A stretch of 58,887 nt of DNA, the filler included, from Jimgerdemannia flammicorona (taxonomy: Eukaryota), in the NCBI GenBank assembly GCA_003990765.1. It is 3 parts of 3 records of this genome, joined end to end, with 100 filler letters (N's around TTAATTAATTAA, not from the genome) between each part and the next. Parts side by side here need not be neighbours in the genome. Positions count along the whole stretch, not along the records: positions 1 to 19,564 come from RBNJ01001909.1; 2 more parts are not named here. The stretch is one strand, 5' to 3'. Shown in pieces: positions 1 to 58,887 of this stretch. Within the stretch, counting starts at the first letter, position 1, and every line of letters begins with the position of its first letter. The notes beneath the pieces were generated by a model that was not told where the DNA came from, ran no database searches, and worked only from the letters and a program-made list of their open reading frames with translations. The position numbers and the translations under genes are program-made.

Positions 1-441
1 CCCCTTTTCTGTGAAAGACCACTTTGTCGAACACTATCCCCACCCTCCTACTACTCTGCTCACAGATCTTTATCACCAAACTGTAATGTCTACCCCCCTG
101 AGGACCCCAACCCACCCACCATCTGGTCATCAGATCCCCCACCAATTCCTCCCACCTTAACACCTTCTCACGCAGCCCCAACTGCTGCCCCTCCTCAAAT
201 ACAAAAAGCCAATATCCCACCAGTTCCATCCATACTGCTAACACCCATCCTATAGTGAGCCAACTATCCCCCACCCCACCCACAAGCTGAGACCTTAAGT
301 CCTCTCATCGATCCCCCTCCCCCACTAGCCGATGCCCTATACCCAGTCTATCCCCTATTTCAGCCCAAAATTCCCCCAAGATCTCACACTCCCCCAGCCA
401 ATGTTCTGGCATCTGTACATGACCCCCAGCTTACCCAACAA
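1..441 (-). mobile_element. Fragment of L1/Tx1-like LINE (family A), ORF2 C-terminal region, inserted in the 5' LTR of gypsy element 1
   Basis: Colinear similarity to 32370-32800 and 44890-45300 (e.g. aaagaccactttgtc...ggaccccaacc...gccaatgttctggcatctgtacat). LTR1 sequence starts abruptly at 442. Confidence 0.8.
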
Positions 442-1154
442 TGGTGATATCATCAAGGACTACCCAGATAGTACCTAAACTCATAAATAGCATAGCAGTC
501 ATAGTATAGTTAGATTAGTCTTATATGACATGACTGTGAACTGACTCAGTAATCAGACGATCTCTTGATATATCAGATCATACTTATACTACGTGACTGT
601 ATTCTAACTCAGCAAAGCACTTAGTACTATATCCATATTCAGCATAGTCCAGATAGCCCCTCACTAGTATAAATACCCCCTCCCCCAGACCTCAGAATCT
701 CAGACTCGAACACACAAGAATATTCCTGAATACTTCCTCACAATATCCCTTCACACAACTACTCCTAGTATAGCAATATTATGAATAGCAAATAAACCTA
801 TTCCATAACCCACAAACCACTCTTAAGTAAATCTACTCCCTGTTAGGTCCCACTCCTAACCCCATCATGAAATTTCCTAATTGGGTATTATCTGCAGCGA
901 TACACCAATTCAACTAAGCTGGTCTTAGTTTCTTGAACTTCCTGAAATACAGAAAATCCTGAACATCCAGAACTAGTCCGAAAAAGGACTTTGGTTGAGA
1001 CGTTAACCCGATCTTGAAATCAATAAGCATAGAGGATGTACTCCATATGAAATTGATCTTGACCAGAAGAAAACAGTCTTCCAGAATATCCAGAACTTCC
1101 GGAAAACCCTTCCAGAACTATGTAATGGTTACCCTAAAAAGCAACCTTCTTACA
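442..1154 (+). repeat. 5' LTR of element 1, distal part only (LTR1 family)
   Basis: Matches 8718-9198 plus 10403-10626. Ends ...CTTACA. Contains TATAAATA (668-675) and AATAAA (791-796). Confidence 0.93.
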
Positions 1155-1157
1155 ACT

Positions 1158-1168
1158 TGGTAGCAGCG
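1158..1168 (+). promoter_or_regulatory. Primer binding site, probably initiator tRNA-Met
   Basis: TGGTAGCAGCG 3 nt after the LTR end. It is complementary to a tRNA 3' end CGCUGCUACCA, which implies the A1:U72 pair typical of eukaryotic tRNAi-Met. Confidence 0.7.
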
Positions 1169-2115
1169 GTTTACAATCCAATTCCACTTCAAGACACTTC
1201 CTCACCCGCTACAAACCCTTCTGAGAATTCCTACAAGTTGGTATAAAGCCCAACCTCTGAACTAGAATTTATCCTGAACCATCTGACAATCTGGAGAGAA
1301 TTGAATCTGACATACAAGGACAATTTGACCTCCACACCTGCAACAAGTAGGATAAACTTCATTCAAAGAAAGAAGTACTCCAGTTAAACCAGCAAATAGA
1401 TGAAACCCTATTCACCAAACTCCTTACACTACACCCAGCAAGTCAAGACAAAGAAGGTCTTATTGAAGTCTTCTTTATTCTTCTCAACAAGAGTTTTGTC
1501 AGCTCTACAAATCTGAGTGATCTAGGACAACCAGCAGCAGTCTTTCTAGCCTTAGTTTCTCACGAAGCCCAAGCCTCTGTAGCCAAGTGGCTCAACTCTA
1601 CCGACTTTCACCATACCAGGACCAAGACCACGTTATACTACTGATTCCAGAACAGCAAGACCTGCCATATTCTTAAAGAAGAAGCAAGAGAAACTCTTCA
1701 TCAACTACCTGACCCCAAACCTGAAGCAGGCCCTGCTACAGCCCTACCTGAATCTGAAACCAATACTGAACCTGAACTTGACTTTGAATTAAGTCCATCT
1801 GAAATCAGATATACAACTGATTCTGTCTACTTTGATGCCAAGCAAACTCAATTACATGGGGACCAAACTGAAGAAGAGGAGGAGTATCTCAGTGAATTTG
1901 ATTTCAGATATACCACCAAAGGAGAAGTACCTCCATCAGGACAGAATACACCTACACAGTAATAAACAGTTATCTATCAAGCCCTCACCCCAGACCCACA
2001 ACTACTACTCCAGCAACTTATACAGACCCAAAGAACCCCATCACACTCTGCACCAATACCTCAAGTAGTACTAGTAACACCACTACCAGCAGTCCAACTG
2101 CCTCCAGTAAACAAC

Positions 2116-5100
2116 ATGGTGAACCAACAGATTCTAAACCTCACAGCCCAGGTAGCCATAATGGTAGCAACCATTACTGCCTTAGCTGAACAGACCCGAC
2201 CTACCAAAAATCTGAGTCTACCTACCTTCAATGGTACTGCACAAGAAGTTCAAAGCTTCATTAGTGTAGTTGACACCAACTTCGAAGCCAATCAATGGAC
2301 TAATGAGCGAGTTGCTGACTGTGTTCTGACAAACAATCAAGACCACACTCTGGAACAACTCTTTGTCACCACTACAGCCTATGTCCGCCAAGTTGTTACA
2401 TTCTTCCAAGGACCTGCCAAAGAATGGTGGCAAACCCTTCCTGAAAAACCCCTCACATGGAATACCCGACCTGCAGTAGTTGCTCAGAATACAGCAAACA
2501 ATACCCCAGGATATGGAGCCCATCCTATAGCCCCTGGACTCAAACAACTCATGATTGCTCAATACTGCAGCAAAACCATGATCACCAAATCTTGAGTAAA
2601 ACTCCGCAACCTCAAATTTGATATATATGGCAAAGAAGAATTCGAAACCTTCTGTACAAAACTCGAGTCACTCCTGAATACTGTTGGCCTAGGATACATT
2701 GCCAATGATGAAGCACAAAATGGTATAAGAGCAGACCACTTATTCGATGCCCTGCCTGAATGGCTTACTAGAAAAATCTGAGAATAAGGCCACCCAGTTG
2801 GTTGCGACCACCAACAGTGGTGCCTGGCAAGAATCAAGACTATGGTCAAGCAAATCCTAACAGCTGGACCAATTCTGCCCCGAAGACAATTCAACAACAA
2901 GGAAAAGACTTGGACCAAGAAAGAAGAACTCAAGCATGAAGCATCCTGAGCTCTCTCTACATCCACCTCTTGGACACCCAGAAATCATAAACCTACCCAG
3001 TCAGGTACCTTCAAGAAACTTACTGAAGGCAAAAGGAATAAACTTCGAAGAAGTGGAGCATGCTTCTATTGCCGAAAGACAGAATACATGGCCAGTGCCT
3101 GCCCTAACCTAAAACCCTGAACAGCAACAAGAGCAACTATTACCACTCTGCACCACCTCAACAACCTGACCACCAGAATACTAGACTTTATCAATTTAAG
3201 ACAAACTGCTAAGGCCCCAACCAAAGGAAGTTAAAAAGCAGCTGAATATGATCTGTATGCAGCCAAAGAGGCTACAGTCTCCAACTGAGAAGTCAAACAA
3301 GTCTATACAGGAATCAGTATCCAAATCCCTGAAGGACATGTTGGAAGAATATGCTGTCGAAGCAGCCTAGCTTTGAAAGGACCCTCAGTAGAAGGAGGAG
3401 TCATTAATGAGGATTATACAGATGAAATTATTATCCTCATCTGAAACCACAGTTGGATACTCTTCAAAATCCCTATTGGTTTCTGCATTGCTCAGATCCT
3501 ATTCAAAAATGTCAAGTCAACCCTGACAGTCAAGGAAGTCCCCGAACTACTGCCCACCATCCGAGGATCCAAAGGATTTGGCTCATCAAACAAGGCCCCA
3601 GCCCAACCTACCATGAGCAAAGAAGAACAATTCTACAAGAAAATCAAAGATGGATATGTACCAGATGGCTGATGTCCCCATGGCATTGGAATGTACTCTT
3701 CCCAAATGATTGATGATTACTTCTTTTGTGTCAATGAACTAGCTCAAAGAAGAACCAATAGAAGGAAAGCTCCTATAACTGAAATCACCACCATTGGATC
3801 AGACAAACTGCTCACACTTAAGGCTTTTGTCAACCGAGCATCTGTCAAGATTATGATAGACAGTGGTGCCTCAGACAACTTTATCAATGAAGAGACAGCC
3901 AACAGACTCAAGGTCTTTATCTCTCCAGTACAGCAAACTCAAGCAGTTGCTACAGCTGATGGAACCTCACATGTTATTAGCAAAGAAGTCTGCAATCTAC
4001 CCCTCTGAATTAGCGACTACCGAGTACATGTTACCCTTCAAATTGTACCACTTCCTGACAATGAAATCATCCTTGGGACTCCATGGTTAAAACAAGAGAA
4101 CCTCATGATTGATTGGGTAAACCATTCTCTGACCATCAAGAAAGGATGCCACAACTTCAGACTGCAAGGCGAAAAGGACCCACTTAATTCTGGTGACCCT
4201 GGACTAAAGATCACCCACATCAACAAGCTACAACTCAAGAAATTGGCCAAGAAATGCCCTCTCTTCACTATCTCCATCCACCCATCCAAAGGAGAACCCA
4301 AGAACTCTGAAGAAGATTTCTCCAAAGTTGACAGCCATGTCAGACCACTACTCTAGAAATTTCGAGACATATTTCCAAAAAAACTCCCAAAAGGCCTACC
4401 TCCTAAATGAGCAGTAGACCATGCAATCAAGACTATTCCAGATGCCAAACCAACCTTCAAGTCAATCTACCACATGTCTTCAAGAGAAATCGATGCACTC
4501 AAGAAAGAAATTGACAAACTCCTAGAACAAGGATTCATTAGACCCAGTGTATCACTCTATGGTATACCAGTCCTCTTCGTTGTCAAGAAAGGAGGAGATC
4601 TGCGAATGTGCATTGACCACCATGATCTCAATGAACAGACCATCAAGAACTGTTGCCCACTACCAAGGATCAATGAAATATTCAATAGACTTACCAACCC
4701 ACAATTCATAAGCTCTTTTGACCTGCAAAATAGTTACTGGAAAATTGCCATGAAAGAAGAAGACATCTACAAGACAGCTTTCTGAACTCGCTATGGACAC
4801 TTTGAGTTTCTGGTTATACCCTTTGGCTTAACTAATGCTCTAGCAACCTTCCAAACTCTGATGAATATCATTCTGCATCCATACCTAGACAAATTCATTG
4901 TTGTCTACATTGATGACATCCTAGTCTTCAGCAAAACTCTGGAGGAACATCTTGAACACCTTGAACTAGTACTACTGAAACTCCAAGAAAACCGACTCTT
5001 TGCAAAACTCAGCAAGTGCAAATTTCTCCTGAAAGAAATTCAATTTCTTGGACACATTATCACTCCAAATGGAATAAAAGTGGACTCCAGCAAAATCTCT

Positions 5101-7248
5101 GCAATCAAGGATTGGCCCAGACCCAAGAAGCTGAAAGACCTCCAGTTATTCCTGGGATTAGCAAACTATTACAGGTGATTTGTTGCCAACTTTGCTAAAA
5201 TTGCTACCACCCTCACTCAAATGACCAAGTATAGTAAGAAACAAGAACAACCCTGGACCATAAAATAAGAGAAAGACTTCAACAATCTTGTAACTTGGGG
5301 ACCTGAGCAAGATACCACCTTTCAAGTACTAAAGGATGCCCTGATAATAACTCCAGTACTTCAAGCAGCAAACCCTGCACTGTCATATGAAGTTACCACT
5401 GATGTCTCTGACCTAGCCCTTGGAGCAGTACTCATGCAAGAAGGACACCCTGTGGCCTATCACTCTCACAAGTTCAATGATGCTGAAATCAACTATACAA
5501 CTCACAAGAAGGAAATGCTAGCCATTGTAGACACTCTGATCAAGTGGCAACCCTATCTAGAAGGAGCACACTTTACCATATTAACTGACCACAAATCATT
5601 AGTCAATATCAAGACACAGGCTACCCTTTCTCAGAAGCAAGCCAGATAGATGAAAATCCTCACCAACTTTGATTACGAAATCCAGTACCACCCTGGCAAG
5701 GAAAATATTGTTGCCGATGCAATCTCCAGACCACCAATTGAAGAGGTTATCTAAACTCTGACCTTGGTTACCAACACTATCATGGAACAAATCATTGCAG
5801 CATGTATTGATGATAAAGAAACTCAAGTACTCTGAGAAATCCTGAACAGTGATGATACTGACAAGCATACCCAGTACAATCAATACCAACTGAAGGACAA
5901 TGCTATCTACTACAAAGACAGACTGTATGTCCCAAACAACCAAGACCTCTGAAGGACTATCCTATTTGAATGTCATGATACCCCTACAGCTGGACATTTA
6001 GGATTTGATAAATGTTACGAAATTATCTCCTGAAACTTCTATTGGCCCCGCATGGCAGATCAGCTCAAAATCTACATCACTTTCTATGATGCCTGCCAAT
6101 GAAACAAGTCCTCAATACTAGCAAAACCTGGCTTACTTCACCCTATCTCAGTACCATCTGCTAATTGGGAACAAATCTCTATGGACTTCATTGTACAACT
6201 ACCCTGAACCAAGAACAGGAAAGATGCAATTGTTGTCTTTATAGACTATCTTAGCAAACAAGCCCACTTCATGCCTACCACCACTACTGCAACAGCACCA
6301 GACATAGCCACACTCTTGTTTGATAACATCTTCCACTATCATGGTCTTCTCAAGATCATTGTTAGTGACCAAGACCCGAAATTCACCAGCCATTTTTGGA
6401 AAGTCCTCCATGCATACCTTGGAACAAAACTTGCACTATCCACAACCTTTCACCCAGAAACTGATAGCCAAACTGAAAGAATGAACTGAACTCTGGAACA
6501 AATGCTAAGGAACTATGTTTTCTACAGACAAGATAACTGGTATGAACACCTCACCACAGTTGAGTTTGCCTATAATAATAGCAAGCAAGCCTCTCTTGGA
6601 ATGAGCCCATTCTTCACCAACATTGGACAAAACCCAAACACCCCTTTGACATTTATCTGAACAACTGAAGAACCCTCTACAGTTGAAGCTGTTGAAGAAT
6701 TCTTACTTTGAATGTGCAACCTAAGCCAGATTACCATTGAAAATTTATCATAAGCTCAAGAACAACAGTCACAGTATGTTAACCAACACTGCCAAGAAGA
6801 AACCTTTGATATTGGAGAAGAAGTTCTACTAGACATCAGAGGATACTGAGTTGACAACCTCAAGCACAGACTATCTACAAAGCTGAACAGCAAGTTCATT
6901 AGACCATTTGAAGTCATTGTACAAGTCTCTCCAACCTCCTACAAATTGGTGCTACCAGATACTATTAAGATTCACCCAGTCTTTAATGTTCAATACCTCA
7001 AGCAATACAATGAGAATGATGATGAGCTATTTCCAAACCGGACTACCAAACCACCTGCACCTATCATTATTAATGACCAAGAAGAGTATGAAGTTGAACA
7101 AATCCTCAACAAATGTGGCAACAAGAGCCACCCTGAGTACCTTATCAAATAGAAAGGTTACCCAATCCACAATGCAACCTGGGAACTCAAGATCAATCTC
7201 CAGAATGCTACTGACCTAGTTCAGAAATATGATTCCTTGAACAACTAG
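2116..7248 (+). pseudogene. gag-dUTPase-pol polyprotein of element 1, single frame, multiple nonsense codons
   Basis: ORF pieces at 2116, 3691, 4105, 4474, 4861, 5434, 6271 and 6946 all lie in one frame. Motifs: CFYCRKTEYMASAC (3061), IDSGASDNF, YIDD, TDVSDLALGAVL, ISMDF, HPETDSQTERMN, chromodomain EYEVEQIL...YLIK*KGY...ATWE. Confidence 0.93.
3190..3591 (+). other. dUTPase domain of element 1 (between Gag zinc knuckle and protease)
   Basis: Frame-1 translation AAEYDLYAA...TGISIQIPEGHVGRICCRSSLA...GGVINEDYTDEI...IAQ...RGSKGFGSS shows the five trimeric dUTPase motifs in mutated form. Confidence 0.9.
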
Positions 7249-7364
7249 AATCAAATACTCTGCATCTATCTATATATACTATATATTATCTTCCTGAACA
7301 GTCAAGCCTATTCTCTCATTACCACTGAACAAATTAGAAGGCCCCGATGAGGATGTCGAAAGCT

Positions 7365-7377
7365 AAGAAGGAGAGAG
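7365..7377 (+). promoter_or_regulatory. Polypurine tract of element 1
   Basis: AAGAAGGAGAGAG immediately before the TGTAAG LTR start at 7379. Confidence 0.85.
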
Positions 7378-7666
7378 TTGTAAGTGCACAACCTCCAAGC
7401 CACCGAAATTACATGTCACCCTCTGAACAAGCCATTGAAATCACACACAACCTCTGAACAAATCTGGAAATCACCTGCTTGATCACAAAGCTGAGTCAAA
7501 CTGAAGTCACAGCACACAAAGCTGAGTCAATATGAAGTCACAGAATATAAGATTTATACAAACGGAATCTTACCAATCAGGATCGAATGTATATATACCG
7601 AGCACCAAAATACGTCGAACCAGAAAACCAAAACAAACAACAACCACAACTTCCAAACATACAAAC

Positions 7667-8755
7667 ATGACCACTGAGATCTATATCCATATCCATGCTG
7701 ACATTTGGAATATCATTGTCAATGAAGCCACACCCCCTCTGCCCCTCATGAATATCCATAGCCTAGCACCCCTCTACTTCGTAGAAGCCCGATGGAATGC
7801 TCTGAACATACTTAGTGAGGCCCACTGAATTGGACAAATCTCAAGCTACTACCAGATCGGCCACCTCCTGGAAGACATGGTTGAACACCACCACAATATA
7901 GACATTACCCAGATGTCTCAACACCAGAAGCTCATTGCCCACAAACATTGAGAACTCTTCTACGAGTACAGTACCATTATTCCCCACCTCCAAGTTACTA
8001 CCAGTGAAATGATTACTACTCTGTCCTATGGCCAAATTGATGACATGATATAAGAACTCAACCACAAGTACCTTGAGTACGTCAAAACCACAGACAGAAC
8101 CTTCCCACACCCCAATGATCATATCCTACAAATGCTCCAAGTTGGATATGCCATAAAGGACATCTATGATATAATCCACTTCGATGAAGATGAAGCAGAA
8201 GACAATGATCCCTCTGATGCCGACATGACCTCTAGCCAAGGATCTCTGCCAACCCTGATCACTCTGCCAATCTTGCCGATGAACTTACAACAGTTTATAA
8301 CTATATACAAGACTTATTGGGACAATGACCACTGGCATGAATACCAACCCACATTCACTCCCAATTACTTCAACTATAATGAAGAGACTGGAGAATACAA
8401 CCTGTACCTCCAGACAACCTTCGAGATTGAACCAACCACTCCACCACCTGAGCATGAACCATAGCCACCAGCTTACTACAATTCCGCAACTCATAGTACT
8501 GTAACCTATAGAAGGTATACAGATAGCAAATCTGATGAAAGTGAAGACGATGCACCCCTCTTTCACCCACCAATACCTTATCCAGCATATGAGATAGATG
8601 ATGCCATCTTGTGGGACAGAGATGAAGTTTCAATATATTATTACCTCAGCAAACAAGGAGAAGTAATCTGCGAACCACTTTTCCTAGACAACTACTTCAT
8701 CAGAGATGATGCAATTGATGGTGATGTCATCGAGAACTACCCAGATAGTGCCTAA
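7667..8755 (+). pseudogene. Orphan ~362-codon ORF inside the LTR1 U3 region (a few transition-type stops)
   Basis: ATG 7667 to TAA 8755 in one frame, joining track ORFs 7532 and 8132 (MTTEIY...EARWNALNIL...YWDNDHWHEYQP...VICEPLFLDNYFIRDDAIDGDVIENYPDSA). Present in all three full LTR1 copies. Confidence 0.7.
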
Positions 8756-9198
8756 ACCCATAAATAGCATAGCAGTCATAGTATAGTTAGATTAGCCTTA
8801 TACAACATGATTGTGAACTAACTCAGCAATCAGATGATCTCTTGACCATACTTGTACTATGTGACTGCATTCTGACTCAGCAAAGCACTTAGTGCTATAT
8901 CCATATTCAGCATAGTCCAGATAGCCTCTCACTAGTATAAATACCCCCTCTCCCAGACCTCAGAATCTCAGACTCGAATACATAAGAACATTCCTGAATA
9001 CTTCCTCACAATATCCCTTCACACAACTACTCCTAGTATAGCAATATCATGAATAGCAAATAAACCTATTCTATAACCCACAAACTACTCTTAAGTAAAT
9101 CTACTCTCTGTTAGGTCCCACTCCTAACCCTATCACGAAATTTCCTAATTGGGTATTGTCTGCAGTGATACACCAATTCAATTAAGCTGGTCTTAGTT

Positions 9199-10390
9199 CA
9201 GCTCCTTTCTCTGCTACCTTACCGGTCACAAGATTTGGTGGGTGACCTTCCAAGTCTCCTTTCCCCTATTATTACACCCTTTACCTCGAGTTGGTTTGCT
9301 GTACCTATAGGGGCATGGTGGGAGGAGGGCAATGGTGATGAGTTGCCCCTTTATCAGTATCAGATCAGTGTTTCCTCCACTTTTTCGTGGATTCTGATGC
9401 CTTCGGCTGCATCTGGGGTGTACCTGTTTTGGTGCGGCACCTTCATCCTTTTGCTATCACCAACAAGGTGTTGTCTCGGTGTGTCTCAGACTATGTAGAG
9501 AGTCAGCCGACCTTGGGCATCAAGTGCTCAGTATAGGTTACCTGCAGGTCTTCGGTGCCTGTGGTGGGGCCCTCTGGCTTTGGCAAGCTTCCCGGCGAGC
9601 ATGGTTCTGGCATAGGTGACTGCTTTTTGGGTGTTGTCGGAATGGGAGGGGAGATGGCCATCACAGATAGGAGGAAGGGCAATTATGGTGAACCAGTAGA
9701 GTGTCAGGCTAGGGGCAGTTATTGGGGCTGGGGTAGGTGCTGCTTCGGTGGGGCCTTTTGATTGGTGCGGCGTGGTTAGGTGGTAGGTGTCACTATCGGC
9801 TTCTTTTGGCAGTCAGCAGAGTTGGGCCCCAGTCATCAGGAGGGGTCAGGAGACTTGAGGCTACCCATTTCAGACATCTTGGCTGCACTCAACTGGAACT
9901 GGGAGCTGACAGGGCAACGTGATTGAGGCCTACAGGCTTGAGTAGTGGGGTATTGGGAGTTTCCTCCTGCCTCACGTATAAGTCCTTTACTCACCTCGAC
10001 TAGGAGAACCAGGCCCTACCCACCATGTTGTGCTTTGATGAGGGTTTTTTCTTTGTCTGTCATTCTCTTTGGAGTGGCAGGGGCTATTCTATTTAGCTTG
10101 GGCATGGCTTTGTACATACATTGGGTTCTCAGGCATGCACTTTCGGTCATTGGTATATGGTTGGGTTTCCCCTGGCAGTAGGGAGAGCATGGTGTGCAGA
10201 ATGAGGTGTGGGCCTATTGGCCCTACTATGTCTGGCATGGTCGAGCTGCTGGACAATAGCTAGCCTAGGTTAATGGGGTGGCAGTACTTGGTGGGTGGTG
10301 GGGGAGGGTTTTGGCCTATATAGTCTAGGTTCCCTTCCAATAAAATTCTGTGGGACATGAGTCCATTAAAAAAAAAAAAAAAAAAAAAAA
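9199..10390 (+). mobile_element. Poly(A)-tailed retroposon, family B (probably 5'-truncated)
   Basis: AATAAA then poly(A). 12-bp TSD CTGGTCTTAGTT at 9187-9198 and 10391-10402. Homologous to 12897-14032 and 24158-24610. Confidence 0.88.
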
Positions 10391-10679
10391 CTGGTCTTAG
10401 TTTCTTGAACTTTCTGAAATATAGAAAATCCTGAACATCCAGAACTAGTCCGAAAAAGGACTTTGGTTGAGACGTCAACCTGATCTTGAAATCAATAAGT
10501 GTAGAGGACATACTCTATATGAAATTGATCTTGACCAGAAGAAAATGGTCTTTCAGAATATCTAGAACTTCTAGAAAGCCCTTCCAGAACTACATAATAG
10601 TTACCCTAAAAAGCAATCTTCTTACAGAGGGGCTATCTGGATTATGCTGAATATGGATATAGTACTTAGTATCCTGCTG

Positions 10680-12738
10680 TGTAAGCACACAACCTCCAAG
10701 CCTCCAAAATCACACATCACCCTCTGAACAAGCCACTAAAATCACAAGCAACCTCCAAACAAATCTGAAAATCATCTGCATGATCACAAAGCTGAGTCAA
10801 ACTGAAGTCACAGTACACAAAGCTAAGTCAATACAAAGTTACAGAACACAAGATTCACACAAACAGAATCTTACCAATCAGGACCAAATGCATATATATC
10901 AAGCACTGAGATGCATCAAAATAGAAAATCAAAACAAACAACAACTATAACTTCTGAACATATACAAATATGACCACCGAGATCTATAACCACATCTGTA
11001 CTGACATTTGGAATACCATTATCAACTGAGCCATACTCCCTCTACCCCTCATGAATATCCATAGTATGGCACTCCTCTACTTCGTGGAAGCCCGATGGAA
11101 TGCCCTGAATATGCTTAATGAGGTCTACCAAATCAGACAAATCTCAAGCTACTATCAGATCAGCCACCTCCTAGAAGACATAATCAAACACTACCATGAT
11201 ATGGACATTACCCAGATGTCTCAACACCAGAAGCTCATCACCTATAAATATCAAGAACTCTTCTATGAGTATAGCACTATTATTCCTCACCTCCAAGTTA
11301 CTACCAGTGAAATGGTTACTACTCTGTCCTATGGCCAAATCAATGACATGATATAAGAACTCAACTACAAGTATCTCGAGTACATTGAGACTACAGACAG
11401 AACCTTCCCACACCCCAATGACCATATCCTGCAAATGTCTCAAGTTGGATATACCATGAAGAATGTCTACAATATAATCTACTTCAATGAAGATGAAGCA
11501 GAAGACAATGATCCCTCTGATACTGACATAACCTCAAGCCAAGGATCTCTGCCAATCCTGATCACACCACCAACCCTGCCAATAAACTTACAATAGTTTA
11601 TAACCACATATGAGACTTATTGGGACAATGATCACTAGTATGAATACCAACCCATATTTACCTCTGGTTACTTCAACTATAATGAAGAAACTGGAGAACA
11701 CAACCTGTACCTTCAGACAACTCTTAAGATTGAACCAACAATGCTGCCACCCAAGTATAAGTGACATGAACCACAGCTGCCAGTTTACTATAACCCCATG
11801 ACTCATAGTGCTGTAATCTACAGAAGGTATGCAGATAGCAAATCTGATGAAAGTGAAGACAATGCACTACTTCTTTACCCACTAATACCTTATCCAGCAT
11901 ATGAGACAGATGATACTATCCTATGGGATGGTGATGAAGTTTCAATGTATTATTATCTCAGTGAATAAGAAGAAGTAATCTGCGAACCACTCTTCTTAGA
12001 TGACTACTTCATCAGAGATGATGTCATTGATGGTGATATCATTGAAGACTACCCAGATAGCATCTAAATCTATAAATAGCCTAGCAGTCATAGTATAATT
12101 AGATTAGCCTTGTACAACATGACTGTGAACTGACTCAGCAGTCAGACAATCTCTTGATATGTCAGATTACTCCTATATGACTATATTCTGACTCAGCAAG
12201 GTACTAAGTACTACATCCATATCAAGCATAGTCCAGATAGCTCCTTACTAATATAAATACCCCCTCCCCCAGACCTTAGAATCTCAGATCCAGATACCCA
12301 AGAACACTCCTGAATACTTTCCCACAATATCCCTTCACACAACTACTTCTAGTATAGCAATATCATGAATAGCAAATAAATCTATTTAATAACCTACAAA
12401 CTACTCTTAAGCAAATCCACTCTCTATTAGGTCCTACTCCTAACCCTATCACAAAATTTCCTAATTGGGTATTGTCTGCAGTGATATACCAATTCAACTA
12501 AGCTGGTCTTAGTTTCTTAAACTTCCTAAAATATGGAGAATTCTGAACATTCAGAACTAGTCTGAAAAAGAACTTTGGTTGAGATGTTAACCTAAACTTG
12601 AAATCAATAAGCATAGAGGATATACTCCATATGAAATTGATCTTGACCTTAAGAAAATGGTCTTCCAGAATATCCAGAACTTCCAGAAAACCCTTCCAGA
12701 ACTACATAATAGTTACTCTAAAAAGCAACCCTCTTATA
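10680..12738 (+). repeat. Solo LTR1 with 5-bp TSD
   Basis: TGTAAG...CTTATA (mutated CTTACA), flanked by TGCTG at 10675-10679 and 12739-12743. No PBS or PPT adjacent. Confidence 0.9.
10970..12067 (+). pseudogene. Second copy of the LTR1-encoded ORF
   Basis: Same start and stop as the 7667 copy, same frame throughout, net 9 nt longer. Confidence 0.65.
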
Positions 12739-12894
12739 TGCTGAGTTAGAATACAGTCACATAGTATAAGTATGATCTGATATATCAAGGGATTGTCTAA
12801 CTGCTGAGTCAGTTCACAGTTATGTTATATAAGGCTAATCTAACTATACTAATGACTGCTAAGCTATTTATAGATTTAGATGCTATTTGGTTAG

Positions 12895-12896
<2 letters not shown>

Positions 12897-12934
<38 letters not shown>

Positions 12935-12946
12935 TTTTTTTTTTTT

Positions 12947-12985
<39 letters not shown>

Positions 12986-14032
12986 GACTCATATCTTGCA
13001 GATTTTTATTGGAAGAGAACCTAGACTATATAGGCCAAAACTCTCTCCCACTACCCATCAAGCACTGCTCCCTCATTAATCTAGTCTAGCTATTATCTAG
13101 CAGCTCAACCATACCAGATGCAGCAAGACCTATATTGGCCTACACCTCATTCTGTACACTATGCTCTTCCTACTACCAGAGAGAACCCAGTCATATGCCA
13201 ATGACCAAAAGTATATGCCCAAGACCTCAATGTATATATAAGATTATATCTGAATCAAATAGAATAGCCCCTGCCACTCCAAAAAGAATAACAGGCAAAG
13301 AAAAACTCTCATCAAAGTATATTACAGTGGGTAGGGTCTGGTTCTTCCAGTCGAGGTGAGTAAAGAACTTACACATGAGGTAGAAGGAGACCCCCAATAC
13401 CCCACTACTCAAGCCTATAGGCCTTGATCACATTGCTATATCGGCTCTCAGTTCTAGTTGAGTGTAGCCAAGATGTCTGAAATGGGTAGCCTCAGGTCTC
13501 CCAATCTCCCCCAATGACTAGGGCTCAACCTACCAAATTATCAAAAGAAGTTAAAAGTGATACCTACCACCTAACTACTCCACACCAATCAAAAGGCCCC
13601 ACCAAAGCAGTACCTGCCCCAGCCCCAACAACTGCCCCCAGCCTGATACCCTACTGGTTTACTATTATTGCCCTTCCTCTTATCTATAATGGCCATCTCT
13701 CTTTCCATCCCAATACCACTCAAAAAGCAGTCATCTACATCAGAACCATACTTGCTGGGAAGCTTGCCAAAGCCAGAGGGCCCCACCACAGGTACTGAGA
13801 ACCTACAGATAACCTATACTGAGTACTTGATGCCTAAGGTTGGCCAACTCTCTACATAGTCCGAGATACACTAAGACAGTACCTTGTTGGCAATGGTAAA
13901 AGAAAGAAGATACTGCATCAAAATGAATATACTTCAGATATAGCCAAAGATACCAGAAACTATGAAAAAGTAGAGAAGACACTGATCTGATACTGATAAA
14001 GGGGCAACTTATCACTATTACCTTCCCCTCAC
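12897..14032 (-). mobile_element. Family B retroposon, antisense copy
   Basis: Long poly(T) at 12897-12981, then the reverse complement of ~9320-10367. 16-bp TSD TGCTAT(T/C)TGGTTAGTC at 12881-12896 and 14033-14048. Confidence 0.88.
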
Positions 14033-14844
14033 TGCTATCTGGTTAGTCTTTGATGATATCACTATTAATGACATTATCTCTGGCAAAGTTTGAGCAGTTT
14101 TCTGACTTCTGATATTATCAGTTTCAAAGGTATCATCACCTCTGTCTCTTGTAAAATTAAGGCTGTCCTTGGTGGTGGTGATTATATAAGGATAATAGGT
14201 CTTAGTTCTCTTTTTTTTTTGGACTGCTGACATATTTGCAAGGACTGATCATCCTTGTCTAGGACATGAGCTCTCAATGTTATGGCTGAGAGTTCAAATC
14301 TCTTGGAAATAATATTTTCTATAATCTAAGATAATTTCTAATAGTAATATTTATTATATAGGTGGACTTGAGATTAGTTTTAATAATGTCAGCTTTCTTG
14401 AGTTCAGATGAAGCATCTGTCATTCTCTAATAGAGGTGATACAGATAGAGTGAATAGAGTTATTTAAATGTGTTTTACTTCTACTAAGTAATGAGGTCTT
14501 TATATAGTTGTAGTATATCTTAGTCTTAAGTTGATAAGTGTAGTTCATAAACCTTTAGTAGATAAGAGAGGTTCTTTTTATCTTGGTTTGAGTTTGGTAC
14601 TTCAGTTTCCTTTTGTAATAGTATAGTATACCAAAACTAGTAGTAGGGGTATAAGATTAGTCTTATAGTTATAGTACTTTTTCTGATATTTTTGTATCTT
14701 GATAGTAGGTTCTCATACTTGCTGATATATTTTGAGTAATTAGGTGATCTCTTTAGTAACTTGTTTTGTAGTCTCACATGTGGTTTCCAAATTAGTTCTG
14801 AGAATGATATATGATTTTGGTAGCTTGGAGGTTGTATGCTTACA

Positions 14845-15792
14845 GATATTATTATTAATAATATTATCATATTTGGTAGTAGAGAGAGCAAAGAGGTCTG
14901 GGGCTCTCTAATCTATAAGATTCTCTTCTACAAAATAAGGAATAAATGTGAAGTCTTGGAGAGGTCTAACCTAGATGCTGAGGCCTTAGAATACTGAGAT
15001 CAATCCTTGTAGGAATTGATTTGAATTGTCCTAAAGGATGAGATTTCAGAACTTTTCTACTTTATCACTATTGAGGATGATAGTAGACTAAGTTTCTGTG
15101 GCCACTATGGCCTCTAGTGTATTGGTATGGTAAGCTAATAGTTCCTTGAAGTCTGAGATTCTAGTATACTCTAAGTTGGAGATTGACCAAGATATATATC
15201 TGAAGACCTGATAAATCTTTTTGACTATCTTTATTTCATATACATCTATGAGAGTAATATCTTATATTTCTTAGAAACTGACTTGAGGAAATTCCTGATA
15301 GAGGAAGTTTCCTATTTCATATTTCTACTACATCTAGAGATATTTGATAGCAATAGTGATTCTTGTTTCTATTTTATAGTAGTAGAGAATATAATAATAA
15401 AGATTATTAATATTCAGGTTAAGACTAAGAGTTCTTCTTGTATAGATCCTCATAACTCTTCTAATATCTTGGAACATCCTTTTCTGAACTGAGGGGCCTT
15501 GGTGGTTCCTAGATCTTGAGGTTTGGTAAGCAATAGATATTTGTTTGTAGTAAATCTTTTGAACTATTTTTATAAGCCTTATTTAGATTACTACTATTAT
15601 AATTTCTTGATCCTTCTTTTATATTTCTTAAGATATCTGTCTTGTGGTCACAATGACTCATAGTTGGTCATCATTGCTCATCTTGTAGCCTGGGTGAATC
15701 ATGCTGTATGATCTTCTTGTGCTCTGATCTGATGGCTTGTAAGAAAAGGCTGTCTCCTGTGATGATGTCATCATTCTGAGATCACCGTTACA
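14845..15792 (-). repeat. Partial LTR of gypsy family 2 (LTR2), antisense
   Basis: Reverse complement of ~22758-23700. Starts TGTAACGGTGATC at 15792 and is cut at 14845 by the LTR1 variant. Confidence 0.85.
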
Positions 15793-16089
15793 TTATATAA
15801 ATTGGTGGCGCATGTAGGGGGTAACAATATGAAAAGTGTGGTTTGTTCTGGAACGTTCGGAAACGCTGCAACGGTCATTCCGCCTAGTCCCGGGTCAACG
15901 TTTACAATTTCTTGTATTTCTTGTCCATGGGAAAGGTTGGAGATATTGAAGCAGAATCAAAAGAAAAGCTTGTCCATCAAGTCAAGGAACCATACAGAGC
16001 ATAGTAATTATGTAATGGCAAATTCCAATAATGCCTCGTTACTTGAGAGATCTCAACAACGCGACCCCCGAGAACCCGGGAACGCTATC

Positions 16090-19000
16090 TTATGCCGTTC
16101 TAGAACTCGTTTCGGCGAAGCTTTCGAAACCGATTGCCTGCAACATTGCTGCACGATGTTGTAGATTCTTCAGAGATGCCGCCGCCTCTTGCAATAAAGC
16201 GAGCTGATATCCTGTTAGTAATGATTTCATTTTCGAACCACCGTCATCTCTGGAATCAACATTGCGCACTGCCACATTTGCCTCAACACGTTTGCCTTTC
16301 GTCTTTTTTTGTGACTTTCGCTTATTTGACATCTGTGCCGGCTTTACACCGCCTGTGGCGTTAACATCAACTCCAACTCCGTCATACCCGATTATCCCGC
16401 CTGTCAAGCTGGAAAGCGTTTGAAGAATTAAAGTGAATAAGGCATCGGCGGCCTTCTCGGAGCGGACATAAGTAATGCCTCGACAAAGAAGATATATGGC
16501 AATGGTGAGGAAGGTGGGGGAAGAATTTGTTGAAGATGGATCAGAGGCAGACAAGCGTGTAGACCAGGGTGGAAGAGTCTAACATGTCAACAATGTTCCA
16601 CATGAATCAACAATAGTTTTAGATTTATAAAGATCAAAAATACAACGTCAACAGACAGTTCCACGATTTATATGTGTTAAACAAAATCCATACAGACCTT
16701 TAAAGCTTTAGTTATGTTGGAGACGAAATATGCCTCTTCGCCATCGTCAATTTGTGCCTGTGTCTCAGTTGATGCATATTCCAACGAGGATCGAGACGAT
16801 ACAGCCAGGAGGCGCATCGAAAAGGCGATGATGGCCGCTGTGTGCTTCTCTGTAGGATGAATGACCGCATCATGTTATTCACTGTGAAGACAGAATGTCT
16901 TTTGAATTCTAACGTCGCCACCTCCTTTTACATACCATCGAGAGATACTTGACTATCCACGCTTTCTTCACTCTCAGGTCCTTCTGCAACGACTTGGAAA
17001 ACATTGATTTCTCTCAACAAATAATTTGCAGATAGCAAATCCTTCTCAATTAACCATGACACGAGCTTGATTAGTAGGCGTTCGTACTCCTCCCCCACGC
17101 TCGATGACGATGATGGGTGAAGGACGTGGCAAAGAGCGAGTGGAAAGATCGCCTGATTGACTGTTCCTGCGATTGCTTGTGTTGCAGTAACACACTATTT
17201 ATAACGGAGATTGAAGTTTCGCAAGTTAGAATTCATTTGGCGCTTGAAGGCATTAACTACGACGCATAGAACGAAATTCAATGATCTACATAGCTTACCT
17301 CACATAATTTCGTCAACCACTCGTTCGACACACAACATGCTTCGGCAAATGAGATCCATTGGTGCATCGCCCGTGCCACGTCCGTAGTTTTTGCGCTCCA
17401 CCCGTTCCCCGATTCGCTCACAATCGATCCGTTCACGTCGCCGCAAAGCGCCGCGAGCGGCGTTGGGACTAGAACGGCGTCAACAGAGAATTTAAACCGA
17501 AGACCGCTCTCCCGGAAGAGTGATTGAAGGAGGAGTTGGACTGTCCAATCTTTAAAACGCAGGTTAAGGAGGGTGAGGCATGTGGGGACAACGGCAAGAA
17601 CAACGAAGAAACAAGAATTCCAGTCGATGGGATAGTAGATGGAGCAGCCATAGAAAGAATCACGTACCAAGGGTTCTGGATTTCTCGTACAGTTTCCTCG
17701 TCACATCTCTAGCTAACTTCTCCGTTAAGTCTATATTATGGTGCGAAGGAGATAAAGATCAACAAATATACACGAAAATATTTCTTTCAACTGTTTTCCA
17801 ACACTCAAATGAATAATCGTACCAGCATGACTCTTTTGTTCTTCCAGCCTCGTGGCATATCGCTCTGCCTCCTTTATCACCGTTTTCGCTACGAACACCA
17901 CATCCTCCCACTGTCTCATCCCGATTTTCCTGCTTTCTGCTCTCTCCTTCCTTCGATGATCCAGTAGCACCGATAACAAATGCACGAACGACAAAGGACG
18001 ACATCCGTAAAACCACGAATCGCGCGGCATTGGTAATGCTGGTGGTACATGTGTATCGTTCGAAGAAAACGGTGGCGTCGCCCACAGGGCTGTTGAAGTA
18101 GGAAAGATTTGGTGTAGAATGGCTAGCGAGATTTTGAGTGGGAAAAGACTGCAAGGGGGTGTCTGTCCGACAGGGTATTGCAAGACGGGGATGATACATT
18201 GAATGAAGTACTCTCGAATGTCGAGAAGGAGGCAAGGACGCTGACGTGAAAGGTGTACAGCGGTAGTACTGTAGTGGGCCCATTCGCCAACATCCTGGGC
18301 GGACAGGTGGAGCGAAGTGATAGTAACTGAGGATCTCTGAAAAGGACGACAAATACAGGATGTATGAATACAAAGCTCTGACATCATGCACCAAAGCATA
18401 ACGCCCGTAATCAAGTTATACAACTTCAATGTATGATTGACTCACCAACCCCATGCACTCGACCACAAACTCCACAAAGTTGCTCTTTCCGCCAGCCTCC
18501 ATCGCTTTGTCCGTATCTGGTATTTCATGAACACCTCCATTCCGCATCTCTACTAGTATATCACGCAATACCATTACAAGCAAAGCAACGCTATCGCCAG
18601 ACCGCAACCATGCGAGCTTGCCCAGGTGCCGTCGCAAAAGGCTCGCAATCATGAGGCATTGGCCCTTGTTGCGGATAGCTTCGAAACAGAGAGCACGCAG
18701 GACATGGTAAGGAGAGACGAGGGAGAGCTGGAGAAATGGTGACGACACGGAGTACGGTTAAATAATCGGAGAAATGCTCTAATAATAGGAGATCAATCAA
18801 CCATAAAATTAAATCATCCTATGCATCGACAAATACCTCACGCAATTTCTCCACAGCCACTCCCCCATCCTCCCCCATGTCCCCAACAACGTTTTCGCGC
18901 TTTTCATGACTTCGCATGTTCGTCTCGTCCTCTGCATTGGCATAATGCAAAACGTCGTCCGTTGGCACAATTGCTACAAGCTGGTTGCACGACATCATGA

Positions 19001-19511
19001 GTTGGGTGTGAAAATCGGCAGGCCAGAATGTCCAGGAACCAAAAGTAGGTTGGTGAATATCTTGAGTGTGCGAGCTATTGGTGTGATTAAAGTTGGATGG
19101 TCAATAAATAGTTTGCAATCTACTGAAAGTCATACATCGATGCTAGAATTACCGAGAATTATACAGGTAATCGCGAAGCAAAAGTCGATCGTTGGGTGTA
19201 TGGAGCAACGAGAACGTCCTCAGCAAGAGCGAACACAACATCTGCGGTTCAGTGGGCATTTCAATGGCAATAGTCGCGGTGATCAGAAAGCCAAAGACAG
19301 GATCAAAACTGCATTCCACGACCGGCAAAGATGTATGCTCAAGTCGCTACTTTCCACTCACACGTACCTTGATCACACTTGCATCCACGATCTGAGGTGT
19401 TCGATCGCTCAACATTGCCAACCTTCGTATGCTCTCAATAAAATCCTCGACGAGTCCCTCGGAAACGATTAGGGTAGAAAATTGGTCAACGGCGGTAAGG
19501 TCGCTGCGCAT
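16090..19511 (-). CDS. GEMIN4: GEMIN4-like alpha-helical protein (SMN complex component), 5'-incomplete, 10 predicted exons, ~826 aa visible
   Basis: CpG-normal island. Phase-consistent GT-AG model with exons 19511-19368, 19241-19153, 19074-18837, 18727-18446, 18336-17823, 17730-17668, 17549-17299, 17194-16936, 16849-16698 and 16578-16090. Colinear motifs recall human GEMIN4 from memory: FHTQLMMSCNQL~FQEDLNTTFNQL; LLDIREYFIQCIIPVL~LLEPDEVLKEFVLPFL; WFYGCRPLSFVHLLSVLLD~WLQTCSPFPLLFSLCQLLD; LDWTVQLLLQSLF~LDWTVGLRLKSFF; EACCVS~ECCCVS; EYERL..LIEKDLL~EWQRL..LLEKQLL. Confidence 0.72.
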
Positions 19512-19564
19512 TGAGTAGTGGTTTGCGACGACGAGATTACGAATGGAAAAAAAAAAAAAAAAAA

Positions 19565-19663
19565 NNNNNNNNNNNNNNNNNNNNNNNNNNNNNNNNNNNN
19601 NNNNNNNNTTAATTAATTAANNNNNNNNNNNNNNNNNNNNNNNNNNNNNNNNNNNNNNNNNNN
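19565..19663. other. Artificial contig linker / assembly gap
   Basis: N run containing the six-frame stop spacer TTAATTAATTAA. Confidence 0.97.
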
Positions 19664-19775
19664 NGTCATTACATATGAAGAAATAGGGTGGGGGAGGGCC
19701 TAGGGAGATTGGTTATTGGTTAAAGATACTTTAATTATATTATAGTTTGGTATTAAATGGCAAAGTTAAAGTAAC

Positions 19776-19807
<32 letters not shown>
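19664..19807 (+). mobile_element. 3' tail of LINE family A with poly(A)
   Basis: Resembles the reverse complement of 44784-44890 (ends ...AAGTAACTATAAAAA). Confidence 0.7.
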
Positions 19808-19811
<4 letters not shown>

Positions 19812-20160
19812 TTAGCATTTATTAATTTATATCTACTGTTATTTGAATTTGTATTATGAAATTATAGTTCATATATTGTATTTTCTGTCCATATTCTTAG
19901 TAATTTAGTTCATGAATATATAGAAATTTGAGGCTTAGTTTAGGACTAGCAAGTATGGTTATCTGGATAAGAAAATTGATAAACAAATAGTATTTATTAT
20001 CAAAATAGATCTGTAACTCAACTATTCTAATTTCTCAAATTATGTTCTTAATACTATTAATAGAATCTAAGTATTTATTACTATATAGATAAGATGAAAA
20101 GAAATATAAATTACTATCAATGAAGAATTGTTTTATATAAGTAAAACAGGAATAACACTA

Positions 20161-20357
20161 TTTTTTTTTTTTTTTTTTTTTTTTATAGTTTCTTGCTACC
20201 CACTACTCCAACTGTCCCCTCACTCTGCCTACAAATTTTCTCTATCAACTGACACTGCCAACCTCCCTGCAGGCTCCATCTCAACCACTAGCCCATCAAG
20301 ACATCCTCTCTCAATCCTTCTCACCTCAACAACCTCTCTCCCAGACTCAAATACCTC
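20161..20357 (-). mobile_element. Short 3' fragment of LINE family A
   Basis: Poly(T) plus TATAG, then similarity to 41335-41420 (cccactactccaac...ctctgcctaca.attttctc). Confidence 0.65.
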
Positions 20358-22468
20358 TGTAAGTATACAATCTCCAAGTTACTGAAATCATATGTCACTC
20401 TTCAAACAAGTCACCAAAATCACATACAACCTCTGAACAAATCTGAAAATCATCTGCAAGATCATGAAGCTATGTCAAACATAAGTCATAATATATAAGC
20501 TGAGTCAACTTGAAGTTCTGAAACACAAGATTTATATAAATGGACTCTTACCAATTAAGACTGAATGCATATATACTGAGCACAGAGATACATTGAAACA
20601 GAGAACTACAACAAACCAAACAAACAACTCCAACTCCTAAATATATATACAAATATGACCACCAAGATCTACAACTGCATCCATACTAACATTTGGAATA
20701 CTATTATCAATCAAGTCATATCTTCTCTACCTCTTATAAATATCTATAACTTAGCACCCCTCTACTTTATGGAAGCCCAATGGAATGCCCTGAACATACT
20801 TAGCAAGACCTACTGAATCAGACAAATCTCAAGCTACTATCAGATTGGCTGCCTACTAGAAGACATAATCAAACACCACTATAATATAAACATTACCCAG
20901 ATATCTCAACACCAGAAACTCATCACCTGTAAACACTGAGAATTCTTCTATAAGTACAGTACCTTTATTCCCTACCTCTGAGTTACTACTACTAAGATGA
21001 TTACTACTCTATCTTAAGGCCAAATTGATAATATGATATAAGAACTCAACCATAAGTATATTAAGTACATTCAGACTACAGACAGAACCTTTCTGTACCC
21101 TGATGACAATATTCTGCAAATGTCTCAAGTTGGTTATACCATAAAGGATATCTATGATATAATCTGATTTAATAATAATGAAGCAGAAGACAATGATCCC
21201 TCTGATATCAATATGACCTCAAGCTAAGAATCTATGTCAACCTTGATCACTCTGCTAACTCTGCTGATGAACTTACAATAGTTCATAACATCTATAGGAC
21301 CTATTGGAATAATGACTACTAGTATAAATCTCAGCTTATGTTCATTTCCAATTACTTCAACTATAATGAAGAAATCAGAGAACACAACCTGTATCTCCAG
21401 ACAATCCTCAAGATCAAATCAACAACTCCACTATCTGAGAATGAGCAATATAAAGCATAACTACCAGTATACTACAACCTTATAACTCATAGTGCTGTAA
21501 CTTATAAAAGATATACAGACAGCAAATTTGATAAAAGCAAAGATGATATACCTCTCCTTCATCCACCAACTCTATACCCAGCATATGAGACAGATAATGC
21601 TATCTTATGGGATAGTGATGAAGTCTCAATGTATTATTATCTTAGCAAATAGAGAGAAGTAATCTGTGAACTACTCTTCCTAGATGACTACTTTATCAGA
21701 GATGATGTTATTGATGGTGATATCATAGAAGACTACTCAGATAGTATCTAAATCTATAAATAGCTTAGTAGTCATTTGTATAGTTAGATTAGTCTTGTAT
21801 AATATGACTGTGAACTAACTCAGTAGTCAGATGATCTCTTGATATATCAGATCACACTTATACTATATGACTATATTCTGACTAAGTAAGAAACTAAGTG
21901 CTACATCTATATTCAGCATAGTCCAGATAGCCTCTCACTAGTATAAATATCCCCTTTCTAAGACCTCAGAATCTTAGACTTAAATAAACAAAAACAACTC
22001 CTGAATACTTTTCTATAATATCCCTTTACACAACTACTCTTAATATAGCAATATCATAAATGGCAAATAAATCTATTTAATAATCCACAAACCACTATTA
22101 AGTAAATCCACTCTCTATTAGAACTTACTCCTAACCTCATCACGAAATTTCCTAATTAGGGATTGTCTGCAGTAATATGCCAATTCAACTAAGCTGGTCT
22201 TAGTTACTTGAACTTTCTGAAATATGGAAATCCTGAACATCCAGAACTAGTCTGAAAAAGGACTTTGGTTGAGACATTAATCTAACTTAAAATCAATAAG
22301 CATAGAGGATATACTCTATATAAAATTATTTGGACCTAAAGAAAACAGTCTTCTAGAATATCCAGAACTTTCAGAAAACTCTTTCAGAACTATGTAATGG
22401 TTACCCTAATAAGTAACTCTCTTACAACTTAGTAGTAGCAGTTTATAATCCAATTCTGCTTTAAGACT
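20358..22468 (+). repeat. LTR1 copy (20358-22426) followed by a mutated PBS and ~40 bp of internal sequence; 5' end of a deleted element
   Basis: TGTAAG...CTTACA, then ACTTAGTAGTAGCAGTTTATAATCC, matching 1155-1180. Confidence 0.88.
20655..21751 (+). pseudogene. Third, more decayed copy of the LTR1-encoded ORF
   Basis: Same start and stop context. One nt shorter than copy 2 (one frameshift) and with many transition stops. Confidence 0.6.
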
Positions 22469-22757
22469 ACTCAAAAGGAAATTACCATACATTTGACTCA
22501 TATATCAGTATGTGGTTATTTTATAATTTTAATATTTACAGGTCTCAAGAGGAGGGGGGAGCTTCGCGAATACTGTACTCTAAGACACCTTACATTCTCT
22601 TTATGTTATTCATTCCATTTTTGCTACATTTCCACAGGATATGAAAATTATATGTACTACAGCCATAGTGGTCAACGTAATTGTCCACTGCATAAATCTC
22701 CATAGATGGAACTTGATATAGCTGGATTGCTGGTTGGTTGTTGTATACTATGAATAT

Positions 22758-24125
22758 TGTAACAGTGACCTCAGAATGATGATATCAGTACAGGAGACAG
22801 CCTTTCCTTATAAGCCACCAGATCAGAGTACAAGAAGATTATATGGCATGACTCACTCAGGCTACAAGATGAGCAATGATGACTAACTATGAGTCATTGG
22901 GACCACAAGACAGACATCTCAAGGAATATAAAAGAAGGATCAAGGAACTACAATAGCAGCAACTCAACAAGACCCACTAATCTTGAAATAGTACAAAGAC
23001 TTACCACAAACAAAATACTTGCTGCTTGCCAAACCTCAAGGTCAAGGAACCATCAAGGCCCCTCAGTCTAGAAAAGGATGTTCCAAGACATCTGAAGAGC
23101 CAAAAGGACCTGCACTAAAAGGACTCCTAGTGTCAATCTGGGTACTGGTGACTTTTATCATTATATTCTCTACTACTATAAAATGGAAACAAGAATCACT
23201 ATTGCTATGAAATATCTCTAGATATGGTAAGAATATAAAATAGGAAACCTTCTCTATTAGGAATTCCCTCAAGCCAGCCCTCCAGAGCTACAAGATGCTA
23301 CTCCTATAGATATATGTAAAATAAGGATAGCCAAGAAGATTCATCAGATATTTAGGCATATATTATGATTGATCCCCAACTTAGAATATACCAGAGTTTC
23401 AGACTTCAGAGATCTGTCAGCCTACTGTATCAATGTACTAGAAGTCATGGTGACTATAGAAGCCCAGTCTATTATCACTCTCAATAGAAGAGTTCTAGTA
23501 TTCCATTCTCTAGGACAACTCAGATCAATTCCTACAAGGATTGATCTCAGTATTCCAAGGTCCAAGTATCTAGGTTAGATCTTTCCAAGATCTCACATTT
23601 GTCCCTTATTTTGTGAAAGAGGACCTCATAGACTGGAGAGCTCCTGATCTACTTACTCTACCTACTACTAAACATGATGACATCATTAGTGATGACATCA
23701 TCCTATATAACATATGTGAAATATGTAACAAGTATGTAAAACAGATGAAATATTTGTTGACCTCATCTCCTTTAAGGACAGTGATAAGGACAAAGCCCCC
23801 ATGGTCCTGAACTTCTGCTCTGAGTTCTTAGTAATACTGAATTCTGCCAGCATTCTTTTTCTGTACTACCAAAATTCTACCAGTACTCTGAACTTATATA
23901 ACTATCTATACCAATACTAGAATCTATACTGATAACTGTAGTTTTCTGTGTTCCAGTATTTTGTTTGATTATTGGAATTTATATTTAGCTTTATATCTTA
24001 GTAATCATTGAATTATATTTTATATAAATATCTCTCTTATTTCCTTCAAAATAAAGTCAGTTCCTCTCAGTACAATACACACCATTTCTTGCAAGCAAAC
24101 TAAAGAAATAATAAGTCAGGTTACA
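22758..24125 (+). repeat. 5' LTR of element 2 (LTR2)
   Basis: Starts TGTAAC, and a second copy lies at 14845-15792. The 3' end is placed at the inverted GTTACA at 24125 and is less certain, since no clear PBS follows. Confidence 0.65.
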
Positions 24126-24157
24126 GATAAGAAGTTTGAGAACTATAAGATCTTAGA

Positions 24158-24610
24158 GTCCACAGGTTTGAGTAGTGGGGTTTGGGGGTTTCCTCCCACC
24201 TCATGTGTAAGTCCTTTACTCACCTTGACTGGGAGAACCAGGCCCTATCTACCATGTTGTGCTTTGAGGAGGGTTTTTTCTTTGCCTGTCATTCTCTTTG
24301 GGGTGGCAGGGGCTATTCTATTTGGCTCGGGTGTGGCCTTGTACATACGTTGGGTTCTCAGGCGTGTGCTTTCGGTTATTGGCATATGGTTGGATTTCCC
24401 CTGATAGTAGGGAGAGCATGGTGCGCAGAATGAGGTGCAGGCATATAACAGCCCTGCTGCACCTGGCACGGTCAAGCTGCTGGACAATAGCTAGCCTAGG
24501 TTAATGGGGGGGCAGTGCTTGGTGGGTGGTGCGGGAGGGTTTTGGCCTCTATAGTCTAGGTTCTCTTCCAATAAAATTCCACGGGACATGAGTCCATTAA
24601 AAAAAAAAAA
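24158..24610 (+). mobile_element. Family B retroposon, short 5'-truncated copy
   Basis: Matches 9930-10390. Poly(A) tail. 15-bp TSD CTATAAGATCTTAGA at 24143-24157 and 24611-24625. Confidence 0.88.
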
Positions 24611-26929
24611 CTATAAGATCTTAGAAAGGTACTCTAATAAGAACTTGCTTATAACAAACTTGAGTTAGTCTAAGAGATATACCTTGAAGAGAATCTGACA
24701 TATTTGAAGAACTCAGTAACTACTATATAATAACTTAGTACTCATTGGCTAGTGATTCAAGATGAATCCCTCACTTTTACGCTGAAAAATGGACAACTCC
24801 TACAACAACTATTCTGACTATAAGAGTTATCTCTGCAAGAATTCAAGACAAGATAGAAATATATCCCCCTATATTCTATAGATATACATACTACTGAAGA
24901 GTCAATCCTGACCTTGCTACTATATGAGCCCTCAACATAGATGTACAATTGGCTCTTCTACCAATCAGCCTCAGAGGACCTGCCAGAGATAAGTTCAATA
25001 TAGCTACCATTGCTAATACTGATATAGCCAAACTTGCCAATATGAAGACCTTCCTCAGAACTACATACTATACTGAATAGATTAAGTAAGCTCTCAAGGA
25101 TAAATTCAATACTATCTGTCAGAGACTTAGTTAAGACTCCAACTCATTCTACATCTGAATCTGCTACCAGATTGTCTTGTCTAGCTATGAATACCCTCAA
25201 GGAACAAATAGCTGATTCAACCTGTCTGAAAGGAGTTCACTCTGAAATTGCCCTAGCAATTCAGTTTACTCCAGCTGCTCTGACACTTGACCAGAAAGTG
25301 GTCTTTGTACAGAGATATTGGACTGCCAGACACTCTGCTGAACACTCAATGGAGAAAATAACTGACATTAAGATAGAGCCATCAAAGTCAATCAGTATCA
25401 TATCCGCCACAGTTGTAAACAGACAACCATCCCTACCTACTCTCAAGATAGCCAAAGCTGATCCAGTGGAGGAACTTACCAAGCAGTTTGCTAAGATAAC
25501 TACATACCTTGGTAATGTTGTTAGAGAAGTCTGAAGCACTAACAGGAGACCAGTATAGAGATTTGTAGCTGCTATAGAAGAATGCAATATCATATATTTC
25601 AGATATAGAGAAGAAGGCCACTATGCAAGATTTGTATGACCAAAACAAGACATAAAGCCCAACCCAGCAATGCTACTAGAACTAGAGAACAAATCAATGC
25701 AGTAGTCATTGAGGAGATTGGCAATACTGATGATGAAGAATACTATGAAAAGTCTGAATTCTACTCTGTTATTGAAGATGCCAGAACCTGGTCTAAGCCC
25801 TATAATAAGAAGAGCAACTGCAAGCCAGTTAGAAGATAAAAGAAGACCCCAGCTGTTACTATTCAAAGCAAGACCCAACCTGAGAAGATTGATCAAGACA
25901 TAGAGTTAGATAAAGCTGCCTATCAAATCATTGAAGGCACTACTCCAGTCTTAGGAGAAAGTGAAAGCAAGAAAGAATAGAAGCTGTGCAAGACCAAGAT
26001 CTATCAGTATGATATTTATAAGGATCTTAAGGAATAAAAGGTCAATGCTACTTTTGGACAGCTAGCTGAAGTCTCTGCCTTCAGATAGCATTTGAGTGTA
26101 GGACTTGCAACTACTGTTAAGAATCAAGAGTACAATATTGTAGAAGCCCACAATATACAAGAAGATAATCAAGAAGATTCAGGAAAAGAATCTGAAGACC
26201 AGTACAAGACATCAGCCTATACCCTATGTCAGATTAAAGATTATATCTTTGATGCTATTATTGATACTGGTGCTGGAGGATGCCTCATAAGTAAGAAGAC
26301 AATCAACTACCTTGGCTGAGATATTGAAGAGTCCACTAAGATAGTCTATATTACAGCAGATGGTATATGAGCTACCCTCCTTAGCAAGATCTGAAAAGTC
26401 CCCATCAAGATTGAAGGAGCTACTATCCCAATAGATATAATTGTTATAAGCACTACCAACTATGATATCCTCATTGGCAACTAATGGCTTCACAAGGCCA
26501 AGGCCATCATTGACCTCAATGCCCAGAAGATGCAGATCAACTATAGAGAAAGAAAGGTATGAGTCTCTATCAATGTCTATAATGGAGTACTGTCAGACAT
26601 AGTGGAAGGAGATGAAGAGAATACAGAAGTCTTCATATACTCAGTGTACAAGAACAAGAGTAAGACACTCAAGCTCACAGAAGAGCAGTGGTACAACAAA
26701 ATCATTGATAGCTATGTCTCTCAAGGAAGATACCCCCATGGCACTAGAATGTACTGCTCTAAATACCTGAATAACTGCTGGTCCTATATCAGTGAAGTCA
26801 GAAAAATCTGTCAACAAAAGTATGAGCAAGAAGCTGCCAAAGCAAAAAGTAAAGCTGAAAAAGATGACCAGCCCACAGAGCTTCAAGCTGACAGTGATGA
26901 TAAGGAGGAATAAGAACCAGACATCACCC

Positions 26930-27390
26930 TCAAAGTTAAGAAATTTCACCCTGAAGCCAAGATCCCAGAATATAAGACTGAAGGAGTCATAGGAATAGAC
27001 CTTGCTAGTATTTAAGATGTTATCCTCAAACCACAGACCACTACTCTACTTGGTACCAAAATTGGAGTCAAGTTGTTAGAAAACTATACTGGAATTACCA
27101 AGACCAGGAGCAGTCTGGCCAAAAGCAAAATCTCAGTTAAAGGAGGGGTAATTGATCCTGATTACACTGGTGAGATCTTCCTCATAGTTAGGAATCACAA
27201 CCCCACCACTCCATTTGAAGTCAAGAAGTATGACAGGATTGACCAGATGCTGATCTATGAAGTCAAGAAGTATGACAGGATTGACCAGATGCTGATCTAT
27301 AAAGTCAAGAAGTCTAAGATCATTGAAGTCATCAAACTTATCAAGATCAAGAGAGAAGAACAAGACTTTGAATCTACTAGAAGAGGAGTC
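26930..27390 (+). other. dUTPase domain of element 2 (between protease and RT)
   Basis: KVKKFHPEAKIPEYKTEGVIGIDLAS...TRSSLAKSKISVKGGVIDPDYTGEI...DRIDQML...REEQDFEST (mutated RGxxGFGST). Confidence 0.88.
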
Positions 27391-30073
27391 TATAATGCCA
27401 TCAAGATTACCAAACTTGAGCACAAGAAAGATAAGGACCAGAATAAGCACACATATACCATTGGAGAAAACATTTCTCTAGATGAACAACTTCTCAAGAT
27501 CCTGCACCAGAATGAAGGAGTACTCACTACAGACTTTAGGGATATCTACAATCAAGAACTCAAGTACTATCATGAAGTTGACAATGGTGATACCAAGCCC
27601 AACTATCAGAAAGCCAGACCTATACAACCTGTCTACAGAGAATGGTTGCAAGCAGAACTCAAGGAAATAGAAGAAGCCAGAATCATCAAGCAAGCTATCA
27701 GTCCCTGGGCTTCACCCATTATCCTCACTCCAAAGAAAGTAAACAAGCCTGGAGAGTTTGCTCCAAGACTCTGTATTGAATACAGGAAGCTCAATGCAAT
27801 TACAAAGAAGGATAGAAATTACAAAGAAGGATAGGCAGCCCTTATCAAATATTCAAGAAATCCTTACCACTCTTGAAAGTGAAGCCAAATACTATACTAT
27901 CTTGGATTTATTCTCAGGCTTCCATCAGATTGGTCTCACTTAAGATACTAGTGAGAAATCAGTCTTCATCATACCTGATGCCACCTATGTCTACCTATGA
28001 ATACCATTTGGAATGTACAATACTCTAGTAAGTTTTCAGTGAATGATGAATAGAGTCTTCAGCAATGAGATTGGAAAATGGTTCTTTGTCTATATTGATG
28101 ATATGATCATCTTCAGCAATACTGTACAGAAATATGTAAACTACATACAGCTAGCTCTCAAGAAGCTAAAGGAGTATGGCCTCTACATTAGACCCAAGAA
28201 GTATAAGTTTGCAGCTTGAGAAATTGCCTACCTAGGATACATTATCAACCAGACCAGAATGCATACAGACTTCATGAAGATTGAGGCTGTTGCAGCCTAT
28301 CCAAGACCCAGGACAACTATAGAAGTCTATGTCTTTCTTGAAGAGGCCTCCTACTATAGAAGATTTATCAAAGGATACTCCAACATTACAGCACCCATCT
28401 ATGAGCTACTGAAGAAGGAGATCAAATTCGAATGGACTAAGAAATGGCAAGAAATCTTCAACAAACTCAAGACTAGATTGACTCAAGCACCTATCCTCAG
28501 AAGACCAGATTGGAACCTAGAGTTTATCCTGCAAACAGATGCAAGTACTATAGGACTTAAGGAGTCTTAGCTCAGAAGAAAGATAGACATGAGTATCTCA
28601 TCTCTTATGCAAGCTGAGGTACCTACAGAGCAGAACAGAACTATGAGTTATATAAGCTTAAATACTTAGCAGTAGTTTGGGCAGTAGACTAGTTCCACTA
28701 CTACCTAGCTGAGAAATACTTCACTATTCAAATAGACTATTCCACTCTTGTCTGGCTATTTCACACTCTGAACCCCAAAGGAATATATGTCAGATAGATC
28801 TACAGGCTGCAAGAGTATGACCACACTATCAAACATTGCTCAAGAAGAACTAATGCCAATGCTGATGCACTCTCAAGGACACCTCAAAACACCCCTATCA
28901 AGACTATTCAATATGAATAAGGAGCTATACTATGGATTAATTAGCTATCTTGGGTAGCAAAAGATGATCAACCACTTCAAACCCTAGACTATCACCATCA
29001 TCAACCAGACTTGGAAACAATTTGAACTAGACAACACTATACTCAGAAAAGGAGAAAAGCTTGTAATATCTAAATACAAGAAGTATCAAGTAATGAAGGA
29101 AGTACATAAACAAGGATATCTAGAAGGAACCAATATATACAATAAGGTAAGAAGAATTATGTGGTGGTCTAAGATAGAAGAAGACCTGTGCCAATTTGCC
29201 AAAGAGTGTGACAAGTATCAAAAACAGAAATAAGATCAGTAAGACCAGATACCCAGATCATCAAAAATTGAGCCTATCTCTTTCCACCACATTGCAATGG
29301 ATATTATTGGACCACTACCAGTAATACTATCAGGAAACCACTATATTATAGTTAGGGTAGACCTCTTTACCAAATAGATAGAAGCAGGAGCATTACAAGA
29401 AGTCAATGTTCTCTCTATAGCTGACTTCCTATACTGAGAAATCATCTGCTGCTACAAGACACCAAAGCAAATTACCACAGACTATGGCACAGAATATGTC
29501 AATAGATTCTATGAGATAATATATCAGAAATACAAGATTTAGCACATCAAGACCACTGCATACCACTCTCAAGGAAATGGACAGACAGAGAGAACCAACA
29601 AGACCCTCAAGAATATCCTGGTGAAGATCTCAGACACATATGAGAATTGGGATAACTACCTCCCAACTGCCCTCTCTATCTTATGAGATATATGGTCACA
29701 GAGTACATACTTTACCCTAAGAGAACTGCTCTTCAGAGAAGAAGATTTCAATAGAACCTTAGCTACAAATCTAGATCTAACATGGAGATAGATTGACTCA
29801 GAAATTTGGAGACTATACTAAATCAGAAAGAAGGCTGAAGATTACATCATCAAGTCACAAGCACTGATAAGAAAGAATATAGAAAAGAATCTCAAAACCC
29901 TAGAACCCATCCAAATCAGAGAAAAGGTCCTACTATATTGATATATAATAGAAGCCTTATGGTTGCGAAAACTGGAGCCCAAATGGAAAGGACTCTTCTA
30001 TATACAAGATATCAAGGGAACTATCTTCTGGCTTAGAAAACTCTCAGAGACCATACTATCTACCACAGTGCAC

Positions 30074-30537
30074 TATAACAGTTCTAGTTTCTTTAAGAGG
30101 AAGTGGCTAAATCTGGAAGTTCTAGTTGACTTAAAGTAGCTTAAAGAGATACTTAAAGATTTAAGTATTCTTGAAGGATTTCAAGAAGAAAATATTCTGA
30201 GCTTTATTCAAGCAGAGGACAAGGATATTTATATATGATCTGAAAGAAAGATCTGAAAGGATCTTGGAAAGAAAGAGAAATGCCAAGAAATAGGTTCTCA
30301 GCAAAGCTGACTAATACTATTCTACAATGTTCCAAAAGGTTCTATGACTCACTAAAACAAGATACTTGTTACCAAGGAAAGACAACAATGTTCTAGTAGT
30401 GTCTGGGCACTGAGAGAAGGTTTCTAAGTAAGTAGAAAGTAATAGAACATAGTAGAATGTTTAAGAAATAATATGAAAAGACTAACTAAAAGATGTGAAA
30501 ATGTACTAAGACTAAATATAACTGTGAAATTATTACA
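30074..30537 (-). repeat. 3' LTR of element 3 (~464 bp)
   Basis: Starts TGTAAT right after the PPT and ends GTTATA (mutated GTTACA), where element 2 integrase sequence stops. Confidence 0.7.
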
Positions 30538-32223
30538 TTTCTCTCTCCTTAAGAACCAATATCCTTGTTGAGTTCTTAGATAATACAAGACTAGATATAC
30601 TTAACCAAAATTTCTCAAACTTATATTGGTATAGTAGCAGAGATTGGCCATTCTTATATAGGATAGAGGGTCTATTATTAGACTAATCAACTGGGAGAGA
30701 TTTGAACCCAGCTAGTAGCTTCATTTCAGTGGACTTCTTGTATATTAAATGTTCTGCTAATTCTGAGGTCTCAAAGTAAACTTCCAATACATAAAGCACT
30801 GGTCATTGCTGTAGGTTATCAACAATCCAAGAAAGTCACTACAGGGATTGGGCAATGTGTTTTGCCTTGAAGTCTTGAACTAGATCTTGAGAGTTCTTGA
30901 GATTGACCAGTGGTTCTCAGATAGCATCATATTCAGAGTAACCCATCCACTTGACTAGATATTCAGAATGACAGTAGCAGATTTGTTTGGTAAGAATTTT
31001 CTCAGCTTTATACTTGATATGGTCTTCAATAATCATAGGGGTGGAAGGCTCAGGAATTTGACCAGGGTAGAGTGGTGACTGGTTCCAGGTCTTGAGGTTT
31101 GACACATAAAAGCCTGGGTGTACTCTCATGATTTCAGGTAGCTTGAGATGGTAGGAGAATGCTAAGACCTGTTCACTGATCTCAAAAGGTCCAATATACT
31201 TGGGTTGAAACTTGTTTGAAGGGTGGTTGACTTGAGATTATATCTTAGGATTCTCAGTAGACAGTAGGACTTGATCTCCAATAGTATAAGTGATATCACA
31301 GCATTTCTTATCAGCATACTTGGCTTGATACTGTTGAGCCATCTGAAGATTTATGGTAGCAATCTTGAGTAGTTCATCCATTTTATCTATAAGGTTCTTG
31401 GTAGTTGAGACTTGTATTTGACTGGTTTTCTTGAAAGAGAATAGACTTGCAGGGATCTTAGAATCTTGACCATAGAGTAACTGGAAAGGAGAAAGACCAG
31501 TAGATGATTGGACAGCATTGTTGTATGCAAACTCTACATAAGTCTGGTAGTGGTCCCAATTATCTTGCTCATAGGAAACATAGTTTCTAAGCATTTGTTC
31601 TAGAGTTCTGTTCATGCACTCAGTTTGTCCATCAGTTTGTAGGTGAAAGGCAGTAGACATAGCCAATTGGGTTCCTAGAGTCATGAAGAGAATTTGCTAG
31701 AAGTGACTGATGAACTTGGGGTCATGATTGCTAATAATTACTCATAGTAGGCCATAGTGACAAAAGATGGACTTGAAGAAGATTCTTGTAATCTTGGGTA
31801 CAGTAGCATTGGTAGTGGTTAGTTTAGCAACCATAGTCTTGGTCAGGCAGTCAACAAATATGATAATAGCATCAGTATCAGATTGAGTTCATAGTAGTTG
31901 AGTTATAAAGTCTATGGTGATTTACTTGAACTTCTTGGTAGGAATTGGCAGTAGTTGTAGCAAACTAGCAGGCACTTGGTTGGTAGACTTATTATGCTGA
32001 TATAGATCACAGCTGGCAACATAGTTCTTGATTTCCTTAACTATATTTGGCCAATAGTAGCAGTGTTGGATATTCTTGACAGTCTTCTCAATTCTCAGAT
32101 GACTGGTAAGAGAGGAGTCATGGTGTTCTTGTAAAACCTTGTAATGTAGGTTCATGTTTTCAGATAGGTAGACTTGATCTTAATGATAGATCAGGTTTTT
32201 CTCCACAGTATATATATTCTTGA

Positions 32224-33383
32224 TTTTTTTATTTTTATTTTTATTTTTATAGTCACTCAGACACCTTTCTTTATTAATATATCCCTCTATATAATATATA
32301 TTACACTGTACCTACTCCTAACTAATCCCCCTAGGACCCCCCTCTCCCTCTCCCCCCCCACCCCCTCCTGACAAAAGACCACTTTGTCATTAACCATTGC
32401 TACCTGCCCATCACTTTATTCATATATCCCTTTCACTAGGTGGTGATATCACTCACCCTGGGGACCCCAACCAATCCACCATCTAGTCAGCAGATCACCC
32501 ATCAATCTCTCCCATCTCAACAACTTCTCTTACATTCCTATCTGTTGCTCCTCCTCAAAAACAAAGAGCCAATGTCCTGCCAGCCCTACCCATACTACTA
32601 AAACCCACCCTACAGTGAGCCACCCATTGCCCACACCATTCACCAACCTAGTTTTCAAGTTCTCTCAGCAATCCCTCTCACTATCCAATCTCCTTGCCAC
32701 ACCCAGCCTATCACCTACAGCTATCCAAAAGTCCTCCAAAACCTCACACTCTCCCAACCAATGTTCTGGTGTCTGCATATAACCCCCATCTTGTCCAACA
32801 TTGTAACACTCCTCACAATCATATCAGCTACTATCTACCAGATATCTAGCATGGAAAATCAATATGATATTCCTATGCAGCATCCACCACCAGACTACCC
32901 AGAACTTGGGAGGAAGCCATTTCCACACCACAGCACTCTATGACCAGACTCCTGCCCAGTCCCACTCCTCTCCAATCCCCACCACCTATCACCCACTTGG
33001 TCAAAGATTCTGACCAAGATTCTGCTGATACTCAATGCCATCTCCAATATCAAACTCAGCAAGCAGAACACCCTTCAGAAGCAATCTGTCTCACTGCCAT
33101 ATAGCTGAACCCCACAACATCTCCCCCTCATTGTTATGCCAGTGAAGGCCTATGCAGTGTGCTCTATCCACTACTCCCTATCAGAAACCCTTATACTATA
33201 GCTGATAGCTACCAGAGATAGAAAATCTCCTGAGGATCCCCATGGGGAGAATCTCATCTCTCACACCTTCTGCATCAGTGGCATCCATCCCCTCCCCTGC
33301 AACTCAACAGCTCTTTTCAACCACCATGCTTGTAAGTAGTGCAGCCTCTTAGGAAGGTCCACTAGACCTAGCCCTCCCTGAAC
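32224..33383 (-). mobile_element. 5'-truncated LINE family A copy inside element 3 pol
   Basis: Degenerate poly(T) and similarity to 44784-45920. 15-bp TSD TATATATAT(T/C)CTTGA at 32209-32223 and 33384-33398. Confidence 0.85.
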
Positions 33384-35414
33384 TATATATATCCTTGAGC
33401 TTATTTGAGAAAACTCTAGTGGCAACTGTATCTTCTTTATAAGCTTGCCTGATCTGGTCTAGGAATTCTGATGCTAAGGTGACTTGTATAATTGTGGCGA
33501 GGTCTGGGCATCTTGATAAGGCATCTGGTACTACAAGTATCTTGCCAGGCTTATAGATGATTATCAGATTGAAGGTTTGAAGCTTGAGGCTCCACTTGGC
33601 TTGTAGATGTGATAGAGTAGATTGGGTGTTAATGTACTTGAGGGATTGATGATCAATAATGACATCAAACTCAACACCTTCTAGATAGCATCATCAGTGG
33701 TCTAGTATATGTATTATTACCAGTAGTTCCTTCTCATAAGTAGCTAGCTTTTGTTCAGCTAGGACCAGCTTGCAGGACTCAAAAGCAATAGAGTGATGTC
33801 CTTTACCATCATCTTATAACAAGATTGCTTCAATGGCAAAATTTGACACATCAGTAGTGACTATGAATTTTATACCTTTTCTATATTATATAGGACTGGA
33901 GCATGGGTTTGACAGTTCTTGAGTTCTTGAAAGGCTTATTGACAGAAGAGGTCCCAGGTGTAGGGTACATAGTGGTCTGAGTGTAGGGCCTTTCCCATGA
34001 GATTGGTCAGTGGCTCAGCAATGCCAGAGAAGTTTCTGACAAAGCAGCAGTAATAGCCAGCTAGACCAAGGAAGGATCAGAGTTCTGTGAGGTTCAACAG
34101 AATGGGCCATTCTTTAATTGCTTCTATCTTGTATAGGTCTACTTGAATTCCTTGTACAGAGATAATGTGGCCAAGGTATTTGACTTATTCCTTGAAGAAT
34201 TCACATTTCTGGAGCTTGGTGTAAAGCTTGTGTTTTCACAGGATCTCCAGGACTATTCAAATATATTTGAGGTATTCTTATTTAGTTGTATTAAATATCA
34301 GGATGTCATCAAGATATACCAATAGGAAAATAAATAGTTGGTCCTTGAATATCTTATTCATCAGAGACTAGAATGTAGTGGGTGTATTGATGAGACCAAA
34401 TGCTAAGACTAGGAATTTGTAGAGTCCAAAAGAGATTATAAATGCAGTCTTGGGAATGTCTTCTGGCTTGATTCAGATCTGGTGGTATCCTGACATGAGG
34501 TATAACGTGGTGAAGTACTTGGTATTCTTGAGAGTATCAAAGATTTGATCAATCAAGAGTAGCAGATAGCAGTTCTTGACAGTGAGTTTGTTGAGTGTAC
34601 AATAGTCTATGTATATTTGTAGGGTACTATCCTTCTTCTTGATGAATAAGACTGGTGAGCTATAAGGAGATTTGCTTGGCTAGATGGCTCCTCATGTAAG
34701 TAGTTCTTCTAGTTCCTTCTTGACTGCTTCAATTTTGAGTAGTGACAGTAGTACATGTGTTTCTTGGGTAGTATAGCTCCTAAGGTCAGTTCAATTTCAT
34801 GATCAACTTCTCATTTAGATGGTAGACCAGGTAGCTTATCTGGAAAGACATCCTTGAATTCTTCTAGCAGTAGCTTGATACTTTCATTGACTGATAGTCT
34901 CTTGTCTTGTTTCTTGGGATAGATCATTATAATAAAGGTATGCATTGCCTTCTTGAGTGCTTTCTTATACTATATAGCTGACAGTGTTGCAATCTGGGTC
35001 TTGCTCATAGTCTTGTCTATCTTGATTATAATGTTGGCTCCATCTTGAAGTAAGGTGACTTCATTCTTGTACCAATTAATATCTGGGTTGTATTTCATAA
35101 GTCAGAGGTTTTCCTAAGATCAGGTCATGATCTCCTAGTGGTGCAATCTTTAAATCTACTCATTTCCAATATTTCTGGATCTTGATGGGCAGTTTGGCAG
35201 CAATTGACTCAATAGAGTATTGAGTACTGTCTGCAGTGACTATACTATTGTTCTTGGATACAGGCTTGGTGAGGATCTTGAGGCTTTTGATGAGATTCTG
35301 ATTGATGAAGTTCTCTGCAGCTCCACTGTCAATGAGTACTTGAACTTCTTTTCCTTTAACTAGGCCTTTGAAAATAAGCATAGCTTGAGCTCAATTTTCA
35401 CTAAGACTTACTGC

Positions 35415-35835
35415 TTGATCAGTGCTACCAAAACCCTTTTGATCCCATTTGGTTTCAGGGAGTTCTTGGACTTCTCTAATCTTGAGTTAACTGGCTTTTT
35501 CTAGGATTATTTGTGCGACTCAGTCTCCTTCTTTAACTGTATAGTCTTGATCCTTCTGGTTGATAAGTAAGACTTGAACTTGTCCTCAAAAGTCTGGGTC
35601 AATGACACCAGTGCCTACATCTAAATAATGTTTAATACTGAGTCTTGATCATGGTGCAATTCTAGTATAATGTCCTTCAGGACATTGAACTGCAATTCCA
35701 GTAGGCACTAGAGTATGGCCCTTGGCTGGAATAGTGACTTGTTTGACTGAGTGTAAGTCAAGACCAATGGCTCCTTCTGTTTGATATTGAGAGACCTGGG
35801 CCTTCAGATGAAGCTTCTTGACCTTGAGCTTAAGT
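35415..35835 (-). other. dUTPase domain of element 3 (between Gag knuckle and protease)
   Basis: GAIGLDLHS...LVPTGIAVQCPEGHYTRIAP*SRLS...TGVIDPDF*GQV...VAQII...GFGSTD. Confidence 0.9.
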
Positions 35836-36661
35836 TGACTGGTGGTGGGGTTGACAGATGTATCCTTGGACAATATGGTAACTGGTCTTGAGAGTTTGCT
35901 AGTCTTCTTAAGACATTTGATTACAATGTATCCTATTGATGATAGAAGAAATAGGCTTCAGATTTCTCCAGACAGTTCTTTTCTTCAGAGGTAAGCTTGG
36001 TGTTCTTTTTGTTTATAGTATCTAAGTCTATTGGTGCTGGACCAACTATCCTTGGTTGGTTTCTGTGGCAGTTCTTGAAGTGGTTCTTCTTGTGGTATTC
36101 TGGTTTGAAGTGGTTGCCAAAGGTGATGACATCAAACCTATTGATAATTCTCATAGCTTCATTAAGGTTCTTGAACTCTTCTAGCTCAACCTTGACTTGT
36201 GTATTTCCCTTCAGACCTCAGATATAACTGTCTATCTTTTCATTCTCAGATATTACTAGTAGCTTGAGTAGGATTGACAGAAATTGTGCATTGTAGCTTT
36301 ACATAGACTTGAGTTGCCTGATGTTTGCTAGCTTGTCCCTGACTAGCTTGGTGGTATTAGTAGACTTGAACTGCTTGTGAAGGACTCTCTTGAAAGCTTC
36401 CCAATCTTTGATTTATATATATGAGTATACAGATGTAATCATGATATAATTGTGCTACCAGATAGCCATATTTCCTCAGAGGAGTGTGGTAGTAAATTGG
36501 ACTTATATATCATCTTCCATTCTTGTGAGCTTGAAGTAATAGTTCAACTGGAAGGTCTATGTATCTGTAGATAGTCCTCCTTGATGACTGTTAAAGGTAT
36601 CTGGCTTAAGTGGCTTGAAACTGACTGATGCTATGGCAGGATGTAATGTACTCACAGTTTG

Positions 36662-38975
36662 TGCATCTTTTCTTCACTACCACTCATGAACTTTGACATA
36701 TACTTTTTGACCAGTTTATTGGAGAAAGATACTAAGGTTATGGCAACCAGCAAGCAAGCAGATATGTATACTAGGTCAGGTGAATCTGGGGCCTTCAACT
36801 GGTAATATATCAGATGAGGTTATAGATTAGAGATGGGGTCATTTGGTGGTCTGAGTGGGTAGGGTGGTTCAGGCAGTGGTAGCAATACTGGAGGAGAAGC
36901 AGGAGGGCAGAAGGGGAGGAGCTTTGTAGAAATGGTGAAGAATAGTAGATGGCCTGTTGGATCTTGTAGTGGATAGATAGAGGGAAAGAGAAAGTAGAGG
37001 AAAGTAGAAGTGGGAGATACTGGATCTCAGCCAGTAGGGAGAAGGGCTAGTGGAGCAGTAGCTGGGAGTAGGGGTGGGACTGCTGATGGTGGCATGACTG
37101 GGAATCTAGAAAAAAATCCAAATGTGACTATTGATGAGATGGCTGGACAGATGGGCCCAAAGAGGAAGAGGGACATGGCTGATGGTGTGATGGGGCTGGT
37201 GGTGGTACCATTACTTAAGAAGTCGATCTCAGAGTTTACAGTAACCTTGTGCTTCTGAGGTCTAGCAGTCATGACAAGAATGGTTTTGGGAATTATCTTG
37301 AAGCAGATGGCAGAAGCTGCTTCAGTGAAGGTTCTGAAGGGTTTGGAGGGAGTTGAGGTGGACTTTGAGGAGGCAGGACCACTGGAGGAGACAATGAAGA
37401 CTGGAGTGGCTATAGGAAAGGTAGAGGTCCCTATAGTGCAGTGCTTAAGATGGGACCCCAGAGTGGTTCAGTTACTGGTAAAGGGAGTGCCTACAGTGAT
37501 GATGGTGGAAACTAAGAGGAGGGTAGAGAAGGTGATGGTGGAGTATGGAGATGTAGTGGATATTGAGTTTCAGATATAGGAGGAGACTACATTCAGGACT
37601 AGTGATGTTGACATCAGAATTAGACTGGCTGGGAAGGAGGCCACAGGGAAGGCAAGTGACTGGCCTTTAGTACTGATGTGAGGGGCTTTTGTCTGTAAGA
37701 TATTGAGGGTGAATGAGACTGAGGAAGAGGAGGAGGACCTTCTGGAAGTATTGGAGGAACTGGGAGGGACAGTGGAACATCAAGCAAAGGTATGGAAGAT
37801 GTTTGTAGAGTCAACACATTTAGAGATTATGGATGAGAAATATCTCCATATGGACAAGGAGCAGTGAGAGAGGGCTCAGGAGCACAAGAGGCAAAGAGAG
37901 TTATTGGCAAGCCTGGAGGGAAGGGAGAAGAAGAATGCAGATAGTGTTGAGGAGGCTGGGGGTGCTGAAGCAAGTGTCTGGGCTAGGAAGGGGAGGGGGG
38001 ATGTTGAGGAGGGTCAGAAGGGAGCTGAGCAGTCGCTACCCAATGATCCATATGCAGATGGTACCTTTGAAGTCTGGGAACAGTACTTGGCTGGCACTTC
38101 CCCCCCTCTTATCAGGAGGGGTCCTGCTGTAAGAAGCCAGATAATGGAGGATGTGCTGATATGTGGTACCCAGTGGGTTCATTTTGGGGTTCCTGATGTA
38201 GAGAAAGGGGGTCAGTTGGTGGCAGTTAGTGAGGATGAGCTGGTAGATGCGATGGAGGAGGAGTGGGATAAGTCTGTAAGTGCAGGAGTAGAACAATGAT
38301 GCTGAGTGCAGGAAGGCCAGTATCTCCAGGAGAGAAGGAGGTAGGAAACCTTCTGTGGATGAGCAAGATGATGAATAACTTTATGGCAGAAGAGTTGGGT
38401 GAGGTAGACTTAAGGGTGATGAGTGAGGAGCACTGGACATGGATTCTGCATGGTGATAGAGTAGTGGAGGTGCTGAAGACTGAGGTGCTTGCAATTTTCC
38501 TAGAGAAGAAGGGGTATGAGGTTGATAAGGAGAGGGAGACTAAGCTGGAAATTGTGGCCAGTGAGAGGGCCACATACTGTTGGGCAGAGCATCATGGGTT
38601 GCAGCTCTGGCAGGAGGCCTGCCTGGAGTATCAGGAGGAGTTTGAGGAAAAGGAGGATAGGGAGAAGGCTGAACTTCTGGTGAGATTGAAGGCAAAGATG
38701 ACTGTAGAGGAGGAAGTAGATGATGAATACAACTTAGACTTAGCAAGAGAAGGGATGAATGTGGACTTATAGAGGTGGAGCAGAACTTCTAAATATTATT
38801 CCTAATGAATAGTATGTATAACTAATATTTTCTCTCTAAATGTGAATGGTTTATAGGGCTCTGGGCAGTATAAGAATATTTTTACTTGGCTTAAGAGATT
38901 GGAGGCTGATCTCTTTCTGCTGCAGGATGTATATTGTGAGAATGAGGTGGATCAAGTGGAGTGGACTAGAGACTA
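36662..38975 (+). mobile_element. LINE family A, 5' portion (5'UTR, degenerate ORF1, start of endonuclease)
   Basis: ORF1 homology (WDPRVVQLLVKGV, NLLWMSKMMNN) from ATG ~36740. ORF2 start NIFSLNVNGL at ~38805-38855. Confidence 0.88.
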
Positions 38976-39227
38976 AGTATCACTTTGTTCTGGATTATTT
39001 CAGAGTTGGTTTCTGCTATTCTGAAAGCATTGGTGTGCTTTATTTTGTCTTAAATATGGGTTTATCCATGTGAATTTCCTTCTATCTAAGATATATATGT
39101 ATGAGACATTTCATGTAAAACATGGTAATAAAAGAACATCTTGACTCCTATAGAGTCCCTTAGTCATTTGGAAAGCTTGGCAGTTCACCTCTTCTCATGA
39201 TCCACAGAATCTTTTTTTTTTTTTTTT

Positions 39228-39327
39228 NNNNNNNNNNNNNNNNNNNNNNNNNNNNNNNNNNNNNNNNNNNNTTAATTAATTAANNNNNNNNNNNNNNNNN
39301 NNNNNNNNNNNNNNNNNNNNNNNNNNN
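39228..39327. other. Artificial contig linker / assembly gap
   Basis: N run containing TTAATTAATTAA. Confidence 0.97.
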
Positions 39328-39625
39328 ACCCCTCAGCGTGTCCGCAAAGCTCCTCCCCTGCTTCTCTCCAGCCCCCCCTCCAGTGCCACTTCCACTGCCG
39401 GAGCCACCCTGCCCACTCGAGCCACCAAAGGACCCCATTCCCAATCCATACCCTCTCCCGACAGTCTGCCAGTCAAAGGCCCCAGGTCCACCCGACCTAG
39501 TACGCGCATCGGCTTGCTTGCTGGTTGACATTGCCTTAGTATCTTTTCTCCAATAAACGCTTCGAAAGTGTGTTGAAAAGTGCGTGTAACGTGAATTGTA
39601 GTGGAGAGAGATGGATGTGATCTAT
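39328..39625 (-). mobile_element. 5' end of a young LINE family A copy (CpGs intact), cut by the contig edge
   Basis: ORF1 N-terminus MSTSKQADARTRSGGPGAFDWQ...RSFAD, homologous to 50561 onward. Confidence 0.85.
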
Positions 39626-42600
39626 CATAGTATTGCATAGTATATGTTGAAGAGATGTCTTTACTATGGTTATTACTACTTTGCACTAGTGGGGCTTATA
39701 ACCTTTGTTGTATGTATATAATAGTAATACTTCTTTGGGATACAGGGGGAAAGAGCAGTTGTTTATTGGATAACTTTGTAATGCGAATTTATATGTACTG
39801 ATCACACTGATTGGTGACATCACCCATAGATAACATTGACATACATATCAAGTTGTCATATCTCAACAAGAACTTTCTTAGAACTATATATTATATTAAA
39901 GAGATCAAGTAAGCTCTCAAAGATCAACTTAATACTATCTGCCAAAGACTCAGCAAAGATTCCAACTCATTCTATATCTGAATCTATCATTAGATTGTCT
40001 TGACTAGCTATAATAATACCCTTAAGGAACAAATAGCTAATTTAACCTTCCTTAAAGGAGTCTACCCTGAAATTGCCCTAGCAATCCAGTCTACCCCAGC
40101 TGCTCTGACTCTTGATCAGAAAGTGGTCTTTGTACAGAGATATTAGACTGTCAGATACCCCACCAAATACTCAATAGAAAGAATAACTGGTATCAAGATG
40201 GAGCCATCAAAATCAATCAGTATCATACCCACTACAACTATTAACAGATAACTATCTCCACCTACTCCCAAGATAGTCAAAGCTGACCCAGTAGAGAAAC
40301 TTACCAAGTAGTTTACTGAGATGACTGTATATCTTAGTAACATTGTTAGAGAAGTATGAAGTACCAATAGGAGACCAGTATAGAGGTTTGCAGTTACTAT
40401 AGAAGAATATAATATCATATGCTTCAGATATAGAAAAGAAGGCCACTATGTAAAGAATTATATAACCAAAACAAAATATAGAGTCCAACTAAAGAATGCT
40501 ACCAGAACTAGAGAACAAACCAATACAGTAGTCATCAAAGAGTTTGGTAATACTGATGATGAAGAATACTATAAGAAGTTTGAATTCTACCCTATTACTG
40601 AAGGTACCATAACCTAGTCTAAGCTCTATGACAAGAAGGACAATAGTAAGTCAGTTGGAAGACCAAAGAAGACCCCAGCCATCATTATTCAAAGTAAGAC
40701 CCAACTTGAGAAGATTGATCAAGACATAGAGTTAGATGAAGCTATCTACCAATATGATATCTACAAGAACCTCAAAGAACAAAAGGTCAATACTACTTTT
40801 GAACAACTAGCTGAAGTCTCTGCCTTTAGACAGCAGTTGAGAGTAGAACTCACAACTACTATCAAAAACCAAGAGTACAAGATTGTAGAAGCTCACAATA
40901 TACAAGAAGAATCCAAGAACTCAGGTGAAGAATCTGAAGACCAGTATAAGACCTCAGCCTATACCTTATATCAGATTGAAGATTATATCTTTGATGCCAT
41001 CATTGATACTAATGCTGAAGAATATCTTATAAGCAAAAAGACAATTAACTGCCTAGGCTGAGATATTGAAGAATCTACCAAAATGATCTATATTACAGCA
41101 GATGGTATATGAGCTACCCCTCTAGGCAAGATCCAAGAAGTCTTCATTAAGATTGGAGAAGCTACTATCTCAGTAGATATGATTGTTTTTTTTTTTTTTT
41201 TTTTTTTTTATAGTCACTTGGACTCTGCCATTTATTACCAGTCTATTAATAGGGTTACAATATCTCCTCCCACTATCCAATCCCCATAGGGGAGCCTCTC
41301 CCCACCCTTTCCTAAGCAAAGACTACCTTCTCACCCACTACTCCAACCCTTTCCCCACTCTGCCTACAGATTTTCTCCACCAATTGATGCCTCTGACTAC
41401 CCTGCAACCCCCAACCAAGCCACCAGCCTGTCAAAGTGTCTTCCATAAGGCTATGCCACCACAGCAGCTGGACCCCCAAGCCTAGCCTTCTCCTCTTCTC
41501 AAAAATGAAAAGCCAATGGCTGGCCAGCCCCATCTATATGGCTAGGGCCTAGCCTAACGTGAGCCATTTCTTCCCCCCCCCCCCCCCACCAGTCTATCTC
41601 TCAGATCTTCCCACCTCCCCCATATGCCACCTCCTTGGCCTCCTACTCCCAAATGCTCCCCAATAGTCTGCCAAAAGTCACTAAGAACCTCACATTCTCC
41701 TAGCCAATGTTCAGGCATCTGTATATATCCTCTTTCCATTCCCACATTATAGTACTCCTCACATTTGAAGCAACCTCCCTCAACAAGATAACCTGAGCAG
41801 TAGTTGAGCATCACATTCCTCCTCAGTATGTACCATCAGATCACCCAGTACTTCAGCGGCATCCATCTTCTCACCTTTGCACTCCAGGTCCAAACACTAT
41901 GCTAGGCCCACTCTTTGCCAATTCCAACATCTTGCCAACCACTAGGCCACAGATCCTGGCCTGGTCCTCTCTGGCATTCTATCCCATCACTAATGTTGAA
42001 CTCAAGTAAGGGAATGCCACCTAACAGCACCCAGTCCCATCTCCACATTGCCAGGTCCCAATCTACCTCCCCTTTATTTCCTTGCTAACAAATTTCAATA
42101 TGGTGTGCCCCCTCTACCACCCTCCACCAGAATCCTTTATATCACAATTGTGCAGTATTCCTTAGACCAACCAAAGGTAGGAGATCTCCAATTGAGCCTC
42201 ATAGTGAGGCCCTCATCTCCCAGACCTTCTGCAGTAGGGGAACCCAATCACCCCCTCTCAGCTTTATGGCTCTCTTCAGCCACCAAGCTCTCAAACAGTA
42301 TAGCCTCTTCAGAAAGTCAACCAGCCCAAGTCCACCACTTGCCACTGGTAAGAACAAGACCTCCCAGCTGATCTGACTCCTTCTTTCAGCCCAGATCCAT
42401 CTCTTGGCCAGCTTCAACAATCTCTTCACTGCCCAGGCTGGAAAGTCCAGATGATAAGCCAGATACCACAGCTTCAGCAACCAGTATATGTTCAAAATCG
42501 AGACACGTCCTGCCAGGGATAAATGACAGCCCCCCCAATACCGCAGGGTCTCCCCCCAGATCCCAACCCACTGTTCTCACCAAAGCCTGGGTAGAACTGA

Positions 42601-44846
42601 CCCATACACTGATAGAAAGATGCCCAAGTACCTCACTGCCTTGCCTGCAGGGACTATTGTTCCAATAATCTCCCCTCTCACCAGACCATTGCCTAACACC
42701 ATCATCTCACACTTATGCCAGTTGAGCTTCACCCCAGAATTCCCCTCATACCACTACACTGTCTTCTTGAGCTCCTCAATATCAGCAATTGAACCCAGTC
42801 CCACCACCATATCATCTGCAAATACCCCTACTTTCCAGCCAATGCCAAAGATGGAGAGCCCCACTATCTTCTGCCTGATTCTATCCATTAAGAGTTTCAG
42901 TGATAGGGTATATAGAATGGGGGACAATGGATCCCCCTGGGGCACCCCCCTGCCTAGAGGGAATACTACCCCTCTATGGCCATTACACATGAGCACAGTC
43001 CTACTCTCTTCCAGTAGACTGATCATTGCTGACCAGAACTGGTATAGAACCCCAGTCCTATCCAGTACTTTCACCAGCCAGACTCGCTACACCTGGTCAT
43101 AAGCCTTCTCTTGATCCAAAAAGACCAGGCACCTATTCAATCCACATGCTCATGTCTCTTCAATAACTCCATGTACCCAGGCTGTGCCATCTCTAATGAG
43201 CCAGCCTCCCACAAAGTCCCTCTGCTTAACACTCAAGACTTGCTGGGCCACCTTTTGAAGTCTTGCAACTACTACCTTAGTAACCAACTTTCAGTCCATA
43301 TCCAGCAGCATAATTGGTCTCCAATTCTTCCAATCCTCATGCCTTCCTTTGTTCTTGTAAAGCAATATCACCAATCCCAGATCCTGCTCTCCAATCCATT
43401 TTCCTATCTGTAGAATGAAATTGCACAGTGCTGTCATCTCTCCCAGTACTTCTAGAATTCCAACCATCTTTTTCCAGAAGTCCCAGGGCAAACCATCCTC
43501 TCCAGACACTGTATCCAGCAATGTCACAGCAAGAACCTGGTGGATCTCCTCTTCTTGTATGGGTAGCATCAAGTCTCCCACCCCATCTATGCATGGGGGA
43601 TGCCAATCCTCTAATGCACAGCCAATGGCCTCAGTATTTACTCCACCCTCCTTCTTACTCTACAAACTACTCCAATGCTCCTTTAAAGATCCAAGGATGT
43701 CCTGAATACCATGCACCAGTATATCATTAGAGTCAAGCACTCCCTCCCACCTCTGCTGCACTCTTCTCACCTGAAGGGCTCTCATGAGGAATTTTGAGGG
43801 TCTCTCTTCTTCTTCCAAACCCTGCCAACAGAGCCTCACTGTCAAGCTTTGCACCTTCATCTCTTCCTTCTCTCACAATATCTGTTGTAGTTTACCAACC
43901 TCCTTCTTCACCCTATAGATCTCCAATTCCTCTTCCCCTCCAATGTTACTAGCCTCACCCAATCCTCCAAAAGTCTAGCCAGTCTACTAGAAGCCCATCA
44001 CACTCATTGTCTCTGCTGTTTCCCAGCCTCCTTGCCAGTCTCACTCCAGTAGGTCCTGGCCATCTCTTTCATCCATAACCACTAAACACTAACTGGGGCA
44101 CCTTCTCGTCTCTAGCACTCTACCCTCAGTTGAATGTCTACAGCTCACTCATCCCACCAGATCTTATTATCTAATAAGAAGGAATTGAGGTGCCAATGTC
44201 TAGGCCCATCCCCACTCTCCCCAAATTGCCCCTGTCCTAAAAGCCCCCAATGATCTGACCAAAGACACCATTCAACCTCCAGTGACTTCCAAACATTCAA
44301 GCCCCAGCAGCTGGCCATCAGGATCCAATCAATCCTTGTCCCCAAGTCCCCTGCCCAATGTGTGTAAACTCTCCTATCCCCCCAGCACTCCCTGCCTGCA
44401 TCTACCAGTACACTCAGTCTTTCCACTTCCTCCCATGCCATCAGTCTGCCACTCTGACTCTCAGCTCCCCTTCCTCTATCTGTTCTGTCCAACAGTATAT
44501 CTCAGACCATATTGTGGTCTCCACCCAGTATATCTACCCCAGCCTCTGTGAGGACCCCACTCTCCTGAAGGCCCTTCACCCAATCCACATACTCACCCCA
44601 TACTGTGGGGCAGTAGCAAGAGCTCACTGTGATTGGCTCCCATCCTGAATATATTCACTCACTCTAGACTAAATGATCCCCCCAGCTCTGAATATCCCTT
44701 ATCTCTCCTCTGTCTTTCCACACCAGAATCCCAACCTTGCCTTTCCAAACTGTCTCACCTCTCTTTTTTTTTTTTTTTTTTTTTATAGTCACTTGGACTC
44801 TGCCTTTATTACCAGTCTATGAATAATTATACATCAATCCGACCCA

Positions 44847-47800
44847 CTATCCAATCCCCACCGGGGGGCCCCTCCCTACTTCCTTACGAATGAAAATCAC
44901 CCTTTCACCAACGACCCCCACTCTCCCCCCACTTTGCCCACAGATTTTCTCCACCAAGCGGCGCCTCCGACCACCCCGCATCCCCCAACCCAGCCACCAG
45001 CCTGTTAAGGTGTCTTCCATAAGCCTATGCCATCACAGCAGCCGGTCCCCCAAGCTCTGCCTCCTCCCATCCTCAAAGACAAATAGCCAATGACTGGCCA
45101 ACTCCACCCAAATAGCCAAAGCCCAACCTAAAGTGAGCCACTTCTTCCCTATCCCCCCTACCAATCTAACCCTCAGGTCCTCCCATCGCCCCTATACTCC
45201 ATCACTCCCACCCTGTACCCCTAAATGATCCCCAATTGTCCGCCAAAAGTCCCCCAACACCTCGCACTCTCCTAGCCAATGTTCTGGCATCTGTACATAA
45301 CCTCCCTCCTGCCCTACATTATGGCACTCCTCACAGTTGAAGCAACCCCCTACAACCAGGTGCCCTGAGCAAAAATTGAGCATAACATTTCTCTGCAGCA
45401 TGTGCCACCAGACCACCCAGTACTTTGGTGGTAGCCATGCTCTCACTGCCGCGCTCCAGGTCCAAACACTATGCCAGTTCCACCCTTCGCCAATTCCAAC
45501 TCCTTGCCAACCACTAGGCCACAGATCCTGGCCTGGTCCCCTTTGGCATTCCATTCTATCACCAATGTCGAACTCAGCTAAATGAGCACCACCCAGCAGT
45601 ATACAGTCCCATTTCCACATCACCAGGCCCCAATTCTCTTCACCTTCATTCCCTTGCCAACGAATACCAATGCGGTGCGCTCCTTCCACAATTCCCCACC
45701 AAAATCCTTTATATTGTAGTTGGGCAGTGTTCTGAAGCCCAACCAAGGAGAGGAGATCACCGGTTGAGCCCCTTGGTGATGTCCACCTCTCCCATATCTT
45801 TTGTAACAGAGGAACCCATCCACCTCCTCTCAACTCCACTGCCCTCTTCAGCCACCATGCTCTCAGGCAGTGTAACCATTTTGGGAAGTCAACCAGCCCA
45901 AGACCACCTCTCACCACTGGCAGGGACAAGGTTTTCCAACTAATCTGACTCCGCCTGCCAGCCCAAATCCATCCTTTTGCTGCCTTCATCAATCTCTTCA
46001 CTACCCAGGCTGGGAAGTCCAGATGATACGCCAGATACCACAACTTCAGCAGCCAGTAGACATTCAAAATCAAGACCCGCCCTGCTAGAGAAAAATGTCT
46101 ACCCCCCTAACTCCACAGAGCCTCCTCCCAGATTCCAATCCTCTGCTCCTACCAAAGCTTGGGCAGAACTGATCCATAGACTGACAAGTAGATACCTAAG
46201 TACTGCACTGCCTCACCGGTGGGGACAATTGTTCCTATAACCTCCTCTCCCACCAGGCCATTATCAAGCACCATCGTCTCACACTTATGCCAATTCAGCT
46301 TAGCTCCAGAATGCTCCTCATACCACTCCACAGTCTTCTTGAGCTCCTCAACATCAGCAATCGAATCCAAGCCCACCACCATGTCATCAGCAAAGGCCCC
46401 AACCTTCCATCCTATGCCAAAGACAGAGAGCCCCACTATCCTCCACCTAATCTGGTCCATAAGTGGTTCCAGGGAAAGAGCATACAAAATGGGGGACAGT
46501 GGATCCCCCTGGGGCACGCCCCTTCCCAAGGGGAATGCTACCCCTCTATGTCCATTACACATGAGTGCAGCCCTACTCCCTTCCAGTAGGCTGACCATTG
46601 TTGACCGGAATTGATGCGGTACTCCTATCCTATCCAGAACTTTCACCAGCCAGACTCTCCGCACCCGGTCGTAAGCCTTCTCCTGGTCCAAGAAAACTAG
46701 ATGCCCATCCAGCCCACATGCTCTCGCCCCTTTGATGATGCCATGCACCCAGGTGGTGCCATCCCTGATGAGCTGACCACCCACAAATCCCCTCTGCTCC
46801 ACACCTACGACTTGCTGGGCCACCTTCTGTAGTCTTGCCACCACCACCTTGGTCACCAACTTTCTGTCCATATCTAGCAGCATTATTGGCCGCCAGTTCT
46901 TCCAATCCGTCCGCCCTCCTTTGTTTTTGTAGAGCAGCATCACCAGCCCAAGGTCCTGCTCCCCCACCCATCTACCTGTCTGTAGAATAAGGTCACACAA
47001 AGCTGTCATCTCTCCCATCACCCCTGGGACTTCAACCATTCGCTTCCAAAAGTCCCAGGGCAGCCCATTCTCCCCAGGTACCATACTGGACATTGTCGTG
47101 GCAAGAACCTGGTGGATCTCACCCTCCTGTACAGGCATCACCAGGTCCCCTAGCCCTTCAACTCGTGGTGGGTGCCAATCCTCCAATATATGTTCAATTG
47201 TAGCGGCATCTGCCCCACCTTCCTCCTCACTCCACAATCTACTCCATCTCTCCTTCAGCGATCCAAGAATGTCCTGTACACCATTCACCAGAACATCATC
47301 AGAGTCCAAGACCCCTTCCCACCATTGCTGGACCTGCCTCGCCCTAAGGGCCCTTGAAAGAAGCTTGGAAGGCCTCTCACCTTCCTCCAGATCCTGCCAA
47401 CGAAGCCGGGCTGCCAAGCTTTGTACCCTTGCCTCTTCTTCCTCTCGCAGCACCTGTTGAAGTTCCCCAACCTCCATTTTCGCCCTCAGTAATCTCCAAT
47501 CTTCCTCTCCCTCCACCATCATCAGCCGTGCCCACTCCTCCAGGAGCCTCGTCAATCGAGCAGAGGCCCAGCGCACCTTTTGTTTTCACTGCTTCCCTGC
47601 CTCCTTGCCAGCCTCCTTCCAGTAAATCCTGGCCATTTCCTTCATCCTCATCCACCGAGTCCCAACTGCAGCCCCTTCCTGCCTCCAGGTCGCTACCCTC
47701 AGCTGAATGTCTTTAGCCCACTCATCCCACCGGGTCTTATCATCTAACAAAGAGGAAGTGAGGCACCAATGTCCAGGCCCATCCCCACTTTCCCCAAAGC

Positions 47801-48503
47801 ACCCCTGTCCCAAAAGCCCCCAGTGATCTGACCATGGACACTATTCTACCTCCAACGATTTCCAAACATCTAGTCCCCAGCAGCAAGCCATCAAAATCCA
47901 ATCGATCCTAGTCCCCAGACCCCCAGCCCAATGTGTATAAACCCTCCTACTCCCCCAGCACTCCCTTCCAGCATCCAATAGCGCACTCAGCCCCTCGACT
48001 TCCTCCCATGCCACCAACCCTCCACTCCTGCCCTCAGCACCTCGTCCTCCATCTGATCTATCCATCAGTATATCTCTAACCATATTGAAATCTCCCCCTA
48101 GCACATCCACCCCGGCCTCCGCAAGTAACCCACTCTCCTGTAGTCCCTTCACCCAATCGACCCTCTCACCCCGTACCGCAGGGCAGTAGTAAGAACCAAT
48201 CATAACTGGTTCCCAGCCTACCTGAATCCACTCTCCCCAGATCAGTCTCTCCCCTCAGCACTGCACATTCTGTATCTCCCCTCTGCCTCTCTTAACCAAA
48301 ATCCCAACCTTGCCCCTCCAAATCGCTGCACCTCCCCATTCCTTCATCCATTCTAACCTATCAGAGTCATCTTCACACCGGACATCCTGCAAAAGGAAGA
48401 GATCGGCCTCCAATCCCTTCATCCAAGTAAAAATGTTCCTATGTCGAGAAGCGCCCCGTAACCCATTCACGTTCAAAGAGAAAATGTTTGTTGTACTGTT
48501 CAT
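44847..48503 (-). pseudogene. LINE ORF2: APE endonuclease + reverse transcriptase + C-terminal Cys/His region (~1218 codons, about six stops, no frameshift)
   Basis: SLNVNGL, LLQD, GGDFN, RIDWIL, SDH; WRPIMLL, QRGF, LDQEKAYDRV, GVPQGDPLSP, FADD, YLG; CFNC...EHWLGEC. All track ORF pieces share one frame. Confidence 0.93.
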
Positions 48504-48536
48504 ATTGATGATATATGTGATGTCATCAATCTGCCT

Positions 48537-50561
48537 CTACTGCTCTATGCTCATCTCCTCCTGTACCCTGTCCAAATTATGTTCCGCAGCCACCTCCTTC
48601 TCTTCAGCCCTCTGAGCCTCCAATCCAGCCAGTAGTTCATCCATCTCGCCATCGGCCTTCTCCTCAAACTCCTCTCGGTATTCGATGCATGCTTCCTGCC
48701 AGAGCTGTAGTCTATGTCACTTGTTCCAGCAGTATTCAGCCCTTTCACCAGCAACAACTGCCATCTCCTCCTCCCTCTCCTTATCCACCTCATATCCTTC
48801 CTCCTCCAGGTACACCGCAAGGATTTCCGCCTTCAATGCCTTCATCACACCATCCCCCTGCAGTATCCCTGCCCAGTGCTCATCACTCATCACTCGCAAG
48901 TCCACTTCCCCCAACTCTTCCGCCGCCAGGTTATTCATCATCCGGCACATCCAAAGCAAGTTCCCCACCTCTTTCCCCCCCAGAGTCGCTGGCCTCCCTC
49001 CATCCAACATCGTGGTGTCAGCTCCAGCACTTGCAGACTCATCCCATACTTCCGGGACATCCACCAGTTCCTCCTCGCCATCTGCCTCCACTTGTCCCCC
49101 ATATGCCACCTCTGGAACTCCGAATTGCACCTGCTGGGCCCCTCGCATTGGCACATCTTCCACCACCCTATTCCGGGAAGCCGGGCCATACCTGATGAGA
49201 GGGGTAGGGGTAGGGGAACCCACCCAGTCCTCCTCCCACACCTCCAGTGTACCATCCGCATAAAGGTCCTTCTCCACCTTCTTCTTGTCCTCCCTTGCCT
49301 CCTTTTTGTCCTTCCCCTCCCCCTTGCTGGCCCAGACACTCACTCCAGCTCCCCCTGAGCCCTTCACCTTGCTTGCCTCCCCCAGTGGTCTACTATCCAG
49401 CTTGGCCAACAACTCCTTCTGCCTCTTGCGCCCCTGAGCCCTTTCCCACTGCTCCTTGGTCACTTGAATCCACTTTCCATCCACCACCTCCAAGTGTGTT
49501 GCCTCTTCAAAAGTCTCCCAAGCCTTCACTTGCCTCTCCACAGCCCCCCCAAACTCTTCGAGTGCTTCCAGTAAATCCTCCTCCTCTTCCTCACTCTCCT
49601 TCACCCTTGTCACCTTATACAGAATCGCTCCCCAGACCATCGCTGAAGGCCAATCCCTTGCCTTCCCAGTGGCTTCCTTCCCAGCCAGCCGAATCCTCAC
49701 ATTCATGTCACCAGTCCTGAGCAAGGTTCCCTCCCAGACCCTGAACCTGATATCGACCACCTCACCATATTCTGCTATGAAATTCTCAACCCTCTTCCTT
49801 GTCTCCATTGCTGTCACCATTGACACTCCCTTCACCAGCAATTGGACCACCCTGGGGTCCCACTTCAAGCACCGTGCCATAGGAACACATACCTCCCCAA
49901 CCACCAATCCAACCTTCAGTGCCTCCTCCAGTGGTGCCACCTCCTCAAAGCCCACCTCCACTCCTTCTAGTCCCTTCAAAAACTTCACAGATACTGCACC
50001 TGCCACCTGCTTAGCGATGAGCCCTAGTACCATTTTTGCCATCACCGCCAGGCCCTGGAAGCATAGTGTGACCGCGAATGCCGAAATCGATTTCTTAAGT
50101 AACGGAGCCACCACCAGACCCATTACACCATCTGCCAAGTCCCCTTGCCTTCTAAGCCTCAGCCACTCAGCCTCGCCATCAGCCATCACATCTGAATTTT
50201 TTTCCAGATTGACAGTCCCAATACCATCAGCAGTCACACCCCCCCCAGCCACTACTCCCTCAGCTCCACCGCCCCCCCTTCCAAGGGCCACACCCCCCAG
50301 CACCATCTCCTTCTCGGTCCCCTTGCCCTTCTTCAGCCAGCCCTCCAGCCCCGACGCCTGCTGCCTCCCCTTCACCATCTCCGTGAAGCTTGCCCTCCCA
50401 GATCCTGATCCTCCACCACCTCCTCTACCCCTTCCACATCCACCTGCCAGCAGGCCCCTCATACCACCCCCCAGGCCTGGCCCCCTCCCCACCTGCTGCC
50501 AGTCGAAAGCGCTAGGGCCGCCCTGCCCAGTATGCACCTCAGGTTGTCTGTCGGTTGCCAT
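48537..50561 (-). pseudogene. LINE ORF1 (~674 codons, one TGA): Gly/Arg-rich N-terminus, RRM-like core, acidic helical C-terminus
   Basis: ATG 50561, premature TGA 48719-48717, natural TAG 48539-48537. Contains VQLLVKGV...YGEVVDI...LRTGD.NVRIRL, as in Tx1/L1-type ORF1 cores. Confidence 0.85.
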
Positions 50562-53169
50562 GTTGTTAGTCTCTTTTTGCTGAAAACGTTGTCGAAAGTG
50601 CCTTCCAAAGGTTGTGTAACCTGAATGGTACTGGAAAGAGATGCTCATCGAACTGTCTCACCTCTCTATTCCTTTGTCCATTCCAGTCTATCCAAATCAT
50701 CATCACACCTGACATCCTACAAGAGGAAGAGATCGACCTCCAATCCCTTCAGCTAAGTAAAAATGTTCCTGTATCAAACTGCACCCCATAACCCATTCAC
50801 ATTCAAAGAAAAAATATTGGTTGTACTATTCATAATGAAGTATAGAGTATTAATCTGGTCCAATCCTACTGCTCTATATTCATCTCTTTCTGTGCCATAT
50901 CTAGATTACATTCTGCTATCACCTCCTCCTCCTCTGCCTGCTGAGCCTCCAATCCTGCCAACAGTTCATTCATCTCCCCATCTGCCTTCTCCTCAAACTT
51001 CTTTTAGTATTCCAGACATGCCTCCTGCCAGAGCTACAATCTATGTCACTTGGCCCAACAGTATTTGGCCCTCTCACCAGCGACCCCAGCTAGCTCAGCC
51101 TCCTGCTCATCATCCACTTCATACTCTTCCTCCTCCAGATATATCGCAAGGATCTCTGCCTTCAATGCCAACTCCACACCATCCCTCTGCAGGACCTGCA
51201 CCCAATGCTCATTACTCATCACCCTCAAGTCCACCTCCCCCAGCTCTTTAGCCACCAGATTATTCATTATTCTACACATCCACAGTAGATTTCCTACCTC
51301 CTTCTTTCCCAGGGTTGCCAGGCACTCACCATCCAATATCATGGTATCAGCCCTAGTACTCACAGCCTCATCCCACACCTCTGGGACATCCACTAGTTTC
51401 TCCTCACTAACTGCCTCTACCTGTCCTCCATTTGCCACCTCAGGGACCCCAAATTGCACTCTCTGGGCCCCCTTCATAGGCACATCCTCCCCCACTCTAT
51501 GTCTGGAAGCTGGACCCCTCCTGATAAGTAGAGTAGGAGTAGGTGATTCTATCCAGTCTTTTTTCCAGACCTTAAGTGTACCATCAGCATATGGGTCACT
51601 GCCGGCTGCCTTCCTGCCCTCCTCTGATCCCTTCTCTATACCCCTACTATCTTCACCAGCTCAGACACTCACTTTGGCACCCCCTGTTTCCACCATTCCA
51701 CCAGCCTCCTTCTGTGGTCGATTTTCCAACTTGGCCAGTAGCTCCTTCTGACACTTACATCTCTGAACCTTTTCCTATTACACCTTGTCTACACGAATCT
51801 GCTTCCCATCCACTACCTCCAAGTGTGTCGACTTCTTAAAAGCCTTCCAAGCCTTCACTCACTACTCCACTGCTCTACTCAGTTCTTCTAGTGCCTCCAG
51901 CAAGTCCTCCTCCTCCTCCTCACTCCTCTTCACCCTCATCACCTTGCACAAGATTGCCCCCCAGACCATCTCTGATGGCCAGTCCCTTGTCTTCCCAGTA
52001 GCTTCTTTTCCTGCCAGCCAAATCCTCACATCTACATCTCCTGTCCTAAGTGAGGTCCCCTTCCAGACTCTGAATCTAATATCTACCACCTTGCTATACT
52101 CCACCATGACCTTCTCAACTCTCCTTCTTATCTCTACTACTATCACTATGGGAACTTCTTTCACCAGTAGCTGGACCATCCTGGGGTCCCATTTCAGACA
52201 ACGTGCCATTGGGACACACACCTCCCCAACTATCAATCCAATCTTCAGTGCCTCCTCTAGGGGCTTGGCCTCCTCAAAACCAATCTTCACTCTCTCCAAT
52301 CCCTTCAGGAAATTCACCAATGCGGCTCCTGCCACCTGCTTGGCAATAAGCCCCAGTACCATTTTCGTCATCACTGCCAGGCCCCGGAAGCACAATGTCA
52401 CCATAAATGCCGAGATTAATTTTTTGAGTAATGGAGCCACTGCCAGGCCCATCACACCATCTGTCAAATCTCCTTATCTTCCAAGCCTCAGTTGCTTAGC
52501 CACACCATCAGTAGTCATATCTGGATTTTTTTCCAGATTGGCAGTCCCATCACTATCAGCCATCACATTCTCCCCAGCTGCTACTCCCCTAGCTCCACTA
52601 CTCTCACCTCCAAGAGCTGCTCCCCCACAAATGGTTGCCTTCTCTATCTCCTTACCTTTCCTCAGCTAGCCCTCTAGCCCAGTCACCTGCTGCCTCCCCT
52701 TCACCATCTCTACAAAGCTCACCCTCCCCGACCCTTGTCCTCCCCCATTGCCTCCTCCCCCACCTCATCCTCCCGCCAACAACTCCCTCATGCCTCCCCC
52801 CAGGCCAGGACCCCTCCCCACCTGCTGCCAGTTGAATGTACTAAGGCCACTCTACCCAGTATGCACCCCAGATTGCTTGCTGTTTGTCATTTCCTTAGTA
52901 TCTTTCTCCAATAAACATCTTGAAAGTGTGTTGTATAGTGTGTGTAACATGAGTGGTAGCTGATAAAGGTGATGTCTGGTGTTTCATAGATATGATTGTT
53001 ACAAGTATCACTAACTATAACATTCTAATTGATAATTAATGGCTTTATAAAATCAAGGCTATTATTGACCTCAATGTCCAGAAGATACAGATCAACTATA
53101 GTGGAAGAAAGATATAAGTCTCTATCAATGTCCACAAAGGAGTACTATCAGACATAAAGAAAGGATACC

Positions 53170-56100
53170 TTTCTTTAGTAATATTCAGATCAAACTACAG
53201 CTTTGTAGAGAAAAGATACTAGAGACATAGAAACTATTGAGTATTCCAAGATATATACTAGACAAGGTGGCCCTAGTGCTTTTGACTGGTAGTATGTAGG
53301 AAGAAGTCATAGCTTGGGGGAAAGCATGAGGAACTTTCTGGTCAGAGGAGGAGGAGGAGGAGGAGGCAGCACTGGTAGACCAGAGCTGAGGAGAGTGAGC
53401 TTTACTAATAAGATGAAGGGGGAGTGACCAGTGATAAGGCTGGAGGACTAGCTGAAGAAGGACAAGGAGATAGCAAAGACTGCAAGATATGAAGAAGTAG
53501 CCTATGGTAGTGGGGGCAGTGGAGCTGGAGGAGTAGTGGCTAGGGTAAGTAGGACTACTAATGGTAAGGAGACTGCCAATCTGGAAAAAAATCCAGATGT
53601 AACAACTGATGGTGGGGCTGGACAGGGGATGGGCACAAGACCTGGGAATCTGATAGATAGTATAACAGGCCTGGTAGTAGTCTTGTTACTCAAGAAATCA
53701 AGGTCAGAATTTGCCATCATATTATACTTCTAAGACTTGGTGGTGACCATAAGGATGATTCTAGAGCTGTTGATCCAAGAGGTGAAAGGAGCAGCCTCAG
53801 TCAAGTTTTTGGAGGGTAAGAAAGGAGTAGAGGTGAGCTTCAAGTAAGAGGAGATATATACTTCTGGAAGTGATGAAAAAGAGAGTGGTAGTAGGAGGGG
53901 TGATGGTTTCCATGGCCCAGTACTTATACTGAAATCCCCAAGTAGTGTAGTTAATGGTACTAGATATCTCTACAGTGTCAAAGGAGATGGCCAGAGATTG
54001 ATTGTAGAGGCTGTCAAGGAGTATAGAGATATAGTGGATGTTGGATTTCAGGTTTGAGAAGACATGAAATTCAGAATAAAAAATATAGACATCAGAGTGA
54101 GACTAATGGGTAAGAAGAGTATAGAGAAGGCAAGAGACTGGTTAGCAGTCCTCAAGTAGGAATCAGTAGAGTGTAAGGTCTCAAGAGTAAAAGAGATGCC
54201 AGAGGAGAAGAAGGACTTGTTGGAAGCATTGGAAGATCTGGTAGGTACAGTTGAGAGAAGAAGGCTTACTTAGAAGGAGTTTGAAGCTAAGACAGTTGTA
54301 GAGATGGTGAATGGTAAGAAGGTGTAGCTGGATCAGGCAGTCTGAGAGAAGATACAGAAGAGGTATATTTAGAAGGAGCTGTTGGCAAAGTTGGGTGGGG
54401 GGGCAGCAGGAGAGATGGCAATTAAAGATACTAGATTGAGAGCAAGTGATTGGGCAGGGGAGAAGGGAGTGGCACCCAAGGAGACCTGAGAGAATATTGG
54501 AGGCACAGGGCAGAGTATTACTATGGAAGATGAGAAGATAGATGAGGAGAAGTACACTTGATATGAGATATCAGCAGGTGCTGGAGGAGAGGATGAGCTA
54601 CAGAATATGCTAGAGGAGGTCTGGGATAAGTTAGTTAAGATGAACAATGAGAGAGGACAGGAGGAAGGGGAGAAGAGGGTGGTACAAGGAGTAGAAGAAG
54701 CTGTGAATGAGGAGAAATAGCTGTGAAAAATGCTGATAAATGTGGCAGCTGAGAAACTGGAGGAGATAGACTTTCAAGTACTAAGTGAGAGATACTAGAG
54801 AGAAATTCTGCATAGAGAGGGAGTACCAAGGAAACTCAGAAATGAGATAATGGCAACTTTTCTGGAGGCTGAGACCTATCAAGTAGATGGTGTCAGGGAG
54901 GCCACTCTTTTGGCAATTGTAAATAACAGAACTGACTACTTGTGGGGTCCAAGGAAGGGGATGGTAAAATAGTGGATAGTGTATAAGGAGTATAGGGTGG
55001 ATATAGAAGCAGTAGATGGTGCTAACTGCTAGGAGATCTTGGAGACATTAGAGACTCATCAGGAAGAGGCTGATGAGTTGGAGGCAGAAAGGAATTTAGA
55101 TATTATGAGTGAGGCAAAGAGTATCGAATTGTAGAGTGAATGGCTATTTACTAAGAAAAACTTTATTTAATATGAACAGTATAATTAGGATTTTCTCTTT
55201 AAATATCAATGAGCTATAAAGAGTAGTAAGGTATCAAAATATCTTTGGCTGGCTGAGAGGGTTGGATGCAGATTTGTTTCTACTACAGAATGTTGGATGT
55301 GATGGAGAATTAGATAGTCTGGACTGGACAAAGGAATGGGGTGGGATAGCTATCTGATAGAGGTATATGGGTATACTGGTTAGGAAGGACAAGGGGGACA
55401 TTGGGAATATTAGATATTAGAGAAGCAAGATTGTATAGAGAGTATGGAAGAGACTGGGTTGGTGTCTCTTGACTGTTGGTTCATGCTATTATCCAACAAA
55501 AAGGAGAGAGAGAGTAGAATGGATTCAAGAGCTATGAGAATCTGGAGTATTGTTGGAGGCAGAGATTGACTGTTTAGGTAGAAACTTTAATATGATACAG
55601 GATAGGAAGATTGACAAGACTGATGGGAGAAGAGGAATATCTGGTAGGAGTGGTGAGATAGAGAACTGGGAAATAGTTGAATGACTGAGTTCCTTAGTAG
55701 ATACTGAGAGACTTGGAGGGGGGAAATGCCAGGTCTACATTCACTGAGTAGTAGGGTTGAGCTCTAGGATAGATTGGATGTTGACTGCTAATTGCTAGAG
55801 AGATAATATCTGGAGATCTTTAGAAACTGTTTGGTATCTATGGTCAGATCACTGGGGTCTTCTGGGAGAGGAGAGTTTTGGGAGTAGTAGGGAAGAGCCT
55901 GAACATTGGTGCCTAAATACTGTATTGCTAGGAGAGACCCCCCTTATAGGAGGCATGGGTTGTAGATATTAGTTTTAGGATTCTGGGATAGTGAGTAGAG
56001 GGGCTGACAATTGGGGATTACTAGAAGTAGATGAAGTCTGATGTGTAATGATACTGGGAAGAGGTAGATAAGATGCAGAGTACTCAGAGAAGGAGACAGG

Positions 56101-58887
56101 TGAGGTGGACCTCCCAGAGGTTGATAAGATTGATAATATCATGGGCAGCTCTGCTGAATGAGAGTGAAGAGAGAGATTGGAGGGCCCAGTGGATCTAGCT
56201 GAAGGTAGAGAAGTTGGAGAGTTTGCTGAGGTAAGAAGAGGATATACAGGTTTAGAGCATAGTGGTCCAGCTGTGATAGCAAGCACTAGAGGAGAAGGAG
56301 AGGCCTACAAAGTATCTATCTCACCTTCTACAGGTAAGAAAAGTACAGCAGTAGTGGGAAGAGATATTAGACAAGGCAGAAGAACTGGTGATTAGAGTTC
56401 TAGAGATTTTGGACTAGCTGAGTATATAGTGGGGAAGATTATAGAGTGAGGAGAATGGGGGAGTAGGGGTACTAAATATTGATAGATACTTAGAGAACTA
56501 GTACCCCAAGCTGGTAGTTAGTTTAGGGGACATTGGTGCTGCTGTTCAGAGAGATGAGATCTGGTGAATACTGTAGTTGATAAGCTCAGAGACAGCATCT
56601 GGGGAGAATGACTTATCTTGGGATTTTTGGAAGAAGATGGCAGATATCAAGCTGATTTTGAAGGAAATATCTGTAATGTATGATGAGGTGATTAGCTCTG
56701 GGGTATGGATTGGAGGGCAGTACTTGAGTCTAGTGATACTGCTATTTAAGAATAAGAAAAGGAGAGAGGAGTAGAAGAACTGGAGGCTGATCATACTTCT
56801 AGATATAGATTGCAAACTGATCATAAAGATCCTGGTGACTAGACTGCAGAGAGTGGCTCAGCAGGTCCTGGAGGCTGAATAGAGGGGTTTTATTGATAGC
56901 CACCTAATCAGAGATAAGACAGTCTGGATACATAGTATCATTGAAGGGACTTGTACTGCCAGAGTAGATAGAAGGCTAGTCTTTCTGGACTAAGAGAAGG
57001 TCTATGACAGGGTCTGGTGAGTGTGGTTGAAGAGGGTGCTCAAACATATAGGGGTCCCCCCAGAAATCTAGCAGGCCTTAGTTAGTCTGCTGGAAGAGAG
57101 TTAGACTACTATTATGGTGAATGGGCATAGGGGGATTTCTTTCTCTCTGGGCAGAAAGGTACTACAGGGAGACCCACTATTGCTGATTTTATATACACTG
57201 TCCCTAGAACCTCTACTAGACAGGATAAGGCAAAGAGTAAAAGAGTTAGACATTCTGGAGGTTAACTAGAAGATGAGGGTATTTGTTGATGATATGGTAG
57301 TTGGATTGGAGTTGGCAGAGGATATGGCAGCTCTGAAAGACATAGTGGAGTGATATGTATAAGAGATGTTTGGGTACTAAGCTCAACTGACATAAGTGTG
57401 AGATACTGGTGTTGGAAGGATAGATAGTCAGTAGGGATGTAATTAGAACAATTGTCTCTACTGGTAAGATGGTTCGCTATCTGGAGATCTATTTCTCAGT
57501 ATATGGCTCCTTATTACTATGCAGATAGTGAGAGCAGTGGTTGGTAGAGTGGGGGAGTACTCTTTTGGGGTAGAGTGGTCAGTATATATAGGGTGACTAT
57601 ACTGAATGTATACTGGCTATCTAAGCTATAGTATCTGAGATATCACTTAGATTTCCTGGTATAGGTGGTCAAGAGGCTGCTGAAGATGGCTAGAATCTGG
57701 ATATAGGTAGGGCAGCAGAGTCAGATTGGCTGGGAGGTGTTGGCATTACCTATGAACTAAATAAGCCTTAGACTGATGGACTTTTCCAAATAACTTCACT
57801 GCTTGAGAGCATGGTGGCTGAAGTAAGCTAGTGAGTTAAGGGGTGAAGAGTAGGTCCCCCTCATGCAGAAGGTGTGGGAGGCTCAGTTCTCACCCCAGGA
57901 TATAACTAGAGACTTATTATCTCTGGTGGCTTTAGAAGGGAGTCAAAGGATGTAGTATAAGGGATTCTGATAGAGAGTAGTTGATGGGACTCACTGTATT
58001 AGTCTCTGATAGTAGAGTAATGAGGGGGAGGAGAAATAGGGACCCCAGATATAGAGGTGGGACTGCTTTCTGCTAGGTGGGGCACCAGTAGATAACTTTA
58101 GCTTAGAGAATAGTATGGAGTGTCTTTGGGAGTGAGAGAGAGATCTGTGGCCTAAAGTATAGCAGAGGGTTGGAATTGGTAAAGAGTGGGACTGGAATAA
58201 CATTTAATCATGGGGCAAGCAGATAGCAAGATGGATTCCCCCCAAGTTTTGAGTGGCTTGGTGGTATCTTCTTCAGTACAATGTCATATTAAATTATCAG
58301 TCAGAATACTTGATCAAAGATGATATTCAGAAGTATGAGGAGTGTCTAAATATCAGGCAGGAGGAAGGAGTAGTCCAAACTTCTGAATATTGATTGAAAG
58401 AGTGTAGGATGTTAAGGGACTTCTGGAGGGCAATAGAGGGTAGCTGAAGATGTACTCTCTAGAGCTAGCAGCAGGAGGGAGATGGAGGGACCTTCAGGGG
58501 AGACTGGTGGGAGGGGTGAGAAATGAGTGAGTAATGTTAGATTGGATACTGGTGATCTGGGTAGAGCTAGCTAGACATTGGCTATATGTGTTTTAAGAAG
58601 GTGTACAGCTGCCTTTGAGGGTAAGAATTACTAGATGAGAGTGATTGATGATGGATCTGTTGAATAGGTGGTGGAGGGAGGAGGATATTGGAGAGAGATA
58701 TGGAGGAGACTGATAGAGATAATTTGTAGAAAGAGTGAGAGGAGGATTGGAGTCACTGGAGGATTGATGAAATTTTAGGAAAGTGGAGAGGAGGAGAAGT
58801 ACTCTCAAGTGGAATTAGGTGAGGGGTTCTATAAGTATATATATATATTATAGATAGTTAGATAATAAAATAGTAGTCCTTATAACT
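53170..58887 (+). mobile_element. Old, heavily mutated near-full-length LINE family A copy
   Basis: ORF1 relic ~53230-55133, ORF2 start ~55172, RT relics (QGDPL ~57165, FVDD ~57282). The 3' UTR reaches the window end. Confidence 0.88.

Follow-up and report, generated by a model that had tools for sequence, protein, structure and literature searches.

Genes in and around LTRs

HIV/SIV nef and foamy-virus tas and bet are accessory genes of the 3' end that reach into U3, tas and bet with an internal promoter. The MMTV sag gene, also called 'LTR ORF', is a frame of about 320-360 codons in the U3 of a long LTR, a position that places it in every LTR copy, and its product, Sag, is a membrane glycoprotein. 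Expression of the MMTV superantigen is tied to this 3' LTR open reading frame in the part of PMC2118998 that was available. LTR retrotransposons also carry genes beyond gag-pol, which are known but poorly understood. These accessory frames (aORFs) include gene23 of Grande, those of RIRE2 and Retand, the env-like genes of Athila/SIRE, ORF0 of Ogre/Retrosat2 and, in fungi, that of Boty. According to the accessible parts of PMC7264820 and PMC3485330, they are orphans found in most copies of a family and have no database similarity, and those described are internal, placed either ahead of gag or in the interval from pol to the 3' LTR. The sections of the aORF review PMC7264820 covered here describe none as in or within the LTR, and phrase searches of the open-access literature gave no LTR-embedded protein gene of a retrotransposon. 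The Cassandra TRIM does have a gene inside its LTR, for 5S rRNA, a unit with its own promoter that is multiplied with the LTR (10.1101/2023.07.14.548913, accessible part).

Here, we describe an ORF of 362 codons that lies entirely within a 2.06-kb LTR of a Ty3/gypsy element from Jimgerdemannia flammicorona; the window is the whole 58,887-nt stretch of DNA analysed. We consider it likely that this ORF is an element-borne accessory gene akin to aORFs, but placed inside the LTR proper. Like aORFs, it is an orphan beyond gag-pol, it is present in all three LTR copies that span its region, and it shows coding constraint; the internal location typical of aORFs is absent. The likeness to MMTV sag is one of frame length and position in a long LTR. 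The two have no sequence relation (no viral family in Pfam at E up to 1 and no PDB match), the ORF has no hydrophobic membrane segment, unlike Sag, and MMTV is a retrovirus, whereas the element that carries the ORF belongs to the Ty3/gypsy retrotransposons and lacks env. With nef, tas and bet the ORF would share the 3'-end position into U3, possibly an own promoter and plausibly an acidic regulatory product, although no homology to retroviral accessory genes was detected by Pfam or PDB sequence searches. Those genes start internally and only overlap the LTR, whereas here both start and stop lie inside it, so that solo LTRs keep the whole gene. Cassandra differs in being a non-autonomous plant element whose LTR gene specifies an RNA, under a pol III promoter; here, an autonomous element carries a protein frame.

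If a selected gene does lie wholly within the LTR, a solo LTR may amount to a complete transcription unit, one that outlives the loss of its element, and U3-borne accessory genes would be evolvable by retrotransposons outside retroviruses. On the more speculative reading that each LTR expresses a trans-acting protein from its own promoter, solo LTRs would no longer be inert scars but would actively supply a factor shared by the family. Ty3/gypsy retrotransposons would then have their first case of this kind, a counterpart of the accessory genes of complex retroviruses.

The host element and its LTR copies

The features of the element and of the LTR copies are as follows (coordinates of the window).

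441..1154, + strand: truncated 5' LTR of element 1, equivalent to LTR positions 8718 to the end, with only the last 12 ORF codons left
1156..7248, + strand: polyprotein in one frame (translation), with gag, dUTPase, protease, RT, RNase H, integrase and chromodomain
1158..1169, + strand: PBS-like TGGTAGCAGCGG, 3 nt past the LTR end ...CTTACA (read from sequence)
7365..7377, + strand: polypurine tract (PPT) AAGAAGGAGAGAG, directly 5' of the 3' LTR (read from sequence)
7379..9198, + strand: LTR copy 1 (3' LTR of element 1), first 1820 nt, beginning TGTAAG
7667..8755, + strand: LTR-borne ORF, copy 1, 362 codons plus terminal TAA, four internal stops and no frameshift
10388..10626, + strand: LTR copy 1, final 239 nt, ending CTTACA and matching 916-1154, 12500-12736 and 22191-22426
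10680..12738, + strand: solo LTR, copy 2, with the ORF at 10970-12067 and the 5-nt TSD TGCTG on either side
20358..22426, + strand: LTR copy 3, a 5' LTR with the ORF at 20655-21751, then a decayed PBS and about 40 nt of internal sequence

Judged from its sequence, the backbone is a roughly 10-kb Ty3/gypsy chromovirus with a dUTPase in the polyprotein. The 2031-residue frame contains 35 stops and zero frameshifts, and its Pfam matches (dUTPase at 685-811, RVP_2, RVT_1, RT_RNaseH, Integrase_H2C2, rve, SH3_Tf2-1 and Chromo at 1978-2026) give the chromovirus order gag-PR-RT-RNase H-integrase followed by a C-terminal chromodomain. The end features of chromoviruses are all present, namely TGTAAG...CTTACA termini, PBS, PPT and a short target duplication (TGCTG at the solo LTR). 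The closest full-length polyproteins in a polyprotein search were metagenome contigs with 49% identity, and plant or algal matches reached 33-51%, values that are length-biased. PosPlaTy3 of Postia placenta and elements of Phanerochaete and Tuber are likewise dUTPase-bearing chromoviruses. The dUTPase here lies ahead of the protease; that of PosPlaTy3-3 is at the amino-terminus of Pol, and no LTR-borne ORF is mentioned for the fungal dUTPase chromoviruses in the accessible part of PMC2864245.

Three LTR copies span the ORF region: the 3' LTR of element 1, the solo LTR and a 5' LTR. The earlier note had placed the ORF in a 2-kb LTR, and the ORF indeed lies wholly inside it; the LTR itself, however, is not one continuous block but consists of 7379-9198 plus 10388-10626, split by a 1189-nt foreign insertion (9199-10387). 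The truncated 5' LTR shows 91.6% identity to 8718-9198, and its segment 916-1154 matches 10388-10626 (blastn). LTR copy 1 also matches 10680-12514 (84.8%) and 20358-22205 (79.4%), with the identical start base in all three. Given that the PPT adjoins 7379 and that the same 5' boundary recurs in a solo LTR with its TSD and in a 5' LTR followed by a PBS, the ORF lies inside the LTR and not beside it. The solo LTR sits within an inverted fragment of the same LTR family. Four sequencing runs (from three soil metagenomes and an organism, all as contigs) contain this family in abundance, with all 30 LTR bins covered, 2821 contigs in run X1 and 416 variable places.

The ORF has no similarity to the gag-pol of its element or to the rest of the window. 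One weak tblastn match of 305-475 to the ORF C-terminus (E 0.05-1) was rejected as a 12-codon LTR remnant plus proline-rich low complexity, and an apparent second LTR-ORF family at 25045-26445 and 39868-41187 proved to be the gag-protease of another element. ORFs at 16-19.5 kb of the window matched no Pfam family, and Rfam and tRNA scans of the whole window gave 0 matches.

Decay, past selection and relatives of the ORF

Translation bore out the frame of about 362 codons at 7667-8755 and its recurrence at 10970-12067 and 20655-21751, as the earlier note had described them. None of the three copies in the window is intact, and the ORF is a pseudogene in each. Copy 1 has internal stops at codons 54 (TGA), 95 (TGA), 129 (TAA) and 266 (TAG); copy 2 has 6 stops and no frameshift; copy 3 has 11 stops and has lost 1 nt near 21290, beyond which the frame resumes at +1. 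The earlier note's observation that internal stops are matched by sense codons elsewhere extends to 11 of the 12 stop-bearing columns, which have a sense codon in another window copy. Copy 1 contains 4 stops in the ORF frame vs 18 and 38 in the other + frames, and mononucleotide shuffles (n=2000) yielded a mean of 18.4 stops (sd 4.0), with none at 4 or fewer. Base composition and decay of the ORF match those of the polyprotein, and the stop load is alike (4 in 362 codons vs 35 in 2031; Fisher P=0.50), neither frame being shifted.

Indels avoid the ORF. Among the three LTR copies, there are 2 indel places in the 1086-nt ORF (9 nt and 1 nt) vs 11 in the remaining 973 nt (binomial P=0.0066); the larger is the in-frame indel already reported in the earlier note, copy 1 lacking 9 nt at 8452 relative to copies 2 and 3. 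Among the indels listed for the four runs, a set that excludes 7 more, those in the ORF total a multiple of three, either as the 9-nt form at 8452 or as 6+1+2, and those outside it measure 4, 4, 2 and 3 nt.

After insertion, decay took the form of transitions alone: in 705 aligned bases, the two LTRs of element 1 show 52 transitions and 0 transversions, so that transversions are mostly older than the insertion. The 28 transversion sites that separate the three ORF copies fall at codon positions 1/2/3 as 8/3/17, with 17 third-position changes vs 9.2 predicted by composition (P=0.0025), and 13 of them are synonymous vs 14% expected (P=3.6e-5). This signal is confined to the ORF frame, given that 0 to 8 of the 28 are synonymous in the other five frames (all P >=0.12). 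Transversion-based dN/dS is about 0.19 on these 28 sites and three copies, and not the value near 1 that the earlier note had named as evidence against selection. The ORF therefore is, or was, a genuine coding sequence, and it bears the mark of purifying selection during the divergence of the lineages that led to the three copies. Downstream of codon 129, the transversions are distributed 5/1/15 (P=4e-4); the first 128 codons, with 3/2/2, give no signal of their own, 7 sites having little power. Codon-position bias is not significant when transitions are taken by themselves (P = 0.09-0.33), which makes ordinary dN/dS between the window copies uninformative. Similarly, divergence of the ORF between window copies (15.3%) is no better than that of the flanking LTR (15.6% and 11.8%), as expected for dead copies, and the window alone shows no present-day constraint. 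Splitting post-insertion transition decay from earlier transversions provides a test of past selection in mutated repeats without a consensus.

Only two relatives of the ORF protein were found among 1.84 billion representative proteins and 5.8e9 clusters, P0003 and P0004, both short metagenome fragments. Over residues 115-361, P0003 shows 60% identity and 79% similarity; it is open for 247 codons, has three gaps, all in frame, and shares the C-terminal end. A random sequence of this composition would remain open that far with P of about 2.5e-6. It starts at Met115, which suggests that its own upstream part is broken, and it lies on a 998-nt contig and may be a relative located outside an LTR. 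P0004 starts at the same ATG, stays open for 128 codons and is 84% identical over residues 1-128. P0005 was rejected as a relative: this repeat protein from ENA contigs gave six weak, repeat-inflated matches to one 36-residue stretch (E=6.5e-6). A cellular homologue outside the element, as expected of a captured gene, was absent from the 1.84e9 representative proteins. Viral contigs and prokaryote genomes gave no matches, and a peptide-pattern scan of JGI metagenomes returned 326 pattern matches, none confirmed, with 0 for a purine/pyrimidine-degenerate 30-nt pattern.

The two relatives bear on the one stop that the window copies have in common.

8051..8053, + strand: TAA at codon 129, common to all three window copies; P0004 ends there, and P0003 has Gln

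From CAR-to-TAR rates of 1/15, 2/15 and 4/15, the probability that this TAA arose independently in three copies is about 0.04, an estimate that could rise if ACA contexts were hot spots. Given this value and the coincidence with the end of P0004, the master copy of the subfamily may already have been truncated. Fixed stops, which the earlier note had listed as counting against the gene, therefore occur in part: no sampled copy is intact and the codon 129 stop is in all three. A truncated master copy sits awkwardly with the selection signal downstream of codon 129.

The protein was described in the earlier note as His/Tyr-rich, with an acidic C-terminus and no recognisable domain. Both the stops and a large share of the His and Tyr excess stem from transition-only decay (C to T, G to A); His-richness is partly a product of decay, since five His positions of copy 1 are Arg in the less decayed P0004. 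The acidic, Tyr-rich character of the C-terminal part is genuine, as judged from the composition of P0003 (pI 4.05; 46 D+E vs 10 K+R; 36 F+W+Y in 247 residues). No domain was recognised in Pfam, PDB or fold searches. Pfam at E up to 1 returned only GrpE and DUF5338 for two window copies, both far below cutoff, and nothing at E up to 10 for P0003 and P0004; a PDB profile search gave 0 matches. ESM Atlas gave no usable feature match for P0003 (structure rows at TM <=0.30) and mixed unrelated clusters at 0.90-0.93, with low recognition, for P0004. AlphaFold2 models were weak, with pLDDT 32 for the whole protein and pLDDT 58 with pTM 0.53 for the N-terminal 128 residues, modelled as all-helical with helices ending at about residue 127; Foldseek of this N-domain model against PDB gave no match at E <=0.001 (best E=1.3). 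Hydropathy revealed no transmembrane segment of the kind expected for an env-like ORF: the 19-residue maxima were 0.57-1.60, and in P0003/P0004 (<=0.97) no window had membrane strength.

Promoter-like surroundings and competing readings

Putative regulatory motifs lie on both sides of the ORF.

7484..7545, + strand: two tandem 31-nt modules, each GCTGAGTCA-nnn-TGAAGTCACA, enhancer-like (repeat search)
7573..7597, + strand: CCAAT at 7573-7577 and a TATA-like run at 7590-7597, about 70-95 nt 5' of the ATG, kept in three copies
8860..8881, - strand: inverted GCTGAGTCA...AGTCACA module, about 55 nt 5' of the main TATA, 81-86% complementary
8936..9064, + strand: canonical TATAAATA at 8936-8943 and AATAAA at 9059-9064, both kept in three copies

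The TGAGTCA sites (7492, 7523), CCAAT (7573), TATATATA (7590) and ATG (7667) are all located where the earlier note had put them, and the upstream motifs are retained in the three copies, except that the second TGAGTCA module is kept only in part. Two GCTGAGTCA-nnn-TGmAGTCACA modules stand 5' of the ORF and a further one, inverted, 5' of the main TATA; a second, decayed inverted site is found at 8819-8827. Exact GCTGAGTCA sites in the window are found only in LTRs of the ORF-bearing family; with at most one mismatch there are 21 matches vs 16.7 expected, and short promoter-like motifs are indistinguishable from chance. The ORF starts 288 nt past the LTR start and ends 181 nt before TATAAATA at 8936. 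From these motifs, we infer that the ORF lies in U3, upstream of the LTR TATA box. The claim that a solo LTR carries the complete cassette held for copy 2, in which the upstream promoter-like module, the ORF, the LTR TATA and AATAAA are all present.

With a main promoter near 7480-7600, R would instead run from about 7620 to poly(A) near 9080, and the ORF, within a 1.45-kb R, would open the genomic RNA as its first cistron, like ORF0/ORF1 before gag in some plant elements, and not a separate U3 unit. We regard both this promoter placement and the leader role that follows from it as improbable, though worth serious consideration. The only tandem enhancer-like module, the CCAAT and the TATA-like run all precede the ATG by 70-190 nt, close to the LTR 5' end, as such a promoter would have it; yet the well-kept TATAAATA stands 116 nt before the well-kept AATAAA, downstream of the ORF, which is the usual arrangement of U3 end and R, and the same module recurs inverted just 5' of the TATAAATA TATA. 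We know of no R region of 1.4 kb. Some long-LTR plant elements, Retrosat2 among them, do, on the other hand, have extra ORFs before gag (PMC3485330, accessible part). Somewhat more doubtful is a genuine stop at codon 129, with a 128-residue helical protein and a downstream part made by reinitiation, readthrough or from its own transcript. Such a split would explain the stop in three of three window copies and at the end of P0004, the restriction of P0003 to residues 115-362, the stronger selection signal downstream and the end of the helical model at about residue 127. P0003, however, reads through codon 129 with Gln; a TAA is not removable by C-to-T or G-to-A changes and thus persists once arisen; parallel codon changes occur elsewhere, codons 54 and 95 being altered in all three copies in two different ways; and no signal for readthrough or reinitiation was identified.

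Gene capture by LTR retrotransposons is documented (PMC7264820, accessible part), and a protein without a retroelement-type domain could be a cellular or foreign gene fragment captured into the LTR that does not serve the element. We hold this to be unlikely: apart from the two metagenome fragments no real homologue exists in the 1.84e9 representative proteins and 5.8e9 clusters, the ORF was under purifying selection during divergence of the retroelement lineages, and its base composition and decay are like those of the polyprotein. Moreover, it is in three of three LTR copies of an abundant family, whereas captured ORFs usually have one or few copies in the accessible part of PMC7264820. It is very unlikely that 7490-8881, between inverted GCTGAGTCA...AGTCACA arms, is an old insertion of an inverted-repeat transposon. 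The arms, 22-31 nt long and 81-86% complementary, do flank the ORF, but they are not terminal, one side having two tandem copies and the other a further site at 8819; the palindromic TGAGTCA core inflates inverted matches, no flanking duplication is visible, the segment is present in all three LTR copies, and the ORF is neither a transposase nor any known TE protein. Least credible of all, and nearly inconceivable, is a chance open frame in non-coding LTR DNA. Spurious frames are common in LTRs of such size, and the codon-aligned antisense frame is also fairly open (6 and 10 stops); against this stand the shuffle test, a third-position and synonymous bias in one of six frames, the indel pattern and an open relative at 60% identity.

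An LTR-embedded, element-borne and formerly selected protein gene is thus the probable explanation. Transcription of the ORF would start from a promoter-like block of its own at the LTR 5' end, made up of the TGAGTCA-containing modules, CCAAT and the TATA-like run, and its transcript would end at the LTR poly(A) signal; every LTR, solo LTRs included, would then be a self-contained unit giving the protein in trans. The predicted product has a helical N-terminal domain of about 125 residues, the rest being acidic, aromatic- and proline-rich (pI about 4). By analogy with the 3'-encoded accessory proteins of complex retroviruses, it might be a regulatory or adaptor protein, for instance a transactivator on the LTR's own repeated modules, a suggestion that we put forward tentatively. 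Equally speculative is that each LTR might express a trans-acting protein, be it an acidic activator/adaptor or a counter-silencing factor, that benefits the whole element family. The TATA-like run itself varies within this family: position 7590 is C in nearly all soil-metagenome contigs, leaving ATATATA.

Element 1 and its LTR family

The left 23 kb of the window consists of nested copies of a single LTR retrotransposon family, of which element 1 lies at the left end. In Pfam order, its polyprotein carries dUTPase, aspartic protease, reverse transcriptase, RNase H, integrase zinc-binding, integrase core, Tf2-type SH3 and chromodomain; this set and order identify element 1 as a dUTPase-bearing Ty3/gypsy chromovirus. 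Its 3' LTR (copy 1) is split by a repeat, and the two pieces together give an LTR length of 2059 nt. Copy 2 is a solo LTR that was inserted within an inverted fragment of its own LTR family, and copy 3 is a 5' LTR. Each copy holds the LTR ORF, a 362-codon frame within the LTR.

Features of the LTR family and the LTR ORF (window positions)
441-1154: truncated remnant of the 5' LTR of element 1, then PBS-like TGGTAGCAGCGG
1156-7248: polyprotein of element 1 in one reading frame, 35 stops, 0 frameshifts
7365-7377: polypurine tract adjoining the 3' LTR of element 1
7379-9198: 3' LTR of element 1 (copy 1), first part, opening with TGTAAG
7667-8755: LTR ORF copy 1, 362 codons plus stop, 4 internal stops
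9199-10387: 1189-nt repeat splitting this LTR
10388-10626: copy 1, remainder, closing with CTTACA
10680-12738: solo LTR (copy 2), 5-nt duplication TGCTG on both flanks
10970-12067: LTR ORF copy 2, 6 stops, 0 frameshifts
20358-22426: LTR copy 3 (5' LTR), then decayed PBS and ~40 nt of internal sequence
20655-21751: LTR ORF copy 3, 11 stops, one 1-nt deletion, frame resuming at +1

Several details of this nest were also noted. The inverted fragment survives as two pieces (10627-10679 and 12739-12898) split by the solo LTR, whose final CA reads TA. The 1189-nt repeat recurs at 12959-14032 (81%, inverted) and, in part, at 24162-24610 (89%). In the 5' LTR of element 1, a proline-rich decayed repeat (1-440), related at 72% to 32374-32803 and 45066-45318, stands in place of the first 1340 nt; the junction at 441 does not coincide with an end of that repeat.

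Sequencing runs, among them three soil metagenomes, are rich in this LTR family; 2821 contigs from one soil run matched a 1820-nt stretch of the LTR with at least 80% likeness. At ~40 listed places in 7379-9198 (e.g. 7435, 7583, 7590 and 8420), nearly all contigs of the four runs compared with copy 1 read C/G where copy 1 has T/A, so copy 1 has decayed and belongs to a family that is both large and widespread. The best full-coverage matches to the polyprotein were metagenome contigs (49% identity), in which the dUTPase is also present; named matches were plants and algae (33-51%), a set biased by the length filter. Chromoviruses bearing a dUTPase have been described in the basidiomycetes Postia and Phanerochaete and the ascomycete Tuber (PMC2864245), and by this analogy the element type would fit, without proving it, the 'fungal' label of the earlier note.

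Coding evidence for the LTR ORF

Translation confirmed the frame that the earlier note had placed at 7667-8755, as well as its recurrence in two further LTRs, at the coordinates given there. None of the three window copies is intact, and all retain the start ATG (7667) and the end TAA (8753). The in-frame 9-nt indel reported between copies 1 and 2 was recovered, with copy 1 as the shorter form, lacking 9 nt at 8452. Copy 1 also has an in-frame ATG upstream, at 7532; since it is not conserved in the other copies and the 7532-7667 interval contains indels of 6, 4 and 2 nt, the start is placed at 7667.

Stops number 4 in the copy 1 frame but 18 and 38 in the other two plus-strand frames; 2000 shuffles averaged 18.4, and in none did the count fall to 4 or below. 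Stop density is similar in the ORF (4/362 codons) and the polyprotein of element 1 (35/2031; P=0.50), and the ORF has decayed no faster than the polyprotein. The paired LTRs of an element are identical at insertion. Those of element 1 are 52 transitions and no transversions apart over 705 nt, and 156 of the 166 differences between ORF copies 1 and 2 are transitions; post-insertion decay is therefore transition-only, and transversions among copies mostly date to the time when their lineages were replicating.

For the selection test, we used the 28 transversion sites found in the ORF among the three window copies. By codon position they are distributed 8/3/17, with 9.2 expected at position 3 from composition (P=0.0025), and 13 are synonymous, compared with 14% of all possible transversions (P=3.6e-5). 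The other five reading frames gave 0 to 8 synonymous sites of 28 (each P at least 0.12), and outside the ORF the LTR has 36 transversion sites, which had no phase preference (9/13/14). The dN/dS, a check proposed in the earlier note together with one on indels, is ~0.19 from transversions among the window copies, i.e. below 1. Transitions in the ORF have no significant codon-position bias, as expected if they represent decay after the copies died.

Indels are sparser in the frame than in the rest of the LTR, with 2 places in the 1086-nt ORF vs 11 in the other 973 nt (P=0.0066). In contigs from the four runs (three soil metagenomes and one organism), the listed indels, beyond which there are seven more, add to multiples of three inside the ORF and measure 4, 4, 2 and 3 nt outside it. 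Two database proteins are related to the product. P0003 (247 aa, from one ENA contig of 998 nt) matches residues 115-361 with 60% identity and 79% similarity, three in-frame gaps, no stops and an identical C-terminal end, while P0004 (128 aa, from one JGI/IMG contig) matches residues 1-128 with 84% identity and shares the start Met. The openness of the frame, its polyprotein-like decay, the transversion bias, the indel pattern and these two relatives all speak for coding. That the LTR ORF is coding and LTR-borne is very probable.

Across the three LTR copies, C-to-T changes are commoner at CpA, CpG and CpC (0.41-0.48 of sites) than at CpT (0.18). The transition-only decay of the family resembles RIP-like mutation or the deamination of methyl-cytosines.

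The protein and its stop at codon 129

P0003 and P0004 were the only real relatives among 1.84 billion representative proteins and 5.8 billion clusters. No Pfam family, PDB sequence match or usable Atlas hit was found, in agreement with the earlier note, which recognised no domain, and no similarity to the gag-pol of element 1 or elsewhere in the window. The protein is an orphan. Structure prediction was weak both for the whole protein (pLDDT 32) and for its first 128 residues, which gave an all-helical model (pLDDT 58, pTM 0.53) with no Foldseek match below E=1. The C-terminal two thirds are strongly acidic and aromatic- and proline-rich (in the 247 residues of P0003, pI 4.05, D+E 46 vs K+R 10, F+W+Y 36 and P 24), and no membrane-strength hydrophobic segment was found in the protein. 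The product had been described as His/Tyr-rich with an acidic C-terminus; Tyr-richness and acidity are genuine, but His-richness is partly decay, because P0004, which is less decayed, has Arg at five positions where copy 1 has His. P0004 likewise has Arg in place of the copy 1 stops at codons 54 and 95.

The earlier note had the internal stops mostly aligned with R/Q-type codons in other copies; another window copy has a sense codon at 11 of the 12 stop-bearing columns, the exception being codon 129, which is TAA in all three window copies. P0004 terminates exactly there, and only P0003 has Gln. With CAR-to-TAR rates elsewhere of 1/15, 2/15 and 4/15, the chance that one of 16 codons was hit independently in all three copies is ~0.04. 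The true value may be higher, since hits cluster at A-C-A contexts and several codons have changed in two or more copies. An inherited stop would mean that the subfamily master was already truncated; yet the strongest selection signal comes after codon 129 (transversions 5/1/15 by codon position, P=4e-4), codons 1-128 having only 7 transversion sites (3/2/2), too few to judge. This conflict could be explained by parallel hits, by a gene that genuinely has two parts, or by readthrough or reinitiation.

Promoter-like blocks, possible function and neighbouring features

The LTR contains two promoter-like blocks, whose motifs are too short for a statistical test; the motifs that the earlier note had listed upstream of the ORF were all found in place.

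Promoter-like motifs and AATAAA in LTR copy 1
7484-7545: upstream block, two tandem 31-nt modules, each with GCTGAGTCA and TGAAGTCACA
70-95 nt before the ATG: CCAAT and TATA-like run, after the tandem modules
8860-8881: inverted copy of the 31-nt-module motif, ~55 nt before TATAAATA; decayed site at 8819
8936: TATAAATA, with AATAAA 116 nt further on at 9059; both kept in 3/3 copies

On the canonical reading, the U3/R boundary would lie at ~8965, leaving the ORF in U3 with a putative promoter of its own. Alternatively, the upstream block would be the main promoter and the ORF would lie within a very long R. A separate promoter for the ORF, as in the canonical reading, is a tentative proposal, slightly more doubtful than not.

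Additional ORFs of LTR retrotransposons, as reviewed, belong to the internal region, where most are located either upstream of gag or between pol and the 3' LTR (PMC7264820, PMC3485330). The hallmark of MMTV sag is a protein frame inside the LTR, a likeness to the present ORF. A limited phrase search of the open-access literature, which leaves absence unproven, turned up no protein gene housed in the LTR of an LTR retrotransposon. We consider it likely that the protein is an accessory gene product serving the element rather than a passenger. Complex retroviruses have 3'-encoded accessory proteins. That analogy, the LTR-borne, possibly self-promoted position and the acidic, aromatic tail after a helical domain prompt the guess, an improbable one, that the product might act in trans for the element as a regulator or adaptor. 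The findings speak neither for nor against the possible anti-silencing role raised in the earlier note.

Elsewhere in the window, the least repeat-like, GC-richer stretch (16090-19472; 0.45-0.49) has several open frames of 130-236 codons, for which no Pfam families were found; they may represent a host gene or a further decayed element. A retroelement distinct from element 1, also dUTPase-bearing, occupies 25045-27831; its gag zinc knuckle and its D[TS]G protease lie near 25045-26445, and its dUTPase (27016-27831) follows the protease instead of preceding it. Another copy of its gag-protease part lies at 39868-41187. The GC-rich stretch 41189-52958 (0.46-0.56) has a strong C-over-G skew and tandemly duplicated units (41189-44749 vs 44764-48322, 77%; 48329-50630 vs 50659-52958, 76%), and its minus strand carries a reverse-transcriptase domain at 46152-47585.

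Follow-up and report, generated by a model that had tools for sequence, protein, structure and literature searches.

Does a fungal genome encode Gemin4? In the literature consulted, Gemin3, Gemin4 and Gemin5 are described as missing from S. pombe and as animal additions (PMC10584915, PMC10470402, PMC6385987, PMC11965559, PMC13529492, PMC8287938, PMC8774908, PMC5861365, PMC10608988, PMC6904755, PMC13249430, PMC2736588, PMC3877121), and Gemin4 itself is described as modestly conserved, being found in insects only by iterative search (the same papers, PMC6385987 included). No report of a fungal Gemin4 was found in the literature as far as it was covered, most subscription journals lying outside that coverage, and under the same coverage nothing was found on Gemin4 in Mucoromycota, in LECA or in early-diverging lineages, or on Gemin3 plus Gemin5 in chytrids. 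The question is raised by a minus-strand gene of Jimgerdemannia flammicorona, in which a sequence-only reading had recognised a likeness to human GEMIN4. The stretch of DNA analysed (the window, 58,887 nucleotides) consists of three unrelated contigs joined by N-linkers, and positions 1-19564 are the contig that carries the gene (G000:C1909), one of 35,354 in the 231-Mb assembly that was searched. Homologues of Gemin3 and Gemin5 have been recorded in certain eukaryotes outside the animals, and fungal proteins of this sort may already carry a tag in family databases.

A spliced gene dispersed over three contigs

The sequence-only reading had drawn a ten-exon, phase-consistent gene with its N-terminal part missing from the window, a possible splice acceptor in front of the exon that begins at 19503, and further exons on another contig; all of this held up. 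The model (16090..19503, minus strand) has GT-AG introns of 78-126 nt and encodes 823 amino acids with no internal stop before the stop at 16090. Its joints were checked in the three public runs that cover the stretch (X1, X2 and X3). In record 3 of X1, a transcript contig of 3,573 nt, all nine introns are absent, at exactly the model coordinates; in X2, which comes from a diverged relative, seven of the nine are removed exactly and the other two are off by a few bases and leave letters in between; X3 contains one joint only (17194/17299). The RNA label of X1 and X2 is itself a guess, but because nine introns are precisely removed, the two must be derived from cDNA. The gene is real, spliced and expressed.

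What lies upstream of the exon at 19503? Both X1 and X2 depart from the window at that acceptor (the loose end lies behind 19506), and the remaining letters up to 19564 are therefore intron. The loose end is identical to contig G000:C30944 (0 mismatches), which yields three further exons, while a genome search with a relative from Endogone (P0006, described below) places the N-terminus at the end of contig G000:C6200, with another three. The six upstream exons are based on phase, length and homology, and the joint into 19503 on the transcript contigs; the exonic length 5' of 19503 is 1,412 nt in the model and 1,419 nt in the X1 contig, an agreement within 7 nt. The last of the three G000:C6200 exons has a GC donor, and the three contigs all end in T-runs inside introns. 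The full gene thus has 16 exons and encodes 1,294 amino acids without a stop inside, 64% of the coding sequence lying within the window (Table 1).

The 5' end of the gene is bounded, since an alpha-mannosidase gene lies head-to-head with it and starts about 200 bp upstream; two ATGs that lie 33 nt from each other are both possible start codons. The gene is single-copy, in that all 11 genome matches to P0006 fall on its three contigs. Among the 40 of 78 X2 rows listed, 12 of 34 differences are synonymous against 24% expected, which is too weak to indicate selection.

Table 1. Parts of the GEMIN4-like gene and neighbouring features; coordinates refer to the window unless a contig is named
Feature	Position	Strand	Residues	Basis and remarks
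Exons 1-3	G000:C6200 10370-10574, 10648-10775, 10866-11031	+		Homology to P0006
Exons 4-6	G000:C30944, L001 1289-981, 841-741, 604-102	-		Loose-end match
Intron 6, 3' part	19504..19564	-		Assembly break at T-run; continues on G000:C30944
Exon 7 of 16, first in window	19368..19503	-	471-516	X1 and X2 show joint 19241/19368 and a loose end behind 19506
Exon 8	19153..19241	-	517-545	Model and transcript contigs
Exon 9	18837..19074	-	546-625	Model and transcripts; 48% identity to P0006
Exon 10	18446..18727	-	626-719	Model and transcripts; 64% identity to P0006, among the best-conserved parts
Exon 11, longest	17823..18336	-	720-890	Model and transcripts; retrieves P0006 at E 6e-39
Exon 12	17668..17730	-	891-911	Model and transcripts
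Exon 13	17299..17549	-	912-995	Model and transcripts; 56% identity to P0006
Exon 14	16936..17194	-	996-1081	Joint 17194/17299 in X1 and X3
Exon 15	16698..16849	-	1082-1132	Model and transcripts
Exon 16 and stop	16090..16578	-	1133-1294	Model and transcripts; poorly conserved lysine-rich stretch at about residues 1201-1250, then the last helices
Artificial linker	19565..19664	.		44 N + 12 bases + 44 N; joins unrelated contigs

Relatives of the protein and the host

The sole full-length relative found is P0006, a hypothetical protein of Endogone sp. (BC937DRAFT_88358, RUS22597.1; 1,190 aa), which exon 11 retrieved as one protein among 352 candidates. With 50% identity over 1,010 aa and 42% over 168 aa at the N-terminus, it is clearly an orthologue. 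Its model has nothing that corresponds to about residues 1-100 and 251-340 of the 16-exon model, and it carries an additional 38 residues where exons 13 and 14 join; these differences are probably annotation errors. Because the sole full-length relative comes from Endogone, we infer from this one named relative that the host is an early-diverging fungus near Endogone, in agreement with the fungal origin proposed from the sequence.

Wider searches added little. A full-length search with P0006 returned P0006 itself and nothing else among the 8,000 candidates scored, in a method that needs shared five-residue words and is blind at 20% identity. A representative search with exon 11 gave four matches, one of them a 68-aa relative (P0001, 70%) and the other three repeat proteins that were judged to be chance. 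An Atlas search with exon 11 alone returned nothing, and a metagenome scan with P0006 gave 174 pattern matches, none of which was confirmed. A 13-row alignment (A1), in which most exons were scattered, was set aside.

Is the product a Gemin4?

We hold with good confidence that the gene product is a GEMIN4 homologue. The support comes from genome context, size, helical build and a colinear resemblance to the human sequence, noted by eye. By eye, the model seems to follow human GEMIN4 through eight blocks in the same order, which lie at about residues 10-65, 85-112, 563-585, 626-656, 755-772, 827-846, 911-927 and 961-1050; the first two of these blocks lie in exons 1-2, which were unseen when the likeness was proposed, and presumably stand at the expected N-terminal positions. 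Much of our confidence in the identity comes from this by-eye comparison, which is to be read as a lead only. The human sequence used for it agrees with five residue numbers counted from PMC8774908 (K36, P105, T110, F113 and E114).

Human GEMIN4 has 1,058 aa and is predicted to be all-helical, according to PMC8774908. The fungal protein, at 1,294 aa, is likewise of GEMIN4-like size and build (about 1,050 aa or above, all-helical and with no other recognisable domain), a combination that is not specific to GEMIN4. Its predicted structure consists of helices only, in a single-sequence model of low confidence (mean pLDDT 37.6), and a second single-sequence model reached 43.4; both are too poor for fold assignment. 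Three fold searches with such low-confidence models gave generic helical matches only, Foldseek finding no match at E<=0.001 and the best VIA Z being 7.5, to generic helical domains.

The GEMIN4 label was to be checked by profile searches, and it is not established. PF24293 (TPR_Edg1), the one Gemin4-associated profile tried, occurs in every member (100%) of the chordate GEMI4 cluster in the Atlas; it has no match in P0006, in residues 385-776 of P0006, in any of the 16 exons searched singly, or in the genome at E<=10. The sequence-only reading had named the lack of a significant Gemin4 profile match as evidence against it, and for this one profile that is the outcome. Because of this result we file the gene as GEMIN4-like only, an orthologue that is probable yet unproven. 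The profile covers only part of GEMIN4, considering that it has 397 positions and leaves a fish-like GEMIN4 exon (L023) unmatched as well. Pfam likewise offers no family for P0006 (E<=1), for its residues 385-776 or for any of the 16 exons, with only weak chance rows. The best PDB sequence match of P0006, to mS23 at E 0.049, was rejected. Gemin4 is poorly conserved even among animals, according to PMC6385987, and the profile misses therefore lower, rather than overturn, the GEMIN4 reading.

A direct comparison with an animal-type sequence was made through L023, a 218-aa exon, about a sixth of the protein, that was fetched from metagenomes with a short GEMIN4 motif. Pfam, PDB and a cluster look-up gave no name for it; it is a putative GEMIN4 exon, its protein being an otherwise unnamed singleton. 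The motif scans for animal GEMIN4 found 3 metagenome loci, 1 prokaryote locus and 0 viral ones; two of the metagenome loci, L024 and L025, were discarded because a stop interrupts the motif. Against the fungal proteins L023 is significant by none of four methods, with a BLASTP match of E 2.7, Smith-Waterman z values of -1.2 to 0.3 in nine of nine settings, rank 508 with a three-sequence HMM, and an hhalign probability of 0.6%. When the whole query is aligned to a two-sequence profile, the best placement is at model residue 961, which is colinear, in four of four settings with its first 23 residues included, but an equal score is reached at one place or another by 22 to 142 of 200 shuffles. Within the colinear window only, which was picked after the by-eye alignment, the score of L023 residues 1-100 is reached by 9 and 11 of 1,000 shuffles; without the first 23 residues, which hold the fetching motif, it is reached by 102 and 93 of 1,000, and residues 101-218 give no signal there. 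A helix-chain test placed L023 non-colinearly (model residues 144-350) under all 12 settings, where z rose as high as 3.9; generic helices can thus give a z near 3.

Perhaps, then, the protein is an unrelated alpha-solenoid scaffold restricted to its lineage, and its likeness to GEMIN4 is a generic amphipathic helix pattern. Such a reading would account for the fact that no Pfam, PDB or sequence match ties the gene to GEMIN4, and for tests with the fish-like exon that are at chance without a location prior and can reach z 3.9 at a wrong place. We nevertheless regard it as unlikely, considering that the genome has both Gemin3 and Gemin5 and yielded no second candidate for Gemin4 (the PF24293 search of the genome returned nothing), that the Atlas search has GEMI4 among its 30 matches, and that the by-eye matches to human GEMIN4, a lead only, run in order over the whole length, later-found exons included.

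That same Atlas search, a language-model search with P0006, raises a second alternative, namely a diverged Mediator tail subunit of the Med5/Med24 kind or a paralogue of one. The three best matches are Med5 clusters (0.90, 0.89 and 0.89; 138/256 features for the first), Med24 comes next (0.88), followed by Urb2, Med23 and Nckap1, and the chordate GEMI4 cluster is 28th of 30 (0.87, 114/256 features; a lead only). The Med5/Med24 subunits are also alike in size and helical build. True members typically share 170 of the 256 features, however, and here only 138-140 are in common; P0006 is not matched by PF08689, and no Pfam family, PF11277 included, was found for it at E<=1; and no Mediator chain stands out in the fold searches, which used a low-confidence model. 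Moreover, the Med5 reading is weakened because the genome has a separate Med5 gene, with PF08689 over cut-off on G000:C14762. A Mediator identity is thus highly improbable. The sequence-only reading had named a better match to another helical-repeat family as evidence against it: Atlas does rank Med5 above GEMIN4, yet no family other than GEMIN4 gives a significant match either.

SMN-complex partners in the genome

If the gene is a Gemin4, are its partners present? The suggestion that this lineage keeps an animal-like set of SMN-complex genes was borne out for SMN, Gemin2, Gemin3, Gemin5 and Gemin7, all five being found, over cut-off or by best PDB match. A genome search with a DDX20 motif found one Gemin3/DDX20 locus, a DEAD-box gene (G000:C4985). 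The best PDB match of its first exon is human DDX20 (2oxc; E 7e-24); the next family reaches 1e-10, and Dhh1 and eIF4A lag well behind. The protein closes with a tail rich in Tyr, Trp and Pro. The Gemin5 gene combines WD40 with TPR_GEMI5 (40.9 bits, cut-off 33) and has Gemin5 as its best PDB match (4.5e-15 vs 1.7e-9). SMN is represented on one contig by a Gemin2-binding domain (44.1 bits) and a YG-box (27.9 bits), and Gemin2 (76.8 bits) and Gemin7 (37.1 bits) both score over cut-off.

Of the partners sought, Gemin6 and Gemin8 gave 0 matches each, in an exon-by-exon search of a fragmented 35,354-contig assembly with prokaryotic controls, a result that shows no absence. Matches of the SMN Tudor profile (PF06003) lie in an SPF30-like gene and at a single weak locus rather than on the contig that carries SMN, and no Tudor was seen between the Gemin2-binding and YG-box exons of SMN. 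What is firmly gained is that Gemin3 and Gemin5 occur, together with a Tudor-less SMN, in a fungal genome.

These partners also bear on where a true GEMIN4 homologue would act. According to PMC3877121 and PMC10608988, Gemin3 and Gemin4 of animals associate with AGO2 and microRNAs in a complex free of SMN, and the main work of the fungal protein could lie not in snRNP assembly but in small-RNA silencing, as part of a Gemin3-Gemin4-Argonaute complex. Failure to find Gemin6 and Gemin8, and an SMN without a Tudor match, would fit such a role. The genome does, however, contain Gemin5, Gemin2, Gemin7 and an SMN in which the two conserved ends are both present, and the two misses carry little weight for the reason just given; we consider a mainly silencing role distinctly unlikely.

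A proposed role in snRNP assembly

We favour, with moderate confidence, the reading that the 1,294-aa all-helical scaffold is a diverged fungal Gemin4 in the Gemin3-4-5 arm of the SMN machine, a scaffold role that is extrapolated from animals. Animal Gemin4 binds Gemin3 via its C-terminal half, according to PMC5861365. By analogy with the animal system, the C-terminal half of the candidate would bind the non-helicase tail of Gemin3, and the candidate would tether Gemin3 to the SMN complex and to Gemin5. In this manner the candidate would support the ATP-driven opening of a folded Sm site in snRNA precursors, ahead of Sm-ring loading. A paper on the folded Sm-site structure reports that in 15 fungi no such structure was found to be conserved, and because of this the exact snRNA substrate is to be viewed with caution. 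The machine as a whole would combine an animal-type Gemin3-4-5 arm with an SMN in which, as in that of fission yeast, no Tudor domain is seen.

How does the candidate compare with known systems? Like animal GEMIN4 (human; Drosophila Gaulos/CG2941), it is large, all-helical, without a recognisable domain and single-copy, in a genome with Gemin3 and Gemin5. It differs in being about 235 aa longer than the human protein, in being unmatched by PF24293, in having no significant match to the single animal-type exon compared, and in its fungal host, Gemin4 being placed only in animals in the literature cited. The five-member SMN complex of S. pombe (SMN, Gemin2, Gemin6, Gemin7 and Gemin8) is likewise fungal and shares the Tudor-less SMN, Gemin2 and Gemin7. 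According to PMC8287938 S. pombe is without Gemin3-5, whereas J. flammicorona combines genes for Gemin3 and Gemin5 with the Gemin4 candidate, and Gemin6 and Gemin8 were not detected in its genome.

Implications for the SMN machine

The genes for Gemin3 and Gemin5 in a fungus already strain the account of Gemin3-5 as animal additions. We think it likely that a complete Gemin3-Gemin4-Gemin5 arm, working with a Tudor-less SMN, has been kept in early-diverging fungi, or at any rate in Endogonales, that Gemin4 predates the animal-fungal split, and that the small machines of yeasts reflect loss. If the gene is a true Gemin4, it completes the arm and moves the arm's origin back at least to the animal-fungal ancestor, and the small yeast SMN machines would be derived by loss rather than ancestral. 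GEMIN4 is mutated in a human neurodevelopmental disorder and is without a solved structure, according to PMC8774908, and a PDB sequence search also found none. So distant a sequence would mark the few positions that matter in GEMIN4, and the fungal Gemin3 and Gemin4 would, if the identification is correct, offer a simpler partner pair for structural work.

SMN-complex genes

Genes of the SMN complex lie elsewhere in the same genome (Table). The tail of the Gemin3/DDX20-type helicase is short and rich in Tyr, Trp and Pro, and a convergent gene lies immediately downstream. The Gemin5-type gene, in which WD40 repeats are followed by TPR_GEMI5, is incomplete, being broken off by a contig end. The SMN gene, covered by two stretches of G000:C4911, encodes a Gemin2-binding domain and a YG-box; its N-terminus is acidic, and no Tudor match was found in it. 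A separate Tudor-domain gene was located, which we take to resemble SPF30/SMNDC1 rather than SMN.

Coordinates of features in the window and in stretches (L-numbers) fetched from other contigs
Feature	Location	Strand
Gemin3/DDX20-type helicase gene	L005 (G000:C4985) 4941-2370	minus
Gemin5-type gene	L029 (G000:C8139) ~9257-4440	minus
SMN gene	L021 + L030 (G000:C4911)	
Tudor-domain gene	L019 (G000:C21571) 1079-372	minus
Ams1-type alpha-mannosidase gene	L031 (G000:C6200), 4142 downward	minus
Presumed fish GEMIN4 exon	L023 1127-474	minus
dUTPase fragment	window 27016-27831	plus
LINE-like element	window 45192-50657	minus
Its reverse transcriptase	window 46152-47585	
Its endonuclease piece	window 47844-48254	

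A LINE-like element, a dUTPase fragment and a metagenome exon

The window also carries a LINE-like element with a reverse transcriptase (E 7e-32) and an endonuclease piece. The dUTPase fragment, whose surroundings are repeat-like, probably derives from a retroelement. On a 1.9-kb metagenome contig lies what is presumably a fish GEMIN4 exon; its entry in the protein collection is an unnamed 291-aa call, with the start placed inside an intron.

Neighbour, splicing and possible antisense overlap of the GEMIN4-like gene

On G000:C6200, the GEMIN4-like gene and the alpha-mannosidase gene form a head-to-head pair with ~200 bp between them. Intron 3 of the GEMIN4-like gene appears to have a GC donor (L016 1682; G000:C6200:11032). 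In a second contig from the public sequencing run X1, 195 nt are skipped at window 16214-16408, within the last exon; read along the plus strand, the skipped stretch is bounded by GT..AG. This skip may stem from an antisense transcript that is itself spliced and overlaps the GEMIN4-like gene at its 3' end.
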